A stretch of DNA of 63,604 bases, counting the filler. It is 6 parts of 6 records of this genome, joined end to end, with 100 filler letters (N's around TTAATTAATTAA, not from the genome) between each part and the next. Parts side by side here need not be neighbours in the genome. Positions count along the whole stretch, not along the records: positions 18,333 to 25,377 come from SRR31156797_10390; 5 more parts are not named here. One strand, given 5' to 3'. Both the position numbers and the translations under genes were made by a program. Under the pieces are notes generated by a model. That model was not told where the DNA came from and did not search any database. It saw only the letters and a list, made by a program, of their open reading frames with translations. Shown here piece after piece: positions 1 through 63,604 of this stretch; within the stretch, counting starts at the first letter, position 1; every line of letters starts with the position of its first letter.

Positions 1-77
1 CTGGATATTTTTCATATCCCCATGATATCAGGTTAGATGTCCAGGCCTGTTAACGGCTTTATACTACAGGATTCTGT

Positions 78-542
78 ATGAAATTTTCAATAATGAAACA
101 AGGGCAAGAAAATATAGTAATTGAGGTTGTAAAAGAAGTTTTCAATGAATTCGTTGCACCGGGTTACACTCAAGATGGAATTGATGAATTTTTCAATTAT
201 GCAAATGTTGAAAAGTTGACGGAAAGATCAAGGATTGACCATTTCACAATCCTTGCTCAGGATAATGATCGAGTCATGGGTATAATTGAAATCAGGAACC
301 CCAATCATGTGTCTATGTTTTTTGTTCAGAGAGATTTCCAAAATAAGGGTGTTGGTAAGGCATTGTTCAAGGAAGCAATGAAGCTGATCACCAAAAAAAA
401 TCAGAATATTGAGGAACTGACCGTAAATTCATCTTTGAATGCAGTCCCGGCCTACGAGCGTTTGGGCTTTCTGGTTCAGGGGGGAGAGCAGTGCTTAAAC
501 GGGATAAAGTTTGTTCCAATGAAGCTAAGTTTAAGGCAATAG
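78..542 (+). CDS. GNAT family N-acetyltransferase
   Basis: 154 aa; acetyl-CoA motif A (FVQRDFQNKGVGKAL) and C-terminal NAVPAYERLGF. Confidence 0.85.
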   Translation: MKFSIMKQGQENIVIEVVKEVFNEFVAPGYTQDGIDEFFNYANVEKLTERSRIDHFTILAQDNDRVMGIIEIRNPNHVSMFFVQRDFQNKGVGKALFKEAMKLITKKNQNIEELTVNSSLNAVPAYERLGFLVQGGEQCLNGIKFVPMKLSLRQ

Positions 543-568
543 GCAGTTAGCAAAAAACTGAAGTTTGA

Positions 569-626
569 CAATTAAAGGCCAACGACCTTTTGTACAGGAT
601 CCAAGAGTGTCGTTCGCCTTTAATTG
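569..626. terminator. Long imperfect hairpin between convergent genes (probable terminator)
   Basis: CAATTAAAGGC-C-AACGAC ... GTCGTT-C-GCCTTTAATTG inverted repeat. Confidence 0.5.
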
Positions 627-686
627 CAGGGTATTTAAAGCATAAAATCAATTTAATAATAGCATCTTGATTTCAATGATCGCTAT

Positions 687-2555
687 TTAGGATTTTATAA
701 CCTCGGTGGTCACCGTATATTGATTCAGCGCTTTATTAATTTGTTTTTTTACCGTTTGAAAATCGCACCCGGTATAGGGCCGGACTGTTATTGTTGCCAG
801 TTCACCAAATTTTTTATCATCACGGACCATTACATGGATATCCCCGTCTTTTATGGTTTCAAGTTCCTTTTCAATGGCCCGTTTTATTGCGTCCCGGCGC
901 AGGGCGGGTTTAAATATTTTGCCGACAGACGTGAGGGGGATTTCATCAATGATAATGATTTTTTTCGGTATGGCGGCCCTTTCACCAATCGTCCTTCCGG
1001 CATATTCAAGAATCTGTTTTTCATCTACGGCGGCTTCCTTTGACAATTGAACATAGGCAACCGGTACCTCTCCGGCGTATTTGTCAGGCCACCCCACAGC
1101 GGCAGCGGTTTTTATTTCTGCCATGTTGTACAGGGCTTCTTCAATGGTCACCGGGTCGATATTGTGGCCCCCTCTGATGATCAGTTCTTTTTTTCTTCCG
1201 GTAAGCCAAAAATACCCGTCTTCATCCGTTCTGCCCAGGTCGCCGGTATTAAAATACCCGTCAGGGAACCAGATCCCCTCATTATGAAGGTCTTCGACAT
1301 ACCCCTTGAAAATATTGGGGCCTTTTACGGCTAGAACACCGATTTCTCCGGTTTCGGCAGGGCGCAGAAAAGCGCCCTTTTCATCGGTGACCACAAGCTT
1401 GATGTCCTGGTAAGGCATGCGCATGCCGATACTGCCGATTTTTCGTATTCCGTCTTTGGGATTCAATGCCGAGGCCACCCCGCCTTCGGTTAATCCGTAT
1501 CCTTCGAGTAGTTTTATGCCGGTATGGGATTCGAACCGTTTAAAAAGCTCGGTGCTTAAGGGGGCGGCCCCGCAAAGGGCATATTGAAGTGAGGAGATGT
1601 CCGCACCGTTTACCGGTGTGTCCAGGAGCATGGACAGCACCGTGGGAACAGCCGAAAAAAAATCGGCGCCAAAGGTTTCAACAATTTTAAAAAAATGTTT
1701 AATAACGGACGGATCCCGGTATCCGCTCGGGGAAACCAGGACCACACCTGCCCCCACTGCAAATGACGCCAGCCCGGTGACAATGGTGCCGTTACAATGG
1801 AACAGGGGCAGACCGCAAAGCAGGGTTGAGCGGGATGTGAATCCAACCATTTTTTTTAAAATCCAGGCCATTATAATTTCATTGCAATGGGTTCGCCTGG
1901 CCAGCTTGGGCCTGCCCGTGGTACCGCCTGTATGGTAGATGGAGGCAATGTCATGGGCCCTTATGTCCCGGCTAAAGGAGAGGCCCTCTTTGCTGTATTT
2001 TTTTAATTCACTGCCAAAGTCCAGAAGGTCTTTTTCATCACAGGGCCGTTCCGATACACAAATCACATGTTTCAGGTTCGGCAGTTTTCTGCGGGCCGTT
2101 CTGATCTTGTCCCGGATCTCGGCAGCCTGGGGGTCCCCCAGTGTCACAAGGACTTTTGTTTTAACCGCCCTGCATATGTCTATGACGGCCTTGGGCTCGA
2201 GCATGGGGTTTATGGGATTGGCGATTCCGGCGGCTTCCGCTCCCCATAGAATATAGTGGGTCTGGGGCAGGTTGGGGAGCAGGTAGCTTACCACATCATC
2301 CGGGCCGATACCTAAATCATGAAGCATATTGGCCGTTCCGTAGACATTGGCCAGTAATTTTTCATAGGGTATGGTTATAGGGGTGTTATAATCACTTCCG
2401 GTTTGAAGAAAATGCAATGCCGGGGCCTGGGGATTAATGGCGGCCCCCTTTTCGATGGCCTCCAGGGTGCTGTTAAATTCCAGGCGCCGGGCCACAGGGA
2501 TTTTTTCAATTTCCAGAATGTCGTTCATGTCTTTTATCATACCTGCAACTGCCAT
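687..2555 (-). CDS. Acyl-CoA synthetase (AMP-forming)
   Basis: YHTGGTTGRPK AMP-binding loop, EGYGLTE, TGDLG, GRKKELIIRGG, VGKIFK. Confidence 0.9.
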   Translation of the reverse strand: MAVAGMIKDMNDILEIEKIPVARRLEFNSTLEAIEKGAAINPQAPALHFLQTGSDYNTPITIPYEKLLANVYGTANMLHDLGIGPDDVVSYLLPNLPQTHYILWGAEAAGIANPINPMLEPKAVIDICRAVKTKVLVTLGDPQAAEIRDKIRTARRKLPNLKHVICVSERPCDEKDLLDFGSELKKYSKEGLSFSRDIRAHDIASIYHTGGTTGRPKLARRTHCNEIIMAWILKKMVGFTSRSTLLCGLPLFHCNGTIVTGLASFAVGAGVVLVSPSGYRDPSVIKHFFKIVETFGADFFSAVPTVLSMLLDTPVNGADISSLQYALCGAAPLSTELFKRFESHTGIKLLEGYGLTEGGVASALNPKDGIRKIGSIGMRMPYQDIKLVVTDEKGAFLRPAETGEIGVLAVKGPNIFKGYVEDLHNEGIWFPDGYFNTGDLGRTDEDGYFWLTGRKKELIIRGGHNIDPVTIEEALYNMAEIKTAAAVGWPDKYAGEVPVAYVQLSKEAAVDEKQILEYAGRTIGERAAIPKKIIIIDEIPLTSVGKIFKPALRRDAIKRAIEKELETIKDGDIHVMVRDDKKFGELATITVRPYTGCDFQTVKKQINKALNQYTVTTEVIKS

Positions 2556-2583
2556 GAAAGAACCTCCTTTAAAAGGGGTGTGC

Positions 2584-3516
2584 CTAACCCAGTTGAAATA
2601 CGGATGATGCCGTTCCCGACATAATCATTTGAATTTCCTCCGGTGTAAATACAATGTCAGACTGGGGGTCGGTAAACACCTTGACCCATTGCTCCGGCGG
2701 CATCAGCGTACAGGGAAGCGGGGCGTCAGTGGCCCACATCAGCCGGCCGGCCCCGCATTCGTCGATCAAGAACCTCAGCCAGCTGTAAAATTTTTTTGTT
2801 CCCCAGGTGTGGTAATTAAACTGGTGGTAGGAAAGATCAAAGTAGAGGTTGGGAATGAGTTTACCGTACATCACCGCTTCTTCCCACAGATCCATGGCCA
2901 CATGGGCCATAATAAACTTGGTGTCCGGAAACCGGGTGGCGGCTTCCGCCAAAAATAATGAGCGCTGATGGTCCAGATATACGGGGGCGGCCGGCTGGGC
3001 ACCGGTGTGAAATACCAGGGGCACATTCCAGCGGGCACATTTTTCATACAGGGGAAACAATATTTCATCGGTGGGATAGAAACCGGCGGCCGGATGAAGC
3101 TTAAACCCGCCCATTTTCCAGTCTTCGATGCATTGCTCAGCATGGGCAATCGCCCCGGGACGCCTTGGGTCCAGGGCGCAAAGTGCAAGGAAACGATCCG
3201 GATGACGCTGGGCAATCCGGGCATAGTGACGGTTTATATCAAAGGGATGCATGGCCGGGTCGCCCAGTTCTTTACCGAAATCCGATCCAAAGATTACCGC
3301 TTTATCGATTCCGGCAATGTCCATTTGGGACAAAAATTTTTCGCCGTCAGGATCATACATGCCTGTAATCAGATCATTCCTGGCGTCTTCCAGGGACATG
3401 TCCATATTGTGCTTGTTTTTCATTATCAGCCGCATTGTTCTGGCCATTCCCATTTTATAGGCGTCGGGAATGATGTCTTCGCTGAATAAATGAACATGGG
3501 TATCATAAATTTTCAT
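2584..3516 (-). CDS. Amidohydrolase_2 family metal-dependent enzyme
   Basis: DTHVH metal motif, GFKLHP, VFHTG, IMAH, WATDAP. Confidence 0.85.
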   Translation of the reverse strand: MKIYDTHVHLFSEDIIPDAYKMGMARTMRLIMKNKHNMDMSLEDARNDLITGMYDPDGEKFLSQMDIAGIDKAVIFGSDFGKELGDPAMHPFDINRHYARIAQRHPDRFLALCALDPRRPGAIAHAEQCIEDWKMGGFKLHPAAGFYPTDEILFPLYEKCARWNVPLVFHTGAQPAAPVYLDHQRSLFLAEAATRFPDTKFIMAHVAMDLWEEAVMYGKLIPNLYFDLSYHQFNYHTWGTKKFYSWLRFLIDECGAGRLMWATDAPLPCTLMPPEQWVKVFTDPQSDIVFTPEEIQMIMSGTASSVFQLG

Positions 3517-3588
3517 CGCAGGATCTCCGTTACAATTTTATTTGACCGGGCCGCAACTCTTTAAATCAGCCCGGATATGTCACCAGCC

Positions 3589-4980
3589 TTAAAGGTCTTC
3601 GGGCCTTATATCCAGGGGCACACTGGGTTCTTTCCCGATTTCGGACAGGGTCTGCCAGACCCGTTTTTTAATAGGAAGAATGGGGCGGCGGGCATATTCA
3701 TCCATAAACTGTTCGTATCCGACCGTCGGGTTCTTAATGCATCGGCATGGAAGGGCCACCATAAACCGGCCGATACATCCCTGATTGCACCGGGTGCATT
3801 TGATTATTTCATCTTCCCTGCCTTCCTGAACCTTGACGACCCAGTCCGGGTCTGCAATCTGCTGCCTGCCCTGGGACACCATATCTGCGGCCCCGGACCT
3901 GAGGGCCTCTGCCACATTGGCCGGTCGGTGCACCGACGGACAGATCAATGGAATGTTCAGGTTTTCATTGATTATTCTGGCCTTTGGAATGACCTGACCT
4001 TCATGGTTGGGAAGGAAATCATCCATCTTTTCATAGGATCCGTCGGACAAATGAATGAAGTTGGCGCCTTCTTCTTCGCAGCGTTTGGCTATCCGCTTGA
4101 AATCTTCGCCGGTACATCCTTCCGGGACATTGTCCGAAGCGCTCAGGCGCACGCCCACATTGAAGTCCGGGCCTGTATATTTTCGGCAGGAATGGATGCA
4201 TTCCTTCAGGAACCGGATCCGGTTTTCAAATGTTCCCCCGTATTCATCGGTCCGCCGGTTGGATCGTCTGGAAAAAAAGGTATGGAGCAGATATCCGTGG
4301 GGGGCATGGATTTCCACCCCGTCAAACCCGCATCGCTTGGCCAGTTTGGCTGAAATCCCCAGGTCGCGGACCAGGGTCTGGATTTCTTCCACGGTAATTT
4401 CTCTTGGGGTCTCTCCGTTCATGTGGGTTCCGGGGATTTTGTTGGCAAAGCAGATCAATTCGTCCACATCCTCTGTCTTGGGGATGGGGCCCTGGTATCC
4501 GCATGCCCGGACCAGGGCCAAAGGATCCATGCCGTTGACAAGGTTTTCAGGATATGTGGTATAGGGAATGGGGGAAGCGGATACCGGCTGGACGGCCCCG
4601 GCTTCACTGGTGCCCTGGCGGCCCGGCCCCAGGCCCAGCTGGACAAATATTTTCGCCCCAAATGCGTGAACATGCTCCACAAGCTCTGACATCCCGGGAA
4701 CAAATAATTCATTGTGCAGGCTGGCATTGTTATATTTTTTATAGGTATCTGCCGTGGAATGACCGGTTGCCATCACCGCTTCCATGATGATAAGACCGGT
4801 TCCTCCCTTGGCACGGGCCGCATAGTAGGCCATCTGCTGGTCACTGACATGGTGGTTGGGCCCCGTGTAATTCATGTTCATGGGCGCCATGGCAATCCTG
4901 TTTTTAATCTTAACATTGCCGATGGTGATGGGGTCAAAAATCGGGCTGTAATCCCTGTTTTCTTCTGCGGCTGAGCTCAT
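3589..4980 (-). CDS. NADH:flavin oxidoreductase (old yellow enzyme family) with Fe-S motif
   Basis: KNRIAMAPM, GFDGVEIHAPHGYL, NRRTDEYGG, C-terminal CTRCNQGC...C. Confidence 0.9.
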   Translation of the reverse strand: MSSAAEENRDYSPIFDPITIGNVKIKNRIAMAPMNMNYTGPNHHVSDQQMAYYAARAKGGTGLIIMEAVMATGHSTADTYKKYNNASLHNELFVPGMSELVEHVHAFGAKIFVQLGLGPGRQGTSEAGAVQPVSASPIPYTTYPENLVNGMDPLALVRACGYQGPIPKTEDVDELICFANKIPGTHMNGETPREITVEEIQTLVRDLGISAKLAKRCGFDGVEIHAPHGYLLHTFFSRRSNRRTDEYGGTFENRIRFLKECIHSCRKYTGPDFNVGVRLSASDNVPEGCTGEDFKRIAKRCEEEGANFIHLSDGSYEKMDDFLPNHEGQVIPKARIINENLNIPLICPSVHRPANVAEALRSGAADMVSQGRQQIADPDWVVKVQEGREDEIIKCTRCNQGCIGRFMVALPCRCIKNPTVGYEQFMDEYARRPILPIKKRVWQTLSEIGKEPSVPLDIRPEDL

Positions 4981-5015
4981 TGACTACCTCCTTAATAAAA
5001 ATGATGGTGGGTGTT

Positions 5016-5450
5016 TCAGATTCCATCCTTTTGGACGGTTTTGTCCGCCGGGATGAATTTGGGAAGGGTGACTTCCGGGGTTACGGGGTCGAATTTCACC
5101 CGTACCGGCATATCGCAGCGGATGTCATTGAATTCACACCCTTCGATATTGGTCAGAATATTGAATCCTTCCTCCAGTGTGACCACGGCAAGCACAAAGG
5201 GCACATGGGGCATGAATTCCGGGGGGGCCGCATCATAGGTGATTGTGAAAGAGAAGATCTTTCCCCGGCCCGAGGATTCCTGCCACCCCAGGTTGCGGCC
5301 CATGCAATTGGTGCAGATCCCCTTTGGAAAGAAAATCACTTCCCCGCAATCTTGGCATTTTTGGTAAAGCAGTTGATTGTTTTTGCATCCCTCATAGAAT
5401 TGCCGGCTTAACCCGGTCATTGCCGGCAGGGGTTTGGTATACTCCGTCAT
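5016..5450 (-). CDS. DUF35 Zn-ribbon/OB-fold protein (thiolase partner)
   Basis: CQDCG...CTNC ribbon then OB-fold (SGRGKIFSFT, VVTLEEG); adjacent to a thiolase. Confidence 0.9.
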   Translation of the reverse strand: MTEYTKPLPAMTGLSRQFYEGCKNNQLLYQKCQDCGEVIFFPKGICTNCMGRNLGWQESSGRGKIFSFTITYDAAPPEFMPHVPFVLAVVTLEEGFNILTNIEGCEFNDIRCDMPVRVKFDPVTPEVTLPKFIPADKTVQKDGI

Positions 5451-5452
5451 TG

Positions 5453-6643
5453 TTAGACCTCCCTTCCTAAAACACCCACGTGAAAATCCATGCCCACGCC
5501 TCCTGACGCTGTTTCAACAACGATATCGGCATTTTCGACCTGGCGGTCCCCCGCCTTTCCCATGACCTGCCGGGCCGCTTCAACCAGAATGGCGATTCCG
5601 CCTCCTGCTCCGGTGTGCCCCTGGGCCATCATGGCTCCGTTGGTAGACACCGGCAGTCTGCCCCCGGGTGAGGTATGGCCTTCTTCCACAAATTTTCCGG
5701 CAGCCCCGCGCTCGCAGAGTCCCAGCAGTTCCATGGACATGAGCAGGAAAGAGGGGAAGGCATCATAAATCTGGGCCACATCAATATCCGCCGGGCCTAT
5801 TCCGGCCATCCGGTAGGCGTCTGTAACGGCCGGTCCCCAGGCGCCGGTCAGGTCCGGAGGCTGATGGGTGACGGTGAAATTCGTGTTTCTGGAGGCCATT
5901 CCCAGTATATATGCGGGTTGCGGGCAAAGCTCCCTTGCCCTCTGGGCGGTGGTGACGATATATGCGGCAGCCCCGTCGCAGAGAATATTCATCATCTTTT
6001 TTCGTACCGGAGATGAGATCATTTTGGATGAAACAATTTCTTCCACGGTTTTGGGGGTTCCAAGAAAGGCATTGGGGTTCAGGGCCGCCCATTTTCTCAA
6101 GGAGGTCACAACGGCTGCAATCTGGTTTTCCGTGGTGCCGGTGTCATGCATGTAGCGCTGCTGGAGCAGCCCGCCCAGGGCAAGCTGGCTGAAGCCGTAG
6201 GGGGTCTCGTATTCCTGGTTGACAGAGACTTTGGAGAACTGGGTCAAGGCCGTGCCAAGATCAATTCCGGTGCCCATGCGGTCGCAATGGACCACCAGCA
6301 CCGCCCTGGAAAGCCCTGTGCAGACCAGTGCACTGGCCACCTTCAATGAATTGGCAGAGCTGGATCCGCCGGACATTACCTGGAAATTGGCCTTTGCCGT
6401 TCGTGTCATCCCCAGCTCCTCAATCATCCATGAGCAGATCATGTTGGCATTGTCCAGGCCATTGCTGACAACCCCTATGGGAATGACCGTATCTATTTCA
6501 TCCTTGGAGATACCGGCATCTTTGATGGCCATATCGCATACATCCACTGCGGCACTGATAAAGGACCGGTCCGGAAACAGGCCTGTGGGCACTTCTCCGA
6601 TTCCCACAACGGCGGCTTTACCCCGGATACTGTCTTGATTCAT
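5453..6643 (-). CDS. Thiolase-family protein (SCP2/Ltp2-like, lacks nucleophilic Cys)
   Basis: AAVVGIG, NPNA, CDGAAA, QIYDAF, STNG..AQGH. Start moved to ATG 6643, which has an AAGGAG SD; the longer ORF overlaps the upstream gene. Confidence 0.85.
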   Translation of the reverse strand: MNQDSIRGKAAVVGIGEVPTGLFPDRSFISAAVDVCDMAIKDAGISKDEIDTVIPIGVVSNGLDNANMICSWMIEELGMTRTAKANFQVMSGGSSSANSLKVASALVCTGLSRAVLVVHCDRMGTGIDLGTALTQFSKVSVNQEYETPYGFSQLALGGLLQQRYMHDTGTTENQIAAVVTSLRKWAALNPNAFLGTPKTVEEIVSSKMISSPVRKKMMNILCDGAAAYIVTTAQRARELCPQPAYILGMASRNTNFTVTHQPPDLTGAWGPAVTDAYRMAGIGPADIDVAQIYDAFPSFLLMSMELLGLCERGAAGKFVEEGHTSPGGRLPVSTNGAMMAQGHTGAGGGIAILVEAARQVMGKAGDRQVENADIVVETASGGVGMDFHVGVLGREV

Positions 6644-6666
6644 GATGTACTCCTTTGTGTTTAAGG

Positions 6667-7812
6667 TTAAAATCCAAGGAGCATCCGCCCGATGATGCTT
6701 CGCTGCATCTGGGAGGTGCCCCCGCCGATCATCCCCATTTTGGCGCTCCAAAGACTTCTTCCCACAGGATACTCGGCCATGCAGCCGTTGCCCCCGTGGA
6801 TCTGGATCGCCTTGTCCGCTACCCGGAATGCGGCTTCGGTGATAAAGGTCTTTGCAACAGCCGCATCCAGGCTGATATCCTGGCCCCCGTCTTTTTTCCA
6901 GGCCAGGTGGTAAACCAGGTGGCGGGAGGCTTCGATGTCCATTTTCATTTCCGCCAGCAAGGCCTGCACCAGTTGAAACCGGCCTAGGGGCCGGCTGAAC
7001 TGTTCTCTGGTTTTGGCGTATTGGATACTTTGCTTCAGGTCATTTTCCATCAGGCCCACATAGGGTGCGAATGCGATTCTTTCCCATCCCAGGGAAAACA
7101 GCATTTGGGAAAATCCCTGATTCTCTTTGCCCAGAAGATTGGCCTCAGGCACCCGGCAGTCATCAAAAAACAACTCACCTGTGGGGGCGTCATGGTTGGC
7201 GTATTTTTCAAGGGGGGCGCCTGTTGTAAGTCCGGGGGTATCTTTATCCACAATAAACATGGACAGGCCCCGGCCTTTGGCTGCAGGGTCGGTAGAGGCA
7301 AATACCACAAACACATCGGCGATGGGTGCATTGGAAATGAAGGTCTTTGAACCGTTCAGCAGATACCAGCCATCCTTTTTTTGGGCTGTGGTTTTCATGC
7401 TTGTGGCATCCGAACCGGCGTCGGGTTCGGTCAGGGCAAAGGCACCGATCCGTTCACCTGACGCCATTTTGGGCAGGTAGGTTTCTTTTTGGGCATGGTT
7501 TCCCAATTCGGCAATGGGCATGGCCGTAAGCAGTAGATGACTGGCCAATGCCACAAGGAGTCCGGAATCTCCGCTGGCCCTGGCAAGGGCAATCAATGCC
7601 GTCACGGTTGTGAGAGCCCCTTCTCCGTCTCCTCCGTATGCTTGGGGGATACTCAGACCGGTCAGGCCGAATTGTCCGAGTTTATTCCATACCACAGGGG
7701 AAAACCCTGAATTCAAAGCCCGTTCATCCACACCGGGACGCAGCTCCTTTCTGCCGAACTCTTCTACGGATTTGCGGAACATCTCCTGCTCTTTGCTCAA
7801 GGAAAAATCCAT
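6667..7812 (-). CDS. Acyl-CoA dehydrogenase
   Basis: AFALTEPDAGSD, LNGSKTFISN, REQFSRPL, IQIHGGNG, GGTSQMQR. Confidence 0.92.
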   Translation of the reverse strand: MDFSLSKEQEMFRKSVEEFGRKELRPGVDERALNSGFSPVVWNKLGQFGLTGLSIPQAYGGDGEGALTTVTALIALARASGDSGLLVALASHLLLTAMPIAELGNHAQKETYLPKMASGERIGAFALTEPDAGSDATSMKTTAQKKDGWYLLNGSKTFISNAPIADVFVVFASTDPAAKGRGLSMFIVDKDTPGLTTGAPLEKYANHDAPTGELFFDDCRVPEANLLGKENQGFSQMLFSLGWERIAFAPYVGLMENDLKQSIQYAKTREQFSRPLGRFQLVQALLAEMKMDIEASRHLVYHLAWKKDGGQDISLDAAVAKTFITEAAFRVADKAIQIHGGNGCMAEYPVGRSLWSAKMGMIGGGTSQMQRSIIGRMLLGF

Positions 7813-7857
7813 TGTCCATCTCCTGTATTCAAATGTTATGCTTTATATCCAGACCGC

Positions 7858-8286
7858 TCATGAGGGAAAGTTCACCAGGGCTTCCCCTTTTATGACAGCA
7901 TCACCATTCTGATTGACCACCTTAAGGGCCAGCGCCGCCAGGTTTTGATTGTTCTTCTGTGTTTTTTGAACAACATGTCCCAGAAAAGAGAGGGTGTCTC
8001 CGGGCCATACAATTCCTGTGAACCTTATTTTATATTGCTTTAACACCCCGTAACCGGCCCAGTCCGTCAGTGTTTTTGCCAGCATACCGCCGTGCATCAG
8101 CCCGTTGGCGAAAATGGACGGCAGGCCGCTGGACACAGCAAAGGCTTCATCGTGATGAATGGGTTGAAAATCGCCCCCGGCACCGACATATTTAATGATA
8201 TGGGTTCGGGTTACCTTAAGTGCAAAGGAGGGAAGCGCCTCTTTTTCCCTGATATCTTCAAATCGCTTTAATGCATATTCAGCCAT
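7858..8286 (-). CDS. MaoC-like (R)-enoyl-CoA hydratase, catalytic subunit
   Basis: Hydratase-2 motif GDFQPIHHD...G. Confidence 0.85.
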   Translation of the reverse strand: MAEYALKRFEDIREKEALPSFALKVTRTHIIKYVGAGGDFQPIHHDEAFAVSSGLPSIFANGLMHGGMLAKTLTDWAGYGVLKQYKIRFTGIVWPGDTLSFLGHVVQKTQKNNQNLAALALKVVNQNGDAVIKGEALVNFPS

Positions 8287-8301
8287 GGGTCACCTTTTGG
8301 G

Positions 8302-8757
8302 TTATCTTTCGATAAAAAGATTGTTGACCGTAATCACCAGTTCATTGTCGCTGTCGAAGAATAGATTTTTCATTTCGACAAATGTCATGGTCTTTCCATT
8401 GCCGCCTTCCTTTTCATAGATTTGGCCCACGTGAATTTCCCCGCGCAGGGTTTCACCGGCACAAACTGCACGCTCGTAAATGAATTCCGCTTCACCGTGA
8501 ACACTGGTGGCAACATTCATTCCAAGCTTCTGGGTCATCTCCATTACAAAGTTCTCCGATTCAATATGAAACCCGTTGGTAACGGGAAATGTCGGAGGCA
8601 TGGGAACACCTGAAAACCCCTTGGATGCCGCATAGTCCGGGTCGGAATAAATTTTGCTTTTATCCTGAACTGCCCAGGCAAATTCCCTGATTTTTCCCCT
8701 TTCAACGGGCATTTGAAATTCCAGTATTTTTTCCCCCTCAAGTTTTTTATTGATCAT
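8302..8757 (-). CDS. MaoC N-terminal / hotdog-fold partner subunit
   Basis: VERGKIREFA, PPTF, VHGEAEF hotdog pattern; directly upstream of MaoC. Confidence 0.8.
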   Translation of the reverse strand: MINKKLEGEKILEFQMPVERGKIREFAWAVQDKSKIYSDPDYAASKGFSGVPMPPTFPVTNGFHIESENFVMEMTQKLGMNVATSVHGEAEFIYERAVCAGETLRGEIHVGQIYEKEGGNGKTMTFVEMKNLFFDSDNELVITVNNLFIER

Positions 8758-8812
8758 GGTGTTTTCCTTTTTAGGTGTGTAATAGTTATAAATTTTTATT
8801 TAATACGTTGAT

Positions 8813-8827
8813 GATAGTGATCACTAA
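8813..8827. promoter_or_regulatory. Putative TetR operator 1
   Basis: GATAGTGATCACTAA containing the perfect palindrome TAGTGATCACTA, upstream of the catabolic operon. Confidence 0.55.
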
Positions 8828-8920
8828 CTATTAAGGCAAAAAAAAACAACAGCAGTTGTACGGTTTTTTTTCTTAGGTATTCACCTATCAAATGAATTTA
8901 TAGTCTATAATATTTTTTTG

Positions 8921-8935
8921 TTAATGATTACTATC
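8921..8935. promoter_or_regulatory. Putative TetR operator 2
   Basis: Reverse complement GATAGTAATCATTAA (13/15 to site 1), just downstream of a minus-strand TTGACA (8953-8948). Confidence 0.45.
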
Positions 8936-8989
8936 GAAAGTTTAATATGTCAACATTTTTTTATCCCTGCGTGTAAGTAACTGTAATAT

Positions 8990-9604
8990 TTAATTATGAG
9001 GCGACAGGATTTTTTTTATGATGTCAAAATAATGCACATATTTAAATTTTTTATCTTCCAGGGTCTCTTTCATACCGACCACACAAAAGTATTGATAGCA
9101 GAAAAAGGAGGAAAAAAATTCAGGATTCAAATTCTTATCGATTTTCCCTTTTTGGATCGCTGAGTGAAGTACCTTTTCAATGCTGGCGATTTGGTTGGCC
9201 ATGGCGGATTCAAAGGCAGCCTTAAAATCAGTGTCATCTTTATAACTGAGCATATGAACCAGAAACATGGATTTGTCAGGATTCTGGTCAACAAAGTCAA
9301 AATATGCCTTGCACAGGGCTTCGAGGCAGGCGATTTCATCGGCGTCATATGTTTGCAAAATCCCTTTGTTCTCACTGGAAAGCTGTCCCATAATGGATTG
9401 GAAACAATTGAGAAACAACTCTTTCTTATTCTTGAAATGTTTGTATAAGGTCGGCTCAGAGATTTTGGATTCCCTTGCAATCATGGCCGTTGTCGCTGCC
9501 TTGTAACCCCTGGTGTTGAATATCCGAATGGCAGTATCCAGTATGGTCTGGTGTCTGTTTTCATACAGCAGCAGTTTTTCCCTTGATTTATCGACTATAT
9601 TCAA
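8990..9604 (-). CDS. TetR/AcrR family transcriptional regulator
   Basis: HTH ILDTAIRIF...TTAMIARES.ISEPTLYKHFKNK; probable TTG start at 9604 after GAGGG. Confidence 0.9.
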   Translation of the reverse strand: MNIVDKSREKLLLYENRHQTILDTAIRIFNTRGYKAATTAMIARESKISEPTLYKHFKNKKELFLNCFQSIMGQLSSENKGILQTYDADEIACLEALCKAYFDFVDQNPDKSMFLVHMLSYKDDTDFKAAFESAMANQIASIEKVLHSAIQKGKIDKNLNPEFFSSFFCYQYFCVVGMKETLEDKKFKYVHYFDIIKKILSPHN

Positions 9605-9792
9605 AGCGCAACCCTCATTTTTTAGATTAATACCGATTACTATAGGTGCGGTTAGCATGTACTATTTTTTTTGTCAAACACTTTTATCGTCCGCCGGGCA
9701 CAGCCGTCAAAGCCCGGTAATATTTCATCCATCGGGCTTTTAAAAAAGGCTTGACAAATTTATAAAACTGAAATAGCACATTTTACTATATT

Positions 9793-9807
9793 GATAGTGT
9801 TTACTAA
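9793..9807. promoter_or_regulatory. Putative TetR operator 3
   Basis: GATAGTGTTTACTAA (13/15 to site 1), upstream of the divergent CoA ligase and downstream of TTGACA at 9751. Confidence 0.45.
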
Positions 9808-9948
9808 TATTAATTTTGTTATCAATTTCATAGTGATAATAAATGCTATGAAATTGCCGATGCCATTATGGAAACAGACCGGGGATGATGTCAGGAGCGT
9901 TTATTTTGCGAATGACCGGGGAGTTAACAACAATAAAGGGGGGTACCT

Positions 9949-11751
9949 ATGGCTAAAACATTGTTTTCACTTTTGAACAGACGGGTTCAAGAGACACCGG
10001 ATCGGGTCTATCTGAAATTCAGAGAACAGAGCGGGGCCTGGGGGGAAATGACCTGGAATGCCTATGGGCAAAAGATTGACCGCTTTTCAAAAGCATTGAT
10101 GGGCTATGGCATAAAACAGGGAGACAAAGTCTCACTCATCGGTCCCGGTTCTCCCAAATGGTTTGTGGCCGATATGTCAGCGATGACCACGGGTGCGGTG
10201 GTTGCCCCCATATATATTACAAGCAGTGGTGAGCAGATCGCCTATATTGTAAACCATTCCGAGGCAAGACTGCTGTTGGTTGACGACATCAATTATTTTT
10301 ACCGGATAGAACCGGTGATCAGTGAAATGCCGGGTCTTGAGCAGGTGGTTTTGTTGAACGGAAGGGCACCTGGAGACAATGACATGCTCACAGACCTGCC
10401 TTCCTTTGAAGCTTTGGGTGAAAACGTCTCTGATGAAGAACTGGCCGGGTGTCGACATTGCGTTGCCGAAAATATGGCGGCCTCCTATATTTACACCTCG
10501 GGAACCACGGGCAATCCAAAGGCCGTGATACTGAGCCAGAAGAACTATTTTGCAGCGGCCCAGAGCGTTTCCCAATGGCAAAAATTTTTGACGGAGGATA
10601 CCACCATCCCCCAGATCAAGCATGTTTGCTTTTTAACCCTGGCCCATGTTTTTGAACGGAACATGTCGATGACCGCTCCCCTTTTAACCGGGGCCTGCGT
10701 ATATTTCGGCGACCTGGGCAATGCCCTTCAAGAGTTACGGCAGATACAGCCGACCATTGTGGTGGCCCTGCCCAGAACCTGGGAAAAAATGTATGAAGGC
10801 ATCATGGCCTACCGGGGGCAGCTGCCCCCGGCCCGGCAGGAGGCTTTTGATCGGGCCGTCAATACCGGTAAAGCATACAATCTGCACCTTTATCAAAAGA
10901 CCGCTGTACCGCCGGAGCTTGAGGCGGATTATACCAGGGCCCATGATACGGTGATTGCAGCGGTTTTAGATCTGCTGGGCTGTTTTAAGGAGGCCAAACA
11001 CATCATGACCGGCGGCGCGGTCTCTTCGAGTAAAATCATTGATTTTTTCTTTTCCATGGGGATCTGGATCTGTCAGGTATACGGCCAGAGCGAATCCCTG
11101 GGCATGGGGGCGGCCGAAACCAGGGATTATCTCAGGTTCGGCTCAGTGGGCAAAGCCTTTCCGTTTTCGGAAGTTAAAACAGCCGATGACGGTGAGATCA
11201 TGTTGAAAAGCGAGATGGTATCCCCGGGTTACCATGACGAGCCTGAACTCAACCGAATCACCTTTAGGGATGGATGGCTTTATACCGGCGATATCGGGAC
11301 AATCGACGCGGATGGTTACCTGTGTATTACCGGCAGGAAAAAGGACATCATCATTACCTCAGGGGCTAAAAATATCACCCCGGCCAAAATAGAGGGCGCA
11401 TTGATGGGATCGCCCCTCATCGAACATGCAGTTGTCGTGGGCGAGGGGAAAAAGTTTCTCACCGCCCTGGTGACCCTCAGTCTGGAGGGGGGGAAAGCCT
11501 GGGCCGGAAACCGGGGAGCGCATGTTGAAACCTATATGGATCTTTTGGGCCTTGACCTTGTCAGCCGTGAAATAGATCGCCATGTTGCCCGGGTCAATGA
11601 GAAATTTTCAAGGGTGGAGCAGATAAAAAAGTTCTTCATTCTTCCCACACCCTTGACCGAGAAAAGCGGCGAACTCACGGCACTTCAGAAATTAAAGCGC
11701 TTTAAAGTCATAGAAAACAACACCCGGTTCATTGAAAAAATGTATGCCTGA
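9949..11751 (+). CDS. Long-chain fatty-acid--CoA ligase family protein
   Basis: YTSGTTGNPK, YGQSE, DGWLYTGDIG, GRKKDIIITSGAKNI. Confidence 0.9.
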   Translation: MAKTLFSLLNRRVQETPDRVYLKFREQSGAWGEMTWNAYGQKIDRFSKALMGYGIKQGDKVSLIGPGSPKWFVADMSAMTTGAVVAPIYITSSGEQIAYIVNHSEARLLLVDDINYFYRIEPVISEMPGLEQVVLLNGRAPGDNDMLTDLPSFEALGENVSDEELAGCRHCVAENMAASYIYTSGTTGNPKAVILSQKNYFAAAQSVSQWQKFLTEDTTIPQIKHVCFLTLAHVFERNMSMTAPLLTGACVYFGDLGNALQELRQIQPTIVVALPRTWEKMYEGIMAYRGQLPPARQEAFDRAVNTGKAYNLHLYQKTAVPPELEADYTRAHDTVIAAVLDLLGCFKEAKHIMTGGAVSSSKIIDFFFSMGIWICQVYGQSESLGMGAAETRDYLRFGSVGKAFPFSEVKTADDGEIMLKSEMVSPGYHDEPELNRITFRDGWLYTGDIGTIDADGYLCITGRKKDIIITSGAKNITPAKIEGALMGSPLIEHAVVVGEGKKFLTALVTLSLEGGKAWAGNRGAHVETYMDLLGLDLVSREIDRHVARVNEKFSRVEQIKKFFILPTPLTEKSGELTALQKLKRFKVIENNTRFIEKMYA

Positions 11752-11878
11752 TTACGCCCGGATACCCTCGCTTACTGGCCGCGCCTTGCTGGCGGCAGCA
11801 AGGCATTGTCAGGAATGGATGTGGGAAACGCCTTAATGAAGCTTCAGGGATTTGATATGGGCAATGAGTTGTCTGAAG

Positions 11879-11978
11879 NNNNNNNNNNNNNNNNNNNNNN
11901 NNNNNNNNNNNNNNNNNNNNNNTTAATTAATTAANNNNNNNNNNNNNNNNNNNNNNNNNNNNNNNNNNNNNNNNNNNN
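11879..11978. other. Artificial contig linker
   Basis: 44 N + TTAATTAATTAA (stops in all six frames) + 44 N. Confidence 0.98.
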
Positions 11979-11980
11979 AG

Positions 11981-12109
11981 ATAAGTTATTGTGAAGTACC
12001 TAATTGCCCTACTTCTTTTGGAGTTTTTGAAGAAAGTGGAAGTTGTTATGTAGAGCAATGCCCCGAAGGAACTGTTGAAAATTATAATGGGGAGTGCATA
12101 GATGAATAG
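11981..12109 (+). CDS. 3' end of a Cys-rich protein (partial at contig start)
   Basis: Own translation ISYCEVPNCPTSFGVFEESGSCYVEQCPEGTVENYNGECIDE*; overlaps the next ATG. Confidence 0.6.
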   Translation: MSYCEVPNCPTSFGVFEESGSCYVEQCPEGTVENYNGECIDE

Positions 12110-12953
12110 AAGAGATTTATTAAAATTTTTGACATTACCTTTTTTTTCTAAAGCTTTATTTGCAAATGATAAAAATAATACTTTTAGAATAACAATGAAT
12201 GGTGATTTAGATGATGATTTAATAGTGCTTAAAGCTACCTCAGCAAACTGCATAATTAAAGATATTTATCAAATGCATAACCCAAGTGGAAAACTAAAAT
12301 ACGATGGTCAAGTTTATGATATTAAACACTCTCCAGGTTTCATTAGCTTTGAAGAAGAGTATCAAATCAAAGATGATGAGGTTTATTGTATTTGCCTTGC
12401 AAATGAAAGAGAAGAAGAATCACTTCCAAGAGATAAAAGAATCAGAACACATTATAAAAGTGAAAAGCTATTATTTAATAATCAAGTGTTGTTTCCTGCT
12501 TTAATGCCAGAGTATAACTCAGTACCTAACTACCCTTTATGGTTCAATAGTATTGAAACACCACGAATTGATAGAAGGGATATCAATGGTAATACATATA
12601 ATTACTACAAACTATTTGAAAATACTACCGTTCCATTTGGAATAGTAGTATCAAAACATGGAAATATAAAAGTAATGCTTTTTAATCAAAACAATGAATT
12701 AATGTATTCATTTAATGAACAAGTTACTACAAAAGTAAAAAATTTGAAAAGTGAAGAGCTTAAAAATAAAAAGCTTAAGTCACATCCATTTACAGAGTTA
12801 AATAATATTCTTAATATTGATGAAGAAAAAGAAATCTCAAACAATGATTATATTGAAACTGTTGTTCTTGAATATGATAATAGATTGTTTACTATTAAAA
12901 TGCCCTACCCAATTATGTACCCAAACCTACTTTATACAGTATCAGTAAATTAA
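12102..12953 (+). CDS. Exported protein, paralogue of the internal domain of the TraN-like protein
   Basis: Twin-arginine-like N-terminus MNRRDLLK; collinear motifs shared with aa ~383-662 of ORF 14779. Confidence 0.75.
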   Translation: MNRRDLLKFLTLPFFSKALFANDKNNTFRITMNGDLDDDLIVLKATSANCIIKDIYQMHNPSGKLKYDGQVYDIKHSPGFISFEEEYQIKDDEVYCICLANEREEESLPRDKRIRTHYKSEKLLFNNQVLFPALMPEYNSVPNYPLWFNSIETPRIDRRDINGNTYNYYKLFENTTVPFGIVVSKHGNIKVMLFNQNNELMYSFNEQVTTKVKNLKSEELKNKKLKSHPFTELNNILNIDEEKEISNNDYIETVVLEYDNRLFTIKMPYPIMYPNLLYTVSVN

Positions 12954-12962
12954 GGAAAAAAA

Positions 12963-14147
12963 ATGAAAAAGATATCAAGTTATGAAAAAATTTTACACTG
13001 GTTGTTATTACTAAGTTTCTTAGGATTGTGTTTTACTGCATTAGCTGCTGAATATTTTTTTAGTAAAGAGGCAATAATGGACTCTTTTAAAAAGTCTTTG
13101 CCAATGCTTAATATAACAATTGCACCTGCAGACCAATTCTTTATTTCAAGAATTGCAAGAAGAGATACATGGGATATCCATTTATATTTTGGTTTAGCAT
13201 TTTCTTTATTTACTATCTTATGGATATCTATTACTTTACTAAGAAAAAACTCTAACTACATTTTATTTAAGACTATCTTCTTCAGTAGTGCCTTAACACT
13301 AGTTGTAACTGGTATTTATATGTGGTTAAGACTTTATATTGAAGTTTCAGAAGAAACATTCTCATTACTTAAAAAAATTCATTATTACGCATATTGGGCT
13401 TTTATATATACCTTAGTAACTCATATTGCATATGTAATTTATGCTGAGAATAAAAAGAAAAGAAAAGGAGCATTTTCAAACATGGTAAATTTTAAAAATC
13501 TTATAGCTGCTATTTTAATATCTAGTACATTTGTTTCAACACCATCTTTAGCAGAAGAAAGTGATTTAAAAAAATGGGCTAATGATAGAAACTATATTGA
13601 AGGAGTATTGTATATTGAAGGTGATAAAGGTTATGACACTCTAGTTAAAGAAGTTGCAAATTGTCCTTATGATAAATGTAAACTTGAAGATATAGACCAA
13701 ACTCAATTTGGTACAAAAAAGATTGAAATCAAAAAACCTAATTATAAAAAAGCAATTAAACTTTTATCACAATCATCAAAGGCAGGAAATCCTCTTGCAA
13801 GTGAAAAACTTCTTACCTTCTTAACAAAAAGAATTGATTATAAAAGTAAAAAGCCTAATGGTTACTTATTAAAAGAACTAAAAAAAGACACTGGATTAAA
13901 TCTTAAAGAATACAGAAAAATCATCATTGATACAGTTGAAAATGGAACAAATTCTAATAAAAGTTGTTTCAGTGAATTTCTTGCAGCTGAAATGTATGAA
14001 AAAGGTATTTTAAATACAAAAATAAATATTGAAACTTCAATCAAACATTATAAAAGAGCTACTGAGATATGCCCTAGTAACAATTTATTTAAAATGTTAG
14101 CTAATGGGAAATATAACAATCTTAGTAAACAATCTAAGAACTTATAA
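12963..14147 (+). CDS. Di-heme cytochrome b (b561/Ni-hydrogenase type) fused to a Sel1-like domain
   Basis: Four TM helices with His (LHW, IHLYFG, IHYY, THIAY), then a signal-like segment and Sel1-like motifs (NYKKAIKLL..SSKAGN, AEMYEKG...HYKRA). Confidence 0.65.
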   Translation: MKKISSYEKILHWLLLLSFLGLCFTALAAEYFFSKEAIMDSFKKSLPMLNITIAPADQFFISRIARRDTWDIHLYFGLAFSLFTILWISITLLRKNSNYILFKTIFFSSALTLVVTGIYMWLRLYIEVSEETFSLLKKIHYYAYWAFIYTLVTHIAYVIYAENKKKRKGAFSNMVNFKNLIAAILISSTFVSTPSLAEESDLKKWANDRNYIEGVLYIEGDKGYDTLVKEVANCPYDKCKLEDIDQTQFGTKKIEIKKPNYKKAIKLLSQSSKAGNPLASEKLLTFLTKRIDYKSKKPNGYLLKELKKDTGLNLKEYRKIIIDTVENGTNSNKSCFSEFLAAEMYEKGILNTKINIETSIKHYKRATEICPSNNLFKMLANGKYNNLSKQSKNL

Positions 14148-14158
14148 AAAGGATTTTT

Positions 14159-14461
14159 ATGGTTGCACGAATGAAAGAGAAGAACAGAAAGAAAAGCGAT
14201 GTTAGAAAGTGTCTTATATGTGGAAAAAAAGCATCAAGAACATATGAAAACTTTTGCTCACTAAAATGTACTAAAGATTATGCTGAATATAAAACTATAA
14301 ATATGCCTATTCCTTTTGTAAAAAGACTTTTCAACCATTGTCCAAATGAAGCACATAGAATTGAACAATTAAAAACTTATGCCAAAAGACATAAATATAG
14401 AGAAGATTTTGTAATCAAAAGAGCAAATGAAATAAATAGAGAGATTAATCGTCATGGATAA
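14159..14461 (+). CDS. Hypothetical protein with treble-clef-like Zn finger
   Basis: CLICGK...FCSLKC; SD AAGGA. Confidence 0.6.
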   Translation: MVARMKEKNRKKSDVRKCLICGKKASRTYENFCSLKCTKDYAEYKTINMPIPFVKRLFNHCPNEAHRIEQLKTYAKRHKYREDFVIKRANEINREINRHG

Positions 14462-14786
14462 TATTAAAGTATTAAATATAAAAGAAAAAATTGATATTGC
14501 AAAGAAAACAACTTCCCATGAAGTATTGACATTTCTATCAGAAGATTTATCTATAAATGTGCGTACTGAAGTTGCTAAGAATCTAAGTACTCCAGTCGAA
14601 GTTATTAATAAATTAGCATATGATGCAGTATTAAATGTTTCATATACAGCTAATAAACATTTTAGATGTACTGTAAAAAGAGAGTTTAACTCTTCCCCTT
14701 CAAATAATTCTTGTGTTGTTTGTGATGTACTTGAAATTGAAAAACTAACATATTGTAGCAATTGTCAAAGGAAACACTATGCTTAA
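14454..14786 (+). CDS. Hypothetical protein with LRV/HEAT-like repeats and Cys-rich C-terminus
   Basis: LSED...VRTEVAKN..TP.EVINKLAYD; CVVC...CSNC. Confidence 0.6.
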   Translation: MDNIKVLNIKEKIDIAKKTTSHEVLTFLSEDLSINVRTEVAKNLSTPVEVINKLAYDAVLNVSYTANKHFRCTVKREFNSSPSNNSCVVCDVLEIEKLTYCSNCQRKHYA

Positions 14787-17700
14787 TATTAAAAAATTAT
14801 ATCAAAACTTTTTAAGTGTATTATTAGTTAATCTATTAATATTTCATACTGTATTTCCAGTTTATGCTCAAGCTACTTCTGATAATCCAGATACTGTTCT
14901 AAGAGATAGTTGGTTTTTTAATCAAACTGATACATCAACTAGTGGAGAACCTTCAAATCTGAAATATTTTAAACATTTCGATGCAATGCCAGAAGAAATC
15001 AATCTTAAAATATTCAAAGACCAAGATTTATCACATTTAGAGGGGAAAAAACTCTTTGTTGGATATGGACTTGCTGATCCAAAAAATGGAGATTGTAAAG
15101 TTTTTCCAGCAAGTGAGACAGGATATACTAATGATATAACTGTTTGTTTACCTTGGTGGAGAATTGAAAGGGAATATGTTGTAAATAAAACAAATGAAGA
15201 AGTAACTGCTCAAAACCAAATACTTGAAGATATTAAAAATAATACAAGACCACCTATTAATTTTAAGACTTGTAAAGCTTGGGATAATGGAAAACAATAT
15301 CCAGGAGGAAAGGTAACTTGTACAAGTTATTATGATAGAAATGCATCATCAAGTTGTTGGAGTAATCCAGAACAACCAGAGTGTTGGGTAAACAACTGTT
15401 CTGAAAACATTAAAAACTATTGTACTTATATAGATAGTGCAGTTGGAGAAAAGACTACTTTAGAAACAGCAACTAATAGTGCTGTTGGTTCACCTGTTGC
15501 AACCTCTACAAAAATTAATCTTATTTCTCATCAATATGATTGTCCTTCTGGTCCACTTGTTGAAAAAGTAAAATGTTTAGATGAAGTTAGTGCAACAATA
15601 TTTCCTCAAGAGTGTTCAGAAGGGGTTTATGAATATTGTGATGAGAGAAGACCTAATTTTGATGGTGCAGGAAACCTAGTTTCATACTCAGGAACTTGTT
15701 CAAATGGGAAAGAAATAGTTTGTGAAGCCAATAAATTTAATACTCAAAGTAAGATATGTACAGCTCCTATTTATAAAGATTATGAAACAAGCGATATTCA
15801 ATCGGCAACTTTAACAAGAGATTATGAAACTTTTGAAGCTGATGTTTTATCTGGTGAACCAGATATATATATGGCTAAAGACAACTGTTTAAGAGCTAAT
15901 ACTGTTGAAGATGCAAGAAATCAAGAATTATTTGTAAAAATTAAAGGTAGTGGTTTCCTTGATGATGATATTTATGTACTTAGACACGCAAGTGATGGTT
16001 CTCATATCAAAGTTTATTGTAATATGCAACACGCAGAGAATAGAGGAAATAGAAAGAATTATAACGGGGATATCTTACAGTGTATAGACAATGACGGTAA
16101 TTATTCTTTCAATAAGACTACGGAAATTAAAACAACAGATATAGTATCTGTTCAACAAAACTCAGAAAATGAAAATGTAAGTGGAACTCCTTTTGCTTTA
16201 GGAAGAAATCATTATGGTTCAACTAAATTAACTATTGACGGAGTTGAAGTTGCACCTGAAACATTTGCAGGTAACTTTCCATATTATCCTAGGGATACTA
16301 GTTGGTTAAGGACATGGGATAATACAACTTCAACATTTTCTATCCTTTTTCCTTTTGCAGGTGCATATGATATTAGGTTCTATAATAAAACCAACACTGA
16401 AGTTGCAAAAGCATTAATTTCAATTGAAGACTTTAGGGAAATTGTTGAAGATGGTTCTTTACAATTAAAACTTGGTAAAAATATGCTACTTGCACCAAAA
16501 ATGCAAGATGATTTCATTAATGAAGATGGTACAAAAACACTTAAAGCCAATAGAGAAGATAACTGGGTTGAATGGGGTGGTGGTGTATTTGGTGGTAGAC
16601 ATTCTACTAAAGGTACATCAGTTTTAAAACCTAATGACTCTTATGTAAAACAAAATGCTGTACACAGTGTTATTATTAAAGATTTAATTACAGGAGCTAT
16701 AACACCTATTCCATTAGTTTACCCTCTTCCTTATCCTAATAGAGTTTTTGTAAGTAAGCTTAATGTATATGAGAAAAGAAAATATAGATGTTATAACGAC
16801 TTCCCAGATACTACATTCTTAGGAACGAGTACTTCATCTGAAATAAAACAAGTTTGTAGTACTGATCCAAATTATATTGACTATAAAAGTGGACTAAGTA
16901 TAGACTCTACAATTATCCCTAAATGGGAAAATGAAACAATATGTGGTCAAAACTGTAGACAATATGAAGAGTGTACTCTAAATACGAATGATAACTATAC
17001 TTGTGAACAAAGAGGTGGAGAAGATATCGGAGGCGATATTGCAGGTAATGAATTCTCTTCAAAAACTTCTTGTAATGAACAATGCTATAAACAGAATGAA
17101 TGTGTAGACTTCAGAGACAATAAATGTAATCTTGTAGAAGAAAAAGTTTCAGAACCAATTTCTGATATGTATGGGAAAACTGTATTTAGAAAGAAAGAAG
17201 TAGCTTATAGATGTATTGATAATGTTAGAAAACAAGTAGGATGTGATAAATGGGAGTATAAAGACCTAGAAGGAGATACAACATTTAGGCATGATGCAGG
17301 TTTTGAGACATTTGATTTTAGTTCAAACTTTGAGAAAGCAGTTACCCATGCAGCTAATTTAGAAGTTGGGATGTTACACATTTGGTCAGGTTGGAAAGGT
17401 GAATGTGTATATGGTAAAAAATGGGATTTCTCTTATCTTTCTGATCCAATGACATTAGTAAGTTATGCAATGATGGCATATTCAAGTTATGAATGGTTTA
17501 ATTCTACAGGAACAACTACTACCAACAACAATGATGGTGGTGGAGGCGGTGGCTCTAGTGGTACTGATGGTGGTGGTGCAGGAGCAGGTGGAGCAGTAAA
17601 TGCTACTTCTAACCTTACTCAATCAACATGGGGACAATTCCAAGAGTCAATTAAAAAAATTGCAACAGATTTTCAAGCAGGATGGGATGATTTAGCGAAA

Positions 17701-18232
17701 GATGTTACAAAAAGTTTAGAAACAGTTACAAAACCATTCACAACTGCTTATAATGACTTAATGACCTCTTTAGGAAATAGTATAACAAAAAATCCTTTTA
17801 CTGAAAGCTTAAGCAAAATTTCTGATGCAATTACTAGTGGGATTACAGAAAACCCAATTAGTGATGCTATAGGAAGTGGATATGATGGTATCAAAGGAGG
17901 AGTTGAAGGGTTATATAGTGATGCAATGTCAAAAATCACTGAACTTTCTAAAGATACTTTTATGGGTGAAATGATTGGAACATTAGAAGGCTCATATCAA
18001 AAAGTTACTGATTTTTTAGCAAAAGATATTATTGGACAAAGTGGAGATTGGGTTCATATTACTTATGGAAAATTAGCAAAGTTTGGAATTAATGTTGCAA
18101 TGGCAGCTATGGCTCCTCCTCCAGAGGCATACCAAAAAGCAGACCAGATTTTAAAAGGTTATTATGGTATGTCTTCAGAAGAAAGTGATTTAGTTGCATA
18201 TAACTCTTGTATGGCATCTATTGGACTATCAT
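14779..18232 (+). CDS. traN: TraN-like mating-pair stabilisation protein (3' partial)
   Basis: Signal peptide, >1150 aa, very Cys-rich; NFEKAVTHAANLE...HIWSGWKGEC resembles the TraN C-terminal F..A...L / IF.G....C block; runs into the gap. Confidence 0.7.
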
Positions 18233-18332
18233 NNNNNNNNNNNNNNNNNNNNNNNNNNNNNNNNNNNNNNNNNNNNTTAATTAATTAANNNNNNNNNNNN
18301 NNNNNNNNNNNNNNNNNNNNNNNNNNNNNNNN
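18233..18332. other. Artificial contig linker
   Basis: N-run + TTAATTAATTAA + N-run. Confidence 0.98.
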
Positions 18333-18481
18333 GATGTATCAAAAAGAAACTAAAATTTATACAGTTAACTATAAAAGAATTTTTTTATACATTAATATTA
18401 TAACCTACTTATTAATTTCATGCTTGATGGAAATTGCTTATTTAAGAATTTTTATTTGGATTACATAGCATAAATAATCAA

Positions 18482-18536
18482 TGAGCTGATCAAACCCATA
18501 TTTTAGAAAACTAAAATTGGAATATTGATCAGCTCA
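18482..18536. repeat. 55-nt imperfect hairpin with 12-bp perfect outer arms
   Basis: TGAGCTGATCAA ... TTGATCAGCTCA with inner ATTTTAG-AAAA-CTAAAAT. Confidence 0.7.
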
Positions 18537-18616
18537 AACTCTATAATTACAGTGCTTTTATTTGCTGCCTCCCCAAGGCAGTTTTAACAAATTTTTTTCT
18601 AGTTTTTATTTTTGCT

Positions 18617-18775
18617 CTATCTAAAATCTTCTCCGTGTTTTGGGATAAAACCAAGTTGAATTATTTCGCTTTTAAGTAGATTCTTTTGATTTGAATTATT
18701 TCTTTTACTACTGTTTTTACGGTTTGGATTTAAACTTCTAAAAAAATGCAAAATATATAATTTTATAAAATTCAA
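18617..18775 (-). CDS. Small hypothetical protein (52 aa)
   Basis: TTG start after AAGGGGG; hydrophobic N-terminus, Lys/Asn-rich tail. Confidence 0.35.
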   Translation of the reverse strand: MNFIKLYILHFFRSLNPNRKNSSKRNNSNQKNLLKSEIIQLGFIPKHGEDFR

Positions 18776-18828
18776 AATACTATTACCCCCTTTTTTTACT
18801 TTTCGATCGTTCAATATTTTTTTCTTCT

Positions 18829-18903
18829 TCAATTTTGCAACAGTATTTTTGCCATTTGCATTGTTCGACCTGTTTTGCTAAAATAAATAATTGAAATTTT
18901 CAT
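18829..18903 (-). pseudogene. Flavodoxin N-terminal remnant
   Basis: MKISIIYFSKTGRTMQMAKILLQN* matches the flavodoxin FMN loop Y.S.TG.T..MA; ATGA overlap with the GNAT stop; ends after 24 aa. Confidence 0.6.
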
Positions 18904-19349
18904 CTCAAATCCTCAATATTAAACTCACCTATTAATGCAGTATTCAGATCAAAGCCTACTTTCTCATATAAATATTTTGCCGGATTATCTTCACCTACAT
19001 GTAATCTCATTTTCCAAACTTTTTCTTTTTTAGCCAATTCAATTACTTCATTTAATAAACCCTCTGCGATACCTTTTCTTCTATATGTTTCCTTAACCCA
19101 CAATTCATCTACATACATTACCCCAACCTTATCATGAGCTTTTGGAATTGCGCAAGCTGAGCACCAACCTACATATTTCCCTTCATACCTTGCTGCTAAA
19201 ACAAAAAAATTATCAGAACTAATTTTCCAACGCTTAGTTCTATCTATTATTTTTTTATTCCCGGTTTCTTCCAAGGTTCTCGCATTTGTTAGTCTTTCCA
19301 TAATTTTTCTATTATTTTCTGCCAATCTTATAATTTCAAGCTGTGTCAC
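18900..19349 (-). CDS. GNAT family N-acetyltransferase
   Basis: LWVKETYRRKGIAEGLL, NPAKYLYEKVGF; GTG start with GGAGG SD. Confidence 0.85.
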   Translation of the reverse strand: MTQLEIIRLAENNRKIMERLTNARTLEETGNKKIIDRTKRWKISSDNFFVLAARYEGKYVGWCSACAIPKAHDKVGVMYVDELWVKETYRRKGIAEGLLNEVIELAKKEKVWKMRLHVGEDNPAKYLYEKVGFDLNTALIGEFNIEDLR

Positions 19350-19383
19350 TTTTCCTCCACTTCCTTAAATTGATATTAATTTT

Positions 19384-20088
19384 TTATACAACTATTTCAA
19401 TGTATTTACCTGATATTGGCTCAATTATTTCAATTTCAGGATTCTTATCAAGGCAATATTTTTTAAAATCTTCCAATGCTTTTTGAGGATCTGAATTCCA
19501 TTCAAAATGTATAGGCATAACTTTTTTAGGTTGTACTAATTTTACTGCTTCTGCTGCTTGATAAGCATCCATCGTTCCACCTCCACCTATTGGCACAAGT
19601 AAAACATCAATATCATATATTCTTGAATACAGTAACATTTCAGCTATTAAACTAGTATCTCCCGTATGATAAATTGTTGTTCCGTCATTCATAATCACTA
19701 TATGACCCATTGCACAACCTGTTCGCGAAGTATGATATGCAGGAGTTGAAATAACTTCTATTCCATCAAAATCAAATCCTCCACCTGGCAGATAACCTTG
19801 TCCGTTATTAACTACTAAATTCTGATTTAACCCGTCACTAATTAATCTCTGCATCGTTTCAACGGAACCACCAATTAATGCTCCAGTATTATTGCAGAGC
19901 TCAATTGCTGAACCAATGTGATCTTCATGGTCATGACTGACAAGTACAATATCTGCTTTTTTTATACTTTTTATTTCAATTGGACAATTAGGATTTCCTT
20001 TTACTCTATCCCAAGGATCAAAGTAGATAGTTTTGTTATTTGAGCTTATTAACTCAACAAAAGCTAATCCAAGATATTTTAGTTTCAT
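19384..20088 (-). CDS. Metallo-beta-lactamase-fold hydrolase (UPF0173-like)
   Basis: SHDHEDH, YHTGDT, PIGG..TM, PIHF. Confidence 0.88.
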   Translation of the reverse strand: MKLKYLGLAFVELISSNNKTIYFDPWDRVKGNPNCPIEIKSIKKADIVLVSHDHEDHIGSAIELCNNTGALIGGSVETMQRLISDGLNQNLVVNNGQGYLPGGGFDFDGIEVISTPAYHTSRTGCAMGHIVIMNDGTTIYHTGDTSLIAEMLLYSRIYDIDVLLVPIGGGGTMDAYQAAEAVKLVQPKKVMPIHFEWNSDPQKALEDFKKYCLDKNPEIEIIEPISGKYIEIVV

Positions 20089-20092
20089 TATT

Positions 20093-20248
20093 TTACTCTC
20101 CCCTCCGGTGACTAGTTCTCCTACAGCTATCAGAAGAGTTCTCAGTATTTTTATTTATATTATTGTTTTGATTTTCTGAATCTTCTTTTTGCAATGTAGA
20201 AAATAATATATTTCTATTTAAAAAATATGCAATTAAATTCATGCTCAT
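20093..20248 (-). CDS. Micro-ORF, 51 aa (MSMNLIAYFLNRNILF...)
   Basis: Own translation; AGGTG SD; stop lies 4 nt before the next ATG. Confidence 0.5.
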   Translation of the reverse strand: MSMNLIAYFLNRNILFSTLQKEDSENQNNNINKNTENSSDSCRRTSHRRGE

Positions 20249-20281
20249 AGTTTCACCTACTTTCATTATTAAAGAAATATT

Positions 20282-20716
20282 TTATTGATCAAATATTTCT
20301 TTAATAGCTAATCTTATTTCATTAACTAACTCACTGATATTTTTTTTATGAGCTGTGATAAAGACATGTGCACATTGAGAGATCATCAAATTAACGCCTT
20401 TCTCCTCTAATTCTCTAAAATCACTACGAATTGCAATAACAGGAACCCCTTTAGCAAAAGCATATCCCAACTCAAAACTTGTTCCTGAATCTACATCAGG
20501 TCCATCCGCAATTGCAATTACAACATCTGCTTTCTCAAGTTGTTGCAAGCATATCAAAAAAACATTCTCATAAAAATTATCATCTCTTATAATATTTGAT
20601 GTAAACTCCTGAGGAAGAAGAAGTTTTGTTTTACTATTTTTTAAATTCCTTGCTAAATCAGCATTAAAGCTTCTCTCTGCAAGAGAAAACATTGAAGCTG
20701 CAATATAAATTTCCAT
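20282..20716 (-). CDS. Nucleoside 2-deoxyribosyltransferase family protein
   Basis: IYIAASMF, LPQE, DSGTSFELGYA, NLMI. Confidence 0.88.
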   Translation of the reverse strand: MEIYIAASMFSLAERSFNADLARNLKNSKTKLLLPQEFTSNIIRDDNFYENVFLICLQQLEKADVVIAIADGPDVDSGTSFELGYAFAKGVPVIAIRSDFRELEEKGVNLMISQCAHVFITAHKKNISELVNEIRLAIKEIFDQ

Positions 20717-20851
20717 TTACTTCTTCCTCCACAATTTGTTTAATCTTTTCTCTTTTTTTGATTTTAAAGCAGTTTTTTTAACATACTTCTCCTTTGAGTC
20801 AGAAGTTATTAAATACCCTGTTATAAAATAAGCCAATAATCCCATACCCAT
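20717..20851 (-). CDS. Micro-ORF, 44 aa (MGMGLLAYFITGYLI...)
   Basis: Own translation; GAGGAG SD; TAA directly abuts the next ATG. Confidence 0.55.
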   Translation of the reverse strand: MGMGLLAYFITGYLITSDSKEKYVKKTALKSKKEKRLNKLWRKK

Positions 20852-20911
20852 TTTCTGCTCCTCTCTTTTATCATAATATTGAAACTAACTGTTTTTTAAT
20901 GAAGCTCTTTC

Positions 20912-21448
20912 TTAAAAGATCCAGCCAATCTTTAATGATATTTCCGGTATAACTTTCTGTATCTCATACTCTGTCTCTCCAACTATTATTTCATTTTCTG
21001 AGCTTAAATCAACATGAACAGCTCCCCACGGATTAATCGTTAAATTCTCTGTCAACTTAAACACATAACCTGCACCTACTGTAAATATTTTTTGATGAAG
21101 TGATACATCCTGTTCACCATCTTCTTCGCTTATTTTACTAGACCAACTCTCTACCCCTACTCCAGTCCAAAACCCTGTATACTCCTCAGGATTATCAAAA
21201 TAATAATCTACTATAAAAGCGTATACTTCCATTTCAACTTTCTCTATTCCATCCTGCAAAATAAAATCCGGCATATTGCTTTCAGCTCTTATCACCCTAA
21301 ATTTATTTCCATTCTCAGCAATCCCTAATCCAATATAATTTCCCCCAGTTGCAAATGGAAACAGATCTAACTCTAATCCTACGTTGGCAATTGCATAAGT
21401 ATTAAAAGAAAATATAAATGTGAAAATTAAATAAAACATTTGTTTCAT
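20912..21448 (-). CDS. Small outer-membrane beta-barrel protein
   Basis: Signal peptide, amphipathic strands, C-terminal beta-signal ISLKIGWIF. Confidence 0.7.
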   Translation of the reverse strand: MKQMFYLIFTFIFSFNTYAIANVGLELDLFPFATGGNYIGLGIAENGNKFRVIRAESNMPDFILQDGIEKVEMEVYAFIVDYYFDNPEEYTGFWTGVGVESWSSKISEEDGEQDVSLHQKIFTVGAGYVFKLTENLTINPWGAVHVDLSSENEIIVGETEYEIQKVIPEISLKIGWIF

Positions 21449-21608
21449 TGTTAGCCCCTCCCTTCTTAATTATGATTCTATTTTTTAGTATTTCAACTCT
21501 ATTTTATAGTTTGATTATACCACTAAAAGTTATTTTGTCAAGTCGTGATGCTAAATTTATACAAAAAAATAAAAAGGATCATAAGCAATGCTTATAATCC
21601 CGTTAAAT

Positions 21609-22769
21609 TTAATTTATTTTTTTTACTTTTAATAGTTGAAAAATATCGTTACCACAATTTGGACATTTATCTTTTTTCAAATCTTCTATAAATTTATATT
21701 TTTTACCTTCTCCTAATTGAAAAACCGTTTTACAAGTTTTACACTTATACTCTTTAATTTTAGTTACTACAGTTCCGGTATAGATCTTTTCATAAAATTT
21801 TTGATTTAACTTATCACGTAATGAAGTTAAAATAATCATATCACTTCTGTTACCAATCACACTTGCACCATTATACTTATTAAAGTCACAATATATATTC
21901 TCTATTATAAAGTCTAAACTCTGAAACACTCCTTGTGCAGAAAATTTAAACTCATCATCTTTTTCTCCAAAAGATAAAAAAAGTTTTCCTGTAGCTTCAT
22001 TTTTTAGAGCAGATTTCCCTCTATAAAGGAACAACTTCAAACCGTTTAGAGTATACGGTGGATCAGTAAAAACTGTATCAAAATAATTTGTTAAATTATT
22101 CGGTAGTGGATTTATCAGATCATGTTTAATAAACTCAAACTCAATTCCTTTGTATTTTTTGTTAAGCTCTTCAAGAATATGTAGTAGTCTATCATCTACA
22201 TCTACTACTGTAATTTTAGTATTAGAATTAATATTTTCTCCATAGATTTTCTTTAATAACAAAGCTAATGAAACACTGACAAGATCATCATCTCCTATAC
22301 ACAGGATATTCTTCCCAAGTACAGAGTTATACTTCATTGCAAGTACTGCTCTTTTCAAGCTTGTCTCAGGTGTACACTCCGTTTGATCTATTGATAAATC
22401 AGAAGGAGGCCTTTTAAGAAAAAGTTCATTCAGTTCTGAAATTTCTTCAGAGAAAAGCTCAGAAAAAACATAATTTCCATCATTGATTTTGATTATTAAA
22501 TCTTTATCGATATCTTTAAGGCCCAGTATTTTCTCAACAAATTCAATTCCTTTTTCAGTCAAATTTATTCCATTTTTCTGAATTAGAATTTTTAATTTTA
22601 TGAATTCCTTTTTAATTGCAACAATTATAGGAATTGGTAGATTTAATAAAGCTGATAAATTTTTATTTGATAATTTTTGATAAATATAAATATATTGCAA
22701 ATAAGTACTCAATATATTTTTGTCCTCTTTTAAGTTTATATTATTATATACTTCTTCTATGTAATTCAA
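21609..22769 (-). CDS. bpsA: Branched-chain polyamine synthase (bis-aminopropyl-spermidine synthase) family
   Basis: IGDDDLVS, VVDVDDR, FTDPPYT, FNKY motifs; C-terminal CxxC...CPNCG ribbon; TTG start. Confidence 0.78.
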   Translation of the reverse strand: MNYIEEVYNNINLKEDKNILSTYLQYIYIYQKLSNKNLSALLNLPIPIIVAIKKEFIKLKILIQKNGINLTEKGIEFVEKILGLKDIDKDLIIKINDGNYVFSELFSEEISELNELFLKRPPSDLSIDQTECTPETSLKRAVLAMKYNSVLGKNILCIGDDDLVSVSLALLLKKIYGENINSNTKITVVDVDDRLLHILEELNKKYKGIEFEFIKHDLINPLPNNLTNYFDTVFTDPPYTLNGLKLFLYRGKSALKNEATGKLFLSFGEKDDEFKFSAQGVFQSLDFIIENIYCDFNKYNGASVIGNRSDMIILTSLRDKLNQKFYEKIYTGTVVTKIKEYKCKTCKTVFQLGEGKKYKFIEDLKKDKCPNCGNDIFQLLKVKKIN

Positions 22770-22779
22770 TGTCTTGTTT

Positions 22780-22848
22780 ACCTCCAGATTAATATTTTAC
22801 GGAGGTTACTTAATCGAGATTTATTCTATTATTGATTAATCAACCCCC
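22780..22848 (-). promoter_or_regulatory. Translational attenuator (anti-anti-SD / anti-SD / SD)
   Basis: GGGGGTTGATTAATC (22848-22834) pairs with GATTAAGTAACCTCC (22815-22801); ACCTCC alternatively pairs with the bpsA SD GGAGGT (22785-22780). Confidence 0.65.
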
Positions 22849-22879
22849 AGGTTTTTAATAATCTATTAGTTACAAACAT
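22829..22879 (-). CDS. Putative leader peptide MFVTNRLLKTWGLINQ (16 aa)
   Basis: AAAGGGG SD 8 nt upstream, ATG, tandem TAA TAG stops; overlaps the attenuator helix. Confidence 0.6.
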   Translation of the reverse strand: MFVTNRLLKTWGLINQ

Positions 22880-22970
22880 CAACTCATCCCCTTTCATTCT
22901 TGTATTAGTATATTCATCATATCACAATTTGTCGATTCTTTAAATACTCTATTTTTTTATTATTACAAAA

Positions 22971-23003
22971 CAGCCTCTAATCTTATTCCGAGATTAGAGG
23001 CTG
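22971..23003 (-). terminator. Intrinsic terminator of the XRE gene
   Basis: 13-bp stem CAGCCTCTAATCT/AGATTAGAGGCTG with T-runs. Confidence 0.75.
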
Positions 23004-23026
23004 ACAATATTTTTTATATTCTATGT

Positions 23027-23722
23027 TTACACTCGATTTATTACTACTACTACTTTTCCATAAGCTTTAAGCTTTGTTTCATCTGTTATCAGTATCATTT
23101 CATCCAAATGAAATTTAGAGTATAGTATAATTCCATTCTCCTTTTTTTGATATCTTCTAACTAAAACTTCACCATTGTAATCAAAAATTCCAATTTCATC
23201 ATTTTCTATTTCACTTGTCTTCTCAACAATTACTATTGCCTTATCAGACATCATTGGTTTTATGGGACTTTCCTCAATGTAAACACCCACATAATCAGCT
23301 TCTTTTTCCAAGAAAAGAGTCGTATAGTTTAATGGTTCTGCATTTTTTACCAATCCCAGTGCTTTTTCAAAACCATCAAAAACAGGAATTTTAATCGCTC
23401 CTGTATAAGAGATTATCTTTAACTGTTCCACTATTCTTTCATCAGTTTTTTCTTTAACAAATGCAGATATTGCTTTTTCCGTTATGAAACCAGCCAAAAT
23501 ATATAGATTAATTGAATTTGTCCCTAGACTTCCAGCTAGTGCTGCCAGCTGAAATGGATTCAATCTCTTTTTTTGCCCGCCTTCTAATCTATGGATGTCA
23601 GCTCTGTTTATCCCGCTTAATTCTTCAATATCAGTAATTGTCATCCCTTTTGTTTTTCTTTTTTCTTTTAAGTAATTTCCCAATTTCATTGCATTTTCTT
23701 CTGATATCACAAAACTTTTCAT
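23027..23722 (-). CDS. XRE-HTH regulator with a degenerate S24/LexA-like domain
   Basis: LKEKRKTKGMT..DIEELSGI....IHRLEGG HTH; S24-like C-terminus; ATG 23722 has an AGAGGTG SD. Confidence 0.8.
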   Translation of the reverse strand: MKSFVISEENAMKLGNYLKEKRKTKGMTITDIEELSGINRADIHRLEGGQKKRLNPFQLAALAGSLGTNSINLYILAGFITEKAISAFVKEKTDERIVEQLKIISYTGAIKIPVFDGFEKALGLVKNAEPLNYTTLFLEKEADYVGVYIEESPIKPMMSDKAIVIVEKTSEIENDEIGIFDYNGEVLVRRYQKKENGIILYSKFHLDEMILITDETKLKAYGKVVVVINRV

Positions 23723-23768
23723 AAAGCAATTACACCTCTTCCTGTCTCTAAACCCCTTGTTTATTAAG

Positions 23769-23797
23769 ATTCTACCACTAGAATTACTATTTGTCAA
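23769..23797 (-). promoter_or_regulatory. Sigma-70 promoter of the XRE gene
   Basis: TTGACA-17 nt-TAGAAT with extended -10 TG. Confidence 0.7.
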
Positions 23798-23851
23798 AAG
23801 TTATTTATTTTTGTTTTGATAAATCGAAAACAAATAACTTATTACTTTTTC

Positions 23852-23882
23852 TCACATTAACTTCACATTACTTATGTATACT
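23852..23882 (+). promoter_or_regulatory. OmpR/PhoB-type direct repeat and -10 box
   Basis: TCACATTA at 23852 and 23863 (11-bp period) followed by TATACT at 23877. Confidence 0.5.
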
Positions 23883-23923
23883 CTAAATAAGAGTAATTTA
23901 AGAATATCAAAATCAAAGAAGGG

Positions 23924-25270
23924 GTGAATACTATGAAATACAATTTAAGAAAAATAGGAATGCTTTCCTTACTATGTCTCTTAATTGGAACAATTAGCTT
24001 TGCTAAAACCAGAAGAGAGAAAAAAGAGGAAAAAAACGAAAAAAAATACTCACTTGAACAAGCTATGAGTGATAATGCTCAGCTGAAAACAATTGCATTT
24101 AGCGGAGTTGCATTTATGACGGGAACTATAGGAGCTGATTCATTCATGCCTCCTGGAAAAGTTGCAGATTTCTTTGGATTTCAATATATGAGAGATATAG
24201 ATGAAAATGGACACGGTCACAATACTATGTTTCTGACAAATGTTGCAAATAACGTACTACATATTCTTAATGAAGATCAACTTAATGATATGATCGAATT
24301 AGCGAAAGAACAAGATAAGTTGTATGTGGAATTTGCTTATGGAAGATTTCCATTAATAAAAGCCTTCAGAGATAACTTGGAGGGAAATACTCCAAATGGA
24401 GCAACAGGTTTAGACCTGGAAGCTGTCAAAGCATATACAGCGAAATTATACGAGTTTGATGCGCAGCTATCATATAATAGAGCAAAGATACTAGGAGGAG
24501 TAATTGATTCATTTACTTCCGAACAGAAATCCTATTTAGCTGAAATGGATTTCAACAATTCAGCTACATGGCCTGAAATAGATGAAAATGAAGAGTTAAA
24601 AAGACAACTGTCTCATGTACAACATGTTGCCTTAATGACTTATGCTAGTGAATTATTCAGCTGGTATAAAGGCTCTGTTTATGCAGATGTATATTTTTGT
24701 CCGGAAAGACACGGGACGTATTTTGGGGGATTTTACATGAAGGATTATCCTGCTATGGGAAATCCTGATTATTTTATAAGCACTTCTCTTACAGGTGATA
24801 GTGGAGAGGCTTTCTTAAATATGCTAAACAACTCACAAAAAAAACAGATAACACAAATTATTGATTTTCAAACAGAGAGTTTATCTAAAATTGCAGATAT
24901 CAGAAAAGAGATCTCTGAAAAATTACGTGGATTTATGAAAGCTAAAAATGTATCGGAAGATGAGATATTTGAATTAGTAAAAGAATATGGTAGTTTAGAT
25001 GGTGAAATGTCATACTACTATGCTGATGGCTTTGCTAAAGTTTATAAAACATTAACTAATCAGCAAAAGAGCAAATTAACTGAAATTAGAAATCAAAGTA
25101 TTCTTCCTGATAGTAATAGAGCCTATCTATACGCTAATGTCATTGCACTTCCAACAGAAATCAACTCAGATTATCTATTTGGAATAGGAGATATCACAGA
25201 TGTAAGTGTTACTCCTTCTACAGAGATAATTCGAGAGGAAAAGGGAAAAAAACCTCCCAGAAGAAAATAA
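23924..25270 (+). CDS. Exported hypothetical protein with LTxxQ-like motifs
   Basis: Signal peptide; LNEDQ, FTSEQ, LNNSQ, LTNQQ in helical segments. Confidence 0.75.
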   Translation: MNTMKYNLRKIGMLSLLCLLIGTISFAKTRREKKEEKNEKKYSLEQAMSDNAQLKTIAFSGVAFMTGTIGADSFMPPGKVADFFGFQYMRDIDENGHGHNTMFLTNVANNVLHILNEDQLNDMIELAKEQDKLYVEFAYGRFPLIKAFRDNLEGNTPNGATGLDLEAVKAYTAKLYEFDAQLSYNRAKILGGVIDSFTSEQKSYLAEMDFNNSATWPEIDENEELKRQLSHVQHVALMTYASELFSWYKGSVYADVYFCPERHGTYFGGFYMKDYPAMGNPDYFISTSLTGDSGEAFLNMLNNSQKKQITQIIDFQTESLSKIADIRKEISEKLRGFMKAKNVSEDEIFELVKEYGSLDGEMSYYYADGFAKVYKTLTNQQKSKLTEIRNQSILPDSNRAYLYANVIALPTEINSDYLFGIGDITDVSVTPSTEIIREEKGKKPPRRK

Positions 25271-25280
25271 TTTTTTTTAC

Positions 25281-25320
25281 AAAAGATGATTCCAATATTT
25301 ATATGGAGTCATCTTTTTTT
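25281..25320 (+). terminator. Intrinsic terminator
   Basis: AAAAGATGATTCCA...TGGAGTCATCTTTT plus T-tract. Confidence 0.75.
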
Positions 25321-25377
25321 TATTACGGTAAAATATAAACTTGATTTTTTTCTATCTATATAAATTTTAATTAGTTT

Positions 25378-25477
25378 NNNNNNNNNNNNNNNNNNNNNNN
25401 NNNNNNNNNNNNNNNNNNNNNTTAATTAATTAANNNNNNNNNNNNNNNNNNNNNNNNNNNNNNNNNNNNNNNNNNNN
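25378..25477. other. Artificial contig linker
   Basis: N-run + TTAATTAATTAA + N-run. Confidence 0.98.
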
Positions 25478-25529
25478 ATTCAAACTTACCTTTTTCTGCA
25501 AATAAAGTGATAAATTCTTTTTTGTTCAT
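25478..25529 (-). CDS. HU family DNA-binding protein, 5' fragment
   Basis: MNKKEFITLFAEKGKFE with AGGAGG SD; cut by the gap. Confidence 0.7.
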
Positions 25530-25573
25530 TGTATTTCCTCCTGTGGTTTATATGTAATGTTCTGATTCTTTAC

Positions 25574-27544
25574 TTATCCAACAAGTAAAGAATCAAAAAT
25601 TTTGTCTGTATTTTTTTGGATTCTATTTTTTAATTTTGCCTCTTCAATATCTCCTGAGTTATCAAAACCGAATGGCTTCATATCAAACTCACTTAAAAAT
25701 TGAGATCTAGAATACGTTTTAGGTTTATCATTATCTATCCTATTAAGAGCATGAGTAAATATTAAATTCTTTCTTGCCCTCGTCATTGCAACGTAAGCAA
25801 GTCTTCTTTCCTCTTCTAGTTCACCTTGGATTAGAGATGATTTAGAAGGGAGAATATCTTGAGACATTGCCGGAATAATTACTGTATCGTACTCTAACCC
25901 TTTGGAACCATGAATGGTAGTAAGGTTTAGTGTATTCTCAGTAGTTTTTATTAAATCATCGATTTTAATGTTAGAAATAGTTTTAAAATCATAGAATACT
26001 TTAAATAAGTAATTCACATTTTTTAATCTGCTTTTATCTAGTCTGTTAAAAACAAACTCGCTATATAAGTGATCTCTAAAAGCCATTATATTATTTAAAT
26101 CTTCATTTGTCACGAAAGATTTAATTTTAATAGCAAATTCCTTAACTAATTTACTTGAACTCTTAAGAGCTTCTTGGAGAAATTCAGTTTTATTTTTTTC
26201 TGCAGAAGCTTTAATTTTTTCAATTGCTTTTTTCCCGATTCCTTTTTTATAACTAAAAATTATCGGGATAACTTCTTTAGAACCTTTATATAGATTAATG
26301 AAATCAAGAAGAATTTTGACTTCTTTTCTTTCAAAAATATTATATTCCTCTTTCCTGTTATAAAAGATCCCTCTTTTTTTTAGTTGTATTGCAATTTCGT
26401 CACTTATAGAATTATTTCTATAGATGACTCCTATTGAACCTAATGTAGATTTATTAGATTCTATAAAATTTGCAATCCATTCAGCCTCATCTATATAGCT
26501 ATTGAATTCTTGATATTCAGTTATATATTCTTTTGGCAAAGGGAAGTAATTTTCAATATCACTTGATTGATTAGAATTACTCTTGATTAATTCAGTAGCA
26601 GCATCAGTGATGATTTTATGACTTCTGTAATTCATATTCATGTTAATTACTTTAGCATTATATTTTTTAGCAAAATCTCTGAAAATATTAATATCAGCCT
26701 TTCTAAATTTATAAATCGACTGATTTTCATCGCCGAAGCAAGCTATATTTGAATGGAATAACTTGTCTATTATCGACATTTGAACGTGGTTCGTATCTTG
26801 AAACTCATCAACGATTATGTACTTTGTAAATCTTTGCATTGCTCTTCTGAATTTCAAGTCGTCTAGTAAATCGTTCATATGATTCATTACATCATTAAAA
26901 TCTAAGTAATTTTTCTCTTTTTTATAGGACTCATATTTTCCCCAACTATAAGAAACTATAGTTTCGAATGTTGCTTCTCCGATCCCTACAATTCCGTGCT
27001 CTTTTGCATAATCCTCTCTTGGGTAGAGTTCAAGTTTCAGATTATTAATAATATCTAAAGCTTTTTTATGCTCACTATAAATTTTAGCTCCAAGTTCTTC
27101 ATCCAGTTTTCCTAATTGCATGTATTTTTTTATTGCATATCTATATTTATCTTTGAAATACTGAATTTGATTTTCTTGATCAATAAGCTTAAAGTCAGCA
27201 TAATCTTTATAACCATAGATCGGGGCATAGCTTTTCAATGCTTTATAGCAGAAAGCATGGAAAGTATGAATGTTAAGTTCATTAGATTTTTCCCCTAGTA
27301 TTTTAAACAATCGATCTTTCATTTCACTAGCTGCCTTTTTAGTAAATGTACTTAAAAATATTTCCTTAGGAGACACCTTCTTTTCTATTAATAGAGCTGC
27401 TGTAGCCATTGTTATCGTGTTAGTTTTTCCTGACCCTGGAACAGCTGCTGTTAAGACTCTGCTGTTCTCTTCAAGGATACTAGAATAACTTTCTTTTTGT
27501 TTTCTATTTAATCTATTAATTTCCTTTTTGAAATTAAATTCCAT
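25574..27544 (-). CDS. UvrD/PcrA/Rep superfamily 1 helicase
   Basis: AVPGSGKT, TFHAF, VDEFQD, GDENQSIYKFR, NYRS, TIHGSKGLE, EERRLAYVAMTRA. Confidence 0.93.
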   Translation of the reverse strand: MEFNFKKEINRLNRKQKESYSSILEENSRVLTAAVPGSGKTNTITMATAALLIEKKVSPKEIFLSTFTKKAASEMKDRLFKILGEKSNELNIHTFHAFCYKALKSYAPIYGYKDYADFKLIDQENQIQYFKDKYRYAIKKYMQLGKLDEELGAKIYSEHKKALDIINNLKLELYPREDYAKEHGIVGIGEATFETIVSYSWGKYESYKKEKNYLDFNDVMNHMNDLLDDLKFRRAMQRFTKYIIVDEFQDTNHVQMSIIDKLFHSNIACFGDENQSIYKFRKADINIFRDFAKKYNAKVINMNMNYRSHKIITDAATELIKSNSNQSSDIENYFPLPKEYITEYQEFNSYIDEAEWIANFIESNKSTLGSIGVIYRNNSISDEIAIQLKKRGIFYNRKEEYNIFERKEVKILLDFINLYKGSKEVIPIIFSYKKGIGKKAIEKIKASAEKNKTEFLQEALKSSSKLVKEFAIKIKSFVTNEDLNNIMAFRDHLYSEFVFNRLDKSRLKNVNYLFKVFYDFKTISNIKIDDLIKTTENTLNLTTIHGSKGLEYDTVIIPAMSQDILPSKSSLIQGELEEERRLAYVAMTRARKNLIFTHALNRIDNDKPKTYSRSQFLSEFDMKPFGFDNSGDIEEAKLKNRIQKNTDKIFDSLLVG

Positions 27545-27581
27545 ATTTCCTCCTAATTACCGACCGCCACGGGTGGCGCTT

Positions 27582-27935
27582 TTAATGTTGTTGAATTCTA
27601 TTTAGTAATATTTTTGATTGTAAAATAACTCTTTCGTCAGCAATTCCCATTCCTAAAAAGTACTCCACTTGCTCCTGTGTACAAGATCCTTCAGGCTTTT
27701 GCCCTGCAAGTACTTCAAAAATAAGCAAAGCAACTTCAACTTGCTTATCAACAACATCAATAGTTGAATCAATTTCATCTACGCTATCTAAATCTAATTC
27801 TTCTAATATTCTATTTAACTCTCCTGCCCCAAGGTTGTATTCTGTTTTATACCTTTCGAGCTTTAATTTTTCAGTTTCAAAGTGTTTTTCTAAACTTTGA
27901 ATTCTTTTTATGTCATTTGAGTTTTGATTATCCAT
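27582..27935 (-). CDS. Hypothetical coiled-coil protein
   Basis: 117 aa, helical; TAATG overlap with the SbcC C-half. Confidence 0.7.
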   Translation of the reverse strand: MDNQNSNDIKRIQSLEKHFETEKLKLERYKTEYNLGAGELNRILEELDLDSVDEIDSTIDVVDKQVEVALLIFEVLAGQKPEGSCTQEQVEYFLGMGIADERVILQSKILLNRIQQH

Positions 27936-28636
27936 TATGCTATTTCCTCCTGATCAAATCCTTCATATCCTTCATAATTTTTATCATCTTTAACCGGCGT
28001 AACATCCGTATCTTCTATTAAACCAAGTTCTTTTTCTAAATCAATCACATGTTCAATAAACCTTGAGATCGAAGGATCATGTGATATGACTACAACAATA
28101 AAATCATTTTTTTGACAATATTTTGATAAAAACCTATAGAACTTTTCTCTATATCTTTGGGATACGTCATATAATGACTCATCACAAAAGAGAATTTTCC
28201 TAAAGTCTCTGGTTTCTATGAAAAACATTTGTAAGAAGATTGCTATAACAATTCTTATTCCTCCTCCGACTTTATTCAAGGCTTTTGTAAGCCCTTTTAG
28301 ATTATCAACTAAGTAAAATTCACATTTCTTACCATGAATTTCAATTTTAAATTCGTATAGTTGATCATCGAATATATACGCTAATGCCTGGTCAATAATT
28401 CTTTCAATAGCATCTACATATTTACGGTTTTTTCTATTGATAATTTCATTGAAAATTTTATAAGCTTTATTTAAAAGAGTTAATTCAGAATTCATTTGAT
28501 GAAGATTAATGTTTAACTCATCAATATCTATCAACAATCTTTTTTTATCTTCTTGCAATAGATTGTATTCATCTATTTTTGCATCCATTAATTTATGTAA
28601 ATGTTTTTTTTCTTCTTCATTATACACAATTATCAC
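27935..28636 (-). CDS. Rad50/SbcC-like ATPase, C-terminal half
   Basis: Coiled coil, signature-like VGGG, Walker B ILFCDE, H-loop VISHD; no Walker A. Confidence 0.78.
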   Translation of the reverse strand: MIIVYNEEEKKHLHKLMDAKIDEYNLLQEDKKRLLIDIDELNINLHQMNSELTLLNKAYKIFNEIINRKNRKYVDAIERIIDQALAYIFDDQLYEFKIEIHGKKCEFYLVDNLKGLTKALNKVGGGIRIVIAIFLQMFFIETRDFRKILFCDESLYDVSQRYREKFYRFLSKYCQKNDFIVVVISHDPSISRFIEHVIDLEKELGLIEDTDVTPVKDDKNYEGYEGFDQEEIA

Positions 28637-29744
28637 CTTCTAAATCTCCGCCACAAATAGGACATGCTCCTAATTTTGCTTTGAAAGCTTGTAGATCATC
28701 ATAAGCTTTCTTAACATTTCGTTTTTGAGTTTGATATTTATCCCATTTAATTTTTAATATTTTTTTATTTTCTTTAATTTCTATTAAGCGATTTTTTTTC
28801 TCTATTAATTCATGAAGAATTTTCAAATTAAAATTCTTATCCCGAATTTCAATTGATGCATCTAAGATTTTCTTCATTTTTTGAGAAATTTTCAAAGCCT
28901 TGGATTGTTTTTGGAGAATTTTGATTTTTTCAATATGCCCCCTATCAATCTCTTTAATTTTTTCAATTTTTTTATTTAAAATATCTTGTTTATTTGATAA
29001 TTTTTTTAGTTCTTTTAACTTCTTACTCTTTTCACTTAAGATATGTAATTGCTGTATAACATTTTTATCAATTACATAGATATTTTCAGTTTTTTGATTT
29101 AGTATATCTAGTTTATTTTTTAAATCTAATGCTTTTTGAAGTTTTGATCTCATTTCATTGCATTTAGTTATAATGTCTTTCAGTTTTAATAAAGTATCAT
29201 AATCAAAACTCATAAGTTCATCTTCAATTTTTTCTAATTGATTCTCTTTATTGTTTAAAAAATTAACATAATTTTTTTTCTTACTTGAAAGCTTATCACA
29301 TTCATTTTTCATATCATCTAATGCATCTACATATTTATCTTCTTTATCCCCGACAATTACTTTGTACTTTTCGCCAGGGCTATACCCTATTAAAAAAGGA
29401 GAAGTTTGTTGATGTTGAAAATTAACCTCTCCAATTTTTAGAAATTCTAGGGCCTTAAAATGCCCTCGACCAGGAGTATTATAGTTTTTTCCTCTAATTT
29501 TATATGACTTCTTGATCTTTGTTCGTTCGAAGCAATCATCATCGATCTGGACGAACATTTTTTTCATTGTAATGTTGATCTCGCCTTCAGTTATGGAATT
29601 CTTAGCGAATTCGTAAATCATTCTCATTAAAGAACTTTTACCGGTATTAGTCTCGCCTGTAACCTGGTTAATACCTGGTTTGAAAAGAACTTCTAATTTT
29701 CGGAAGACTTCATACCCCAATACTTTGATTTTCATTACTTCCAC
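28620..29744 (-). CDS. Rad50/SbcC-like ATPase, N-terminal half
   Basis: Walker A GETNTGKS, Q-loop NFQHQ, coiled coil ending in zinc hook CPICG. Confidence 0.8.
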   Translation of the reverse strand: MEVMKIKVLGYEVFRKLEVLFKPGINQVTGETNTGKSSLMRMIYEFAKNSITEGEINITMKKMFVQIDDDCFERTKIKKSYKIRGKNYNTPGRGHFKALEFLKIGEVNFQHQQTSPFLIGYSPGEKYKVIVGDKEDKYVDALDDMKNECDKLSSKKKNYVNFLNNKENQLEKIEDELMSFDYDTLLKLKDIITKCNEMRSKLQKALDLKNKLDILNQKTENIYVIDKNVIQQLHILSEKSKKLKELKKLSNKQDILNKKIEKIKEIDRGHIEKIKILQKQSKALKISQKMKKILDASIEIRDKNFNLKILHELIEKKNRLIEIKENKKILKIKWDKYQTQKRNVKKAYDDLQAFKAKLGACPICGGDLEGDNCV

Positions 29745-29750
29745 CTACTT

Positions 29751-30122
29751 TTATGCCATAATTTGAATTTGTATTTCATGTAAAGCGCTTGTTCCATTGT
29801 TTGAAGGAACATAAAGCACTTTATATTTTAAACCATTTTCTTTTAGTTGAATTTCATCTGCCAAATTAAAATTTTCCAACTTATCTCCAAATACCCAAAT
29901 ACCTTTTAAGAATTGAGCATCAGAAATTTTTTCATTAGTTTTATTAAATACTGCATTTTTAAAATTTGAATAAATTTTTATCAAATTGCAATTATTAATG
30001 CTTTGAGAAGGGAAGAGCCCTTTCTTGTTAGCATTCTTAAAAACTTCTAATATTTCATAGCTTGTACTACAATAAATATACCTTTCTGTGTCTAGTACAT
30101 TTTTGAAGTTCATCGATATCAC
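29751..30122 (-). CDS. Hypothetical protein
   Basis: 123-aa ORF in a tightly packed operon. Confidence 0.65.
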   Translation of the reverse strand: MISMNFKNVLDTERYIYCSTSYEILEVFKNANKKGLFPSQSINNCNLIKIYSNFKNAVFNKTNEKISDAQFLKGIWVFGDKLENFNLADEIQLKENGLKYKVLYVPSNNGTSALHEIQIQIMA

Positions 30123-30124
30123 CT

Positions 30125-30721
30125 CTATTTTTCTTTATTTTTATCGATAAAACTTGTAAAGCTATCAAGTGTTGTTTTAAATGGTAATTCATACTCCTGG
30201 TAAACTAGCTTATTCTTATAATAGAAAGCACTGTTCTCAAAATAAAACGCAAAAAAACGATCTTTTTCCGGAAAGTACTTTATTAAAAAAGTGTTTTTGG
30301 TTCGTTCTTCTTTTAAATGAAGGAATTCATCTACATTGAGGTCAAACTTTTTAAATAACTCAATAGGTTTGTACAAAGTTTTATTCTTTATTTTATCCAT
30401 ATTTTTAATAAAATCCAATAATGCAAGGATAATATAGGCATTATATTCTCTATTTGTTTTATGGTAATAATCAGGATATAAATGTTCAAGTAAATTTACA
30501 GTATTACTTGGGATATTATCTCTATATAGTACAAGCTCAAGCCTACTACTATACTCAGAGTTCTCATTAAAACATAGTCCTAATTCAAGATTTTTAAAAC
30601 ACATTTGAAGCAGTGGCATACCTTTATAGTCAATAATATTCATTAAGACTTTTCTGGATTGCTTAAATTTCTTCAAATGCTCTCTTATTAAGAACAAGTA
30701 TTTTACTTTATAGTTATACAT
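30125..30721 (-). CDS. Hypothetical protein
   Basis: 198 aa; AGGAGA SD. Confidence 0.7.
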   Translation of the reverse strand: MYNYKVKYLFLIREHLKKFKQSRKVLMNIIDYKGMPLLQMCFKNLELGLCFNENSEYSSRLELVLYRDNIPSNTVNLLEHLYPDYYHKTNREYNAYIILALLDFIKNMDKIKNKTLYKPIELFKKFDLNVDEFLHLKEERTKNTFLIKYFPEKDRFFAFYFENSAFYYKNKLVYQEYELPFKTTLDSFTSFIDKNKEK

Positions 30722-30847
30722 ATGACTCTCCTTTTTTTGAGCAAAAAAATAAACATGATATTATATTCATGTTCAAGTCTTCTTTTTTTGTTGTAAGGAA
30801 ATTATATCAATTTTCTTTGTCTTTGTAATAACTGTCATACTTTAGCC

Positions 30848-30881
30848 AAAAAGCCGTGAGTAATTAACTCACGGCTTTTTT
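30848..30881. terminator. Bidirectional intrinsic terminator
   Basis: AAAAAGCCGTGAGT-AATTA-ACTCACGGCTTTTT. Confidence 0.8.
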
Positions 30882-31091
30882 GTATTTTAATGTTTTTTCC
30901 CAATTTATATTTTCCACAGGACATTTTTTTTCATTATACGGATATTCTCCTGGACATAACTTTAAAATTTCTCCTTGCATACTTGTCATTTCATAACCTA
31001 CTAAATAGCCTACCAAATCTTCACTCTTATTTTTTAGAAAGATTCGATCACCTATTTGTAACTCATTTAAAGCCTTTAACCTCATGAACAC
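30864..31091 (-). CDS. Hypothetical protein
   Basis: 75 aa; AAGGAG SD. Confidence 0.6.
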   Translation of the reverse strand: MFMRLKALNELQIGDRIFLKNKSEDLVGYLVGYEMTSMQGEILKLCPGEYPYNEKKCPVENINWEKTLKYKKAVS

Positions 31092-31101
31092 TCCTTTTTC
31101 T

Positions 31102-31536
31102 TTAAGATGTTTTAAGCAACTCCTTATATGCTTCTTTTTTATACTTATAAGGCCGTTTATCTAACGTGATACAAAATTGCGATATTCCATCAGAAGTCTT
31201 TAAGCCGTTTCTAAATAAACTACTTTGAAGTTTATTTAAAAACTTAGCATCCTTAATAAGTTCTTTATCCGTTTCTTCGCACGGAACCTTATTATAACCC
31301 ATAATTTCATTTTTTAAAACATAAGAGATAAACTCTTTGTCTCCACTAAGGCCTAAATGTATTGTTCCGTTATTGTTGTATAGCGCGTTTTCTAATTTCT
31401 CATGTCTACTAGATAGCAGCATCAATCTTTTACCTAGCCTTAGAGCTTCATTTTTATTAATTTTGTTAAGCACGATTACTTTATCGCACCCTGTAATATT
31501 TCTCACTAATTCCTGTAATTTCTTATTATTTTGCAC
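31102..31536 (-). CDS. Hypothetical protein
   Basis: 144 aa; GTG start, AGGAGG SD. Confidence 0.65.
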   Translation of the reverse strand: MQNNKKLQELVRNITGCDKVIVLNKINKNEALRLGKRLMLLSSRHEKLENALYNNNGTIHLGLSGDKEFISYVLKNEIMGYNKVPCEETDKELIKDAKFLNKLQSSLFRNGLKTSDGISQFCITLDKRPYKYKKEAYKELLKTS

Positions 31537-31544
31537 GTATCCTC

Positions 31545-31826
31545 CTATTTTTCATCGATATAGTTAAGTGTTGTATAATACGTTTTGTGATTAATTCTGA
31601 ATGATTTGCCGTCCTTTACACAATAGTACAAAACTTCTTCTTTAGTTTGTACTTTATATTTATGTGAAATATCCAAAGGATTTGGACTCTTTACTAGCAT
31701 ATGATTCGTTATTGCAGAATGTATTATAATGAGAAATACAAGCGCAATAACCATAGGTACTAAAGTATTATCAAAGCTAAGTACTTTCTTTTTTTCAAAA
31801 CTAAATTTCATCTTCTTTTTTCTCAT
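31545..31826 (-). CDS. Hypothetical single-TM protein
   Basis: 93 aa, one hydrophobic helix; GGAGG SD. Confidence 0.65.
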   Translation of the reverse strand: MRKKKMKFSFEKKKVLSFDNTLVPMVIALVFLIIIHSAITNHMLVKSPNPLDISHKYKVQTKEEVLYYCVKDGKSFRINHKTYYTTLNYIDEK

Positions 31827-31834
31827 TATACCTC

Positions 31835-32080
31835 CTAATACATATCGTCTTTGTTATAATTTTTAACATCCATCTCATGTGTTTGTTTTAGTTCATAGAC
31901 TTCGTAATGTTTGCCATGATTGCAACCATACTCAAAACAAAGCCACCATTCGACGTACTCGTTTATATCCTGATCAGCAGGATAATCCTCTTTATTTTGG
32001 ATATTTAATACTATTACCTCTGATATATCTACTTTCAGTAGTGTTTCGAAAAAAACAACTGAGACTTTTTTATTTTTCAT
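31835..32080 (-). CDS. Hypothetical protein
   Basis: 81 aa; ATGA overlap with the upstream gene. Confidence 0.65.
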   Translation of the reverse strand: MKNKKVSVVFFETLLKVDISEVIVLNIQNKEDYPADQDINEYVEWWLCFEYGCNHGKHYEVYELKQTHEMDVKNYNKDDMY

Positions 32081-32799
32081 ACTGGCTCCTTTCTGCGAAC
32101 TCTTACGAACTCTTTAGATATAATTACCTTATTCTGAAATACTTTGAAATTAACAAAGCATTCTTCTGTACCCCAAATCTCCCTACAGATATAAATTGAT
32201 ACATTGATACTAAGCCTTGAATCAAAAGGGCGTTTCACAACTTTTGAATCAGCATCTTCTTTATTGCACGGAACTATAACCATACAATCAGTATCTTTTT
32301 CGTGAATAATTTTTATATAAGGTAGCGTTTTGAAAGTTGATTTAACAAGATATTTATGTAATGCAAACCTCATTCTGTCATTTTTGTATTCATATAATTT
32401 CGATCCTATTAATTTTTCTTCATTTTTAGAAATCTCATTTACGAATTCTTCATCAGAGTATTTACTATTAAACTTAGGTTGTTCTCTTTCGGCCTCTTTT
32501 AGGATTAATCTTCCTGGATAAAAATAGGCTGATAGAAAGAAAGGGCCTCTTCCGAATACATCCCAAATCATACTTCTTTTTATACCGATTCTAGGGCTAC
32601 CATTATGACCACACTTCCAGATAACTCCATCTTCTGTTCCTGGTAATAGACAAGGCATAATTGTTATTATTTTATTTTTTTTATCTAAATAAACATTAAA
32701 TATAGAACCTTCGTCTAAGCCTATTTTTTTCAATGTGTGTGTTTGCAACCTTAACCGCTCATTTTTAAAACCTATTAATGATTTCTCGATTAGTTCCAT
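32077..32799 (-). CDS. Hypothetical protein with internally duplicated AbrB/SpoVT-like units
   Basis: RLRL....LKKIGLDEG..F.V pattern; halves share KNERLR/KNDRMR and IMPC/IVPC. Confidence 0.6.
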   Translation of the reverse strand: MELIEKSLIGFKNERLRLQTHTLKKIGLDEGSIFNVYLDKKNKIITIMPCLLPGTEDGVIWKCGHNGSPRIGIKRSMIWDVFGRGPFFLSAYFYPGRLILKEAEREQPKFNSKYSDEEFVNEISKNEEKLIGSKLYEYKNDRMRFALHKYLVKSTFKTLPYIKIIHEKDTDCMVIVPCNKEDADSKVVKRPFDSRLSINVSIYICREIWGTEECFVNFKVFQNKVIISKEFVRVRRKEPV

Positions 32800-32802
32800 G
32801 AA

Positions 32803-32871
32803 TTAGTTCTCCAATGTAATTAGTTCTTTTGCAAAAGGTAGTGATTCAACCCATCTGCAAAATGTATCTTG
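32803..32871 (-). CDS. 3' end of an ORF resembling phage ThyX-like proteins (partial)
   Basis: QDTFCRWVESLPFAKELITLEN*; FCxWxExLP motif recalled from memory, only 22 aa. Confidence 0.35.
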   Translation of the reverse strand, partial: QDTFCRWVESLPFAKELITLEN

Positions 32872-32971
32872 NNNNNNNNNNNNNNNNNNNNNNNNNNNNN
32901 NNNNNNNNNNNNNNNTTAATTAATTAANNNNNNNNNNNNNNNNNNNNNNNNNNNNNNNNNNNNNNNNNNNN
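32872..32971. other. Artificial contig linker
   Basis: N-run + TTAATTAATTAA + N-run. Confidence 0.98.
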
Positions 32972-32972
32972 T

Positions 32973-33659
32973 GATTATTATAAACAAGAAGTTTTTAAAT
33001 CAATTACAAATATGTCAAAAAGAACAGGAATATTAGTTATATCAGAAGGTGTTGAAACAAAAGATGAAGCATTACAATCTATTGAATTAAGAGCGGATAT
33101 GATACAAGGTTTTTATATTAAGAAACCATCTTCGAAATTTTGTGACGTAGCCGATTTAAAGATTGATGAACTTCATAATGAATTTAAATTACACTTTGAC
33201 CAAAGAAGTATAGAGGAACGAAGCAGAAATTTAGAATTTTTAGGTTGCATAAGAGATTTAAGAAAAAAACTAAAAAATTACAGTTTAAATTTAATTTTCT
33301 TTGAAAAAAATGAATATAAGTATGAAGAGATGAAGAAGTTTTTAATTAAAAGTATTAGTAATATTAAATATATTGAATGTATCTATTTAATGGATAAAAA
33401 TGGAATTCAAATTAGTGAGACCATGTTTAGAGAAGCAACAGAAAGAAAATATAAAAGTTCGCTTTTTTCGCCTGCGGATATTGGAGAAGACCATTCTCTA
33501 AAACAATACTTTTTTAAACTTCATACGGGGCAAACAGAAGCATATATAAGTGATAATTATATATCGATGGCTACAGGGAATCCTTGTCGGACACTTTCTT
33601 CTTATATAAATGAAGAGATTGTTTTAGCTATAGATATAGATGAAAGTGAATATAAATAA
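32973..33659 (+). CDS. EAL phosphodiesterase with C-terminal PDC-like domain (5' partial)
   Basis: VISEGVET...MIQGFYIKKP; C-terminal YISMATGNPCRT; frame open from the contig edge. Confidence 0.82.
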   Translation, partial: DYYKQEVFKSITNMSKRTGILVISEGVETKDEALQSIELRADMIQGFYIKKPSSKFCDVADLKIDELHNEFKLHFDQRSIEERSRNLEFLGCIRDLRKKLKNYSLNLIFFEKNEYKYEEMKKFLIKSISNIKYIECIYLMDKNGIQISETMFREATERKYKSSLFSPADIGEDHSLKQYFFKLHTGQTEAYISDNYISMATGNPCRTLSSYINEEIVLAIDIDESEYK

Positions 33660-33669
33660 TTAAAGTTAA

Positions 33670-33700
33670 AGCTGTATCTTTTATTTTAAAAGATACAGCT
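33670..33700. terminator. Bidirectional terminator
   Basis: AGCTGTATCTTTTA/TAAAAGATACAGCT between convergent genes. Confidence 0.8.
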
Positions 33701-33737
33701 AGTTTTTTTGCTTAATTTATTAGTTTGCTGTAAATAT

Positions 33738-34334
33738 TTATAGCTTAAAAAATCCTTTAATTCCACCCATAACCATTTGTGCTGACATCGCAGCTAAAAT
33801 TAAACCAGTCAATTTACTTAAAATAGTTAAACCTCTTTTTTTAAGTAACTTTTCAATATAGCCTGCAGCATATAATAAAATGCCGAGTGTAACAACTGCA
33901 AGAAAAAGTGATAGTACTCCCATAGTTTTACTTTCGATAGATTTAAGTTCAATCCCCATAACAAGTAAAGTTCCTACAGTAGCAGGTCCTACAGCAACAG
34001 GCATAGCTAAAGGTACTACTGCAATATCGTCATTCTTTGGACAAGGAGCATTCTCGACTCCTCCTTTTATTAATCCAACTGCTGACAAAAATAGTAATGC
34101 ACCTGTACCAACTCTAAAAGAGTCTATAGTAATACCAAATAAGTTAAAAATAGTATTTCCGGCAAACATAAGAGTAAGCGTAATACATAAAATAGCAAAA
34201 GTTACTCTAATTGCCAGGTGTTTTTTATCATCTTCACTCCATGTACTTGTCATAGACAAAAAAGTAGAAAGTATAAAAAACGGTGTTAAAATAAAGAAAA
34301 GCTTCAAATAGTTCTCCAGTACAATGTTAATCAT
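33738..34334 (-). CDS. MarC family membrane protein
   Basis: FGITIDSFRVGTG, AVVPLAMP..VGP, six TM. Confidence 0.9.
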   Translation of the reverse strand: MINIVLENYLKLFFILTPFFILSTFLSMTSTWSEDDKKHLAIRVTFAILCITLTLMFAGNTIFNLFGITIDSFRVGTGALLFLSAVGLIKGGVENAPCPKNDDIAVVPLAMPVAVGPATVGTLLVMGIELKSIESKTMGVLSLFLAVVTLGILLYAAGYIEKLLKKRGLTILSKLTGLILAAMSAQMVMGGIKGFFKL

Positions 34335-34596
34335 CAGATCACCTCAATTATTTTTTTAAGTCAAAATGACTTAATTTATCTTTTATTTAAATAGTTATAT
34401 CTATATTAAGTAAAAAAATTTAACACACACTTCAACAAAAAGTTGAATGATTATATTTTTAGTTGAAAAATACAGAAGATAATAACATGTAATGAAAAAA
34501 AAATCTAGTGAAAATTAAAAGAAAATTTTGAAATTTAATAAAATTTTAATATAATATTTTTAGAATTCTAGTACAAGCATAATTTAGGAGGATACA

Positions 34597-35568
34597 ATGA
34601 GAAATATGGAACAGATTCAGAAAAAAGTTGAAGAGAAAAAATTATTAATTGATGAAGTAAAATTAGAAATATCTAAAGCTGTTATTGGACAGCAGGAAAT
34701 GATAGATAAAACACTAATTGGAGTTTTAACAGGTGGGCATATTTTATTGGAAGGTGTACCCGGTTTGGCAAAATCACTTACGGTAAATACAATATCAAGA
34801 GTATTAGGACTTGATTTTAGCAGGATTCAGTTTACTCCTGATCTTTTACCATCAGATATTATTGGTACAGAGATTTATGAGGAGAAAACTACTTCTTTTA
34901 AAACAAAACATGGGCCTGTATTTGCTAATTTGATATTAGCAGATGAAATTAACAGAGCACCGGCAAAAGTCCAATCTGCTCTTTTAGAAGCAATGCAAGA
35001 GAAACAAGTTACTATTTCAGATACTACATATAAATTAGACAGACCATTTTTGGTTTTAGCAACACAAAACCCACTTGAGCAAGACGGAACATATGCACTG
35101 CCTGAAGCTCAGCAGGATAGATTTATGATGAAACTTAATATAAACTATCCAACAAGGCATGAAGAACGTCAAATACTGGAAATGATTAGCTCAAACAACG
35201 AACCTGAGAATGTTAGTATAGATAAAAAACTCTCGAAAGAAGAGATCTTTGAACTTAGAACTTTAATAAACGAGATATTTATTGACGAGAGATTAAAAGA
35301 GTATATTTTAGATATAATATTCAAAACAAGAGAAGAAAATCCATATATTGAGTGTGGTGCTTCACCTAGAGCAGGAATTAATCTGATAAAAGCTTCTAAA
35401 GCTAAAGCATTTTTAGAGGGAAGAGCATATGTGATGCCTGATGATATCAGATCAGTTATTTATGATATACTAAGACATAGATTGATTTTAACTTATGAAG
35501 CAGAAGCAGAAGAGATGAGTGTAGAGCAGATAATTGCAAAAATGCTTGATGAAATAGAACTACCATAA
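34597..35568 (+). CDS. moxR: MoxR family AAA+ ATPase
   Basis: LEGVPGLAKS, RIQFTPDLLPSD, LADEINRAPAKVQSALLE. Confidence 0.93.
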   Translation: MRNMEQIQKKVEEKKLLIDEVKLEISKAVIGQQEMIDKTLIGVLTGGHILLEGVPGLAKSLTVNTISRVLGLDFSRIQFTPDLLPSDIIGTEIYEEKTTSFKTKHGPVFANLILADEINRAPAKVQSALLEAMQEKQVTISDTTYKLDRPFLVLATQNPLEQDGTYALPEAQQDRFMMKLNINYPTRHEERQILEMISSNNEPENVSIDKKLSKEEIFELRTLINEIFIDERLKEYILDIIFKTREENPYIECGASPRAGINLIKASKAKAFLEGRAYVMPDDIRSVIYDILRHRLILTYEAEAEEMSVEQIIAKMLDEIELP

Positions 35569-35581
35569 AGGTGTGATTTAG

Positions 35582-36397
35582 ATGCTAAGTAAAGAGTTAC
35601 TAAAAAAAATAAAGCAAATTGAAATTAAATCAAAAAGATTAAGTGAAGAGATCTTCTCGGGAGAATATCATTCTTTTTTTAAAGGAAACGGAATGGAATT
35701 TTCTGATATCAGAAGATACGCGCCTGGAGATGATATACGAAATATAGATTGGAAAGTAAGCGCCAGACAGAGAAAAACCTATGTAAAACAATTTATGGAA
35801 GAAAGAGAACTTAATTTCTTTCTTATTGTTGATCTGTCACAATCAAATACTTTTAAGAGAAAAAGAGAGTTAGTTGCTGAACTTTGCGCTGTTCTCTCAT
35901 TTTCTGCTGTAAAAAACGGAGATAAAGTTGGTTCGCTTTTATTCACTGACAAAATAGAAAAGTTTATTCCTCTTAAGAAAGGAAAAAAACACGCTCTTTC
36001 ATTAATAGAAAACTTACTGGATTTTGAACCTGAAAGTACAGGAACAAATATTAAGCAAGCGCTTCAATATTTTTCCAAAGTTCAAAAAAGAAGAAGTATA
36101 GTTTTTATTATTTCTGATTTTTTTGATACAGATTATGAAAAAGATATTCAGAAACTTTCGTCAAAACATGATGTAGTTCTTCTCAGAATAAAAGATGAGC
36201 AAAAAGAACTAATACCAAGTGGAGCAATTTTTACTTTTATAGACTCTGAAACCGGTGAAGAGATGACAGTTGAAAATATGAAAGAAGAGCTAAACTTAGA
36301 AACTGTACTAAATTTAAATAAAAATAATCTGATTGAACTAAACGTAGGAGAAGATTATGTAAAAAAACTCTCTTATTTTTTTAGTAAAAGGAGGTAG
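35582..36397 (+). CDS. DUF58 (vWA-like) protein
   Basis: GMEFSDIRRY.PGDD.RNIDWKVSAR, ISDF. Confidence 0.9.
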   Translation: MLSKELLKKIKQIEIKSKRLSEEIFSGEYHSFFKGNGMEFSDIRRYAPGDDIRNIDWKVSARQRKTYVKQFMEERELNFFLIVDLSQSNTFKRKRELVAELCAVLSFSAVKNGDKVGSLLFTDKIEKFIPLKKGKKHALSLIENLLDFEPESTGTNIKQALQYFSKVQKRRSIVFIISDFFDTDYEKDIQKLSSKHDVVLLRIKDEQKELIPSGAIFTFIDSETGEEMTVENMKEELNLETVLNLNKNNLIELNVGEDYVKKLSYFFSKRR

Positions 36398-36403
36398 AGT
36401 AGT

Positions 36404-37150
36404 TTGCCTAAAATAGCTAAAATAATATTCTTATTTTGCCTTTTTATCTCTAATATATCTTTTGGAAAAGATATTAATATAGGTGATTTAATCAAACTTA
36501 AAATAAAAAAAGAGATAACAAAGGATAATTTACTAAAAAGTTTTGAAAAATTTGAAATAGAGAGTATTGAAGAGGAAGATGATAACTATTTTATCTCATT
36601 TCGAATATATGAAACTGGAACTCACAAAGTCGAAGTAGCCGGAACAACTGTAAATATTGAAGTAAAATCCTTACTTACAGAAGAAGATAAGGATATTGAG
36701 ATGGAAATGGAAAATGGCGAAAATCTAGAACTATCGAAAATTAAGGCTCCTTTTCCTTATGAAATATTTTACTTAATAGCAATATTGATATTTATAGCTT
36801 TGATAATAAGATATATTCTTAAAAGAAATAAAAAAGAAATAAAATTATCTCCGCTAGAAGAGTTTAACAAAAATATTATTAATTTAAATGATGATGAATA
36901 CTATTATCAGTTGAGTTATGCCTTGAGAAGATATATCGATAGAAAGCTGGGAACAAAATTACTAAGTGGTCAATATGACGAGTATGAATATATCTTGAGT
37001 AAAGAAGCAGAGATATTGATTAAAAAACTAGATCAGCAAAAATTTAACCCTTTTGCTTCTTTAAGCGAGGAAAGAGAAAAAACAAAAGAAAAAGTTGTAA
37101 ATATAATAAAAGAATTAGAAATGGAAAAAGGTGAAAATAATGGAGTTTAG
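36404..37150 (+). CDS. Hypothetical membrane protein of the bat operon
   Basis: Signal peptide plus one TM; lies between DUF58 and batA. Confidence 0.75.
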   Translation: MPKIAKIIFLFCLFISNISFGKDINIGDLIKLKIKKEITKDNLLKSFEKFEIESIEEEDDNYFISFRIYETGTHKVEVAGTTVNIEVKSLLTEEDKDIEMEMENGENLELSKIKAPFPYEIFYLIAILIFIALIIRYILKRNKKEIKLSPLEEFNKNIINLNDDEYYYQLSYALRRYIDRKLGTKLLSGQYDEYEYILSKEAEILIKKLDQQKFNPFASLSEEREKTKEKVVNIIKELEMEKGENNGV

Positions 37151-38105
37151 AGCGTTTAGCTGGTATTTTCTTTTATTAATACCTGTTTTTATATATTTGT
37201 TTTATAAAAAGCAGAAAAAAAGTGCAATAAAATTTCCGAGTATCTCAATGATTAAAAAAGCGGGACTTAAAAAGAGTAAAAAACATTTAATAGGGAAAAA
37301 CCTGATATTTTTATCAATGCTTCTTTTTACAATTGCATTAATTAGACCTCAAGAGGTTGAACAAAACAAAAAAATCAGTAAAGACGGAATAGATATTGTA
37401 ATGGTAATGGATATTTCTGAAAGTATGTTAGCTGAGGATTTTGAGCCAAACAGACTTGAAACTGCGAAAGAAGTAATAAATGATTTCGTTGAGGAAAGAA
37501 TAAACGATAGAATAAGTCTGGTTGTTTTTGCTGGAAGTGCCTATACAAGAGTACCATTGACACTTGATTATGAAGTACTAAAACAAAGTCTGTTAAGTTT
37601 ATCAACTGATGATATTATTGATAATAATAGAACAGCGATCGGATTAGGAACTGCAACAGCAATTAATAGATTAAAAAAAAGTGAAGCTAAATCCAAAATT
37701 ATAGTTTTGGTAACAGATGGTGAGAATAATGCAGGTGAAATTAGTCCTGAGAATGCAATAGTTTTAGCAAAAGAGTTAGGCATAAAACTCTATACAGTTG
37801 GAGTTGGCGCAGAATATCTGAAGCAAAATACTTTCTTTGGAGTAAGAAATGTTAAAAATACAGCTCTTGATGAAAAATTACTTGTAAAGATGGCACAGGA
37901 AACAGGTGGAGCCTATTTTAGAGCAAGAGATGAAGAGAGTTTTAAAGATATATTTGAGGAAATCAATAAACTAGAAACAACTAAAATTGAAGCAAGAGAA
38001 ATATTTTTGTATACAGAGTTATACAAACCATTTGTAATAATTGGTTTAATATTTTTATTGATTGGATTATATTTTGATAGATATAAATATATTAAAATAC
38101 CTTAA
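37140..38105 (+). CDS. batA: BatA vWA-domain protein
   Basis: MIDAS DISESM, PNRLE, TAIG, LVTDGENNAG; N- and C-terminal TMs. Confidence 0.88.
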   Translation: MEFRAFSWYFLLLIPVFIYLFYKKQKKSAIKFPSISMIKKAGLKKSKKHLIGKNLIFLSMLLFTIALIRPQEVEQNKKISKDGIDIVMVMDISESMLAEDFEPNRLETAKEVINDFVEERINDRISLVVFAGSAYTRVPLTLDYEVLKQSLLSLSTDDIIDNNRTAIGLGTATAINRLKKSEAKSKIIVLVTDGENNAGEISPENAIVLAKELGIKLYTVGVGAEYLKQNTFFGVRNVKNTALDEKLLVKMAQETGGAYFRARDEESFKDIFEEINKLETTKIEAREIFLYTELYKPFVIIGLIFLLIGLYFDRYKYIKIP

Positions 38106-38120
38106 TTTTGGAGGAGAAAA

Positions 38121-39098
38121 GTGGAGTTTGGAAGTTTAAAAAATAGTTGGTATCTAATTTTACTTATAATTATTTCAATTTTTTTAATTCTTGGATTTAG
38201 AAAAAAATCACTTATAAAAGAAAAATTAGGACTTTCAATAAACAAATTTTTAGAGTTATTTTCAATAATCGGAATTATAATCTCACTATTTTTAATAATT
38301 TTTTCTTTATTGCAACCTAGAATATTAAAAGATTATGAAAAAGTTGAAGTAAAGGGTTTAGATATTTATGTCTTAGTAGATGTCTCTAAATCAATGCTTG
38401 TAGAAGATGTTGTTCCAAACAGACTTGAGAAGGCAAAAGAGAGTATTGAGAAAATTCTTGAAAATCTCAAAGGAGATAGAGTAGGTTTTATACCCTTTTC
38501 AGGCTCAGCATATATCCAGATGCCTTTAACAGATGATTATAGCATGGCTAATTTATTCTTAGATGTGATCGATACCGAGTTAATAAGCGGTGGTGGAACA
38601 AATATTGAAGCAGCTCTCAGGCTTGCGGATAAATCTTTTAAAAATAGTGGAAGTAGTGAAAAGATAGTTTTAGTTATTTCTGACGGTGATGAGCATGACA
38701 ATAACTCCATAGAGTTTGCAAAGAGTGAAGGAGAGGATATTAAAATCTTTACTCTGGGTATAGGAACTCAGGATGGTGGATTAATTCCACAGACTATAAA
38801 AGGTGAAAATAGAGGTTTTGTTAAAGATGAAAATGGAAGCACGGTTGTAGCAAAACTGTCTACGAAAACACTTAATGATCTTGCACAGGCAGGAAACGGT
38901 AAAATTTATCTAAGTAATAACTTTAATGATGGTATTGATAAATTCATTATGGATATTAGTACTTTGAAAAGAGATACTAATAGAGAGGAAAAAATTAAAA
39001 AGTATAAAGAATTATATCAGTATTTTTTATTTGCAGGAGTAATTTTATTTCTTCTGTCGTATTTTGGAATTAATAGAAGAAAACAAGAGGAGTTTTAG
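38121..39098 (+). CDS. batB: BatB vWA-domain protein
   Basis: DVSKSM..DVVPNRL, PLTDD, ISDGDEH. Confidence 0.85.
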   Translation: MEFGSLKNSWYLILLIIISIFLILGFRKKSLIKEKLGLSINKFLELFSIIGIIISLFLIIFSLLQPRILKDYEKVEVKGLDIYVLVDVSKSMLVEDVVPNRLEKAKESIEKILENLKGDRVGFIPFSGSAYIQMPLTDDYSMANLFLDVIDTELISGGGTNIEAALRLADKSFKNSGSSEKIVLVISDGDEHDNNSIEFAKSEGEDIKIFTLGIGTQDGGLIPQTIKGENRGFVKDENGSTVVAKLSTKTLNDLAQAGNGKIYLSNNFNDGIDKFIMDISTLKRDTNREEKIKKYKELYQYFLFAGVILFLLSYFGINRRKQEEF

Positions 39099-39970
39099 TG
39101 ATGAAAAAAATAGTACTATTGTTATTACTTATAAATTCAATATTTTTTTCCGGATTTATTTCTCCCAAAAGAGAAGCATATAAAGAACTGAAAAAAGCTG
39201 ATCAACTGTATTCTGAGAAAAAGCTTGATGAAGCATTTGTTCTCTATAACTCTTTATTAAATAAAAATTATTATATTGATGAAGTTAAAAAAAGAATTGA
39301 TTTGATAAATTATCAAAAAGAAAATTATACTGAGTTAGATCCAGAAGCTACAGAAAATAATTATAAAGTTTTATTTAATCAAGCTAATGTGCTAAAAAAA
39401 CTGGGAGATAGTGAAGAAGAAATTGAGAAAAAAATAGAAAAATATCAGAATTCATTGCAAAAATATAAAGAAGCCATGAAATCTTCGAATGATCTTAATA
39501 TAAGAAAAAACTATGAATTTGTAAATAAGATTTTGAGCGAAATCAAAGAGCAACAAAATAAAGAAAACAAAGAAAATAAAGAAAACGAAGAACAGTCAAA
39601 AGATAATTCTCAAAAGAATAAAGATTCGGATAATCAATCAAAATCTGATCAAAACGAAGATAATAAACAGGAAAACTCTTCTGAAAATAAATCAAAAGAA
39701 AAAGATGAACAAAATAATTCAGATGAGTCTGAAGAAGATAATGAGAAAAAAACTAAGGAAGAAAAAAATAACGAAGAGAAAAGTGATGATCAAAAAAATA
39801 ATGCAGAAACAGGAAATACTGGTAATGAAAGTGATGAGAAGATAGATGAAAATAAACTAGAGGAAATACTGTATCATTTGAAAAAACTTGAGATGAACGA
39901 AAAAGAGGATTTGAAAAACAATCAACGTGTATTAAGAGGAGAAACAGATGAAAAGAGTAAAAACTGGTAG
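39098..39970 (+). CDS. batC: BatC-like TPR protein
   Basis: TPR-like helices, low-complexity charged linker, terminal W; synteny. Confidence 0.72.
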   Translation: MMKKIVLLLLLINSIFFSGFISPKREAYKELKKADQLYSEKKLDEAFVLYNSLLNKNYYIDEVKKRIDLINYQKENYTELDPEATENNYKVLFNQANVLKKLGDSEEEIEKKIEKYQNSLQKYKEAMKSSNDLNIRKNYEFVNKILSEIKEQQNKENKENKENEEQSKDNSQKNKDSDNQSKSDQNEDNKQENSSENKSKEKDEQNNSDESEEDNEKKTKEEKNNEEKSDDQKNNAETGNTGNESDEKIDENKLEEILYHLKKLEMNEKEDLKNNQRVLRGETDEKSKNW

Positions 39971-39983
39971 AGAGGGGTAGAGC

Positions 39984-41570
39984 ATGAAGAAGTATACATT
40001 AATTCTTTTTCTTTTAGTAAAAAGTTTTGTGTTTTCAGAATTAATTTTAGATATAAATGATACAACACTGGTTAGTGGAGAAACGGCAATTTTAAGTGTT
40101 GTAGTCAAAGATCAAAAACTTTCTAATTTTGAAATTGAAGGGATAGAAAATTTTAAAGTATTATCAAAAGGACAGAGTAGTAGTACTCAGATAACTAATG
40201 GTAAAAAAAGTAGTTCCAAAACATATCAGTATAGAATTCTTCCTCTTGCTGATGGAGAGTTTGAATTAAAAGTAGTAGGTAACTATAAAAAAGATAAATT
40301 TGAGAGTAATATATTAAATATTGAAGTAAAGCAAAGCTTTGAACGAAGTGAAGTAGATTTGAATTTTTATATGGAGTCAAACATTCCAAAGGAAAAATAC
40401 TATTTTGGAGAAAAAATAATTTTAAGTGAACATTTAATTACAACTGTAAATCTTGAAGGTTTTGGTTTTGTAGATAATGCAAAATACTCTGATTTTACCG
40501 AAAAGGATATAACACAAAAAGGTTATGAAGGAAAAATGATCAGAATAAACGGTAAAAAAGCTGCAGATTATACTGTGTATAAAGCTATTTTGGAACCTCT
40601 TAGAAGTGGTGAGTTTATTATTCCTTCCAGAACTTTCCAGGTTAATACAAGAGATACCAGCTCAATTTTTTCCGATATTAAGCCACACTATTTACAAACT
40701 AAAGCGAAAGAAGTTGAAATTTTAGAATTACCGGAAACTGATAAACCTAATAATTTTAGTGGAGCAATAGGTGTAGTAAAAGCAGATTATAAGTTTGATA
40801 AAACAGAAGCAGATTTTGGTGAAGCAATAACCTTGATAGTTAAATTGAGAGGAAATGCCAATCTTGATACTTTACAAGAGTTAATAAGTGAAAATATACC
40901 TGGTATAAAAGTATATCAAAATGTAAAAGATATCAAAGAGTATGTTGCTGCAGATAACTATACAGTTGAAAAAGACTATGAAATTGTCTTTATTCCTCAA
41001 AACTCTGGAGACTTAACTATTCCCGAAATTAAAATCCCATACTTTAATACTAATACAGAAAAATATGATGAAATTATACTTCCGAAACAGATATTAAGTA
41101 TAAATGGAGCAACAGTTAAAGAGAATACAGATCAACTAATAACTCAAAATTTTCAAAATGCTGAAATAACTGTTTCTCAAATTAATACAGTTAATAAAGA
41201 AGAGAGTGCAGAAAGTTATTTAGTATGGCTAATAATATTGGCTGTAACAAATCTAATTACTCTTATTGCTTTGATAGTGCTGCTTTTTAAGAATAAAAAA
41301 GCAAAAGAAACTGGATATGATTTCAAACAACTTAAAAATAAAATAAAAAAATCTAATAATATTAATGAACTTTATAATTTGTATAATGAAGCAATAAAGT
41401 TAAAATTTAGCTTAAGCATTAAGAGTTATAGTTCAGAGCAAATAACTAGAGAAATAGGTGAAGAAAAAGGAATAGAAATTGCTAACATTATAAAAGAATT
41501 AGAAGCACTTAAATATTTTAATAAAACTCCTAATAAAGAATTAAAAGAAAAAATGATAAAAACTCTATAA
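39984..41570 (+). CDS. batD: BatD oxygen-tolerance protein
   Basis: SSSTQITNG, P.NFSGAIG, YFNT..EKY; synteny. Confidence 0.82.
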   Translation: MKKYTLILFLLVKSFVFSELILDINDTTLVSGETAILSVVVKDQKLSNFEIEGIENFKVLSKGQSSSTQITNGKKSSSKTYQYRILPLADGEFELKVVGNYKKDKFESNILNIEVKQSFERSEVDLNFYMESNIPKEKYYFGEKIILSEHLITTVNLEGFGFVDNAKYSDFTEKDITQKGYEGKMIRINGKKAADYTVYKAILEPLRSGEFIIPSRTFQVNTRDTSSIFSDIKPHYLQTKAKEVEILELPETDKPNNFSGAIGVVKADYKFDKTEADFGEAITLIVKLRGNANLDTLQELISENIPGIKVYQNVKDIKEYVAADNYTVEKDYEIVFIPQNSGDLTIPEIKIPYFNTNTEKYDEIILPKQILSINGATVKENTDQLITQNFQNAEITVSQINTVNKEESAESYLVWLIILAVTNLITLIALIVLLFKNKKAKETGYDFKQLKNKIKKSNNINELYNLYNEAIKLKFSLSIKSYSSEQITREIGEEKGIEIANIIKELEALKYFNKTPNKELKEKMIKTL

Positions 41571-41639
41571 AAGATTAGTAAAAATAATTTCATTAAAGTA
41601 GTTCTTAAGGTATAATGAAGTGTAAATAACTGTTGAAAG

Positions 41640-43826
41640 GTGAGACAGATGAAAAGAAACTTGGTAATTGTATTTATACTTTTAAATATATTTGTTTTAG
41701 CTGAAGAACGCCCGAAAATAGGTTTAGTACTGGGTGGCGGCGGTGGAAAAGGTTTTTTCCATATTGGTGTTTTAAAAGTTTTAGAAGAAGAGCAAATCCC
41801 GATTGACTACATAGCAGGAAACAGTATAGGAGCTATTATCGGCGGATTTTATGCTATGGGATATAGTGCTGCGGAACTTGAGCAGATAGTAAATGAAATA
41901 GACTGGGATAATGTGTTTAACGATAACCCATCACGAAGAGATAAACCTATGGAGGAAAAAATATTCTCTGAAAGATACGCATTTAGTATGCCATATAAAG
42001 GCTTAAAGTTTGAGTTGCCTCAAGGTGTTGTAAGAGGTGAATCAACATATCTAATGCTGAAAAAATACACTTGGCCAGCCAGAAATATAAAGAATTTTGA
42101 TAATTTTCCAATACCCTTTAGATGTGTAGCCGGGGATTTATTAACCGGAGAAGCTGTTGTATTTGACCAGGGAGATGTGGCAAAAGCAATAGCTGCCAGT
42201 ATGGCTATTCCAACTATATTTACTCCTGTGGAGATTGATGGAAGATTATATTGTGATGGTTTAATAGTTAGAAACTTGCCGGTACAAGAAGCTCTTGATA
42301 TGGGTGCAGACAAAATTATAGCAGTAGACGTTGGAACGATCAGTGATAATGTTGGAGATCTTTCGGCAGTAGGAATACTTAACCATATTGTTGCATTTAG
42401 AGGAAATGATTCGACAATTGAAGAGTCAGAAAAAGCAAGACAAAACGGAGTATTAATAAAATCTGAAAAAATATATGACTATTCATCAACAGATTATGAT
42501 AAAAGAAATGAGTTGATTGCTCTCGGAGAAAGAACGGCGAGAGAACATATTGAGGAGTTAAGAAAACTAGCTAATCCTGAAAAATATCAGGAAAGATATT
42601 CAATTGTAGAAGATATGAATACTGTTTCAAGAGTTTATATTAGTGAAGTTGAAGTTAAAGGCTTAAAAGACCTTGATGAAACAGTAGTATACTCATTCTT
42701 TAATAGAAGTCTTCCGTTTTATACAACTCAGCAGGAGATGGAAGATTTAATTAAAAGTTTGGATTCTACAGGTTATTTTAGAAAAATTTATTATGAGATC
42801 GATGGAGAAACTCTTATTATTCAGGTTGATGAGAGAGCGCAGAATAACTTAAGAGTCGGAATTAATGTTAATAATGATGAAGGTACATCAATTATATTTA
42901 ATACTGATATAAACAGTATAGGTATACAAGGATTTAAAACAGTAATTGATATTGAAGCTTCACAGTACCCTAGGATTTCACTGCAACAATTTTTATATTA
43001 TGGAATCAATAACTTATATGGAACTATTTTACAGGCTGAATATGATGTAGATGAGTTTGATGTAAAGAGTAGTAATGATTTTTATAACAGGTCGTTTTCT
43101 TTAGATGCCTTTGCTGGAACAATAACCAAAACAACATCTTTAGTGGGAGTAGGTATTAGACAGGATTATCATACTTATAATTATGATGAGGGAGAGATAT
43201 CTGATGAAGATCCAGTTGCTTATTTTTATATGAAATGGCGAACTGATACATTTGATGAAGCAGTTTTTCCTGAACAGGGAATGAATGTTGGTTTAGACTA
43301 TAAATACAGTATTTCCAATCAGGAGCAGATAGCAGGAGATTCAGATGACCCGTCATATCAATTAACGGAAGGATACCAGTTTGATGCTTTAAACTTTGAT
43401 TTTCTTAGTCACAGTCAAATTTTTTCAGATAGATTATCTATAATAGCAGGTTTTGATTACGCATATTTTAAAAATAGAAAAAATGAAGAAGAAACAATTC
43501 TTTATAACTATTATCCAAAACTTGGAGGAATAGGAAGAAGTACAGACAGTATTGAATTTGTTGGATTGGAGAAAGCAAGTATAGCAACAAAAGAAGTTAC
43601 TTCATATCAAGGCGGCCTTCAATACGAACTTGGAGGAAATCTCTATATAGTGTATAAATCAAACGTTGCAGAATATTATGACATAAATGATGAGTACAAA
43701 AAAATTAATGGTCAGGGGATTACACTTGGAATGAGAACTTTGTTTGGTCCTTTGGATTTTACGATGATGAATGATGCCCAAAATGGTGGTACGATTTATC
43801 ATTTTAACTTTGGATTTAGGTTATAA
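41640..43826 (+). CDS. Patatin-POTRA-beta-barrel phospholipase (type Vd secretion, PlpD/FplA-like)
   Basis: GGGGKG, GNSIG, DG catalytic motifs; POTRA-like segment; ends FNFGFRL. Confidence 0.85.
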   Translation: MRQMKRNLVIVFILLNIFVLAEERPKIGLVLGGGGGKGFFHIGVLKVLEEEQIPIDYIAGNSIGAIIGGFYAMGYSAAELEQIVNEIDWDNVFNDNPSRRDKPMEEKIFSERYAFSMPYKGLKFELPQGVVRGESTYLMLKKYTWPARNIKNFDNFPIPFRCVAGDLLTGEAVVFDQGDVAKAIAASMAIPTIFTPVEIDGRLYCDGLIVRNLPVQEALDMGADKIIAVDVGTISDNVGDLSAVGILNHIVAFRGNDSTIEESEKARQNGVLIKSEKIYDYSSTDYDKRNELIALGERTAREHIEELRKLANPEKYQERYSIVEDMNTVSRVYISEVEVKGLKDLDETVVYSFFNRSLPFYTTQQEMEDLIKSLDSTGYFRKIYYEIDGETLIIQVDERAQNNLRVGINVNNDEGTSIIFNTDINSIGIQGFKTVIDIEASQYPRISLQQFLYYGINNLYGTILQAEYDVDEFDVKSSNDFYNRSFSLDAFAGTITKTTSLVGVGIRQDYHTYNYDEGEISDEDPVAYFYMKWRTDTFDEAVFPEQGMNVGLDYKYSISNQEQIAGDSDDPSYQLTEGYQFDALNFDFLSHSQIFSDRLSIIAGFDYAYFKNRKNEEETILYNYYPKLGGIGRSTDSIEFVGLEKASIATKEVTSYQGGLQYELGGNLYIVYKSNVAEYYDINDEYKKINGQGITLGMRTLFGPLDFTMMNDAQNGGTIYHFNFGFRL

Positions 43827-43837
43827 TAGAAAAAAAT

Positions 43838-43882
43838 AAAATAAAAATTCCTTTGGTTTAGTTACCAAAGGAATTTTTATTT
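43838..43882. terminator. Bidirectional terminator
   Basis: AAATAAAAATTCCTTTGGT...ACCAAAGGAATTTTTATTT. Confidence 0.85.
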
Positions 43883-43894
43883 TAATATTAGATT

Positions 43895-44692
43895 TTAATT
43901 ATACCAGTGATCTTTTGCTTTAGTTTTAAGTTTTTTAAGAGCCATTATTTGAATTTGCCTAATTCTTTCTCTAGTTAGACTTAGTCTTTCACCAATTTGC
44001 TCCAAAGTTAAAACGTTATTATTAAATAAGCCAAATCTATAGATGATAACTTGTTTTTCTTTATCATTTAATCTATTAATTAGATTTTGAAGCTCAGTGT
44101 ATTCATATTCAAGGAAAAGATCATCTTCAAAGAATGATTCGTCAGGGATCATACTATGAAGAGTAACGTTGTCTTTGAATGATTCTTCAAAAGATATATG
44201 GCTTTGATCAATTAACGCAAGATATTTTTTTACGTCTTTTAATTTAAATTCAAGCTTTTCAGCAATAATCTCATGAGTTGGAAGGTGTTCATTTTCAGAT
44301 TTATATCTTTGCATAAATTTTGTGATCTTCGAAATATTATCATGGACATATGCAGGATATCTCATAATACCTTTAGTTGTTGATAAAGCTCTTAAGATTG
44401 ATTGTTTAATCCACCAAGTTGCATAAGTAGAAAATCTTTTACCAAAATCAGGATTAAATTTTTCTACAGCTTTAATTAGTCCGATATTACCTTCCTGAAT
44501 CAAATCTTGTAGAGGTAAACCAACATTAAAATACTTTTTTGCAACACTTACAACGAGTCTTAAGTTTGAATTAATTAGACGATCTCTTGCCTCCTGGTCG
44601 CCGCTTAAGGCTAATCTAGAAAGCTCATATTCCTCTTCTCTAGTTAATAGAGGATAGTAGCTGATATCTTTGAGATATTCAGAAATATACAT
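43895..44692 (-). CDS. Sigma-70 family factor (RpoD/RpoS-like, no region 1.1)
   Basis: [38 protein letters not shown]. Confidence 0.9.
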
Positions 44693-44947
44693 TATGGCAT
44701 GCCCTCCTGTTTAAATATGATATATATATTATTAAAAATACAAAATTAAATTCACTTTACAATATCAAAAATTCATAATCTGGAATTACGCTTATTTTAG
44801 TACACTTTTTAAATTAAAAGCCTTTTATGTAAGTGCGGAAAAAAACCACACTATATTAATATATGCAGAAAACATAAAAATCCTTCTTAGAAATATAGAA
44901 TTTTTTTTTATTTTATGTTAGACTATAAGGAAGCAGGGGGAAAATCT

Positions 44948-45520
44948 ATGATTATAATGGGTATTGATCCGGGAACAGCAATTGTTGGTTACGGAATTAT
45001 TAAATACGAACAGAGAAAATTCACTGTTTTGGATTACGGATGTATCTATACGGATAAAGATCTTGAGATGCCAAAACGGCTTAATATAATATATGATGAG
45101 TTAGAAAAAATAATAAAAAAATACAATCCTGTTTCCATAGCGATAGAGGAAATTTTTTATTTCAAAAATAATAAAACAGTAATCAGTGTTAGTCAGGCCA
45201 GAGGAGTGATTATACTTTGCTGTGAAAGAAACGGTATTGAGACAGCGTCTTATACACCTTTGCAGGTGAAAATGGGTATTACAGGTTATGGAAGAGCTGA
45301 GAAAATGCAGATACAGCAAATGGTGCAAAGAATGTTGAAGTTAGCAGAGCTCCCTCAACCGGATGATGCTGCAGATGCTTTAGCAATTGCTATAACGCAT
45401 ATAAATAATCGGAGCTCCAAACTGGGAGCTTTAGTTAATGCAAAAGGATCGATTAATACAAAAAAAATAAAAGGTAAAATGACAGCAGAAGAATATAGAA
45501 AATTAATTTCAGGGAGATAA
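44948..45520 (+). CDS. ruvC: Holliday junction resolvase RuvC
   Basis: GIDPG, QARGV, YTPLQVK..ITGYG.A.K, DDAADALA. Confidence 0.95.
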   Translation: MIIMGIDPGTAIVGYGIIKYEQRKFTVLDYGCIYTDKDLEMPKRLNIIYDELEKIIKKYNPVSIAIEEIFYFKNNKTVISVSQARGVIILCCERNGIETASYTPLQVKMGITGYGRAEKMQIQQMVQRMLKLAELPQPDDAADALAIAITHINNRSSKLGALVNAKGSINTKKIKGKMTAEEYRKLISGR

Positions 45521-45523
45521 ATT

Positions 45524-48500
45524 ATGAAGAAAGTACCTTTACGAGGAAAGATACTTGTATTAAATATATTTTTACTGATTATAATATTAACAGCTAATAA
45601 TATATATTTAAAAAGTACTTTGAATGGAGTTTTTCTAAAATTTAATAAAAATGTTGAGCTGGAAATAAGAAATATTCTTGATGAGGGAACTGTTGAGAAC
45701 GCAGAGAAACTTCAGGGTATTTTGAAAGAACTTGATGATGATCGAAATGAAGTAATGTCTTTCCTTGATAGGAGGATACTACTTATAACGATTGCTTTTT
45801 TAGTTACTGCGATGTTTATCTATTATTTTATGGCAGATAAAATATCTAAGCCTATTCGTGAGATATTGGAAACTATTGATACAGTGACAAAAGGAAATCT
45901 TAAGAAAAGAGCAAAAGTTTATGAAAATGATCATTTAGGCGATGTTGCGGAGAAATTGAATTCACTAATTGAAAATTTAAACTCTGTAGAAAAAATGAAA
46001 AAAGAGTTTTTGGCACGTAATCTGAATGAGCTCAGAACACCTTTAAGTGGAATTCTTGGGATAAGTGAGTCCCTTCTTGATGAAGATTTGGGCCAACTTA
46101 ATTTTCAACAGAAAAGTAATCTGGAATTAATAAATGAAAATTCCAGCAGATTAATTAAAGTAGTTAACAGGCTTACTGATTTTTCAATTTTGAATAAAAA
46201 AGAAACAAAGTTAGAATTAAGAACAGTTAATATTAGAAAATTAATTGATGAAAGTATATTAACATTATCAAGTAAACTAAGAGAAAAAAATATTATTGTT
46301 AAAAATAATATTCCGGAGAATTTGGCGTTTGTTAGAGGTGATAATAACGGTCTCTATCAAATATTCAATAATATAATAGAAAATTCTATTAAATTCACTG
46401 AAGCCGGAGAGATAATAATTACCGCGGAAGAGTTTGTTGAAACAATAGAGATAAGTGTTATAGATACAGGAACGGGAATTCCGCAAAGTAAATTAGAAAA
46501 TATTTTTGATAGTTTTGAAAAAGCTACTGAAAAAGAGGGAACAGGGCTTGGATTAAGCATTACGAAAAAGCTTGTTGAACTACATGGCGGAAGAATAGGT
46601 ATTGATTCTGAAGTGGGTAGAGGGACGACTGTAAGCATAATATTCCAGAGAAGTTTTGAAAAATTTAATAAAGAGAAACAACTATTAGATAAAATTAGGC
46701 AAGAAGTAGAAGCATCAAATATGGCAAATTCTATTAGTGCCCAACATAAAATATTAATAGTGGAAAATGATCCTGTTAATTTACAGGTAATAGTAAATTA
46801 TCTATCAACAAGGAGTTATTCACTTCACGTAGCGACAAGTATAAATGAGATGTTTAAATTTCTTGCAATTGATAACTTTGATCTAATAGTAATAGATTCT
46901 ATGGTTTCAGATGTAACGGGACATGAAGTAGTTAAAAAAATTAGAAGAAGATTTTCTGCGTTCAAACTTCCGGTTGTGATGTTGTTTACTCAGGGTAGTG
47001 CGATGAATTTGTCGAAATATTTTGAAAACGGATTAAACGAATATGTAGAAAAACCACTTCATAAAAAAGAGTTCTTGATCAAAGTTGATTCGATGCTGAG
47101 ACTTAAAAACTCCCTTGAAGAGGTAATGAATGTAAATAAAAAATATATTCAAGAGAAAAAAGAGAGAATAGTTGCAGAAAATCTTAGAAATATCCATACA
47201 GAGTTAACGTCAACTCTTGATGTTAAAAAAGTATTTGCGATTTTATTCAAGAAAATTAAATATTTATTAGATTATGATAGTGCTATAGTGCTGTTAAAAC
47301 AAGATGGTAAATATAAAACTATTTTCCAAGATGGAAATTTGGATAAAGCTGAAAAAAACGATAGATTGTTCCAGAGTAGATATCTTGATCCGATTACAAA
47401 TAATGATAGACTGATTGTTTTAAATGAATATAAATGTAAAAAATATTTTGCTGATAGAGTAAAATCCGCAATTGTTTTACCTGTTAAATATGGTCAGGAT
47501 GAGAGATGTGTAATCATAATTAAGAATACTGAGAATAAATATTTTAAAAATATGGAAAAGGAAAAACTTGATAACCTTTTTTATCAAATGAATATTGCAA
47601 TAAAAAATGCAACTCTTTATCAAGAAGTTGAAGATAAAAACAGAAAACTTCAGGAGTTATTTACTAAAATCAAAACAATTGAAAAATTAGTTTCGGTAAT
47701 CTATAATGAAAAAGATAAAAAAACAGCGATTTATTATATTTTATTAATAATAATAAACAAACTTGAACTTAATTATAAAGAAGCATATTTCTTTGAGTAT
47801 AATTCAGAAAAAGAAATTTTAGAGTGTATCAGCTATTATTATAATCTTAATAGAATTTCTGATGATACAGAGGATAATGTTGCCGAGACTGAAATATGGA
47901 CAAGAAACCTGAGAATACCAACGTCAGTTGCAAATGTAATTACTGAAAAATTCTTTAGCAATAAAAATGAGTATCTATACGATGTAAGAAATGGAAGTAA
48001 TATTTTAATTGAGAAATTAGAAAATGTGACAGTTCTTCCAATCTCATATGAAAGTAATAAATACGGAGTTCTTGTTTTAGAAGGAAATGGTTTTAAAACT
48101 TTTGTTGATGACGAAGAAAAAGAGATTCTAAAAATATTTACACTTAACTTAGGAATTTATCTACATACGAAACTTTTAGAGGAAAATGAAGTTAAATATG
48201 AAAAAATTAAAACAATGGGAAAATTTGCTCAATCAATTGTACATGAGCTTAGAACACCTTTAGTTGGAATCAAAGGTTTTGCTTCAATGGTTAAGAGTAA
48301 ATTAAACACAAACAATGAAAAGTTTAAAATTTATATTGATGGAATTTTAAAAGAATCTGACAGAGTTTTGGATGTTGTTAGTCAAGTTCTTGATTATGTT
48401 GAGAGTGATGAAAACTCTTATAAATTTAAAACAGAAGACTTGCAGGAAGTTATCTTAAATATTCTAGATGGATTTAAAGAAGATATAGATGAAAATGATA

Positions 48501-48877
48501 TTGAGCTGTTACCTATGTTACAGAAAATTAAAGTTAAAACTGCTAAAATGGAGATAGAAAAAGTATTTAAACACATTATAAAAAATTCTATAGAAAACGT
48601 AGATTTTTCTAAAAATAAAAATTATCTTAAAATTGAAATGTCGGAGTTTAAGGATTTTTATAGATTAACTTTTGAAGATAACGGTGTTGGTATTAAAAAA
48701 GATATTTTAGAGAACATCTATAAGCCGCTTGTAAGTACTAAATTGCAAGGAACCGGGCTTGGTTTGACACTTGCAAAATCAATAATAGAAAAACATGGTT
48801 GGAATATTACGATTATTTCAACTCATTTAGAAAAAACAATGGTAGTTTTACAAATACCTAAAAATACAGAAATTTAA
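45524..48877 (+). CDS. Hybrid sensor kinase (TM-HAMP-HisKA*-HATPase-REC-GAF-like-HisKA-HATPase)
   Basis: NELRTPL and HELRTPL H-boxes, two GTGLGL G2 boxes, receiver DLIVID...EKP. Confidence 0.85.
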   Translation: MKKVPLRGKILVLNIFLLIIILTANNIYLKSTLNGVFLKFNKNVELEIRNILDEGTVENAEKLQGILKELDDDRNEVMSFLDRRILLITIAFLVTAMFIYYFMADKISKPIREILETIDTVTKGNLKKRAKVYENDHLGDVAEKLNSLIENLNSVEKMKKEFLARNLNELRTPLSGILGISESLLDEDLGQLNFQQKSNLELINENSSRLIKVVNRLTDFSILNKKETKLELRTVNIRKLIDESILTLSSKLREKNIIVKNNIPENLAFVRGDNNGLYQIFNNIIENSIKFTEAGEIIITAEEFVETIEISVIDTGTGIPQSKLENIFDSFEKATEKEGTGLGLSITKKLVELHGGRIGIDSEVGRGTTVSIIFQRSFEKFNKEKQLLDKIRQEVEASNMANSISAQHKILIVENDPVNLQVIVNYLSTRSYSLHVATSINEMFKFLAIDNFDLIVIDSMVSDVTGHEVVKKIRRRFSAFKLPVVMLFTQGSAMNLSKYFENGLNEYVEKPLHKKEFLIKVDSMLRLKNSLEEVMNVNKKYIQEKKERIVAENLRNIHTELTSTLDVKKVFAILFKKIKYLLDYDSAIVLLKQDGKYKTIFQDGNLDKAEKNDRLFQSRYLDPITNNDRLIVLNEYKCKKYFADRVKSAIVLPVKYGQDERCVIIIKNTENKYFKNMEKEKLDNLFYQMNIAIKNATLYQEVEDKNRKLQELFTKIKTIEKLVSVIYNEKDKKTAIYYILLIIINKLELNYKEAYFFEYNSEKEILECISYYYNLNRISDDTEDNVAETEIWTRNLRIPTSVANVITEKFFSNKNEYLYDVRNGSNILIEKLENVTVLPISYESNKYGVLVLEGNGFKTFVDDEEKEILKIFTLNLGIYLHTKLLEENEVKYEKIKTMGKFAQSIVHELRTPLVGIKGFASMVKSKLNTNNEKFKIYIDGILKESDRVLDVVSQVLDYVESDENSYKFKTEDLQEVILNILDGFKEDIDENDIELLPMLQKIKVKTAKMEIEKVFKHIIKNSIENVDFSKNKNYLKIEMSEFKDFYRLTFEDNGVGIKKDILENIYKPLVSTKLQGTGLGLTLAKSIIEKHGWNITIISTHLEKTMVVLQIPKNTEI

Positions 48878-48907
48878 TAATAAAAATTTAATGGAGGAAT
48901 AGATTTA

Positions 48908-49360
48908 ATGAATATTGTATTACTAGAACCTGAAATTCCATATAATACTGGAAATATAGGAAGAACGTGTGTATTAACAGGAACATCTTTACATCTGATT
49001 AAACCTTTAGGTTTCTCTTTAGATGAAAAACAAATTAAGAGAGCTGGTTTAGATTATTGGAAAGATGTCGATCTTCATATTCATGAAAACTTAGATGAAT
49101 TAATAGAAAAATATCCGGAATCAAAATTTTATTTTGCTACGACTAAAACAGATCAAAAATATAGTGATGTAAAGTTCGAGCATGAGGACTTTATAGTATT
49201 CGGACCTGAATCAAGAGGGGTGCCAAAAGATGTATTAAATAAATACAAGGAAACAAATATAACGATTCCTATGAAACCAGTAGGAAGATCACTTAACTTA
49301 TCTAATTCAGCTGCAATAATTTTATATGAGGCTTGTAGACAACTAGGATTTGATTTCTAA
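48908..49360 (+). CDS. trmL: tRNA (cytidine/uridine-34-2'-O)-methyltransferase
   Basis: PEIPYNTGNIGR, RAGLDYW, FGPESRG, RSLNLSN. Confidence 0.93.
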   Translation: MNIVLLEPEIPYNTGNIGRTCVLTGTSLHLIKPLGFSLDEKQIKRAGLDYWKDVDLHIHENLDELIEKYPESKFYFATTKTDQKYSDVKFEHEDFIVFGPESRGVPKDVLNKYKETNITIPMKPVGRSLNLSNSAAIILYEACRQLGFDF

Positions 49361-49386
49361 AAAAATTATGGCTTAGGAGAGAGCTT

Positions 49387-49890
49387 ATGATGAAAAAATT
49401 GGGAATTATATTAATTCTTTATGTTTTATTTCACTCAATTATTGTCTCATTTTTCAAAATAGATTATCCTCAGGAGATAAAAGAATTATGCAAAGCCTAT
49501 GGTATTGAAGAAGACTTAATACTTTCAATTATTAAGGTGGAAAGTAATTTTAGAGAAAAAATTGTATCACATAAAGGTGCTGTAGGTTTAATGCAGGTTA
49601 TGCCTTCAACAGCAAAATGGATACTGGAAAAAGAGGGCAAAGATCCAAGAGGGTTTGACCTCTATAATGCACGTGACAATATTGAGGTAGGTATGATATA
49701 CTATAGCTACTTGAGTAGAAAATTCAGGGGAAATATAACGCAGGTTATGGTAGCATATAATGCCGGAGCCTCTAGAGTTTATGATAATTCATGGAAAGAA
49801 ATTAAAGAGACACGGGAATATGTATTTAAAATTCAGGTCTGTAGACTGTTTTACAAATACAGATTATTTATTCGGAAATTTTTTAGTTAA
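49387..49890 (+). CDS. Lytic transglycosylase (SLT domain)
   Basis: IKVESNF, GAVGLMQVMPSTA, AYNAG, ETREYV. Confidence 0.9.
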   Translation: MMKKLGIILILYVLFHSIIVSFFKIDYPQEIKELCKAYGIEEDLILSIIKVESNFREKIVSHKGAVGLMQVMPSTAKWILEKEGKDPRGFDLYNARDNIEVGMIYYSYLSRKFRGNITQVMVAYNAGASRVYDNSWKEIKETREYVFKIQVCRLFYKYRLFIRKFFS

Positions 49891-49918
49891 ATAATAATTC
49901 TAAATTACGGGAGGAGTT

Positions 49919-50161
49919 ATGAACGAAAGAATTGCAACTCTTTCGATATTTATTGAAGAAAAGGATAGTGTTATAAAGGTTAATGATATTTTAACAGATT
50001 TTTCTAATATAATAATATCCAGAATGGGAATACCATATCGAGAAAGAAGCCTTTCAGTGATAGTATTAATTTTAGATGGTACAAATGAACAAATCGGAGC
50101 TCTTTCAGGGAAAATAGGAAACCTTAAAGGAGTATCTGTAAAAGCCGCAATGAAAAAATAA
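49919..50161 (+). CDS. TM1266-family [FeFe]-hydrogenase system putative regulator
   Basis: 80 aa, IISRMGIPY, LSGKIGNL.GV.VK; upstream of hydG. Confidence 0.85.
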   Translation: MNERIATLSIFIEEKDSVIKVNDILTDFSNIIISRMGIPYRERSLSVIVLILDGTNEQIGALSGKIGNLKGVSVKAAMKK

Positions 50162-50170
50162 AATAATTAA

Positions 50171-50311
50171 TAGACAATCCTAATTGCGAGGAGTAGATTC
50201 TAAGTAAAAGGGAAGGTTAATATATATCGAGGTGAAATAGGCTGTAAAGCTATTTTTTTCACATTTATAATGTTGTATTACTCCTTCCTTGTTTACAAGG
50301 AAGGTTTTTTT
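50171..50311 (+). promoter_or_regulatory. Structured leader with terminator and candidate antiterminators upstream of hydG
   Basis: Terminator CCTTCCTTGT-TT-ACAAGGAAGG-T7; upstream AGGAGTA and AGGGAAGG can pair with its 5' arm. Confidence 0.6.
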
Positions 50312-50353
50312 ATTATTGAAAAAAGTGTTGGGATTATGAGGAGGAAGAAATAA

Positions 50354-51772
50354 ATGGAACAAACATGGAAAGATGAAATTCAAAGAGAGAGTTTTATTAA
50401 TGGAGATTTAATCAATAGTTTACTAGAAGAGAATAAAGAGATTAGTGATGAGAAGTTTGAGTCAATTATGCAAAAAGCTGAAAGACAGGAAAGGTTATCT
50501 TTAGGCGATACAGCTGCACTTTTAAACATAACTGATGATTCAAAAATTCAGAAAATATTTGACTTAGCTAAAGGTATTAAAGAAAGAGTATACGGAAATA
50601 GAGTTGTTCTATTTGCTCCTTTTTATTTAGGGAATAAGTGTACGAATCTCTGTACATATTGTGGTTTTAAAGCTACAAATGAGGATACTTTGAGAAAAAC
50701 TCTAAATCTTGATGAAGAAGCAAAAGAGATTGAAGCTTTAATTGATGAAGGGCATAAAAGACTTATAATGGTTTATGGAACACACCCTGATTACTCGGCA
50801 CAATATATAGCAGAAACAGTGAAAAAAGCGTACACTGTTAAAAAAGGTAACGGAGAAATAAGAAGAGTTAATATAAATGCCTGTCCAATGAATATTGAAG
50901 ATTATAAAATAGTTAAAGATGCAGGAATAGGAACTTATCAAATTTTCCAAGAAAGTTATCATGAGGAAACATATAAAAAAGTTCATATTGCCGGAGAAAA
51001 ATCAAATTTTAAATGGAGATTATTTGGTTTAAGCAGAGCTATGGAAGCGGGAATAGATGATGTCGGAATAGGTGCATTATTTGGATTATATAAATGGAAA
51101 TTTGAAGTTATGGGATTAATGCAACATGTAGAACATCTTGAAACTGAATATGGAGTTGGTCCGCATACAATTTCATTCCCAAGACTTAATGAAGCAAACG
51201 GAGCAGTAAAAGATCCTGAATACTTAGTTGGAGATGCTGAACTAAAAAGAATAATTGCAATTCTTAGGTTAGCGGTTCCATACACGGGTCTTATTTTAAC
51301 AGCAAGAGAAACTCCTGAGCTTAGAAGAGAGTGTATGAAGTTGGGAGTGTCTCAAATTGATGCCGGAACACAAATTGAATTACAGGGATATTCTAAACAT
51401 AAAAAAGATCAGAATCTAAAAGCTGAACAATTTAAGATTGGAGACAGTAGAAGCCTTGATGAAGTTATGAGAGAATTAATGGCAAATGGATTTACACCAT
51501 CTTTTTGTACAGCGTGTTATAGATTAGGTAGAACCGGAGAACACTTTATGGAATTCTCAAAACCTGGATTTATACATAACTTCTGTACGCCGAATGCAGT
51601 TGTAACTTTAGCTGAATATTTGGAAGATTATGCAAGTGAAGAAACAAAAGAAGTAGGTTATGGATTAATAGAAAAAGAAGTAAATAAATCAACTTTAGCT
51701 GAAAAAACTAAAAAAACTTTATTTGAAAAATTAGATAAAATTAGAAATGGTGAAAGAGATTTATATTATTAG
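50354..51772 (+). CDS. hydG: [FeFe]-hydrogenase maturase, radical SAM
   Basis: CTNLCTYC, GPHTISFPR, C-terminal SFCTACYR...NFCTPNA. Confidence 0.93.
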   Translation: MEQTWKDEIQRESFINGDLINSLLEENKEISDEKFESIMQKAERQERLSLGDTAALLNITDDSKIQKIFDLAKGIKERVYGNRVVLFAPFYLGNKCTNLCTYCGFKATNEDTLRKTLNLDEEAKEIEALIDEGHKRLIMVYGTHPDYSAQYIAETVKKAYTVKKGNGEIRRVNINACPMNIEDYKIVKDAGIGTYQIFQESYHEETYKKVHIAGEKSNFKWRLFGLSRAMEAGIDDVGIGALFGLYKWKFEVMGLMQHVEHLETEYGVGPHTISFPRLNEANGAVKDPEYLVGDAELKRIIAILRLAVPYTGLILTARETPELRRECMKLGVSQIDAGTQIELQGYSKHKKDQNLKAEQFKIGDSRSLDEVMRELMANGFTPSFCTACYRLGRTGEHFMEFSKPGFIHNFCTPNAVVTLAEYLEDYASEETKEVGYGLIEKEVNKSTLAEKTKKTLFEKLDKIRNGERDLYY

Positions 51773-51789
51773 AAAGAGGTTGTTTTCTT

Positions 51790-52017
51790 ATGAAGATAGA
51801 TGAGTTAAAAATATATATTGAGAATTTAATGAAAAATAAAGAGGGAAAAGTTATGTTTGCTAAAAAAATAGGAAGAAGAAACGAATACATATTTTCTATT
51901 GGTGAAACTAATTATGCTCCTTCTGAAATTTTATTTGAAGATAATAAATATGTTATGTTTGTTGAAAGTTTATCTGATGAATTGCAAAATGAAATTATGA
52001 CATATCTAAAAGCTTAA
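51790..52017 (+). CDS. Small hypothetical protein
   Basis: 75 aa between hydG and aspA; AGAGG SD. Confidence 0.7.
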   Translation: MKIDELKIYIENLMKNKEGKVMFAKKIGRRNEYIFSIGETNYAPSEILFEDNKYVMFVESLSDELQNEIMTYLKA

Positions 52018-52034
52018 GTTATTTAGGAGATAAA

Positions 52035-53366
52035 ATGGAAACTAGAATAGAAAGAGATAGTCTTGGAGAACTAAAGATAGAAGATGCAAAATACTATGGA
52101 ATACATACTGCAAGAGCTATTTCGAATTTTAATCATAAAGGTAAATTAACCAATATTGAAATAATAAAAGCTATGTGTATTGTGAAGATTGCAGCTGTAG
52201 AAGCAAACTTTAAAGCTGGCAAAATTACTGAAGAACTAAAAAAAAATATAACAGAATCAGCGGAAGAGATTTATAATGGTAGATATGACTCTGAATTTCT
52301 TGTTCCGGCTATACAAGGCGGAGCAGGGACTTCTGTCAATATGAACGTTAACGAGGTTATTGCAAATGTAACACTTGAAAAAATGAATAGGGCCAAAGGA
52401 GAATATGAAACTATTCATCCAATAGAACATGTGAATCTAAGCCAATCTACAAATGATGTTTATCCAACAGCAATAAAAATAGCAGTGATAAAAATATTAA
52501 GAGAATTAGTTGATGAAATAATGGAACTGCAAAATTCTCTACAAGATAAAGAGTATGAATTTTCGAATATTTTTAAAATAGGAAGAACACAATTTCAAGA
52601 TGCCGTTCCTGTAACGCTTGGACAGGAGTTTTCAGCATTTGCTGAAGCAGTTTCAAGAGACAGGTGGAGACTTTATAAAATAGAAGAACGTATTCGTAGA
52701 ATAAATATCGGTGGAACAGCAGTTGGGACAGGAGTTGGAGCAAGTCTAAAATATAGATACTATGTGAGTGAAGAGTTAAAAAGACTTACAGGTTATGGAC
52801 TTGCCAGAGCAGAGAATTTAATAGATGCAACTCAAAATTTAGATGCTTTTGTAGAAATTTCAGGATTACTTAAGACTCTTGCTGTAAACTTAAATAAAAT
52901 AGCACGTGATCTTAGATTAATGTCAAGTGGACCAAATGCCGGGTTAAATGAAATAAACTTAACTGAACTTCAGGTTGGGTCTAGTATAATGCCTGGGAAA
53001 GTAAATCCGGTTGGTGCAGAATTTATTCAACAAATTTACTATAAAGTTACTGCAAATGATTTGATGCTGAGTATGGCCTGTGCAGATGGTGAATTTGAAT
53101 TAAATGCTATGACACCAATTGTTGCTGAATCAATTCTTGAGAGTTTAGAACTTCTACGAGATGGAGTTAAAATTTTCAATGAAAAAGTTATAAAAGGAAT
53201 TACTGCTAACGAAGAAGTTTGTAGAAAGTACTTGGAAAGCAGTTTAACCAGAGCAACTGAGTTAATCGACAAGTTAGGATATGAGAAATTAACTGAAATA
53301 TTAAAAGAAAGTCAAAAAACAGGTAAAAGTTATATTGAAATCATTAGCGAAAAGAATTTGATTTAA
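52035..53366 (+). CDS. aspA: Aspartate ammonia-lyase
   Basis: QGGAGTS.NMN.NE, QSTNDVYPT, GSSIMPGKVNP. Confidence 0.88.
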   Translation: METRIERDSLGELKIEDAKYYGIHTARAISNFNHKGKLTNIEIIKAMCIVKIAAVEANFKAGKITEELKKNITESAEEIYNGRYDSEFLVPAIQGGAGTSVNMNVNEVIANVTLEKMNRAKGEYETIHPIEHVNLSQSTNDVYPTAIKIAVIKILRELVDEIMELQNSLQDKEYEFSNIFKIGRTQFQDAVPVTLGQEFSAFAEAVSRDRWRLYKIEERIRRINIGGTAVGTGVGASLKYRYYVSEELKRLTGYGLARAENLIDATQNLDAFVEISGLLKTLAVNLNKIARDLRLMSSGPNAGLNEINLTELQVGSSIMPGKVNPVGAEFIQQIYYKVTANDLMLSMACADGEFELNAMTPIVAESILESLELLRDGVKIFNEKVIKGITANEEVCRKYLESSLTRATELIDKLGYEKLTEILKESQKTGKSYIEIISEKNLI

Positions 53367-53512
53367 ATTTGTTTATATTTGAAAACTGAAAGAATAGACT
53401 TTATGTCAAAAAAACTTTTTTTAATCAAAAAAAACATCAAAAAAAGTAAAAAAAGTTGGAAAATAAAAAAGACACGTGTTATAATATAAGTGAAGTATAT
53501 GGGAGTGTTCAA

Positions 53513-53980
53513 ATGATAAGTATGATAGCAGCTTTTGATGAGAATAATTTAATTGGTAGCAATAATAAGTTACCATGGAATATTAAAGAAGATTTAATGA
53601 ATTTCAAAAAAATTACTTCAAATCATGTTGTTGTAATGGGAAGAAAAACATTTGAAAGTATAGGTAAAGCACTTCCTAATAGACGTAATATAGTTATTAC
53701 AAGAAATAGTAATTTTAGGGCAGAAGGGATAGAAGTTTATAATAACTTAGAAAATTTATTAGAGAGTTTTGATATGGCGGAAGAGGTCTTTGTAATTGGC
53801 GGGAGTGAAATTTATAAAAACACTTTGAAGCTTGCCGATAGATTATATATTTCTCATATTAAAGGAAAATATGACGGTGATGCTTACTTCCCGATGATTG
53901 ACTATAGAGGGTGGTCGGTTATTAAGAAAAATGAATTTGAAAAATTCACTTTTAAAATTTATGAGAGAATATCAAAATAA
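53513..53980 (+). CDS. folA: Dihydrofolate reductase
   Basis: LPW...DL..FK, MGRKTFESIG..LPNRRN, IGGSEIY, GDAYFP; start at ATG 53513. Confidence 0.93.
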   Translation: MISMIAAFDENNLIGSNNKLPWNIKEDLMNFKKITSNHVVVMGRKTFESIGKALPNRRNIVITRNSNFRAEGIEVYNNLENLLESFDMAEEVFVIGGSEIYKNTLKLADRLYISHIKGKYDGDAYFPMIDYRGWSVIKKNEFEKFTFKIYERISK

Positions 53981-54006
53981 TAAGTTAATAAGGAGAGTAA
54001 CAAAAA

Positions 54007-54570
54007 ATGCCTAAAAAAATAGTTTTTACAAGGGATGAAATTATCAGACAATCATTTGAGTTGTTAAAAGAGAGAGGTATAGAGGAGATTACAGCTAGGA
54101 ATATTGCAAAAAGAATGAACTGTTCTCCAGCACCAATCTATAACTGTTTTACTTCGATGGATGAGTTGAAAGAGGTTATTTTAACTAAAGCTAAAAACTC
54201 ATTTATGGAGTATGTAAAAAAACCATATACTGATAGAACTTTTTTAAATGTTGGTATGGGAATTGTGCTATTTGCACAACACGAAAGAAAACTTTTTGAT
54301 TCTATATTTTTGAGAAAAGAAGAATACATTGATCTAATTAACGAATTCAATTCTATGATTTTTGAAGAGTTTGATAAAAACGAAAGTACTAAACAATTAT
54401 CAGAAGAAAAAAGAAGATGGCTTTTACATAAGTGTTGGATCTATTCTCATGGTTTAGCTACGTTAGTTTGCACGAACTATATGCCTGATGTAACAGAGGA
54501 ATACTTAAAAGAAAATCTTACTGAAATAGGTGAACTTTTCTTAAAAGAAGCAATAGCAACAAACAAATAA
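54007..54570 (+). CDS. TetR/AcrR family regulator (WHG-like C-terminus)
   Basis: TARNIAKRMNCSPAPIY HTH; WIYSHG. Confidence 0.88.
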   Translation: MPKKIVFTRDEIIRQSFELLKERGIEEITARNIAKRMNCSPAPIYNCFTSMDELKEVILTKAKNSFMEYVKKPYTDRTFLNVGMGIVLFAQHERKLFDSIFLRKEEYIDLINEFNSMIFEEFDKNESTKQLSEEKRRWLLHKCWIYSHGLATLVCTNYMPDVTEEYLKENLTEIGELFLKEAIATNK

Positions 54571-54582
54571 GTTCCGAATATA

Positions 54583-54616
54583 AAAGAACCTCTTTTAAAT
54601 ACAAGGGGTTCTTTTT
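54583..54616 (+). terminator. Intrinsic terminator
   Basis: AAAAGAACCTCTT...AAGGGGTTCTTTT. Confidence 0.7.
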
Positions 54617-54674
54617 GTTTTTTTTGAATAAAAATTGAAAATAAAAAAAGCGGGGAATCCCGCTAATTAACTTG

Positions 54675-55091
54675 CTATTCAGTTTTCATATTAGATATAT
54701 CAACTATTTCAACCTGAACATCTGCTGTATCCTGACCTTTGTCAGCAATTTTATTGAATGCCTTTTGACTTAAGCCTATAATTTGTCCTTTAGCATAAGG
54801 ACCTCTATCATTTATTGTTACGTCAACACTTTTACCATTTTTGATATTTGTTACTCTAACCACAATTCCAAAAGGGAGAGTTTTATGCGCTGCTGTAAAT
54901 TTTTTCATATTAAATTTTTCACCGCTAGCAGTAAGCTTGCCGTGATATCTTTCTCCGTACCAAGTTGCCTTTCCAAGAAGTTCATGAACTTTAACATATT
55001 GTTTAGTCAATCGCTTTCTTTCGGACATTTCGGAACAGGATCCGAATAATAAAATTATTAAAAATAATAAAACGAGTTTTAATATTTTCAT
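54675..55091 (-). CDS. rlpA: RlpA-family lytic transglycosylase lipoprotein
   Basis: Lipobox [28 protein letters not shown]. Confidence 0.85.
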
Positions 55092-55215
55092 TTCGGTATA
55101 TCCCCCTTAATTTGAAACTAATAATTTATTTAAAGTAACTAATTGCATTTTAATTCTACTATGAGAAAATTAAAATGGACTTAATATATTTATCAATTTT
55201 TTTAAATAATAAATT

Positions 55216-56448
55216 TTAATTATTTTCCATCCAATCAAAATAAACTTCCGGAAATGGCTTAAGAGCTCTGTCAAGAATACCATGTAAAGACGCAATGCAA
55301 AGCCCATAATTAATTATCGGCACTCCATGTTCAAAACTTGTTTCGATTCTATTTACCATCTCTTTTCTGTTAAGTGTACATCCACCACAATGAATAACCA
55401 GTTTGTAATCAGTTAAATTATCCGGATAGTCTCTTCCTGAGCAAAATTCAAACTCTATTTCACTATCAATATGTTGTCTGATCCACCTAGGGATTTTGAT
55501 TCTTCCAATATCATCAGGTTGAGCATGATGTGTACAAGCTTCTGAAATTAATACTTTATCACCGGATTTAAGGTTTTTTAGTGTTTTAGCTCCCTGAACT
55601 AATTTAAATAGATCTCCTTTATATCTTGCAAATAAAATAGAAAAAGAAGTTAACATTATATCGTCAGGAGTATCAGCACTAACTTTTGCGAATTCCTGAG
55701 AATCCGTAATAACTAACTTAGGTTTTTTTCTTAAACTATTAAGAGTCCATCTAAGCTCTCTCTCTTTACAAGCATGAAAGACACCGTCATTATCTAAAAT
55801 ATCTCTCATTGTTTGGATTTGCGGTAAGATAAGTCGTCCCTTAGGCATTCCTGTATCAATTGGAATTACTAAAACTACATCGTCACCCGGTTCGATTAAA
55901 TCACCTAAGATAGTAGGTTGCTCAAAGCTTTTAGGGCTGTGTGTAATAATTAGTTTTTTTAATTCTGTAATATTCTGTTTTTTATCAGCAGAGATTTCAA
56001 TAAAATTATACTTATCCTGCGTTAAAGAATCTTTAAGATTATCAGAGGCTGTGTTCAGATCACTTTTGTTGATTACGACTAAAAAATCAGTAGAGTTCTT
56101 TTTAAGTAAGTCAATAATTTTATAATCAAAATCAGTAAATCCGTTATGATCAATAACTAATAAAGCGATATCAGTTTTCTTGATAACCTCTATAGATTTT
56201 TTTATTCTTAATTCTCCCAGTTCACCGACATCATCTATTCCGGCTGTATCTATTAAAACAACAGGACCGATAGGCAAAATTTCCATAGCTTTATAGACGG
56301 GATCTGTTGTAGTTCCTGCATAATCAGAAACAATAGCTAAATTCTGGTTTGTAATTGCATTAATAAGAGTAGATTTACCCATATTTCGCTTTCCAAAGAT
56401 AGCTATATGTAATCGGTTAGCTGTAGGTGTTTTATTTAAATTGGACAT
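55216..56448 (-). CDS. hydF: [FeFe]-hydrogenase maturation GTPase
   Basis: GKRNMGKS, GTTTDPV, DTAG, NKSD, EACTHH...HCGGC. Confidence 0.95.
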   Translation of the reverse strand: MSNLNKTPTANRLHIAIFGKRNMGKSTLINAITNQNLAIVSDYAGTTTDPVYKAMEILPIGPVVLIDTAGIDDVGELGELRIKKSIEVIKKTDIALLVIDHNGFTDFDYKIIDLLKKNSTDFLVVINKSDLNTASDNLKDSLTQDKYNFIEISADKKQNITELKKLIITHSPKSFEQPTILGDLIEPGDDVVLVIPIDTGMPKGRLILPQIQTMRDILDNDGVFHACKERELRWTLNSLRKKPKLVITDSQEFAKVSADTPDDIMLTSFSILFARYKGDLFKLVQGAKTLKNLKSGDKVLISEACTHHAQPDDIGRIKIPRWIRQHIDSEIEFEFCSGRDYPDNLTDYKLVIHCGGCTLNRKEMVNRIETSFEHGVPIINYGLCIASLHGILDRALKPFPEVYFDWMENN

Positions 56449-56651
56449 TTAACCCTCCTAAATATTATAAAAAATACATTAGTATTTTACCATATATATC
56501 AAATTTATCATAGAGTGATTTTAAAAGATAAAAAACAGGAAAATAAAAAAAATTAAAAAAAATTTGCATTTTTTGTTTTTTTTACTAAAATAAATATAAA
56601 GATAATGAAAAAACAATTAAAATTTATATAAGAAAGATTAAGGAGGGCAAA

Positions 56652-57596
56652 ATGAAATTCCCAAAATTAAAAATTGGTGATTTAGACATAAAAATTCCTA
56701 TTATTCAAGGAGGAATGGCGATTAAAGCGTCTACAGCTAAACTTGCAGCAGCAGTTGCAGAAGAGGGTGGGATAGGTTTAATAGCAGCGTCGGCAATGCC
56801 ACATGATGAATTAAGAGAACAGATAAGAGAAGCAAAAAGATTAACAAACGGAGTAGTTGGTGTAAATATAATGTTTGCTGTTAATGATTTTTCCGAGTTG
56901 GCAAAAATCTCAATAGAAGAAGGAATAGATGTAATTGTATGTGGAGCAGGGTTTTCCAGAGATATTTTTCCTATAGGAAAAGAAGCCGGAGTACCAATTG
57001 TACCGATTGTATCATCACTTAAATTAGCAAAAATTTCTGCAAGACTAGGTGCGAGTGCTATTGTTGTTGAAGGTGGAAACGCCGGAGGACATTTAGGAAC
57101 AGATCAGGATTCATGGGATATTATTAAAGAGATTACAGAAGTAGTAAAAATTCCTGTTATTGGAGCTGGTGGAGTAGTTACTCCTGAAGATGCAGTAAGA
57201 ATGTTTGCACTTGGTGTAGATGGTATCCAGATGGGTACGAGATTCGTTGCAACTGAAGAGTGTGAAGTATCTGATGTGTTTAAAGAAGTGTATTTAAAAG
57301 CTAAAAGTGAAGATGTAGTTAAAATAGATAGTTCAGCAGGACTACCTGCAAATGCAATAAAAACTCCTTTCGTAGAAAAATTATTAAGAGGAGATGACGA
57401 TATTAAACCTGAATCATGCCATAATTGTCTTAAAAAATGTACATTCTCTTTCTGTGTAAATAGAAGACTTGTACTAGCTCATGATGGAGATTACGAGAAC
57501 GGTCTTTTCTTCAGTGGGCATGACGTAGGGAAAATTAATGACATTATTACAGTAAAAGAAGTGTTTGATAGATTTAAAAATTACGAGGCAGAATAA
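56652..57596 (+). CDS. Nitronate monooxygenase / FabK-FabX family flavoprotein
   Basis: PIIQGGM, AGGHLG, QMGTRF, CHNCLKKC...FC. Confidence 0.85.
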   Translation: MKFPKLKIGDLDIKIPIIQGGMAIKASTAKLAAAVAEEGGIGLIAASAMPHDELREQIREAKRLTNGVVGVNIMFAVNDFSELAKISIEEGIDVIVCGAGFSRDIFPIGKEAGVPIVPIVSSLKLAKISARLGASAIVVEGGNAGGHLGTDQDSWDIIKEITEVVKIPVIGAGGVVTPEDAVRMFALGVDGIQMGTRFVATEECEVSDVFKEVYLKAKSEDVVKIDSSAGLPANAIKTPFVEKLLRGDDDIKPESCHNCLKKCTFSFCVNRRLVLAHDGDYENGLFFSGHDVGKINDIITVKEVFDRFKNYEAE

Positions 57597-57614
57597 TATA
57601 TAACTATATACTAT

Positions 57615-57643
57615 AAAAACTCCTATTAATTTAGGAGTTTTTT
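57615..57643 (+). terminator. Intrinsic terminator
   Basis: AAAAACTCCTA...TAGGAGTTTTTT. Confidence 0.7.
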
Positions 57644-57755
57644 ATTTAATAAACTTAAATTAAAATATTGCAAAAAAGCATAAAATATGATATTATTAAG
57701 ACTCGCGGTGATGAAAAATATTGCTTCGAAAAATATGTTTGTTAAGAAAAATTAC

Positions 57756-57784
57756 TTGACAAAATTTTGGAACTTAAGTATAAT
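57756..57784 (+). promoter_or_regulatory. Consensus sigma-70 promoter of yceD-rpmF
   Basis: TTGACA-17 nt-TATAAT. Confidence 0.85.
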
Positions 57785-57818
57785 AACTAAGGTATTTTTT
57801 TAGATGAAGGTGAGACTC

Positions 57819-58319
57819 TTGAAAATAAATGTAGAAGAGATGTTAGCAGAGGGAAGCAGAAGACTTACTTTAAAAGAAAGTTTATCTGATGTGAAACTTG
57901 ATGATGCAAAGTTACTGACTCCTGTTGAGATTGAAATAGAGCTTAATGTAATTGATAAAGAAGTTTATATTAAGGGAGAATTTAAAACAAGTGTTGAACT
58001 TGGATGTGTAAGATGTCTGAAGGAATTTCAACTTGATTTATCAGGTGAAATTGAATCAACTTATATGTTTGAAAATGAATTCAGAAATATGATTGATGGC
58101 CTTGAAGATGAGTATGAGGCAGAACATGAAGCAGTTGAATGTCTTAAAGACGGAATTGTTGAAGTTTCTGAACTTGTAAGAGAGCACATTATACTGGAGA
58201 TACCACCATATCCGATTTGTGATGAAAACTGCGAAGGACTTGAGGAGTTTGAAAAGTACAAAGATGACGGAATGGATTCTAGATGGCAACAGCTGTTAGA
58301 TATTACAAATAAGAAATAA
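57819..58319 (+). CDS. yceD: DUF177/YceD family protein
   Basis: CVRCL, CDENCEGL, DSRWQQL; upstream of rpmF; TTG start after AAGGTG (ATG 57804 is an alternative). Confidence 0.88.
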   Translation: MKINVEEMLAEGSRRLTLKESLSDVKLDDAKLLTPVEIEIELNVIDKEVYIKGEFKTSVELGCVRCLKEFQLDLSGEIESTYMFENEFRNMIDGLEDEYEAEHEAVECLKDGIVEVSELVREHIILEIPPYPICDENCEGLEEFEKYKDDGMDSRWQQLLDITNKK

Positions 58320-58343
58320 GATATATAGGAGGTTTGAAAACAA

Positions 58344-58462
58344 ATGGCAGTACCTAAGAAGAAAACTTCTAAAGCTAAAAGAAATATGAGAAGATCACAT
58401 CATGCTATAGAGGCAGTAAACCTGTCTACTTGCGATAACTGTGGAGCACCTAAGAGACCTCA
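58344..58462 (+). CDS. rpmF: 50S ribosomal protein L32 (3' partial)
   Basis: [21 protein letters not shown]...[18 protein letters not shown]. Confidence 0.95.
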
Positions 58463-58562
58463 NNNNNNNNNNNNNNNNNNNNNNNNNNNNNNNNNNNNNN
58501 NNNNNNTTAATTAATTAANNNNNNNNNNNNNNNNNNNNNNNNNNNNNNNNNNNNNNNNNNNN
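58463..58562. other. Artificial contig linker
   Basis: N-run + TTAATTAATTAA + N-run. Confidence 0.98.
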
Positions 58563-58890
58563 CCTTTCGGACTTCTTCATATGAATGATATCTGTAGGCA
58601 CGAGCAGATTCGTATATCTGTTGTGAATAGTTTGCTTCATGTGTTAATTCGCAATACCCATCTGCGAGTGTCGAAGCCCATTGATCTCCCAGCACTGCCG
58701 ATGCCCATGAGAGAAGTTCGTGACCGATTTGCACAAACCATTCCGGATGCCTCTCGTGTGTATTGCGCACAGAGGGAGCGAGGATGGGATACTGCTTTTC
58801 GAGTGTATCCAGAAAATGCGAGACTAACTCACTGGTCGGGATTGTATCAGTCGAATGGTTTTGATCTGCTGCAGTCACCTGACACCTCAT
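58563..58890 (-). CDS. 5' part of a hypothetical protein (possibly a methyltransferase N-terminus)
   Basis: Frame open to the gap; YRYHSYEEV; function is a guess from context. Confidence 0.45.
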
Positions 58891-59025
58891 TCACTTCGAA
58901 AACAGGATCAGTCAGAACACCGCCTTCAGTGTTCCCAGAAACCCTTGCGGTGTCAACGACCCTGGGGCTCGGTCTCGGCGTATCCGGCCCTTGAAAAAAA
59001 CGGCTCCAGGGGCATACTTGCGCGT

Positions 59026-60462
59026 ATGGCGATTCCCCACACGATCCAGTTCACTGAAGCCCGGCAGAATGCATTTGCCGTTCTCAGTGGAGATGCCAAC
59101 CCGATTCATGTCGATCCAGAGTTTGCAAGACAGACCACATTCGGCAATCGCATAATTCATGGGATTCATCTTCTCCTCCAGGCGATTGAAAGAATAGCCG
59201 AAGAGCTCGATACTTCATTTGACCTTGAGAAGTGCCGGGTTGATTTCCCCCAAGCTGCCTTCGTGAATGATACTGTTACGTACAGCCTGGACCTGAATCC
59301 GGGAAAAAGGTCCTGCAGGATCAATGGAGAAACGGAGAATGGGCGAACCTGCCTTCAGGGACGGATTCAGTACGACCTGAACGATCAGCCAGATCAGGTT
59401 GAAATTCCAGGCGGACTGCTGAAACCAGAAATCCAGACTCAATCGTTTGAAGAGTTTGCCCAGACGAAAGGAATAGAAGAACTTCTGCTGGATCGCGATC
59501 AATGCCATGCTTTGCTTCCGAACCTGACACAATTCATACAGTCGTCTCAGCTCGCTGCTTTGCTGGCTGCCACCCGGGTTGTAGGCATGCGTGCTCCCGG
59601 GATGAACTCATTGCTGGGAAGCATTCGTCTGAAACACCAACCAGACAACGTCGGCTCAGACCTATCCTATAAAACTGCTCATTGCAACTATGAATTATCC
59701 TTTGGCACACTGAAATTTGTTGGAGCGGGATCAGTCATCGAAGCGGGGGTGTTTTACCGTCCCGGGCAGATCAGACAACCATCTTTTTCCGAGATCCGGT
59801 GTGCGGTACCGAGCACTCAGTTTGCGAACCAGCATGCCCTGGTGATCGGGGGTTCACGAGGACTTGGAGAAGTCGCGTCACGCCTTCTTGCTGCTGGAGG
59901 TGCCAGCGTTCAGCTATCGTATTATTCTGCGGAGAAACGAGCGGAAGCGGTTGCGGAAGATATTCGAAGTGGTGGAGGAGAAGCTGCTGCTTTTCAACAT
60001 AATGTTCTTGATCCCGGCAGCGCACTATCCCCGAATCAGAACACAAAGGGTCGCGACCTGACCATCTACTACTTTGCGACACCTGCGATTTTCACTTGTG
60101 GAGATCGTTTTGATCCAGCAGCATTCGAGCATTTTGCTCAATATTATGTAAGTGGGATCAGCAGATTGATTGCCACGCTGCCCCGGAAACGAATCAGGGG
60201 TTTGTTTTACCCTTCCACAGTCGCCATTGATGATCTCCCTCCTCGCATGGCAGAATATGCCTCGAGCAAGTATGCGGGCGAACTATTGTGCGCGGCTCTT
60301 GAAAAACAATACAACATCATTGTTCATATTGCCCGGTTGCCCCGAATGTTGACCGACCAGACAGCAACCCCCGGTGTACAGGACGTTGCTTCCCCGGTTC
60401 AGGTCCTAACTGAGGAAATCACTTCATTCCAGCAGAAGCTGGCATTAAAGCCTCATCATTAA
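59026..60462 (+). CDS. MaoC dehydratase - SDR ketoreductase fusion
   Basis: SGDANPIHVD...HG; GGSRGLG Rossmann motif; YASSK; start likely ATG 59026. Confidence 0.85.
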   Translation: MAIPHTIQFTEARQNAFAVLSGDANPIHVDPEFARQTTFGNRIIHGIHLLLQAIERIAEELDTSFDLEKCRVDFPQAAFVNDTVTYSLDLNPGKRSCRINGETENGRTCLQGRIQYDLNDQPDQVEIPGGLLKPEIQTQSFEEFAQTKGIEELLLDRDQCHALLPNLTQFIQSSQLAALLAATRVVGMRAPGMNSLLGSIRLKHQPDNVGSDLSYKTAHCNYELSFGTLKFVGAGSVIEAGVFYRPGQIRQPSFSEIRCAVPSTQFANQHALVIGGSRGLGEVASRLLAAGGASVQLSYYSAEKRAEAVAEDIRSGGGEAAAFQHNVLDPGSALSPNQNTKGRDLTIYYFATPAIFTCGDRFDPAAFEHFAQYYVSGISRLIATLPRKRIRGLFYPSTVAIDDLPPRMAEYASSKYAGELLCAALEKQYNIIVHIARLPRMLTDQTATPGVQDVASPVQVLTEEITSFQQKLALKPHH

Positions 60463-60535
60463 TCTTTGACATTCCAATGTATTCAAAGTACAAGTATCCA
60501 TGAACTGATTTCCGTTCTTTTGCAAGGAATCTGCC

Positions 60536-60784
60536 ATGAGCGATATGCTGAATCAACTCCAGGAAATTTTCGCCGATGTCTTTGACAAGGATGAGATGCC
60601 CCTCACTCCTGAAATGAAAACGAGTGACATCCAGGAATGGAGTTCCCTGATGCATGTCAATCTGTTGATCTCGATTGAAAAAGAGTTCAACCTCAAGTTC
60701 ACCGCGAGGGAAGCCAGCCAGATTGGCAGTGTCGGCCAATTGATGGAACTGATTGAGAAGAAACAACAGGAAGCCGGCTCCTGA
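60536..60784 (+). CDS. Acyl carrier protein
   Basis: 82 aa acidic; WSSL at the usual WDSL phosphopantetheine site; IEKEF.LKF. Confidence 0.85.
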   Translation: MSDMLNQLQEIFADVFDKDEMPLTPEMKTSDIQEWSSLMHVNLLISIEKEFNLKFTAREASQIGSVGQLMELIEKKQQEAGS

Positions 60785-60808
60785 TTCTGCAATCACAAGG
60801 CGTACACC

Positions 60809-62647
60809 ATGCCTGAATCGATCTCGCAACAACTCAGAAGCATTTCGCGTCTTGCGAAAACCGATGCACAACAGGCTCTTTCACAAATCCAGCCACTGCT
60901 CCTCTGCTCTGAGATCGAACCCCAGGAGATCGAAAAGGCGGGTCGGCTCATCCGAAAGCACCTGAAAACTCCTGACCTGAAGGTGCTTATTCTCGGGCAG
61001 TGTACAACATCCTGGCTCTGCGACATTCTTGCTGCGGAAGGTTGGAAACACGGAAAAGCAATCAAAGTTCATGAAGGTCAATACGATACGATTCTTCAGG
61101 ACCTTCATACGCTGACCGAGTCAGAGACGCACTTTTCTTCAATCGTGCTTCTCCCCTGGAATCAGCGATTGTTTGAAAGAACAGCGAATAACGTTTCCGA
61201 TCGCATCGAAGAGGAACTGGGCTACTGGAAGCAAGCCTGGGAGTTGATTCAGAATCAATTCGGCGCCAGCATCGTCCAGGTTGGGTATGACTGGATGGAG
61301 AGCGATTCATGGGGAATGAACCTGGGAGGTACTGAAGGTCGACCAATCGATCTGATCCGAAGGGTGAACCAAGCTATACGAGAGGCTCTTCCCCAGGGTG
61401 CTTACTTCATTGATCTCGAGCAGGTATCCGGACTTTCGGGACGTCAGCAGTTTTATGAATCCCGTCGATACATCTGGACGAAGCAGCCATTCAGTGAACA
61501 AGGAGCAGTAGACATCTGTCGGCATCTCTGGGCAGGGATCCGTGCTGTCACTACAGGGCCGAAGAAGGTTCTTGTCCTGGATCTGGACAATACTCTCTGG
61601 GGTGGCATTGTCGGCGAAGAAGGGCCACTTGGCATCGCACTGGGTGACGATCCGGAAGGAGAAGCCTATCGCAGATTCCAGAGCTGGTGTAACTCTCTTA
61701 CCAGCAGAGGGATTCTGCTTGCCGTCGCGTCAAAAAATAATCCGGCAGATGCGAAAGAGCCCTTCGAGAAAAACCCTGACATGATTCTCTCGTTGGAAGA
61801 CTTCGTAGCATTTGAAGCCTGCTGGGAACCCAAGAGTGTGATGATCCGGAGAATCGCGGAGACTTTGAATCTCGGAGCAGATTCGTTTGTTTTTGCTGAT
61901 GACAATCCTGCGGAGTGCGAAGAAGTCAGGCAGAATCTACCCGAAGTGGAGACGGTCACCCTGCCTTCAGATCCGTGTGATTATACTGCTGCAATTTCTT
62001 CAGGACTCTGGTTTGAGGCGGTGGCGGTGACGTCGGAGGACACGAAACGCACATCACAGTACCGGGCCGAAACCCAGCGAAAAACTATACAACAGAAAAG
62101 CGGTTCCATTGAGGAGTACCTGGATTCACTGGAGATGGTTGGCTGCGTGAAACCGATCAACGAAGAAACGATGCAGCGTACCTGCCAGCTGATCGGCAAG
62201 ACGAACCAGTTCAATCTGACGACTCGTCGCCATAGTCGAGCCGAAATCGAGAAGATGCTTTCATCGCCTGGCGCAATTGGCCTGACACTTTCTCTGAAGG
62301 ACAAGTTCGGGGATCATGGAATAACAGGTGTTCTGATTGCCGTACCAGAATGTCCCGATGAAACTGAGACCGTTTTGCGAATTGATACTCTGCTCATGAG
62401 TTGTCGGATTATCAACCGTTCAGCCGAACAATTCTTCTTCTCCAGATTTCTGGCGATATGCCAGACGGAGAATGTAACGAAGCTGCGTGCAGAGTACCTC
62501 CCAACACCAAAGAATATTCTGATCAAGGACCTGTTGCCCGGATTGGGATTTGAAGAAGTAGAATGGACTGAAGAACGAACAACATACTCTCTGGAGCTTC
62601 CGCTTCAGACACTGCTGAAGCATCACATCCGCCCTGCTGATGATTAA
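60809..62647 (+). CDS. fkbH: FkbH-like HAD-IIIC glyceryl transferase/phosphatase
   Basis: DLDNTLWGG, SKNN, FADDNP, KTNQFNLTTRR, DKFGDHG, LMSCR. Confidence 0.9.
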   Translation: MPESISQQLRSISRLAKTDAQQALSQIQPLLLCSEIEPQEIEKAGRLIRKHLKTPDLKVLILGQCTTSWLCDILAAEGWKHGKAIKVHEGQYDTILQDLHTLTESETHFSSIVLLPWNQRLFERTANNVSDRIEEELGYWKQAWELIQNQFGASIVQVGYDWMESDSWGMNLGGTEGRPIDLIRRVNQAIREALPQGAYFIDLEQVSGLSGRQQFYESRRYIWTKQPFSEQGAVDICRHLWAGIRAVTTGPKKVLVLDLDNTLWGGIVGEEGPLGIALGDDPEGEAYRRFQSWCNSLTSRGILLAVASKNNPADAKEPFEKNPDMILSLEDFVAFEACWEPKSVMIRRIAETLNLGADSFVFADDNPAECEEVRQNLPEVETVTLPSDPCDYTAAISSGLWFEAVAVTSEDTKRTSQYRAETQRKTIQQKSGSIEEYLDSLEMVGCVKPINEETMQRTCQLIGKTNQFNLTTRRHSRAEIEKMLSSPGAIGLTLSLKDKFGDHGITGVLIAVPECPDETETVLRIDTLLMSCRIINRSAEQFFFSRFLAICQTENVTKLRAEYLPTPKNILIKDLLPGLGFEEVEWTEERTTYSLELPLQTLLKHHIRPADD

Positions 62648-63604
62648 CCAGCCTTACAAGTCTGCATTCTCCTGCGATCAGGGCTTTGAATCACTTCCGC
62701 AATAAACTCACCCAGCGATGAGGAAATCGATTCCGTCGCTGTAATGTGCAGATGACAGCAATTGTACCGCTTGTAATCACCATCTGGCACTGAATACCAG
62801 ACCCCCCCCTTCTCTTCGAACTCTGCAATAAACGCCTTTGTATTAAAACCTATCAACTCGCGTTCAATGATTTCGACCTTCTCATAAACAGGTAATTTCA
62901 GGCCAACAACAACAATTCCTTCATCATTCCATTTCTTCACCTGATTCATCAACGCTTCGATTCGTTCAGGCAAAAGCTTGTGTTTCGTAAAAAGACGAAC
63001 GCGGCTGTCGTAGTGTTGGTCCGGAGAACCTTCCTCGTTAAACGGGAACCAGCCGTTGTCATACAGTATCGTTTTTGCCGGCTTCCAGTTGTTCCCTGAG
63101 AGATTCCGCATCACCTGTTCAAGAGACACAGGTTTAATCAGGGTTTCCAGGGGACTCACGTACTCGATCTGATGGTAGTGTTCATCATCGACTGCCATCG
63201 GGTGGGATGAGAGACTCAGTGGAGTCACACCAATCACGATCACCCTGGCCTTGTCTGCTCGTTCCGTCAGTGCATTCTTTTCTGCTTTTTCGTAAATGAA
63301 AGGTGTCAGACCGCCTCCGCCGAATGCATAATTATAAACCTTCATATCTCTGGGGAGTTGCCTTCGGATTGCTTCCGGGGAAAGACCGACACCCACCTGA
63401 GAGTCCCCGAGAATAACGACATCCGCATCGTGATTTGAGTATTTCTTGTGAGACCAGAAGGCTTCATAGGACATTCCGTCGTATTCATCGCTCTGATCGA
63501 ATAACCAGTAGACTTGATCCTGGAGTGCCACAACCAGAAACAATCCAACCAGCAGGAATAAGCCTGCCCGAGCGGATCGATTGTTTATCAGGTTACTTAC
63601 ACGA
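62644..63604 (-). CDS. Membrane-anchored SGNH-like protein (5' partial)
   Basis: N-terminal TM, ILGDS, YNYAFGG, C-terminal HL; frame open to the window end. Confidence 0.65.
   Translation of the reverse strand, partial: RVSNLINNRSARAGLFLLVGLFLVVALQDQVYWLFDQSDEYDGMSYEAFWSHKKYSNHDADVVILGDSQVGVGLSPEAIRRQLPRDMKVYNYAFGGGGLTPFIYEKAEKNALTERADKARVIVIGVTPLSLSSHPMAVDDEHYHQIEYVSPLETLIKPVSLEQVMRNLSGNNWKPAKTILYDNGWFPFNEEGSPDQHYDSRVRLFTKHKLLPERIEALMNQVKKWNDEGIVVVGLKLPVYEKVEIIERELIGFNTKAFIAEFEEKGGVWYSVPDGDYKRYNCCHLHITATESISSSLGEFIAEVIQSPDRRRMQTCKAG

Follow-up and report, generated by a model that had tools for sequence, protein, structure and literature searches.

A free paralogue of the domain at the tip position of a TraN-like protein, and its cytochrome b561-type gene partner in Campylobacterota

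In F-type plasmid mating, the choice of recipients is set by the donor protein TraN, which has so far been viewed as a variable tip on a conserved base. The conjugation systems of Campylobacterota are, to our knowledge, little studied. At the locus described here, an element of this group encodes, beside a TraN-like protein, a free relative of the domain (X below) that occupies its tip position. The window, that is, the whole stretch of DNA analyzed (63,604 nucleotides), consists of six contigs joined by N44-TTAATTAATTAA-N44 spacers, so that any statement about an operon refers to the single 6254-bp contig at 11979-18232. The genes of this contig lie on one strand with tight spacing:

11979..12109, + strand: 3' end of a Cys-rich ORF, its start lost at the contig edge; the stop overlaps the ATG of the free X gene
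12102..12953, + strand: free X protein, 283 aa; the all-beta X domain, residues ~27-282, is preceded by a twin-arginine-like signal (MNRRDLLK...ALFA/ND)
12963..14147, + strand: cytochrome b561-type membrane protein (PF01292) extended by an extra hydrophobic segment and, at the C-terminus, a Sel1-like domain with cysteines
14159..14461, + strand: 100-aa Cys4 zinc-ribbon-like ORF; weak YacG/treble-clef matches, all below cut-offs
14454..14786, + strand: 110-aa ORF, function not assigned; 8-nt overlap with each neighbouring gene
14779..18232, + strand: TraN-like protein, 1151 residues present, open at the contig end; nearest full-length relative P0004
15091..15900, + strand: Cys-rich N-terminal portion of the TraN-like protein (16 Cys in aa 105-374); shares homology with the N-terminal part of an annotated TraN
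15931..16761, + strand: X domain as embedded in the TraN-like protein (2 Cys in aa 385-661), paralogue of the free X protein
16762..17418, + strand: second Cys-rich region (aa 662-880, 13 Cys), aligning with Persephonella TraN residues 452-601
17419..18232, + strand: Gly-rich and helical region (aa 881-1151), reaching the contig end

No terminator-like site was found between the packed genes of the contig. The free gene had been placed in the same operon as traN by the earlier note; the gene arrangement agrees with this, within a span limited to one 6254-bp contig. The same gene order recurs in four metagenome loci. The tail of the first ORF resembles the C-termini of 467-916-aa proteins encoded upstream of TraN-like genes in loci L002 (3356-4759) and L023 (5594-8341). 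The position of the zinc-ribbon-like ORF is not kept in related loci; the cytochrome gene of L033 is followed directly by the TraN-like gene. Besides the TraN-like ORF, no other recognizable transfer gene is present on the contig.

The large ORF, proposed earlier to be TraN, is indeed TraN-like: it is collinear with the annotated TraN of Persephonella marina, full-length relatives match PF06986, and relatives sit after TraU-TrbC. The ORF has no stop, the contig end at 18232 removing about 300 C-terminal residues, and the alignment with Persephonella TraN uses P0004 (93% identical, 1447 aa). Residues 58-300, 503-601 and 694-803 of the Persephonella plasmid protein align with residues 118-374 (E 3e-15), 800-901 (1e-5) and 1289-1392 (2e-8) of P0004, respectively; tblastn of the window protein (P0002) against plasmids gave E 6e-8. 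PF06986 (F_T4SS_TraN, gathering score 23 bits) matches P0005 and P0006 (26.4 bits each), P0049 (26.3), P0068 (31.2) and the C-terminal halves from L002 and L022 (23.0 each); P0004 reaches 20.9 bits, below the cut-off, and P0036 has no match. The window copy is not matched by PF06986, but the C-terminal ~300 residues corresponding to the model are missing there; NCBIfam gave no match for it either. The 1151 residues present contain 32 cysteines, and P0004 contains 44; the available text of PMC9246713 quotes a TraN criterion of 20 or more cysteines in an exported protein. A hydrophobic N-terminal leader ending VYA/QA can be read from the ORF, which is thus a predicted exported protein. The gene order of L036 is TraU, TrbC, two large ORFs, X, cytochrome and TraN-like; relatives follow TraU-TrbC also in L022 and L023, and pAMYT carries one together with TraU, TraH and a TraD-like gene.

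As described in the accessible parts of PMC9246713 and PMC13104618, TraN of F-like, IncA/C and IncH plasmids is an outer-membrane mating-pair stabilization protein built of base and tip, the tip of R27 TraN comprising residues 305-457 (PMC13104618). The protein studied here is likewise Cys-rich, with a predicted export leader and with N-terminal, middle and C-terminal blocks collinear with annotated TraN, and it carries a beta-rich insert at the tip site, where X takes the place of Persephonella TraN residues 300-452. Unlike the tip of known TraN, this insert is about 280 aa long and is the best- rather than the least-conserved part: mean pairwise identity among 54 fused TraN-like proteins is 0.589 in X versus 0.451 and 0.442 in the Cys-rich regions. 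The suggestion of a tip-like internal domain is therefore sustained by position and collinear alignment, but not as a variable tip. Further differences from known TraN are the length of ~1450 aa with an additional Gly-rich/helical region (in aa 881-1151 mean identity is 32% and model pLDDT mostly <50), and the splitting of 41 of the 113 large-protein relatives into two genes just past X, the first product being a natural 656-696-aa protein that ends ~15 residues beyond the domain. Finally, the tip-position domain has a free paralogue encoded by the same elements; for known TraN, nothing comparable was found in the literature searched, including the accessible parts of PMC9246713 and PMC13104618. 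In Acinetobacter baumannii plasmids, the two-tipped TraNV (tip residues 149-628) indicates that the middle region of TraN accepts large, unusual insertions (PMC13104618). The accessible parts of that source report no free paralogue of it and show no homology to X.

Free and embedded X are homologous. The seven motif pairs quoted in the earlier note are all present and collinear, and ORF 12102-12953 aligns over its whole mature length with residues 385-661 of the TraN-like protein. BLASTP of the free protein (P0001, 12102-12950) against the large one (P0002, 14779-18231) is significant (E 3e-8, 24% identity, residues 29-198 to 387-539), as is hhalign between alignments of 125 free-family and 101 internal-region sequences (probability 100%, E 9.2e-46, 236 columns, P0001 27-282 to P0002 385-661). 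In a control series the free profile gave 100% (E 5e-46) with the true insert, 0.6% with the N-terminal Cys-rich region, 0.1% with the C-terminal half and 14% (E 0.002, 20 columns) with the reversed insert; the free-family HMM matches the large ORF at 1.1e-26. AlphaFold2 models of both forms (pLDDT 92 for free X, 88-98 for embedded X) give a one-to-one order of beta-strands. The insert is Cys-poor, as had been noticed (2 Cys, versus 16 and 13 in the flanking regions), and the free copy stops where the domain ends, at residue 283 as against 661 in the TraN-like protein. Identity between the two forms is about 21-24%. When a single sequence was searched with phmmer against 1.84 billion proteins, 35 relatives came back, all <=334 aa; the link to TraN-like proteins is invisible at database scale without profiles.

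X is a previously undescribed all-beta domain of ~260 residues existing in two old forms. About 20 residues, mostly acidic, His and Asn, are near-invariant in both, including G34, D37-39, H59, G79, E102, E104, R115, H117, N174, E232, Y269-P270, Y273 and N275; these shared polar residues suggest that both forms most likely recognize a common conserved ligand or partner. In the tree, free and embedded X are divided by a branch with 100% support, the free side being deeper, and from these sequences free X is judged to be an old separate clade and no recent spin-off of TraN. No Pfam family was found on P0001 at E <= 0.1, and none is common to 102 family members at E <= 0.01; YceI is absent at the same thresholds. 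Foldseek returned no solved fold at E <= 0.001 (best VIA Z scores 4.3 and 3.4), the fold searches revealed no resemblance of the model to a solved redox or metal protein, and BFVD, searched for phage receptor-binding proteins, was empty at E <= 0.001. No conserved Cys or haem motif was seen in X. The haem b beta-sandwich of the DOMON or cellobiose-dehydrogenase type is a frequent partner of cytochrome b561 domains; X has no Pfam match to it and no such chain occurs among the matches listed, where a weak fold match could be missed. Since embedded X lies within a Sec-type, disulfide-rich protein, cofactor loading in the cytoplasm cannot be a requirement of the fold.

The twin-arginine-like leader noted on the free protein is kept in the family: RR is found among the first 25 residues of 81 of 102 members, with one residue and a hydrophobic stretch after it in 77, while a Sec-like leader without RR is present in 21. 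Tat-signal models were silent on P0001 (Pfam, NCBIfam) and on the 102 members (Pfam), so Tat export is suggested by the motif count alone. No lipobox Cys and no outer-membrane, surface-targeting or secretion feature was seen. In the best explanation free X is, as its leader predicts, exported to the periplasm.

In gene neighbourhood, traN is not the most constant companion of free X: a TraN-like gene lies near free X in 7 of 44 loci (in 6 of the 20 that have >=4 kb of contig on one side), whereas a cytochrome b561/Sel1-like gene lies <=500 bp away in 34 of 44 and is the commonest neighbour. Three further loci carry the cytochrome b/Sel1-like gene at 1.3-5.8 kb; in the remaining 7 of 44 none is seen, and one side of free X has <=535 bp of contig. 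The parts occur as X followed by a fused cytochrome-Sel1 gene, as the fused gene followed by X, as cytochrome, X, Sel1-like, or as X, cytochrome, Sel1-like; such fused, split and permuted arrangements are typical for components of one system. In L003 and L004 the module adjoins genes for M23 peptidase, CMD and DUF6923, which are non-conjugative contexts. The position of free X relative to the traN-like gene varies (upstream, downstream, 7 kb off, 80 kb off); it lies within the transfer operon upstream of that gene in the window, L027, L028, L033 and L036. Several free-X clades appear tied to T4SS loci, judged indirectly by contigs of matching length (P0159/P0042, P0213/P0056, P0217/P0054).

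The window neighbour (12963-14147) matches PF01292 with 51.1 bits (cut-off 30.1). Its predicted haem-ligand histidines H73, H140 and H154 do not vary among 41 sequences, H12 is kept in at least 90% of these, and C234, C239, C335 and C370 of its C-terminal domain are invariant. Sel1 (PF08238) scores 22.9 bits, below the cut-off of 30.7, and is annotated in 2 of 60 relatives. The Helicobacter cysteine-rich (Hcp) Sel1-like repeat proteins of Campylobacterota are periplasmic or secreted and have conserved cysteines. The neighbour's domain resembles them in being Sel1-like with conserved Cys (four of them invariant), and differs in its tethering to, or encoding beside, cytochrome b561 and in its Pfam score. 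Another comparison is LcoA-BcnA, which pairs a cytochrome b561 membrane protein with a secreted lipocalin of the YceI type and acts in detoxification of lipid peroxyls in the envelope, according to the available text of PMC9113575. Both systems pair a PF01292-type cytochrome b561 with a small exported beta-rich protein, and an envelope role is predicted here. The exported partner in the present case is X, no lipocalin or YceI; the cytochrome carries or accompanies a Sel1-like periplasmic domain, and a copy of the exported partner sits within a conjugation protein.

The proposed link with traN was followed in 401 genomes of the order, with small counts, many draft assemblies and completeness not established. 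Embedded X occurs in four, all of which also carry free X. In G002, G003 and G223 free X is present and neither TraU nor a TraN-like gene was found; the pairing of free X with a cytochrome b561/Sel1-like gene likewise extends to genomes of this kind. Neither form of X occurs in nine genomes that have canonical TraU; in G085 the TraN-like gene lacks X, and free X is missing too. The module is kept alongside X-bearing TraN in distant elements (Sulfurimonas, Malaciobacter, G191, G401). Co-occurrence could reflect physical linkage alone.

The explanation favoured here, at about even confidence, is that free X serves in the periplasm as one part of a so far undescribed envelope module linked to cytochrome b, and that a Campylobacterota F-type transfer lineage put a copy of X into TraN while keeping the free module. 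It is preferred to a decoy or an adhesin, and is more likely than either, because the gene that constantly accompanies free X encodes a cytochrome b membrane protein. Free X would reach the periplasm, in most members by a twin-arginine-type and in about a fifth by a Sec-type leader, and would work with the product of the adjacent gene, a four-helix cytochrome b561-type domain plus a membrane-anchored periplasmic Sel1-like domain. The latter may provide X with a docking site on the periplasmic side of the inner membrane, and the cytochrome may link the conserved acidic/His site of X to the quinone pool, driving a metal- or redox-dependent envelope reaction. The module, which exists standalone, would have donated an X copy to TraN, at the tip position, in a divergent transfer lineage. 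As X-bearing elements keep the free module, here inside the transfer operon, it probably serves or regulates the X domain of TraN.

Alternatively, and with rather low probability, free X could be a partner subunit of the TraN-like protein, binding its embedded X or Cys-rich stalk as a structural or maturation part of the mating-pair apparatus. Placement upstream of the TraN-like gene in the five operons named above, the presence of free X in every embedded-X genome of the survey and the indirectly judged T4SS link of several clades speak for this, as do the natural splits just past X, from which this region appears to tolerate building from separate chains. Against it stand the three genomes with free X and no TraN-like or TraU gene found, the scarcity of TraN-like genes even beside longer contig stretches and the variable placement. 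A low probability is likewise given to mere linked cargo, in which the module is an accessory, TraN captured the domain of a neighbour, and any functional connection has since been lost. The non-conjugative contexts, the varying place of the module within elements and the deep divergence of the two clades would fit this; conservation of the same ~20 polar residues in both forms would not, nor would retention of the module with X-bearing TraN in the distant elements and its absence from G085.

The transfer regions of F-like plasmids include genes for surface and entry exclusion, and free X could by analogy fill the target of TraN's X domain in element-bearing cells, making donors poor recipients. 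The putative binding site kept in both forms and the co-occurrence with X-bearing TraN agree with such exclusion, yet a surface decoy is unlikely and this reading as a whole very improbable: a periplasmic protein is poorly positioned to mask an outer-membrane receptor, the leader is of periplasmic type with no lipobox or outer-membrane/secretion feature, the tight cytochrome b coupling plays no part in the model, and free X occurs in genomes where the transfer system was not found. A second adhesin, binding recipients at the cell surface alongside TraN, is suggested solely by homology to a tip-position domain and is extremely unlikely given a Tat- or Sec-type leader only, no sign of anchoring or of export to the surface, an empty BFVD search for phage receptor-binding proteins (E <= 0.001) and an inner-membrane cytochrome as constant partner.

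The locus thus shows three departures from known TraN systems: a large conserved domain at the tip position, a free form of it, predicted to be periplasmic, tied to a cytochrome b protein, and elements that carry both. X represents a new domain family that lacks both a Pfam entry and a convincing solved-fold match, and it is the exported part of a proposed three-part envelope module that is likewise new. Quite speculatively, and with small probability, mating-pair formation in this Campylobacterota lineage might do without a variable receptor tip and use a conserved metal- or redox-active domain derived from the cytochrome b561-linked module; the free module, carried in the transfer operon, would then charge or mature the TraN domain during its passage through the periplasm, or protect the donor envelope against that domain in an immunity- or exclusion-like manner. 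If this is true, either case would tie conjugative contact to redox chemistry in the envelope. Should the link between the two forms of X be functional, mating-pair formation in Campylobacterota would follow a different logic; should it not be, the locus would still clearly exemplify the capture of a neighbouring cargo gene's domain by a transfer protein.

The free form of the X domain and the TraN-like ORF both lie on a single 6254-bp contig, 11979-18232. The 63.6-kb window is not a single molecule: its six contigs are linked by five spacers of the form N44-TTAATTAATTAA-N44 (11879-11978, 18233-18332, 25378-25477, 32872-32971 and 58463-58562), and the record probably represents a mixed bin. 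The G+C content is ~49-50% in contigs 1-11878 and 58563-63604, which carry acyl-CoA, thiolase and ChsH2-type genes, and 29-30% in the remaining four, which have a Campylobacterota-like look and contain RuvC, HydF and a Bat/MoxR-VWA operon. The six ORFs of contig 11979-18232 are all on the + strand and overlap or are separated by gaps of no more than 11 nt:

11979-12109, +, 3' tail of a Cys-rich ORF, cut at the contig start
12102-12953, +, free X protein P0001, 283 aa
12963-14147, +, 394-aa ORF, cytochrome b561-type
14159-14461, +, small ORF
14454-14786, +, small ORF
14779-18232, +, TraN-like large ORF P0002, 1151 residues present, stop absent because the contig ends at 18232

No terminator-like sites were found on this contig, and promoter-like matches were not enriched (29 vs a mean of 34.3 in shuffled sequence). 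The tail 11979-12109 resembles the C-termini of a 467-aa ORF (locus L002, 3356-4759) and a 916-aa ORF (L023, 5594-8341), and in L036 an 881-aa ORF without Pfam family (7363-10005) occupies the equivalent place upstream of free X. All three are located between TrbC and the TraN-like gene; the Cys-rich ORF ahead of free X may be another uncharacterised transfer component.

Collinearity of the free ORF with an insert of the large ORF, claimed in the earlier note, is borne out. BLASTP aligns P0001 29-198 with P0002 387-539 (E 3e-8, 24% identity). Profiles of 125 free-protein relatives and of 101 internal-region copies cut from large-protein relatives are aligned by hhalign over 236 columns (probability 100%, E 9.2e-46), P0001 27-282 being paired with P0002 385-661. 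In the control run the free profile matched the true insert (100%, E 5e-46, 246 columns); the controls were negative for the N-terminal Cys-rich region (0.6%, E 0.098, 32 columns), the C-terminal half (0.1%, E 0.53, 1 column) and the reversed insert (14%, E 0.002, 20 columns). The AlphaFold2 model of free X (102-sequence alignment; pLDDT 92, pTM 0.88) is all-beta, and that of P0002 (58 sequences) has a mean pLDDT of 70, with 88-98 at residues 380-670; in the predicted structures the strands of free and embedded X correspond one to one in equal order. Alignment and modelling of both proteins, as suggested earlier, gave a significant match and an agreeing strand order, and the insert is indeed Cys-poor (2 Cys vs 16 and 13 in the regions on either side). 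With P0001 alone as query, phmmer returned only 35 relatives from 1.84 billion representatives, all of 334 aa or less, so a pairwise or profile comparison is needed to see the link to the large protein.

The large ORF can likewise be accepted as TraN-like. P0002 itself matched no family in Pfam or NCBIfam; the window copy is without the C-terminal ~300 residues, in which the evidence for TraN identity sits in its relatives. Among 113 database relatives, P0004 (1447 aa) is 93% identical to P0002. Several relatives match PF06986 (TraN) at their C-termini with 23-31 bits (cut-off 23); P0004 gives 20.9 bits, under the cut-off, and the relative P0036 no match. NCBI gives the name TraN to one relative, and the annotated TraN of a Persephonella marina MPF-F plasmid is collinear with P0004 (58-300 with 118-374, E 3e-15; 503-601 with 800-901, E 1e-5; 694-803 with 1289-1392, E 2e-8). 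The TraN-like gene follows TraU and TrbC in pAMYT (the Malaciobacter mytili element), L022, L023 and L036. X stands in place of Persephonella TraN residues ~300-452, and published long TraNs have their tip at this position (e.g., R27 305-457; PMC13104618).

Residues 881-1151 of P0002 (17419-18232) combine a Gly-rich stretch, GGGGGGSSGTDGGGAGAGG, with long predicted helices and are modelled with low confidence; Persephonella TraN has only a shorter unaligned stretch at this position. This region also gave spurious antibody-linker matches in the PDB search.

The most fitting description of X is that of a new all-beta domain family. Pfam and NCBIfam place P0001, like P0002, in no family, and no Pfam family is common to 102 free-family members; a Vgb_lyase match in P0001 (E 0.011, 15 bits vs a cut-off of 50) was taken as noise. 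Searches of the PDB by sequence and profile (P0001, P0002, the further query P0068, profiles A1 and A3) yielded low-complexity or chance rows only. With the free X model, Foldseek found nothing in the PDB at E <= 0.001 and BFVD nothing; the P0002 model also gave nothing at E <= 0.001, and the ESM Atlas gave no usable match for X. The fold matches of X are weak and generic only, the best being a DUF3244 Ig-like domain in the VIA wide search (Z 4.3, 80 residues aligned, rmsd 2.9) and TerD in the VIA second look (Z 3.4, 118 aligned, rmsd 3.8). An invariant Met-His and an Arg-x-His motif are present in X; a haem b or DOMON-like identity found no sequence or fold match, which leaves this reading unsupported. 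The idea of a thiol oxidase of DsbB type that acts for the Cys-rich TraN was rejected, free X being without conserved Cys (median 2, range 0-6).

A word-indexed search gave 115 relatives of the free protein (226-327 aa, down to ~30% identity), nearly all annotated as hypothetical; the named hosts are Aliarcobacter, Malaciobacter, Sulfurimonas, Sulfurospirillum and other Campylobacterota. The 102-sequence alignment has 17 invariant columns, including G34, D37-39, Q57-N60, N101-E102, R115, H117, N174, E232 and Y273. In the joint alignment ~20 positions are near-invariant in both forms (free/embedded: G34/392, D37-39/395-397, H59/418, G79/440, E102/463, E104/465, R115/476, H117/478, P132/493, Y144-P145/503-504, N174/515, E232/598, Y269-P270/648-649, Y273/652, N275/654). 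The shared residues are mostly acidic, His and Asn, which suggests a putative metal or ligand site common to free and embedded X. The twin-arginine-like leader of the earlier note stood in part: RR occurs in the first 25 residues of 81 of the 102 members, followed by one residue and hydrophobic residues in 77 of these, but 21 members have Sec-like leaders and the curated Tat-signal models (Pfam and NCBIfam on P0001, Pfam on the 102 members) were silent. Judging from the leaders, export of free X by Tat is likely.

A tree was computed with FastTree for 111 rows, chosen as every second sequence together with the first 12 free and the first 6 embedded ones. Its 57 free and 54 embedded copies are parted by a branch with 100% support, and the deeper branches are on the free side. 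Therefore, the free gene is not a recent traN spin-off, and recent duplication of the TraN domain into a free gene is ruled out by this tree.

The constant neighbour of free X is a cytochrome b protein. The ORF 12963-14147 (+) matches PF01292, prokaryotic cytochrome b561, with 51 bits (cut-off 30.1), and its C-terminal part gives a weak Sel1 match. A hydropathy scan found N-terminal helices; an extra hydrophobic segment before the C-terminal domain was read by eye. All of 41 relatives have H73, H140 and H154, H12 is kept in at least 90% of them, and the C-terminal domain has four invariant Cys. Forty-four free-X loci (the window contig, pAMYT, three species-genome loci, genome G191 and 38 metagenome loci) were searched with our own HMMs. 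The cytochrome/Sel1-like gene lies within 500 bp of free X at 34 of these and at 1.3-5.8 kb at three; it was not seen at the other seven, each of which has no more than 535 bp of contig on one side. Equal 'longest contig' lengths in the hit tables served as a pointer to co-location and entered no count. X may be followed by the fused cytochrome-Sel1 gene or preceded by it (L043-L045, L053), and separate genes occur in the orders cytochrome, X, Sel1-like (L021, 9337-11969; L051, L055, L057) and X, cytochrome, Sel1-like (L035, L037). Fusion, fission and permutation classically mark components that belong to one system, and this series ties the X, cytochrome b561 and Sel1-like domains together.

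The reading preferred here, to which an even chance is given, is that free X and the cytochrome/Sel1-like protein work together, as opposed to a decoy or adhesin role for free X. Free X would be periplasmic and could dock on the Sel1-like domain, the cytochrome coupling the conserved polar site of X to the membrane redox pool. Embedded X, at the TraN tip position, would use the common site on a conserved target, and the element could retain the free module as a server or regulator of the TraN X domain. The nearest described logic is that of LcoA-BcnA, a cytochrome b561/secreted lipocalin pair (PMC9113575); unlike that secreted partner, X is no lipocalin.

The relation of free X to conjugation was followed at loci and in genomes, where absences mean "not found", genome completeness not being given. 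A TraN-like gene is present at 7 of the 44 loci, and at 6 of the 20 having 4 kb or more to one side. L027, L028, L033 and L036 share the gene order of the window (a large Cys-rich ORF, X, cytochrome-Sel1, small ORFs, TraN-like), preceded in L036 by thioredoxin-like, TraU and TrbC genes. The X/cytochrome pair is just after split TraN genes in L002, 7 kb off in pAMYT and 80 kb from the transfer genes in G191, whose element is chromosomal and of Sulfurospirillum type. X was found in 7 of 401 sampled genomes of the order, free and embedded in G001, G191, G228 and G401, and free only in G002, G003 and G223, for which neither a TraU nor a TraN-like match was found. TraU is present in 15 of the 401: the canonical form (260-346 bits) in nine, none with X, and a divergent form (85-168 bits) in G001, G191, G228, G401 and G085; the fifteenth, G005, scores 21.6 bits, under the cut-off. 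The 1484-aa TraN-like frame of G085 matches the profile on either side of X, not X itself, and no free X was found there. In the family of G228, X is present in 3 of 184 genomes, one of which (G455) has embedded X only, on a 2.6-kb contig, and is hence uninformative. X-bearing TraN co-occurs with free X. A direct partnership of free X with TraN, proposed in the earlier note, is consistent with this co-occurrence and sits less easily with the genomes having free X only; it is unlikely.

The free module is also partly independent of the transfer genes. L003 and L004 hold it in a common non-conjugative context (M23 peptidase, CMD and a divergent giant DUF6923 protein), and in L034 free X is among RecT/SSB genes. 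That X and the cytochrome are simply linked cargo, homologous to the TraN domain for historical reasons only, would suit such contexts and leaves the co-occurrence aside; this is rather improbable.

Several neighbourhoods deserve a record. The giant secreted proteins of L003 (2423-7228, -, 1602 aa) and L004 (3906-7910, -, 1335 aa) have DUF6923 and DUF7305 repeats and divergently adjoin the X gene, a synteny kept between two different genomes. In L056, free X (3-674) is cut by the contig start, and its neighbours (824-10663) include a DDE transposase, chlorite dismutase, molybdopterin oxidoreductase with Fe-S and delta subunits, and Rieske/cytochrome b; this looks like the context of a perchlorate- or chlorate-reduction island. 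In L002 (13122-17055) the X/cytochrome pair is followed by a 331-aa ORF without Pfam family, a 1009-aa HNH-domain protein and Cas1, with an integrase further on; the HNH/Cas1 region may be a type II CRISPR-Cas locus.

According to PMC13104618 and PMC9246713, TraN consists of a conserved base and a variable beta-sandwich tip binding recipient outer-membrane proteins. Embedded X does not behave as a variable tip: in contrast to the known proteins, the tip-position domain has the highest mean pairwise identity of four regions in 54 fused full-length TraN-like proteins (X, 385-661, 0.589; N-terminal Cys-rich, 105-374, 0.451; second Cys-rich, 662-880, 0.442; Gly-rich/helical, 881-1080, 0.321). The earlier suggestion of an exclusion decoy gives the cytochrome linkage no role and is very improbable; a second adhesin, which the cytochrome partner also speaks against, is more improbable still.

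The architecture of the 113 relatives varies: 53 are fused (1319-1562 aa), 41 consist of the N-terminal part and X (656-696 aa, ending ~15 residues past X), 11 end with the second half of X (1203-1330 aa), and 8 are others, including P0104 and P0105 with a 155-residue insert instead of X. In L002 (Sulfurimonas; 5342-7405 and 7417-9555) and L022 (G191; 8737-10809 and 10802-13339) a gene for the N-terminal part and X directly precedes a second gene, which encodes the C-terminal half with a PF06986 match, so proteins naturally end where X ends. The split forms branch close to the root of the embedded clade in the FastTree tree, and the fused TraN-like form may therefore be derived.

Literature searches found no paper on the X domain, on SMUL_1871, on the architecture of TraN in Campylobacterota or on any free paralogue of the domain at the TraN tip position. 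What appears new here is a TraN whose central domain is conserved and borrowed, together with a cytochrome b-linked envelope module.

Follow-up and report, generated by a model that had tools for sequence, protein, structure and literature searches.

A putative leader-peptide attenuator upstream of a bpsA-family gene and its relation to known uORF-based systems

In attenuation of the ermC and cat type, the position of a ribosome on a short upstream open reading frame (uORF) sets the pairing of the downstream Shine-Dalgarno (SD) sequence through alternative helices. Leader ORFs also precede polyamine-pathway genes, as with SpeFL upstream of speF and the eukaryotic AdoMetDC uORF MAGDIS, and these act via a conserved arrest peptide capturing a metabolite; SpeFL works through Rho-dependent termination. 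Attenuators of the Bacillus subtilis vmlR type combine a uORF with a terminator ahead of ribosome-protection and rescue genes (PMC9226507). Furthermore, MutS2 is reported to split stalled ribosomes in B. subtilis (PMC10897456). Full-text literature searches retrieved no regulation described for bacterial bpsA-family genes, and the terms riboswitch, leader, uORF and attenuat- do not occur in a 2026 review of branched-chain polyamines.

The stretch of DNA analysed here (the window, 63,604 nt, filler included) carries a leader ORF before a gene of this family on the minus strand. The original prediction had proposed an unannotated leader ORF preceded by an SD of its own and a three-way RNA switch, formed by an SD mimic in the uORF, an anti-SD and the real SD. 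The SD AAAGGGG, the uORF, the helix strands, the bpsA SD and the UUG start were each recovered on the minus strand where they had been placed, and the elements are arranged as follows.

22971..23003, minus strand: intrinsic terminator of the upstream gene, a 13-pair stem followed by TTTTG
22907..22935, minus strand: promoter-like site, TCGACA-17 nt-TATACT, called by consensus match alone (10/12 positions)
22866..22901, minus strand: conserved 5' block AAGAATGAAAGGGGATGAGTTGATGTTTGTAACTAA, which begins at the predicted 5' end and spans the SD, the uORF start and codons 1-4
22889..22895, minus strand: uORF SD AAAGGGG, 8 nt before the ATG
22826..22879, minus strand: 16-codon uORF MFVTNRLLKTWGLINQ, second stop included (ATG to TAA 22879-22829, in-frame TAG 22828-22826)
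22834..22848, minus strand: segment 1, the SD mimic or anti-anti-SD GGGGGUUGAUUAAUC, inside uORF codons 11-16
22801..22815, minus strand: segment 2, GAUUAAGUAACCUCC, which carries the anti-SD ACCUCC and can pair with segment 1
22780..22785, minus strand: segment 3, the bpsA SD GGAGGU, predicted to pair with the anti-SD once segment 1 is covered
22759..22771, minus strand: 3' strand of an outer helix, CAUUGAAUUACAU, including the UUG start and pairing with GAUGAGUUGAUG (22887-22877) in the minimum free energy (MFE) structure
22769, minus strand: UUG start of bpsA, 11 nt after GGAGG
21609..22769, minus strand: BpsA-family gene of 386 aa with a UUG start (Pfam PF01861, E 1.1e-40)
21575..21601, minus strand: intrinsic terminator after bpsA, from the terminator scan

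Three terminator-like sites were found in the scanned region, where 0.2 were expected. The gene upstream of the bpsA unit is LexA-like, with HTH and peptidase S24 domains (Pfam), and its terminator (23003-22971), judged by its sequence, bounds the bpsA transcription unit on the 5' side. The promoter-like site sits between this terminator and the uORF, and as a consensus match it predicts a transcript start near 22900. The unit would be monocistronic, since an intrinsic terminator lies directly 3' of bpsA (21601-21575). The promoter-like site, this terminator and the outer helix did not form part of the original prediction. No terminator-like site occurs between the uORF and bpsA (22829 to 22769), and the hairpin of segments 1 and 2 was rejected as a terminator because no U tract follows it.

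The downstream protein comprises an N-terminal winged-helix-like part, a BpsA_C domain with a GDDD motif and a C-terminal CxxC..CxxC zinc ribbon; G159, D160, D161, D162 and the four cysteines are invariant. Residues 41-302 match PDB 5xnc, an N(4)-bis(aminopropyl)spermidine synthase (E 1.3e-24), and identity to solved BpsA is low even at best. By its BpsA_C domain and this homology, the gene product is assigned to the BpsA family. Two members, P0018 and P0099, are fused to an AdoMet decarboxylase (PF02675 with PF01861), and a polyamine role for the enzyme is therefore plausible. To our knowledge, neither the zinc ribbon nor an operon link with MutS2-like genes is a feature of characterised BpsA enzymes. 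When the genome contigs were queried with a single protein, none of 118 pattern matches was a relative, and an alignment query was used instead.

The likeness to ermC and cat is one of architecture. As in those systems, the regulated gene is directly preceded on its transcript by a short uORF that has its own SD, and a segment inside the uORF chooses between mutually exclusive helices which leave the downstream SD paired or unpaired. The window, however, has three segments where ermC and cat have four; a ribosome sitting on the embedded segment would therefore hide the SD, whereas it exposes the SD in ermC and cat. Moreover, the regulated gene encodes a BpsA-family enzyme rather than a resistance methylase or acetyltransferase, and no inducing drug is known in the window's case. 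If the switch works as modelled, it would be a compact three-segment attenuator with the inverse of the ermC logic, in which the ribosome on the embedded segment represses.

A leader of the same short type was found at metagenome locus L135, the one closer relative whose DNA was compared. With two sequences of common ancestry making up the short type, leader conservation rests on one comparison. The BpsA proteins of the two loci are 49% identical across 344 columns and group as sisters in the tree with an SH-aLRT of 99, a grouping flagged by the tree tool as two long branches joined, which is often false; the tree rows had been reduced from 139 to 101 by dropping loci with less than 450 nt upstream or proteins below 300 aa, and then near-duplicates. 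On the L135 contig bpsA is frameshifted, and an intact 382-aa member belongs to the same 90%-identity cluster. The L135 leader consists of an SD, 8 nt, an ATG and a 17-codon uORF, MIVIKNTLRHLEEVIYI, and both uORFs end just past segment 1. Within the L135 uORF stands GGAGGAA, identical to the real SD of that gene (GGAGGAA), with UUCCUCC between the two. The unannotated leader ORF with its own SD and the three-way switch are thus both present in the window and kept in layout in L135, with different helix sequences.

The 5' block is identical at 32/36 bases in the two leaders, against 116/198 for the whole leader alignment. The constraint on this block acts at the RNA level, because its within-codon changes are non-synonymous. 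Conservation of the leader upstream of homologues, as originally anticipated, was thus borne out in L135 for the uORF and the three-part layout and failed for the 3' half of the peptide. L135 also lacks the double stop, and peptide conservation near KTWG is absent, L135 having RHLEE there (RLLKTWGLINQ vs TLRHLEEVIYI, one relative compared). A functional small peptide made from the uORF was rejected because the peptide is not conserved. Taken as sequences, the retained layout with different helices and the 32/36 block are more than chance would give.

Folding of the leader (RNAfold) gave an MFE of -28.4 kcal/mol over 146 nt (z -2.36; 1/200 shuffles folds as well). The helix between segments 1 and 2 (14-15 bp) is part of this structure, and as isolated hairpins the 1:2 pairing reaches -14.9 kcal/mol versus -8.7 kcal/mol for the anti-SD with the SD. 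An outer helix joins the uORF start region (22887-22877) to the bpsA start region (22771-22759), and the uORF start codon itself is paired; the helix is absent from L135 in the same register, where the modelled leader closes in another one. Ribosomes were then represented by a footprint assumed to span positions -12 to +14 relative to where the P-site codon begins. With the RNA free or a ribosome on codons 1-6, the modelled probability that the SD is unpaired is 0.42-0.80 in the window and 0.44-0.71 in L135; with a ribosome on uORF codons 7-16 it falls to 0.07 or less in both leaders at both 37 and 50 C. The proposal that a ribosome late on the uORF hides the bpsA SD accordingly stands for codons 7-16 in both models, and breaks down in L135 with the P site on the last sense codon, where the SD is modelled as free again (0.68).

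These models suggest that bpsA translation probably depends on where ribosomes sit on the uORF. The locus may be read as a monocistronic bpsA-family gene under translational attenuation by a leader peptide, with the state of translation as the signal, an interpretation that seems to us about as apt to hold as to fail. The transcript would start a few bases before the strong SD and the 16-codon uORF, and segment 1, the SD look-alike in the 3' part of the uORF, would pair with the anti-SD-bearing segment 2 and leave the bpsA SD free. Once the P site of a ribosome reached roughly codons 7-16, segment 1 would be covered, and the anti-SD would pair with the bpsA SD and block the weak UUG initiation. 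Output of bpsA would thereby be set by the position and dwell time of ribosomes on the uORF: flowing or late-stalled ribosomes would repress, and no ribosome, or one held on codons 1-6, would permit expression. We infer that the uORF is translated, and likewise the direction of regulation in vivo (a late stall as off, or an early stall as on). Translation itself, through ribosome stalling or stress, is the most likely signal, because a related-looking Bacillota leader serves bpsA-family and MutS2-like ATPase genes alike.

This canonical Bacillota leader comprises a 7-codon uORF (MxxxVLN-stop), a P1 helix and a terminator, with a promoter upstream. Like the vmlR type, it combines a promoter with a very short uORF and ends in an intrinsic terminator; with the window it has in common the downstream gene family and a putative, statistically non-significant likeness in the SD-spacer-start block (E about 0.5-1), whereas the window differs from both in its SD sequestration, 16-codon uORF and lack of a leader terminator. 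A related-looking leader lies upstream of 81 of the 138 bpsA-family loci with at least 450 nt of upstream DNA; the other 57 have no profile match, and loci devoid of any leader include L049, L058 and L091. The canonical motif is a uORF end of GTT CTT AAC TAA/TAG with the P1 partner GTTARGAAC 70-215 nt downstream. Both exact P1 strands are present in 45/160 loci. A compensatory change maintains the helix in L027, L030, L037 and L073, and in L052 it is preserved by synonymous codons for Leu and Asn. Three reverse-strand pseudo-uORFs (MISxVLN, arising from the palindromic P1) were removed before the alignment (A2), from which the long-insert leaders L026 and L076 were also left out. Among the canonical uORFs, SD and frame length are invariably retained (53/53 each), and the start is ATG in 48, GTG in 3 and TTG in 2.

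The window itself departs from this pattern: GTTTGTAACTAA occurs out of frame, there is no P1 partner and no in-frame VLN-stop, and no terminator lies between uORF and bpsA. The top match of the canonical-leader profile (nhmmer), both across the entire window and in L135, falls on the SD and uORF start, at 22893-22873 in the window (E 0.49-1.1, not significant) and at 379-398 in L135 (E 7-18). Equilibrium folding of seven canonical leaders did not reveal a consistent switch. The terminator formed with a probability of at least 0.95 in every modelled state in five of them, in another rose from 0.15 in the free RNA to 0.86-0.99 with a ribosome, and could not be called in one. P0 and antiterminator complementarity was barely above that of shuffles, with median z values of -0.85 and -1.29 and with 4/49 and 8/49 leaders below -2, respectively, four of the 53 leaders having been skipped for want of a U run or hairpin by the rule used. 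Canonical leaders matched no Rfam family at gathering score, nor, beyond chance level, at E 1 or less.

Besides bpsA-family genes, the canonical leader precedes genes for MutS2-like ATPases in which no Smr domain was detected. The MutS_V domain reaches the Pfam cut-off in 6/9 scanned downstream proteins, with a seventh just below, and operons of MutS2-like genes and bpsA carry the leader as well, the long upstream ORFs being MutS_V in 3/3 cases. No other gene family, polyamine genes included, was found behind the leader among the 35 pattern-search loci examined. In the window, tblastn gave no match to a MutS2-like gene. By analogy, the MutS2-like association fits translation-stress sensing better than product feedback. 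It is possible, though doubtful, that the window leader and its Bacillota counterpart belong to a translation-stress regulon in which a ribosome held on a very small uORF induces a BpsA-family aminopropyltransferase-like enzyme and a Smr-less MutS2-type ribosome-rescue ATPase. Such a regulon would couple polyamine-type chemistry directly to stalled-ribosome rescue, and the Fusobacteriota form would be the same sensor working purely at translation, with no terminator; a bolder variant would have the uORF ribosome sense the polyamine product itself. The Bacillota leader and the operon shared with MutS2-like ATPases suggest a role for the mesophilic BpsA family in the response to stalled ribosomes, beyond heat adaptation.

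The structure might instead act without translation of the uORF, as a protein, small-RNA or metabolite site or as an RNA thermometer, the uORF being incidental; in the protein-binding version one candidate binder would be the BpsA-family protein, through its own winged-helix part. This is unlikely, although the strongest conservation (32/36) is at the RNA and not the peptide level, the uORF start codon is paired in the window MFE, and the host lineage has a relative whose name marks it as a thermophile (HydF is 79% identical to that of Hypnocyclicus thermotrophus). Against it, both short-type leaders keep a strong SD 8 nt from the ATG and an open frame of 16-17 codons ending past segment 1, and the canonical starts vary among ATG, GTG and TTG alone while frame length is fixed (53/53). 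Moreover, modelled SD accessibility in the free RNA is nearly flat from 37 to 50 C (window, 0.42 and 0.46; L135, 0.69 and 0.59), so that release of the SD on warming is seen in neither model, and Rfam covariance models gave chance-level matches alone, far below gathering scores, over window positions 22500-23200.

The original prediction had favoured product feedback, in which spermidine or a branched polyamine acts with the nascent leader peptide to stall the ribosome close to the uORF end, freeing the anti-SD and turning bpsA off. The RNA half of that model is reproduced, in that the SD of both modelled leaders becomes hidden once a ribosome occupies codons 7-16, and the downstream gene belongs to a family with AdoMet decarboxylase fusions; metabolite-sensing leaders of polyamine genes do exist, as with SpeFL (10.1101/604074). 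The model as a whole is nevertheless very unlikely. The 3' half of the peptide and the double stop differ in L135, and the conserved 5' block changes non-synonymously; in contrast to arrest peptides of the SpeFL and TnaC type, the window peptide is not conserved at the proposed arrest site (one relative compared). Furthermore, the L135 SD becomes free with the P site on the last sense codon, no polyamine genes flank bpsA within the window, and the canonical leader was assigned to bpsA-family or MutS2-like genes alone at the 35 loci examined.

That the AT-rich spacer merely contains a uORF by chance and a hairpin with no regulatory role is very unlikely: the fold z is modest, 57/138 loci lack a profile match and the canonical-profile match is not significant, but L135, whose protein is 49% identical, retains the three-part arrangement and the 32/36 block, and CCTCC near an SD is rare in the window, being found 5-60 nt upstream of the SD at 1/32 SD-bearing ORF starts.

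The motif CCTCC is infrequent throughout the window, with 75 copies in 127,208 nt over both strands. Viral contigs searched with the short-type 5' block gave 0 matches, and a second sequencing run covers 22659-22694 alone, outside the leader, at below 90% likeness. The closest BpsA homologues, P0001, P0002 and P0003 from Logan assemblies, are 53, 52 and 48% identical, and N-terminal alignment with the closest homologues (MNYIEEVY in the window, MNYTKEVY and MNYINEVY in the homologues) agrees with the UUG start predicted for bpsA.

The leader upstream of bpsA, the BpsA-family gene of the window, is a real and conserved feature. The original prediction placed there a short upstream open reading frame (uORF) and a three-way RNA switch, and all its coordinates were correct on re-reading of the minus strand.

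Elements of the bpsA leader and its surroundings in the window
23797-23027, minus strand: LexA-like gene (HTH and peptidase S24, Pfam), 5' neighbour of the bpsA leader
23027 to 22769, minus strand: spacer from the LexA-like gene to bpsA, containing all leader elements in the order listed
23003-22971, minus strand: terminator of the LexA-like gene
22935-22907, minus strand: promoter-like site TCGACA-17-TATACT
22895-22889, minus strand: uORF Shine-Dalgarno sequence (SD) AAAGGGG
22879-22826, minus strand: 16-codon uORF MFVTNRLLKTWGLINQ, stops TAA then TAG
22815-22801, minus strand: segment GAUUAAGUAACCUCC, 3' of the uORF
22785-22780, minus strand: bpsA SD GGAGGU, with the UUG start 11 nt further 3'
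21601-21575, minus strand: terminator 3' of bpsA

As the second terminator adjoins the 3' side of the gene, the bpsA unit is monocistronic. Identical in the related locus L135, a three-codon ORF (ATG AGT TGA, 22878-22886, minus strand) runs into the uORF start (TGATG); it is probably unused, since its ATG directly abuts the SD.

The 386-codon bpsA ORF (22769-21609, minus strand) matches Pfam BpsA_C (PF01861, E 1.1e-40) and, over residues 41-302, an N(4)-bis(aminopropyl)spermidine synthase of known structure, 5xnc (E 1.3e-24). None of 19 aligned homologues departs from its GDDD motif or from its four C-terminal cysteines. Its UUG start is confirmed by alignment with the homologue N-termini MNYTKEVY and MNYINEVY; non-ATG starts are not unusual, GTG or TTG being found in 16 of the 76 bpsA-family genome loci with an assignable start. 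Most homologues belong to Bacillota: of 8000 candidates scored, 591 proteins reached E <= 0.001, with 53% as the highest identity. Some of them (P0018, P0099) also carry an S-adenosylmethionine decarboxylase domain in a fusion (PF02675 + PF01861), as fits an enzyme family that uses dcSAM. The host belongs to Fusobacteriota; its HydF shares 79% identity with the Hypnocyclicus thermotrophus protein and 75% with one from Ilyobacter. The HydF gene lies at 55216-56448 and a HydG gene at 50354-51772.

Genome contigs searched with the single bpsA protein yielded no relatives in 118 stretches, and an alignment query yielded 270 in 451 genome stretches and 185 in 357 metagenome stretches. Among the best 80 retained from each set, the metagenome locus L135 was the only one closer than 45%, its best tblastn segment reaching 47%. 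The BpsA proteins of the window and of L135 are sisters in a 101-protein tree of the family (SH-aLRT 99; 49% identity over 344 columns), a grouping which, according to a warning of the tree tool, is the meeting of two long branches. The L135 leader has, in this order, AAAGGAG, GATGAGTTG and the ATG of a 17-codon uORF MIVIKNTLRHLEEVIYI; it carries GGAGGAA within the uORF, UUCCUCC after it, and the real SD GGAGGAA before the bpsA ATG. Identity is 116/198 over the whole leader and 32/36 in a block that runs from the predicted transcript start to the end of uORF codon 4. Both in-codon differences of this block are non-synonymous (window/L135: codon 2 TTT/ATT, codon 4 ACT/ATT), as is that in codon 5 just past it (AAT/AAA). 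In the parts that form the helices, both sequence and length have diverged, while the three-part logic of SD mimic, anti-SD and real SD is kept. The proposed check of regions upstream of homologues came out in part: uORF and layout are retained in L135, but the 3' half of the peptide differs, so that the conservation expected near KTWG is absent, and the double stop is not kept. In the L135 contig, bpsA is interrupted by a frameshift at about codon 36 (L135:590-610), a contig-level variant or error, since an intact 382-aa protein (P0242) belongs to the same 90%-identity cluster.

The proposed helix is present in the minimum free energy structure (RNAfold) of the 146-nt window leader, at -28.4 kcal/mol compared with -21.35 +/- 2.99 for shuffles (z -2.36; 1 of 200 equally good), together with an outer helix between the start regions of the uORF (22887-22877) and of bpsA (22771-22759). 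As isolated hairpins, the uORF-embedded one reaches -14.9 kcal/mol versus -8.7 kcal/mol for anti-SD:SD. A ribosome was modelled by keeping positions -12 to +14, counted from the first P-site base, unpaired, an assumed footprint, and the probability that the bpsA SD stays unpaired was read out per codon. For the window this was 0.42 in free RNA, 0.68-0.80 with the ribosome on codons 1-6 and 0.00-0.04 on codons 7-16; for L135 it was 0.64-0.69, 0.44-0.71 and 0.00-0.08, respectively, and 0.68 on the last sense codon; in the second of two calculations its values for codons 7-16 did not exceed 0.07. At 50 C the pattern was unchanged in both. In these models, the window leader behaves as a uORF-dependent, SD-sequestering switch. 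Since a modelled ribosome on codons 7-16 hides the SD, the RNA half of the originally proposed mechanism, in which a ribosome stalled late in the uORF would shut off bpsA, was reproduced in both leaders. Among 32 SD-bearing ORF starts in the window, one has an anti-SD 5-60 nt from its SD; both strands together, 127,208 nt, contain 75 copies of CCTCC.

Many Bacillota bpsA-family genes are preceded by a longer, canonical leader with a strong SD, a 7-codon uORF (M-(S/L)-(A/V/G)-x-V-L-N-stop), a P1 helix and an intrinsic terminator. The 5' strand of P1 is formed by the last uORF codons, GTT CTT AAC TAA, and its partner GTTAAGAAC lies about 100 nt downstream; both exact strands occur in 45 of 160 loci. 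The leader profile matches 81 of the 138 bpsA-family loci with at least 450 nt upstream, 71 of them at most 700 nt from bpsA and the other 10 at distances above 1500 nt. All 53 non-redundant leaders have the SD, with starts ATG (48), GTG (3) or TTG (2) and stops TAA (51) or TAG (2). P1 is invariant save a U-G wobble at one pair (three sequences) and a wobble or U-U at the outermost pair; the terminator stem covaries. In L027, L030, L037 and L073 (peptide VFN), a compensatory replacement of C:G by U:A preserves P1, L052 still encodes VLN but uses other, synonymous codons for Leu and Asn, and L100 keeps the RNA motif in a shifted frame. The pattern is present in 5/5 source genomes (two copies in two of them) and, when 301 genomes from the class of one source genome were sampled, in 41 of these, with one match to a reversed-pattern control. 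There is no Rfam family match.

The leader is widespread: L074 (2142-2400), the 52 other leaders (alignment A2) and loci L161-L195 share a 10-bp invariant P1, an internal hairpin with GGUUUAUUUG after it, and the terminator. A second terminator-like hairpin lies just upstream of bpsA in L074 (about 2405-2450), L008, L013 and clostridial loci, with the conserved loop ..GAUGACGUAUGUUCAU.. (clostridial form ..GUGACUUxxUGUUGCU..). ORFs of 90-99 aa without Pfam match stand between leader and bpsA in L022 (2226-2498), L024 (2211-2492) and L070 (2195-2494), ending within a few bases of the bpsA start in some Paenibacillus loci.

A switching mechanism for the canonical leader is something we infer. 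Equilibrium folding of seven leaders, in one of which the terminator could not be placed by the rule used, gave no consistent switch: the terminator stood at >= 0.95 in every state for five, and in one it rose from 0.15 in free RNA to 0.86-0.99 with a ribosome. Across 49 of the 53 leaders (four skipped), complementarity was weakly above shuffles between the uORF start region and the segment after P1 (median z -0.85; z < -2 in 4/49) and between that segment and the terminator 5' arm (median z -1.29; z < -2 in 8/49).

The window leader is possibly a derived, purely translational variant of this canonical form, as judged from sequence. The SD-spacer-start blocks are nearly alike (AGGGGATGAGTTGATG in the window, AGGGGATGTCTTGATG in L107), and window GTTTGTAACTAA resembles canonical GTTCTTAACTAA, yet out of frame. 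Canonical-leader profiles ranked the SD/uORF start first both in the 63.6-kb window (E 0.49, 0.89 and 1.1) and in L135 (E 7-18), not significantly in either. Because of this non-significant match and because the window leader has neither a P1 partner nor a leader terminator, it is taken as a possible variant only.

By sequence assignment, the canonical leader is not specific to bpsA, and the genes following the pattern copies are BpsA-family or MutS2-like. Nine proteins downstream of pattern copies were scanned, giving MutS_V in seven (one below cut-off), BpsA_C in one and nothing in one; the remaining genes were assigned by N-terminal likeness only. In loci such as L001, L034 and L059, the leader is followed by a MutS2-like gene and, 4-18 nt further on, by a bpsA-family gene; the L001 ATPase spans 504-2489 with bpsA at about 2495, the others being arranged likewise (637-677 aa). 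Long ORFs upstream of bpsA-family genes carried MutS_V in 3/3 scanned, and the domain scan detected no Smr domain in them. The adjacency of the two genes behind one leader points to a functional link of the ATPase with the BpsA-family protein. MutS2 of B. subtilis is reported to split stalled ribosomes (PMC10897456). By analogy, this family context favours a leader that would read out ribosome stalling. The polyamine-dependent arrest originally proposed found no support and failed in one prediction, that of peptide conservation.

In journals open to reading without subscription, full-text searches gave no description of a leader, uORF or riboswitch for bpsA or for a MutS2 paralogue, nor any paper containing MSAVVLN, MSVVVLN, MSGVVLN or GTTCTTAACTAA. 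In a 2026 review of branched-chain polyamines (PMC12979288), a word search found no riboswitch, leader, uORF, attenuat-, Firmicutes or 'transcriptional regulation'.

Elsewhere in the window, two large ORFs have no NCBIfam match (14779-18288 and 39984-41570). Downstream of bpsA, a 178-aa ORF (20912-21448, minus strand) with a signal-peptide-like N-terminus, a W-I-F end and no Pfam match looks, by eye only, like a small outer-membrane beta-barrel. A 728-aa protein (41640-43826, plus strand) has patatin-like phospholipase matches and also a weak match to the BamA (OM_YaeT) model, at model positions 1-69.
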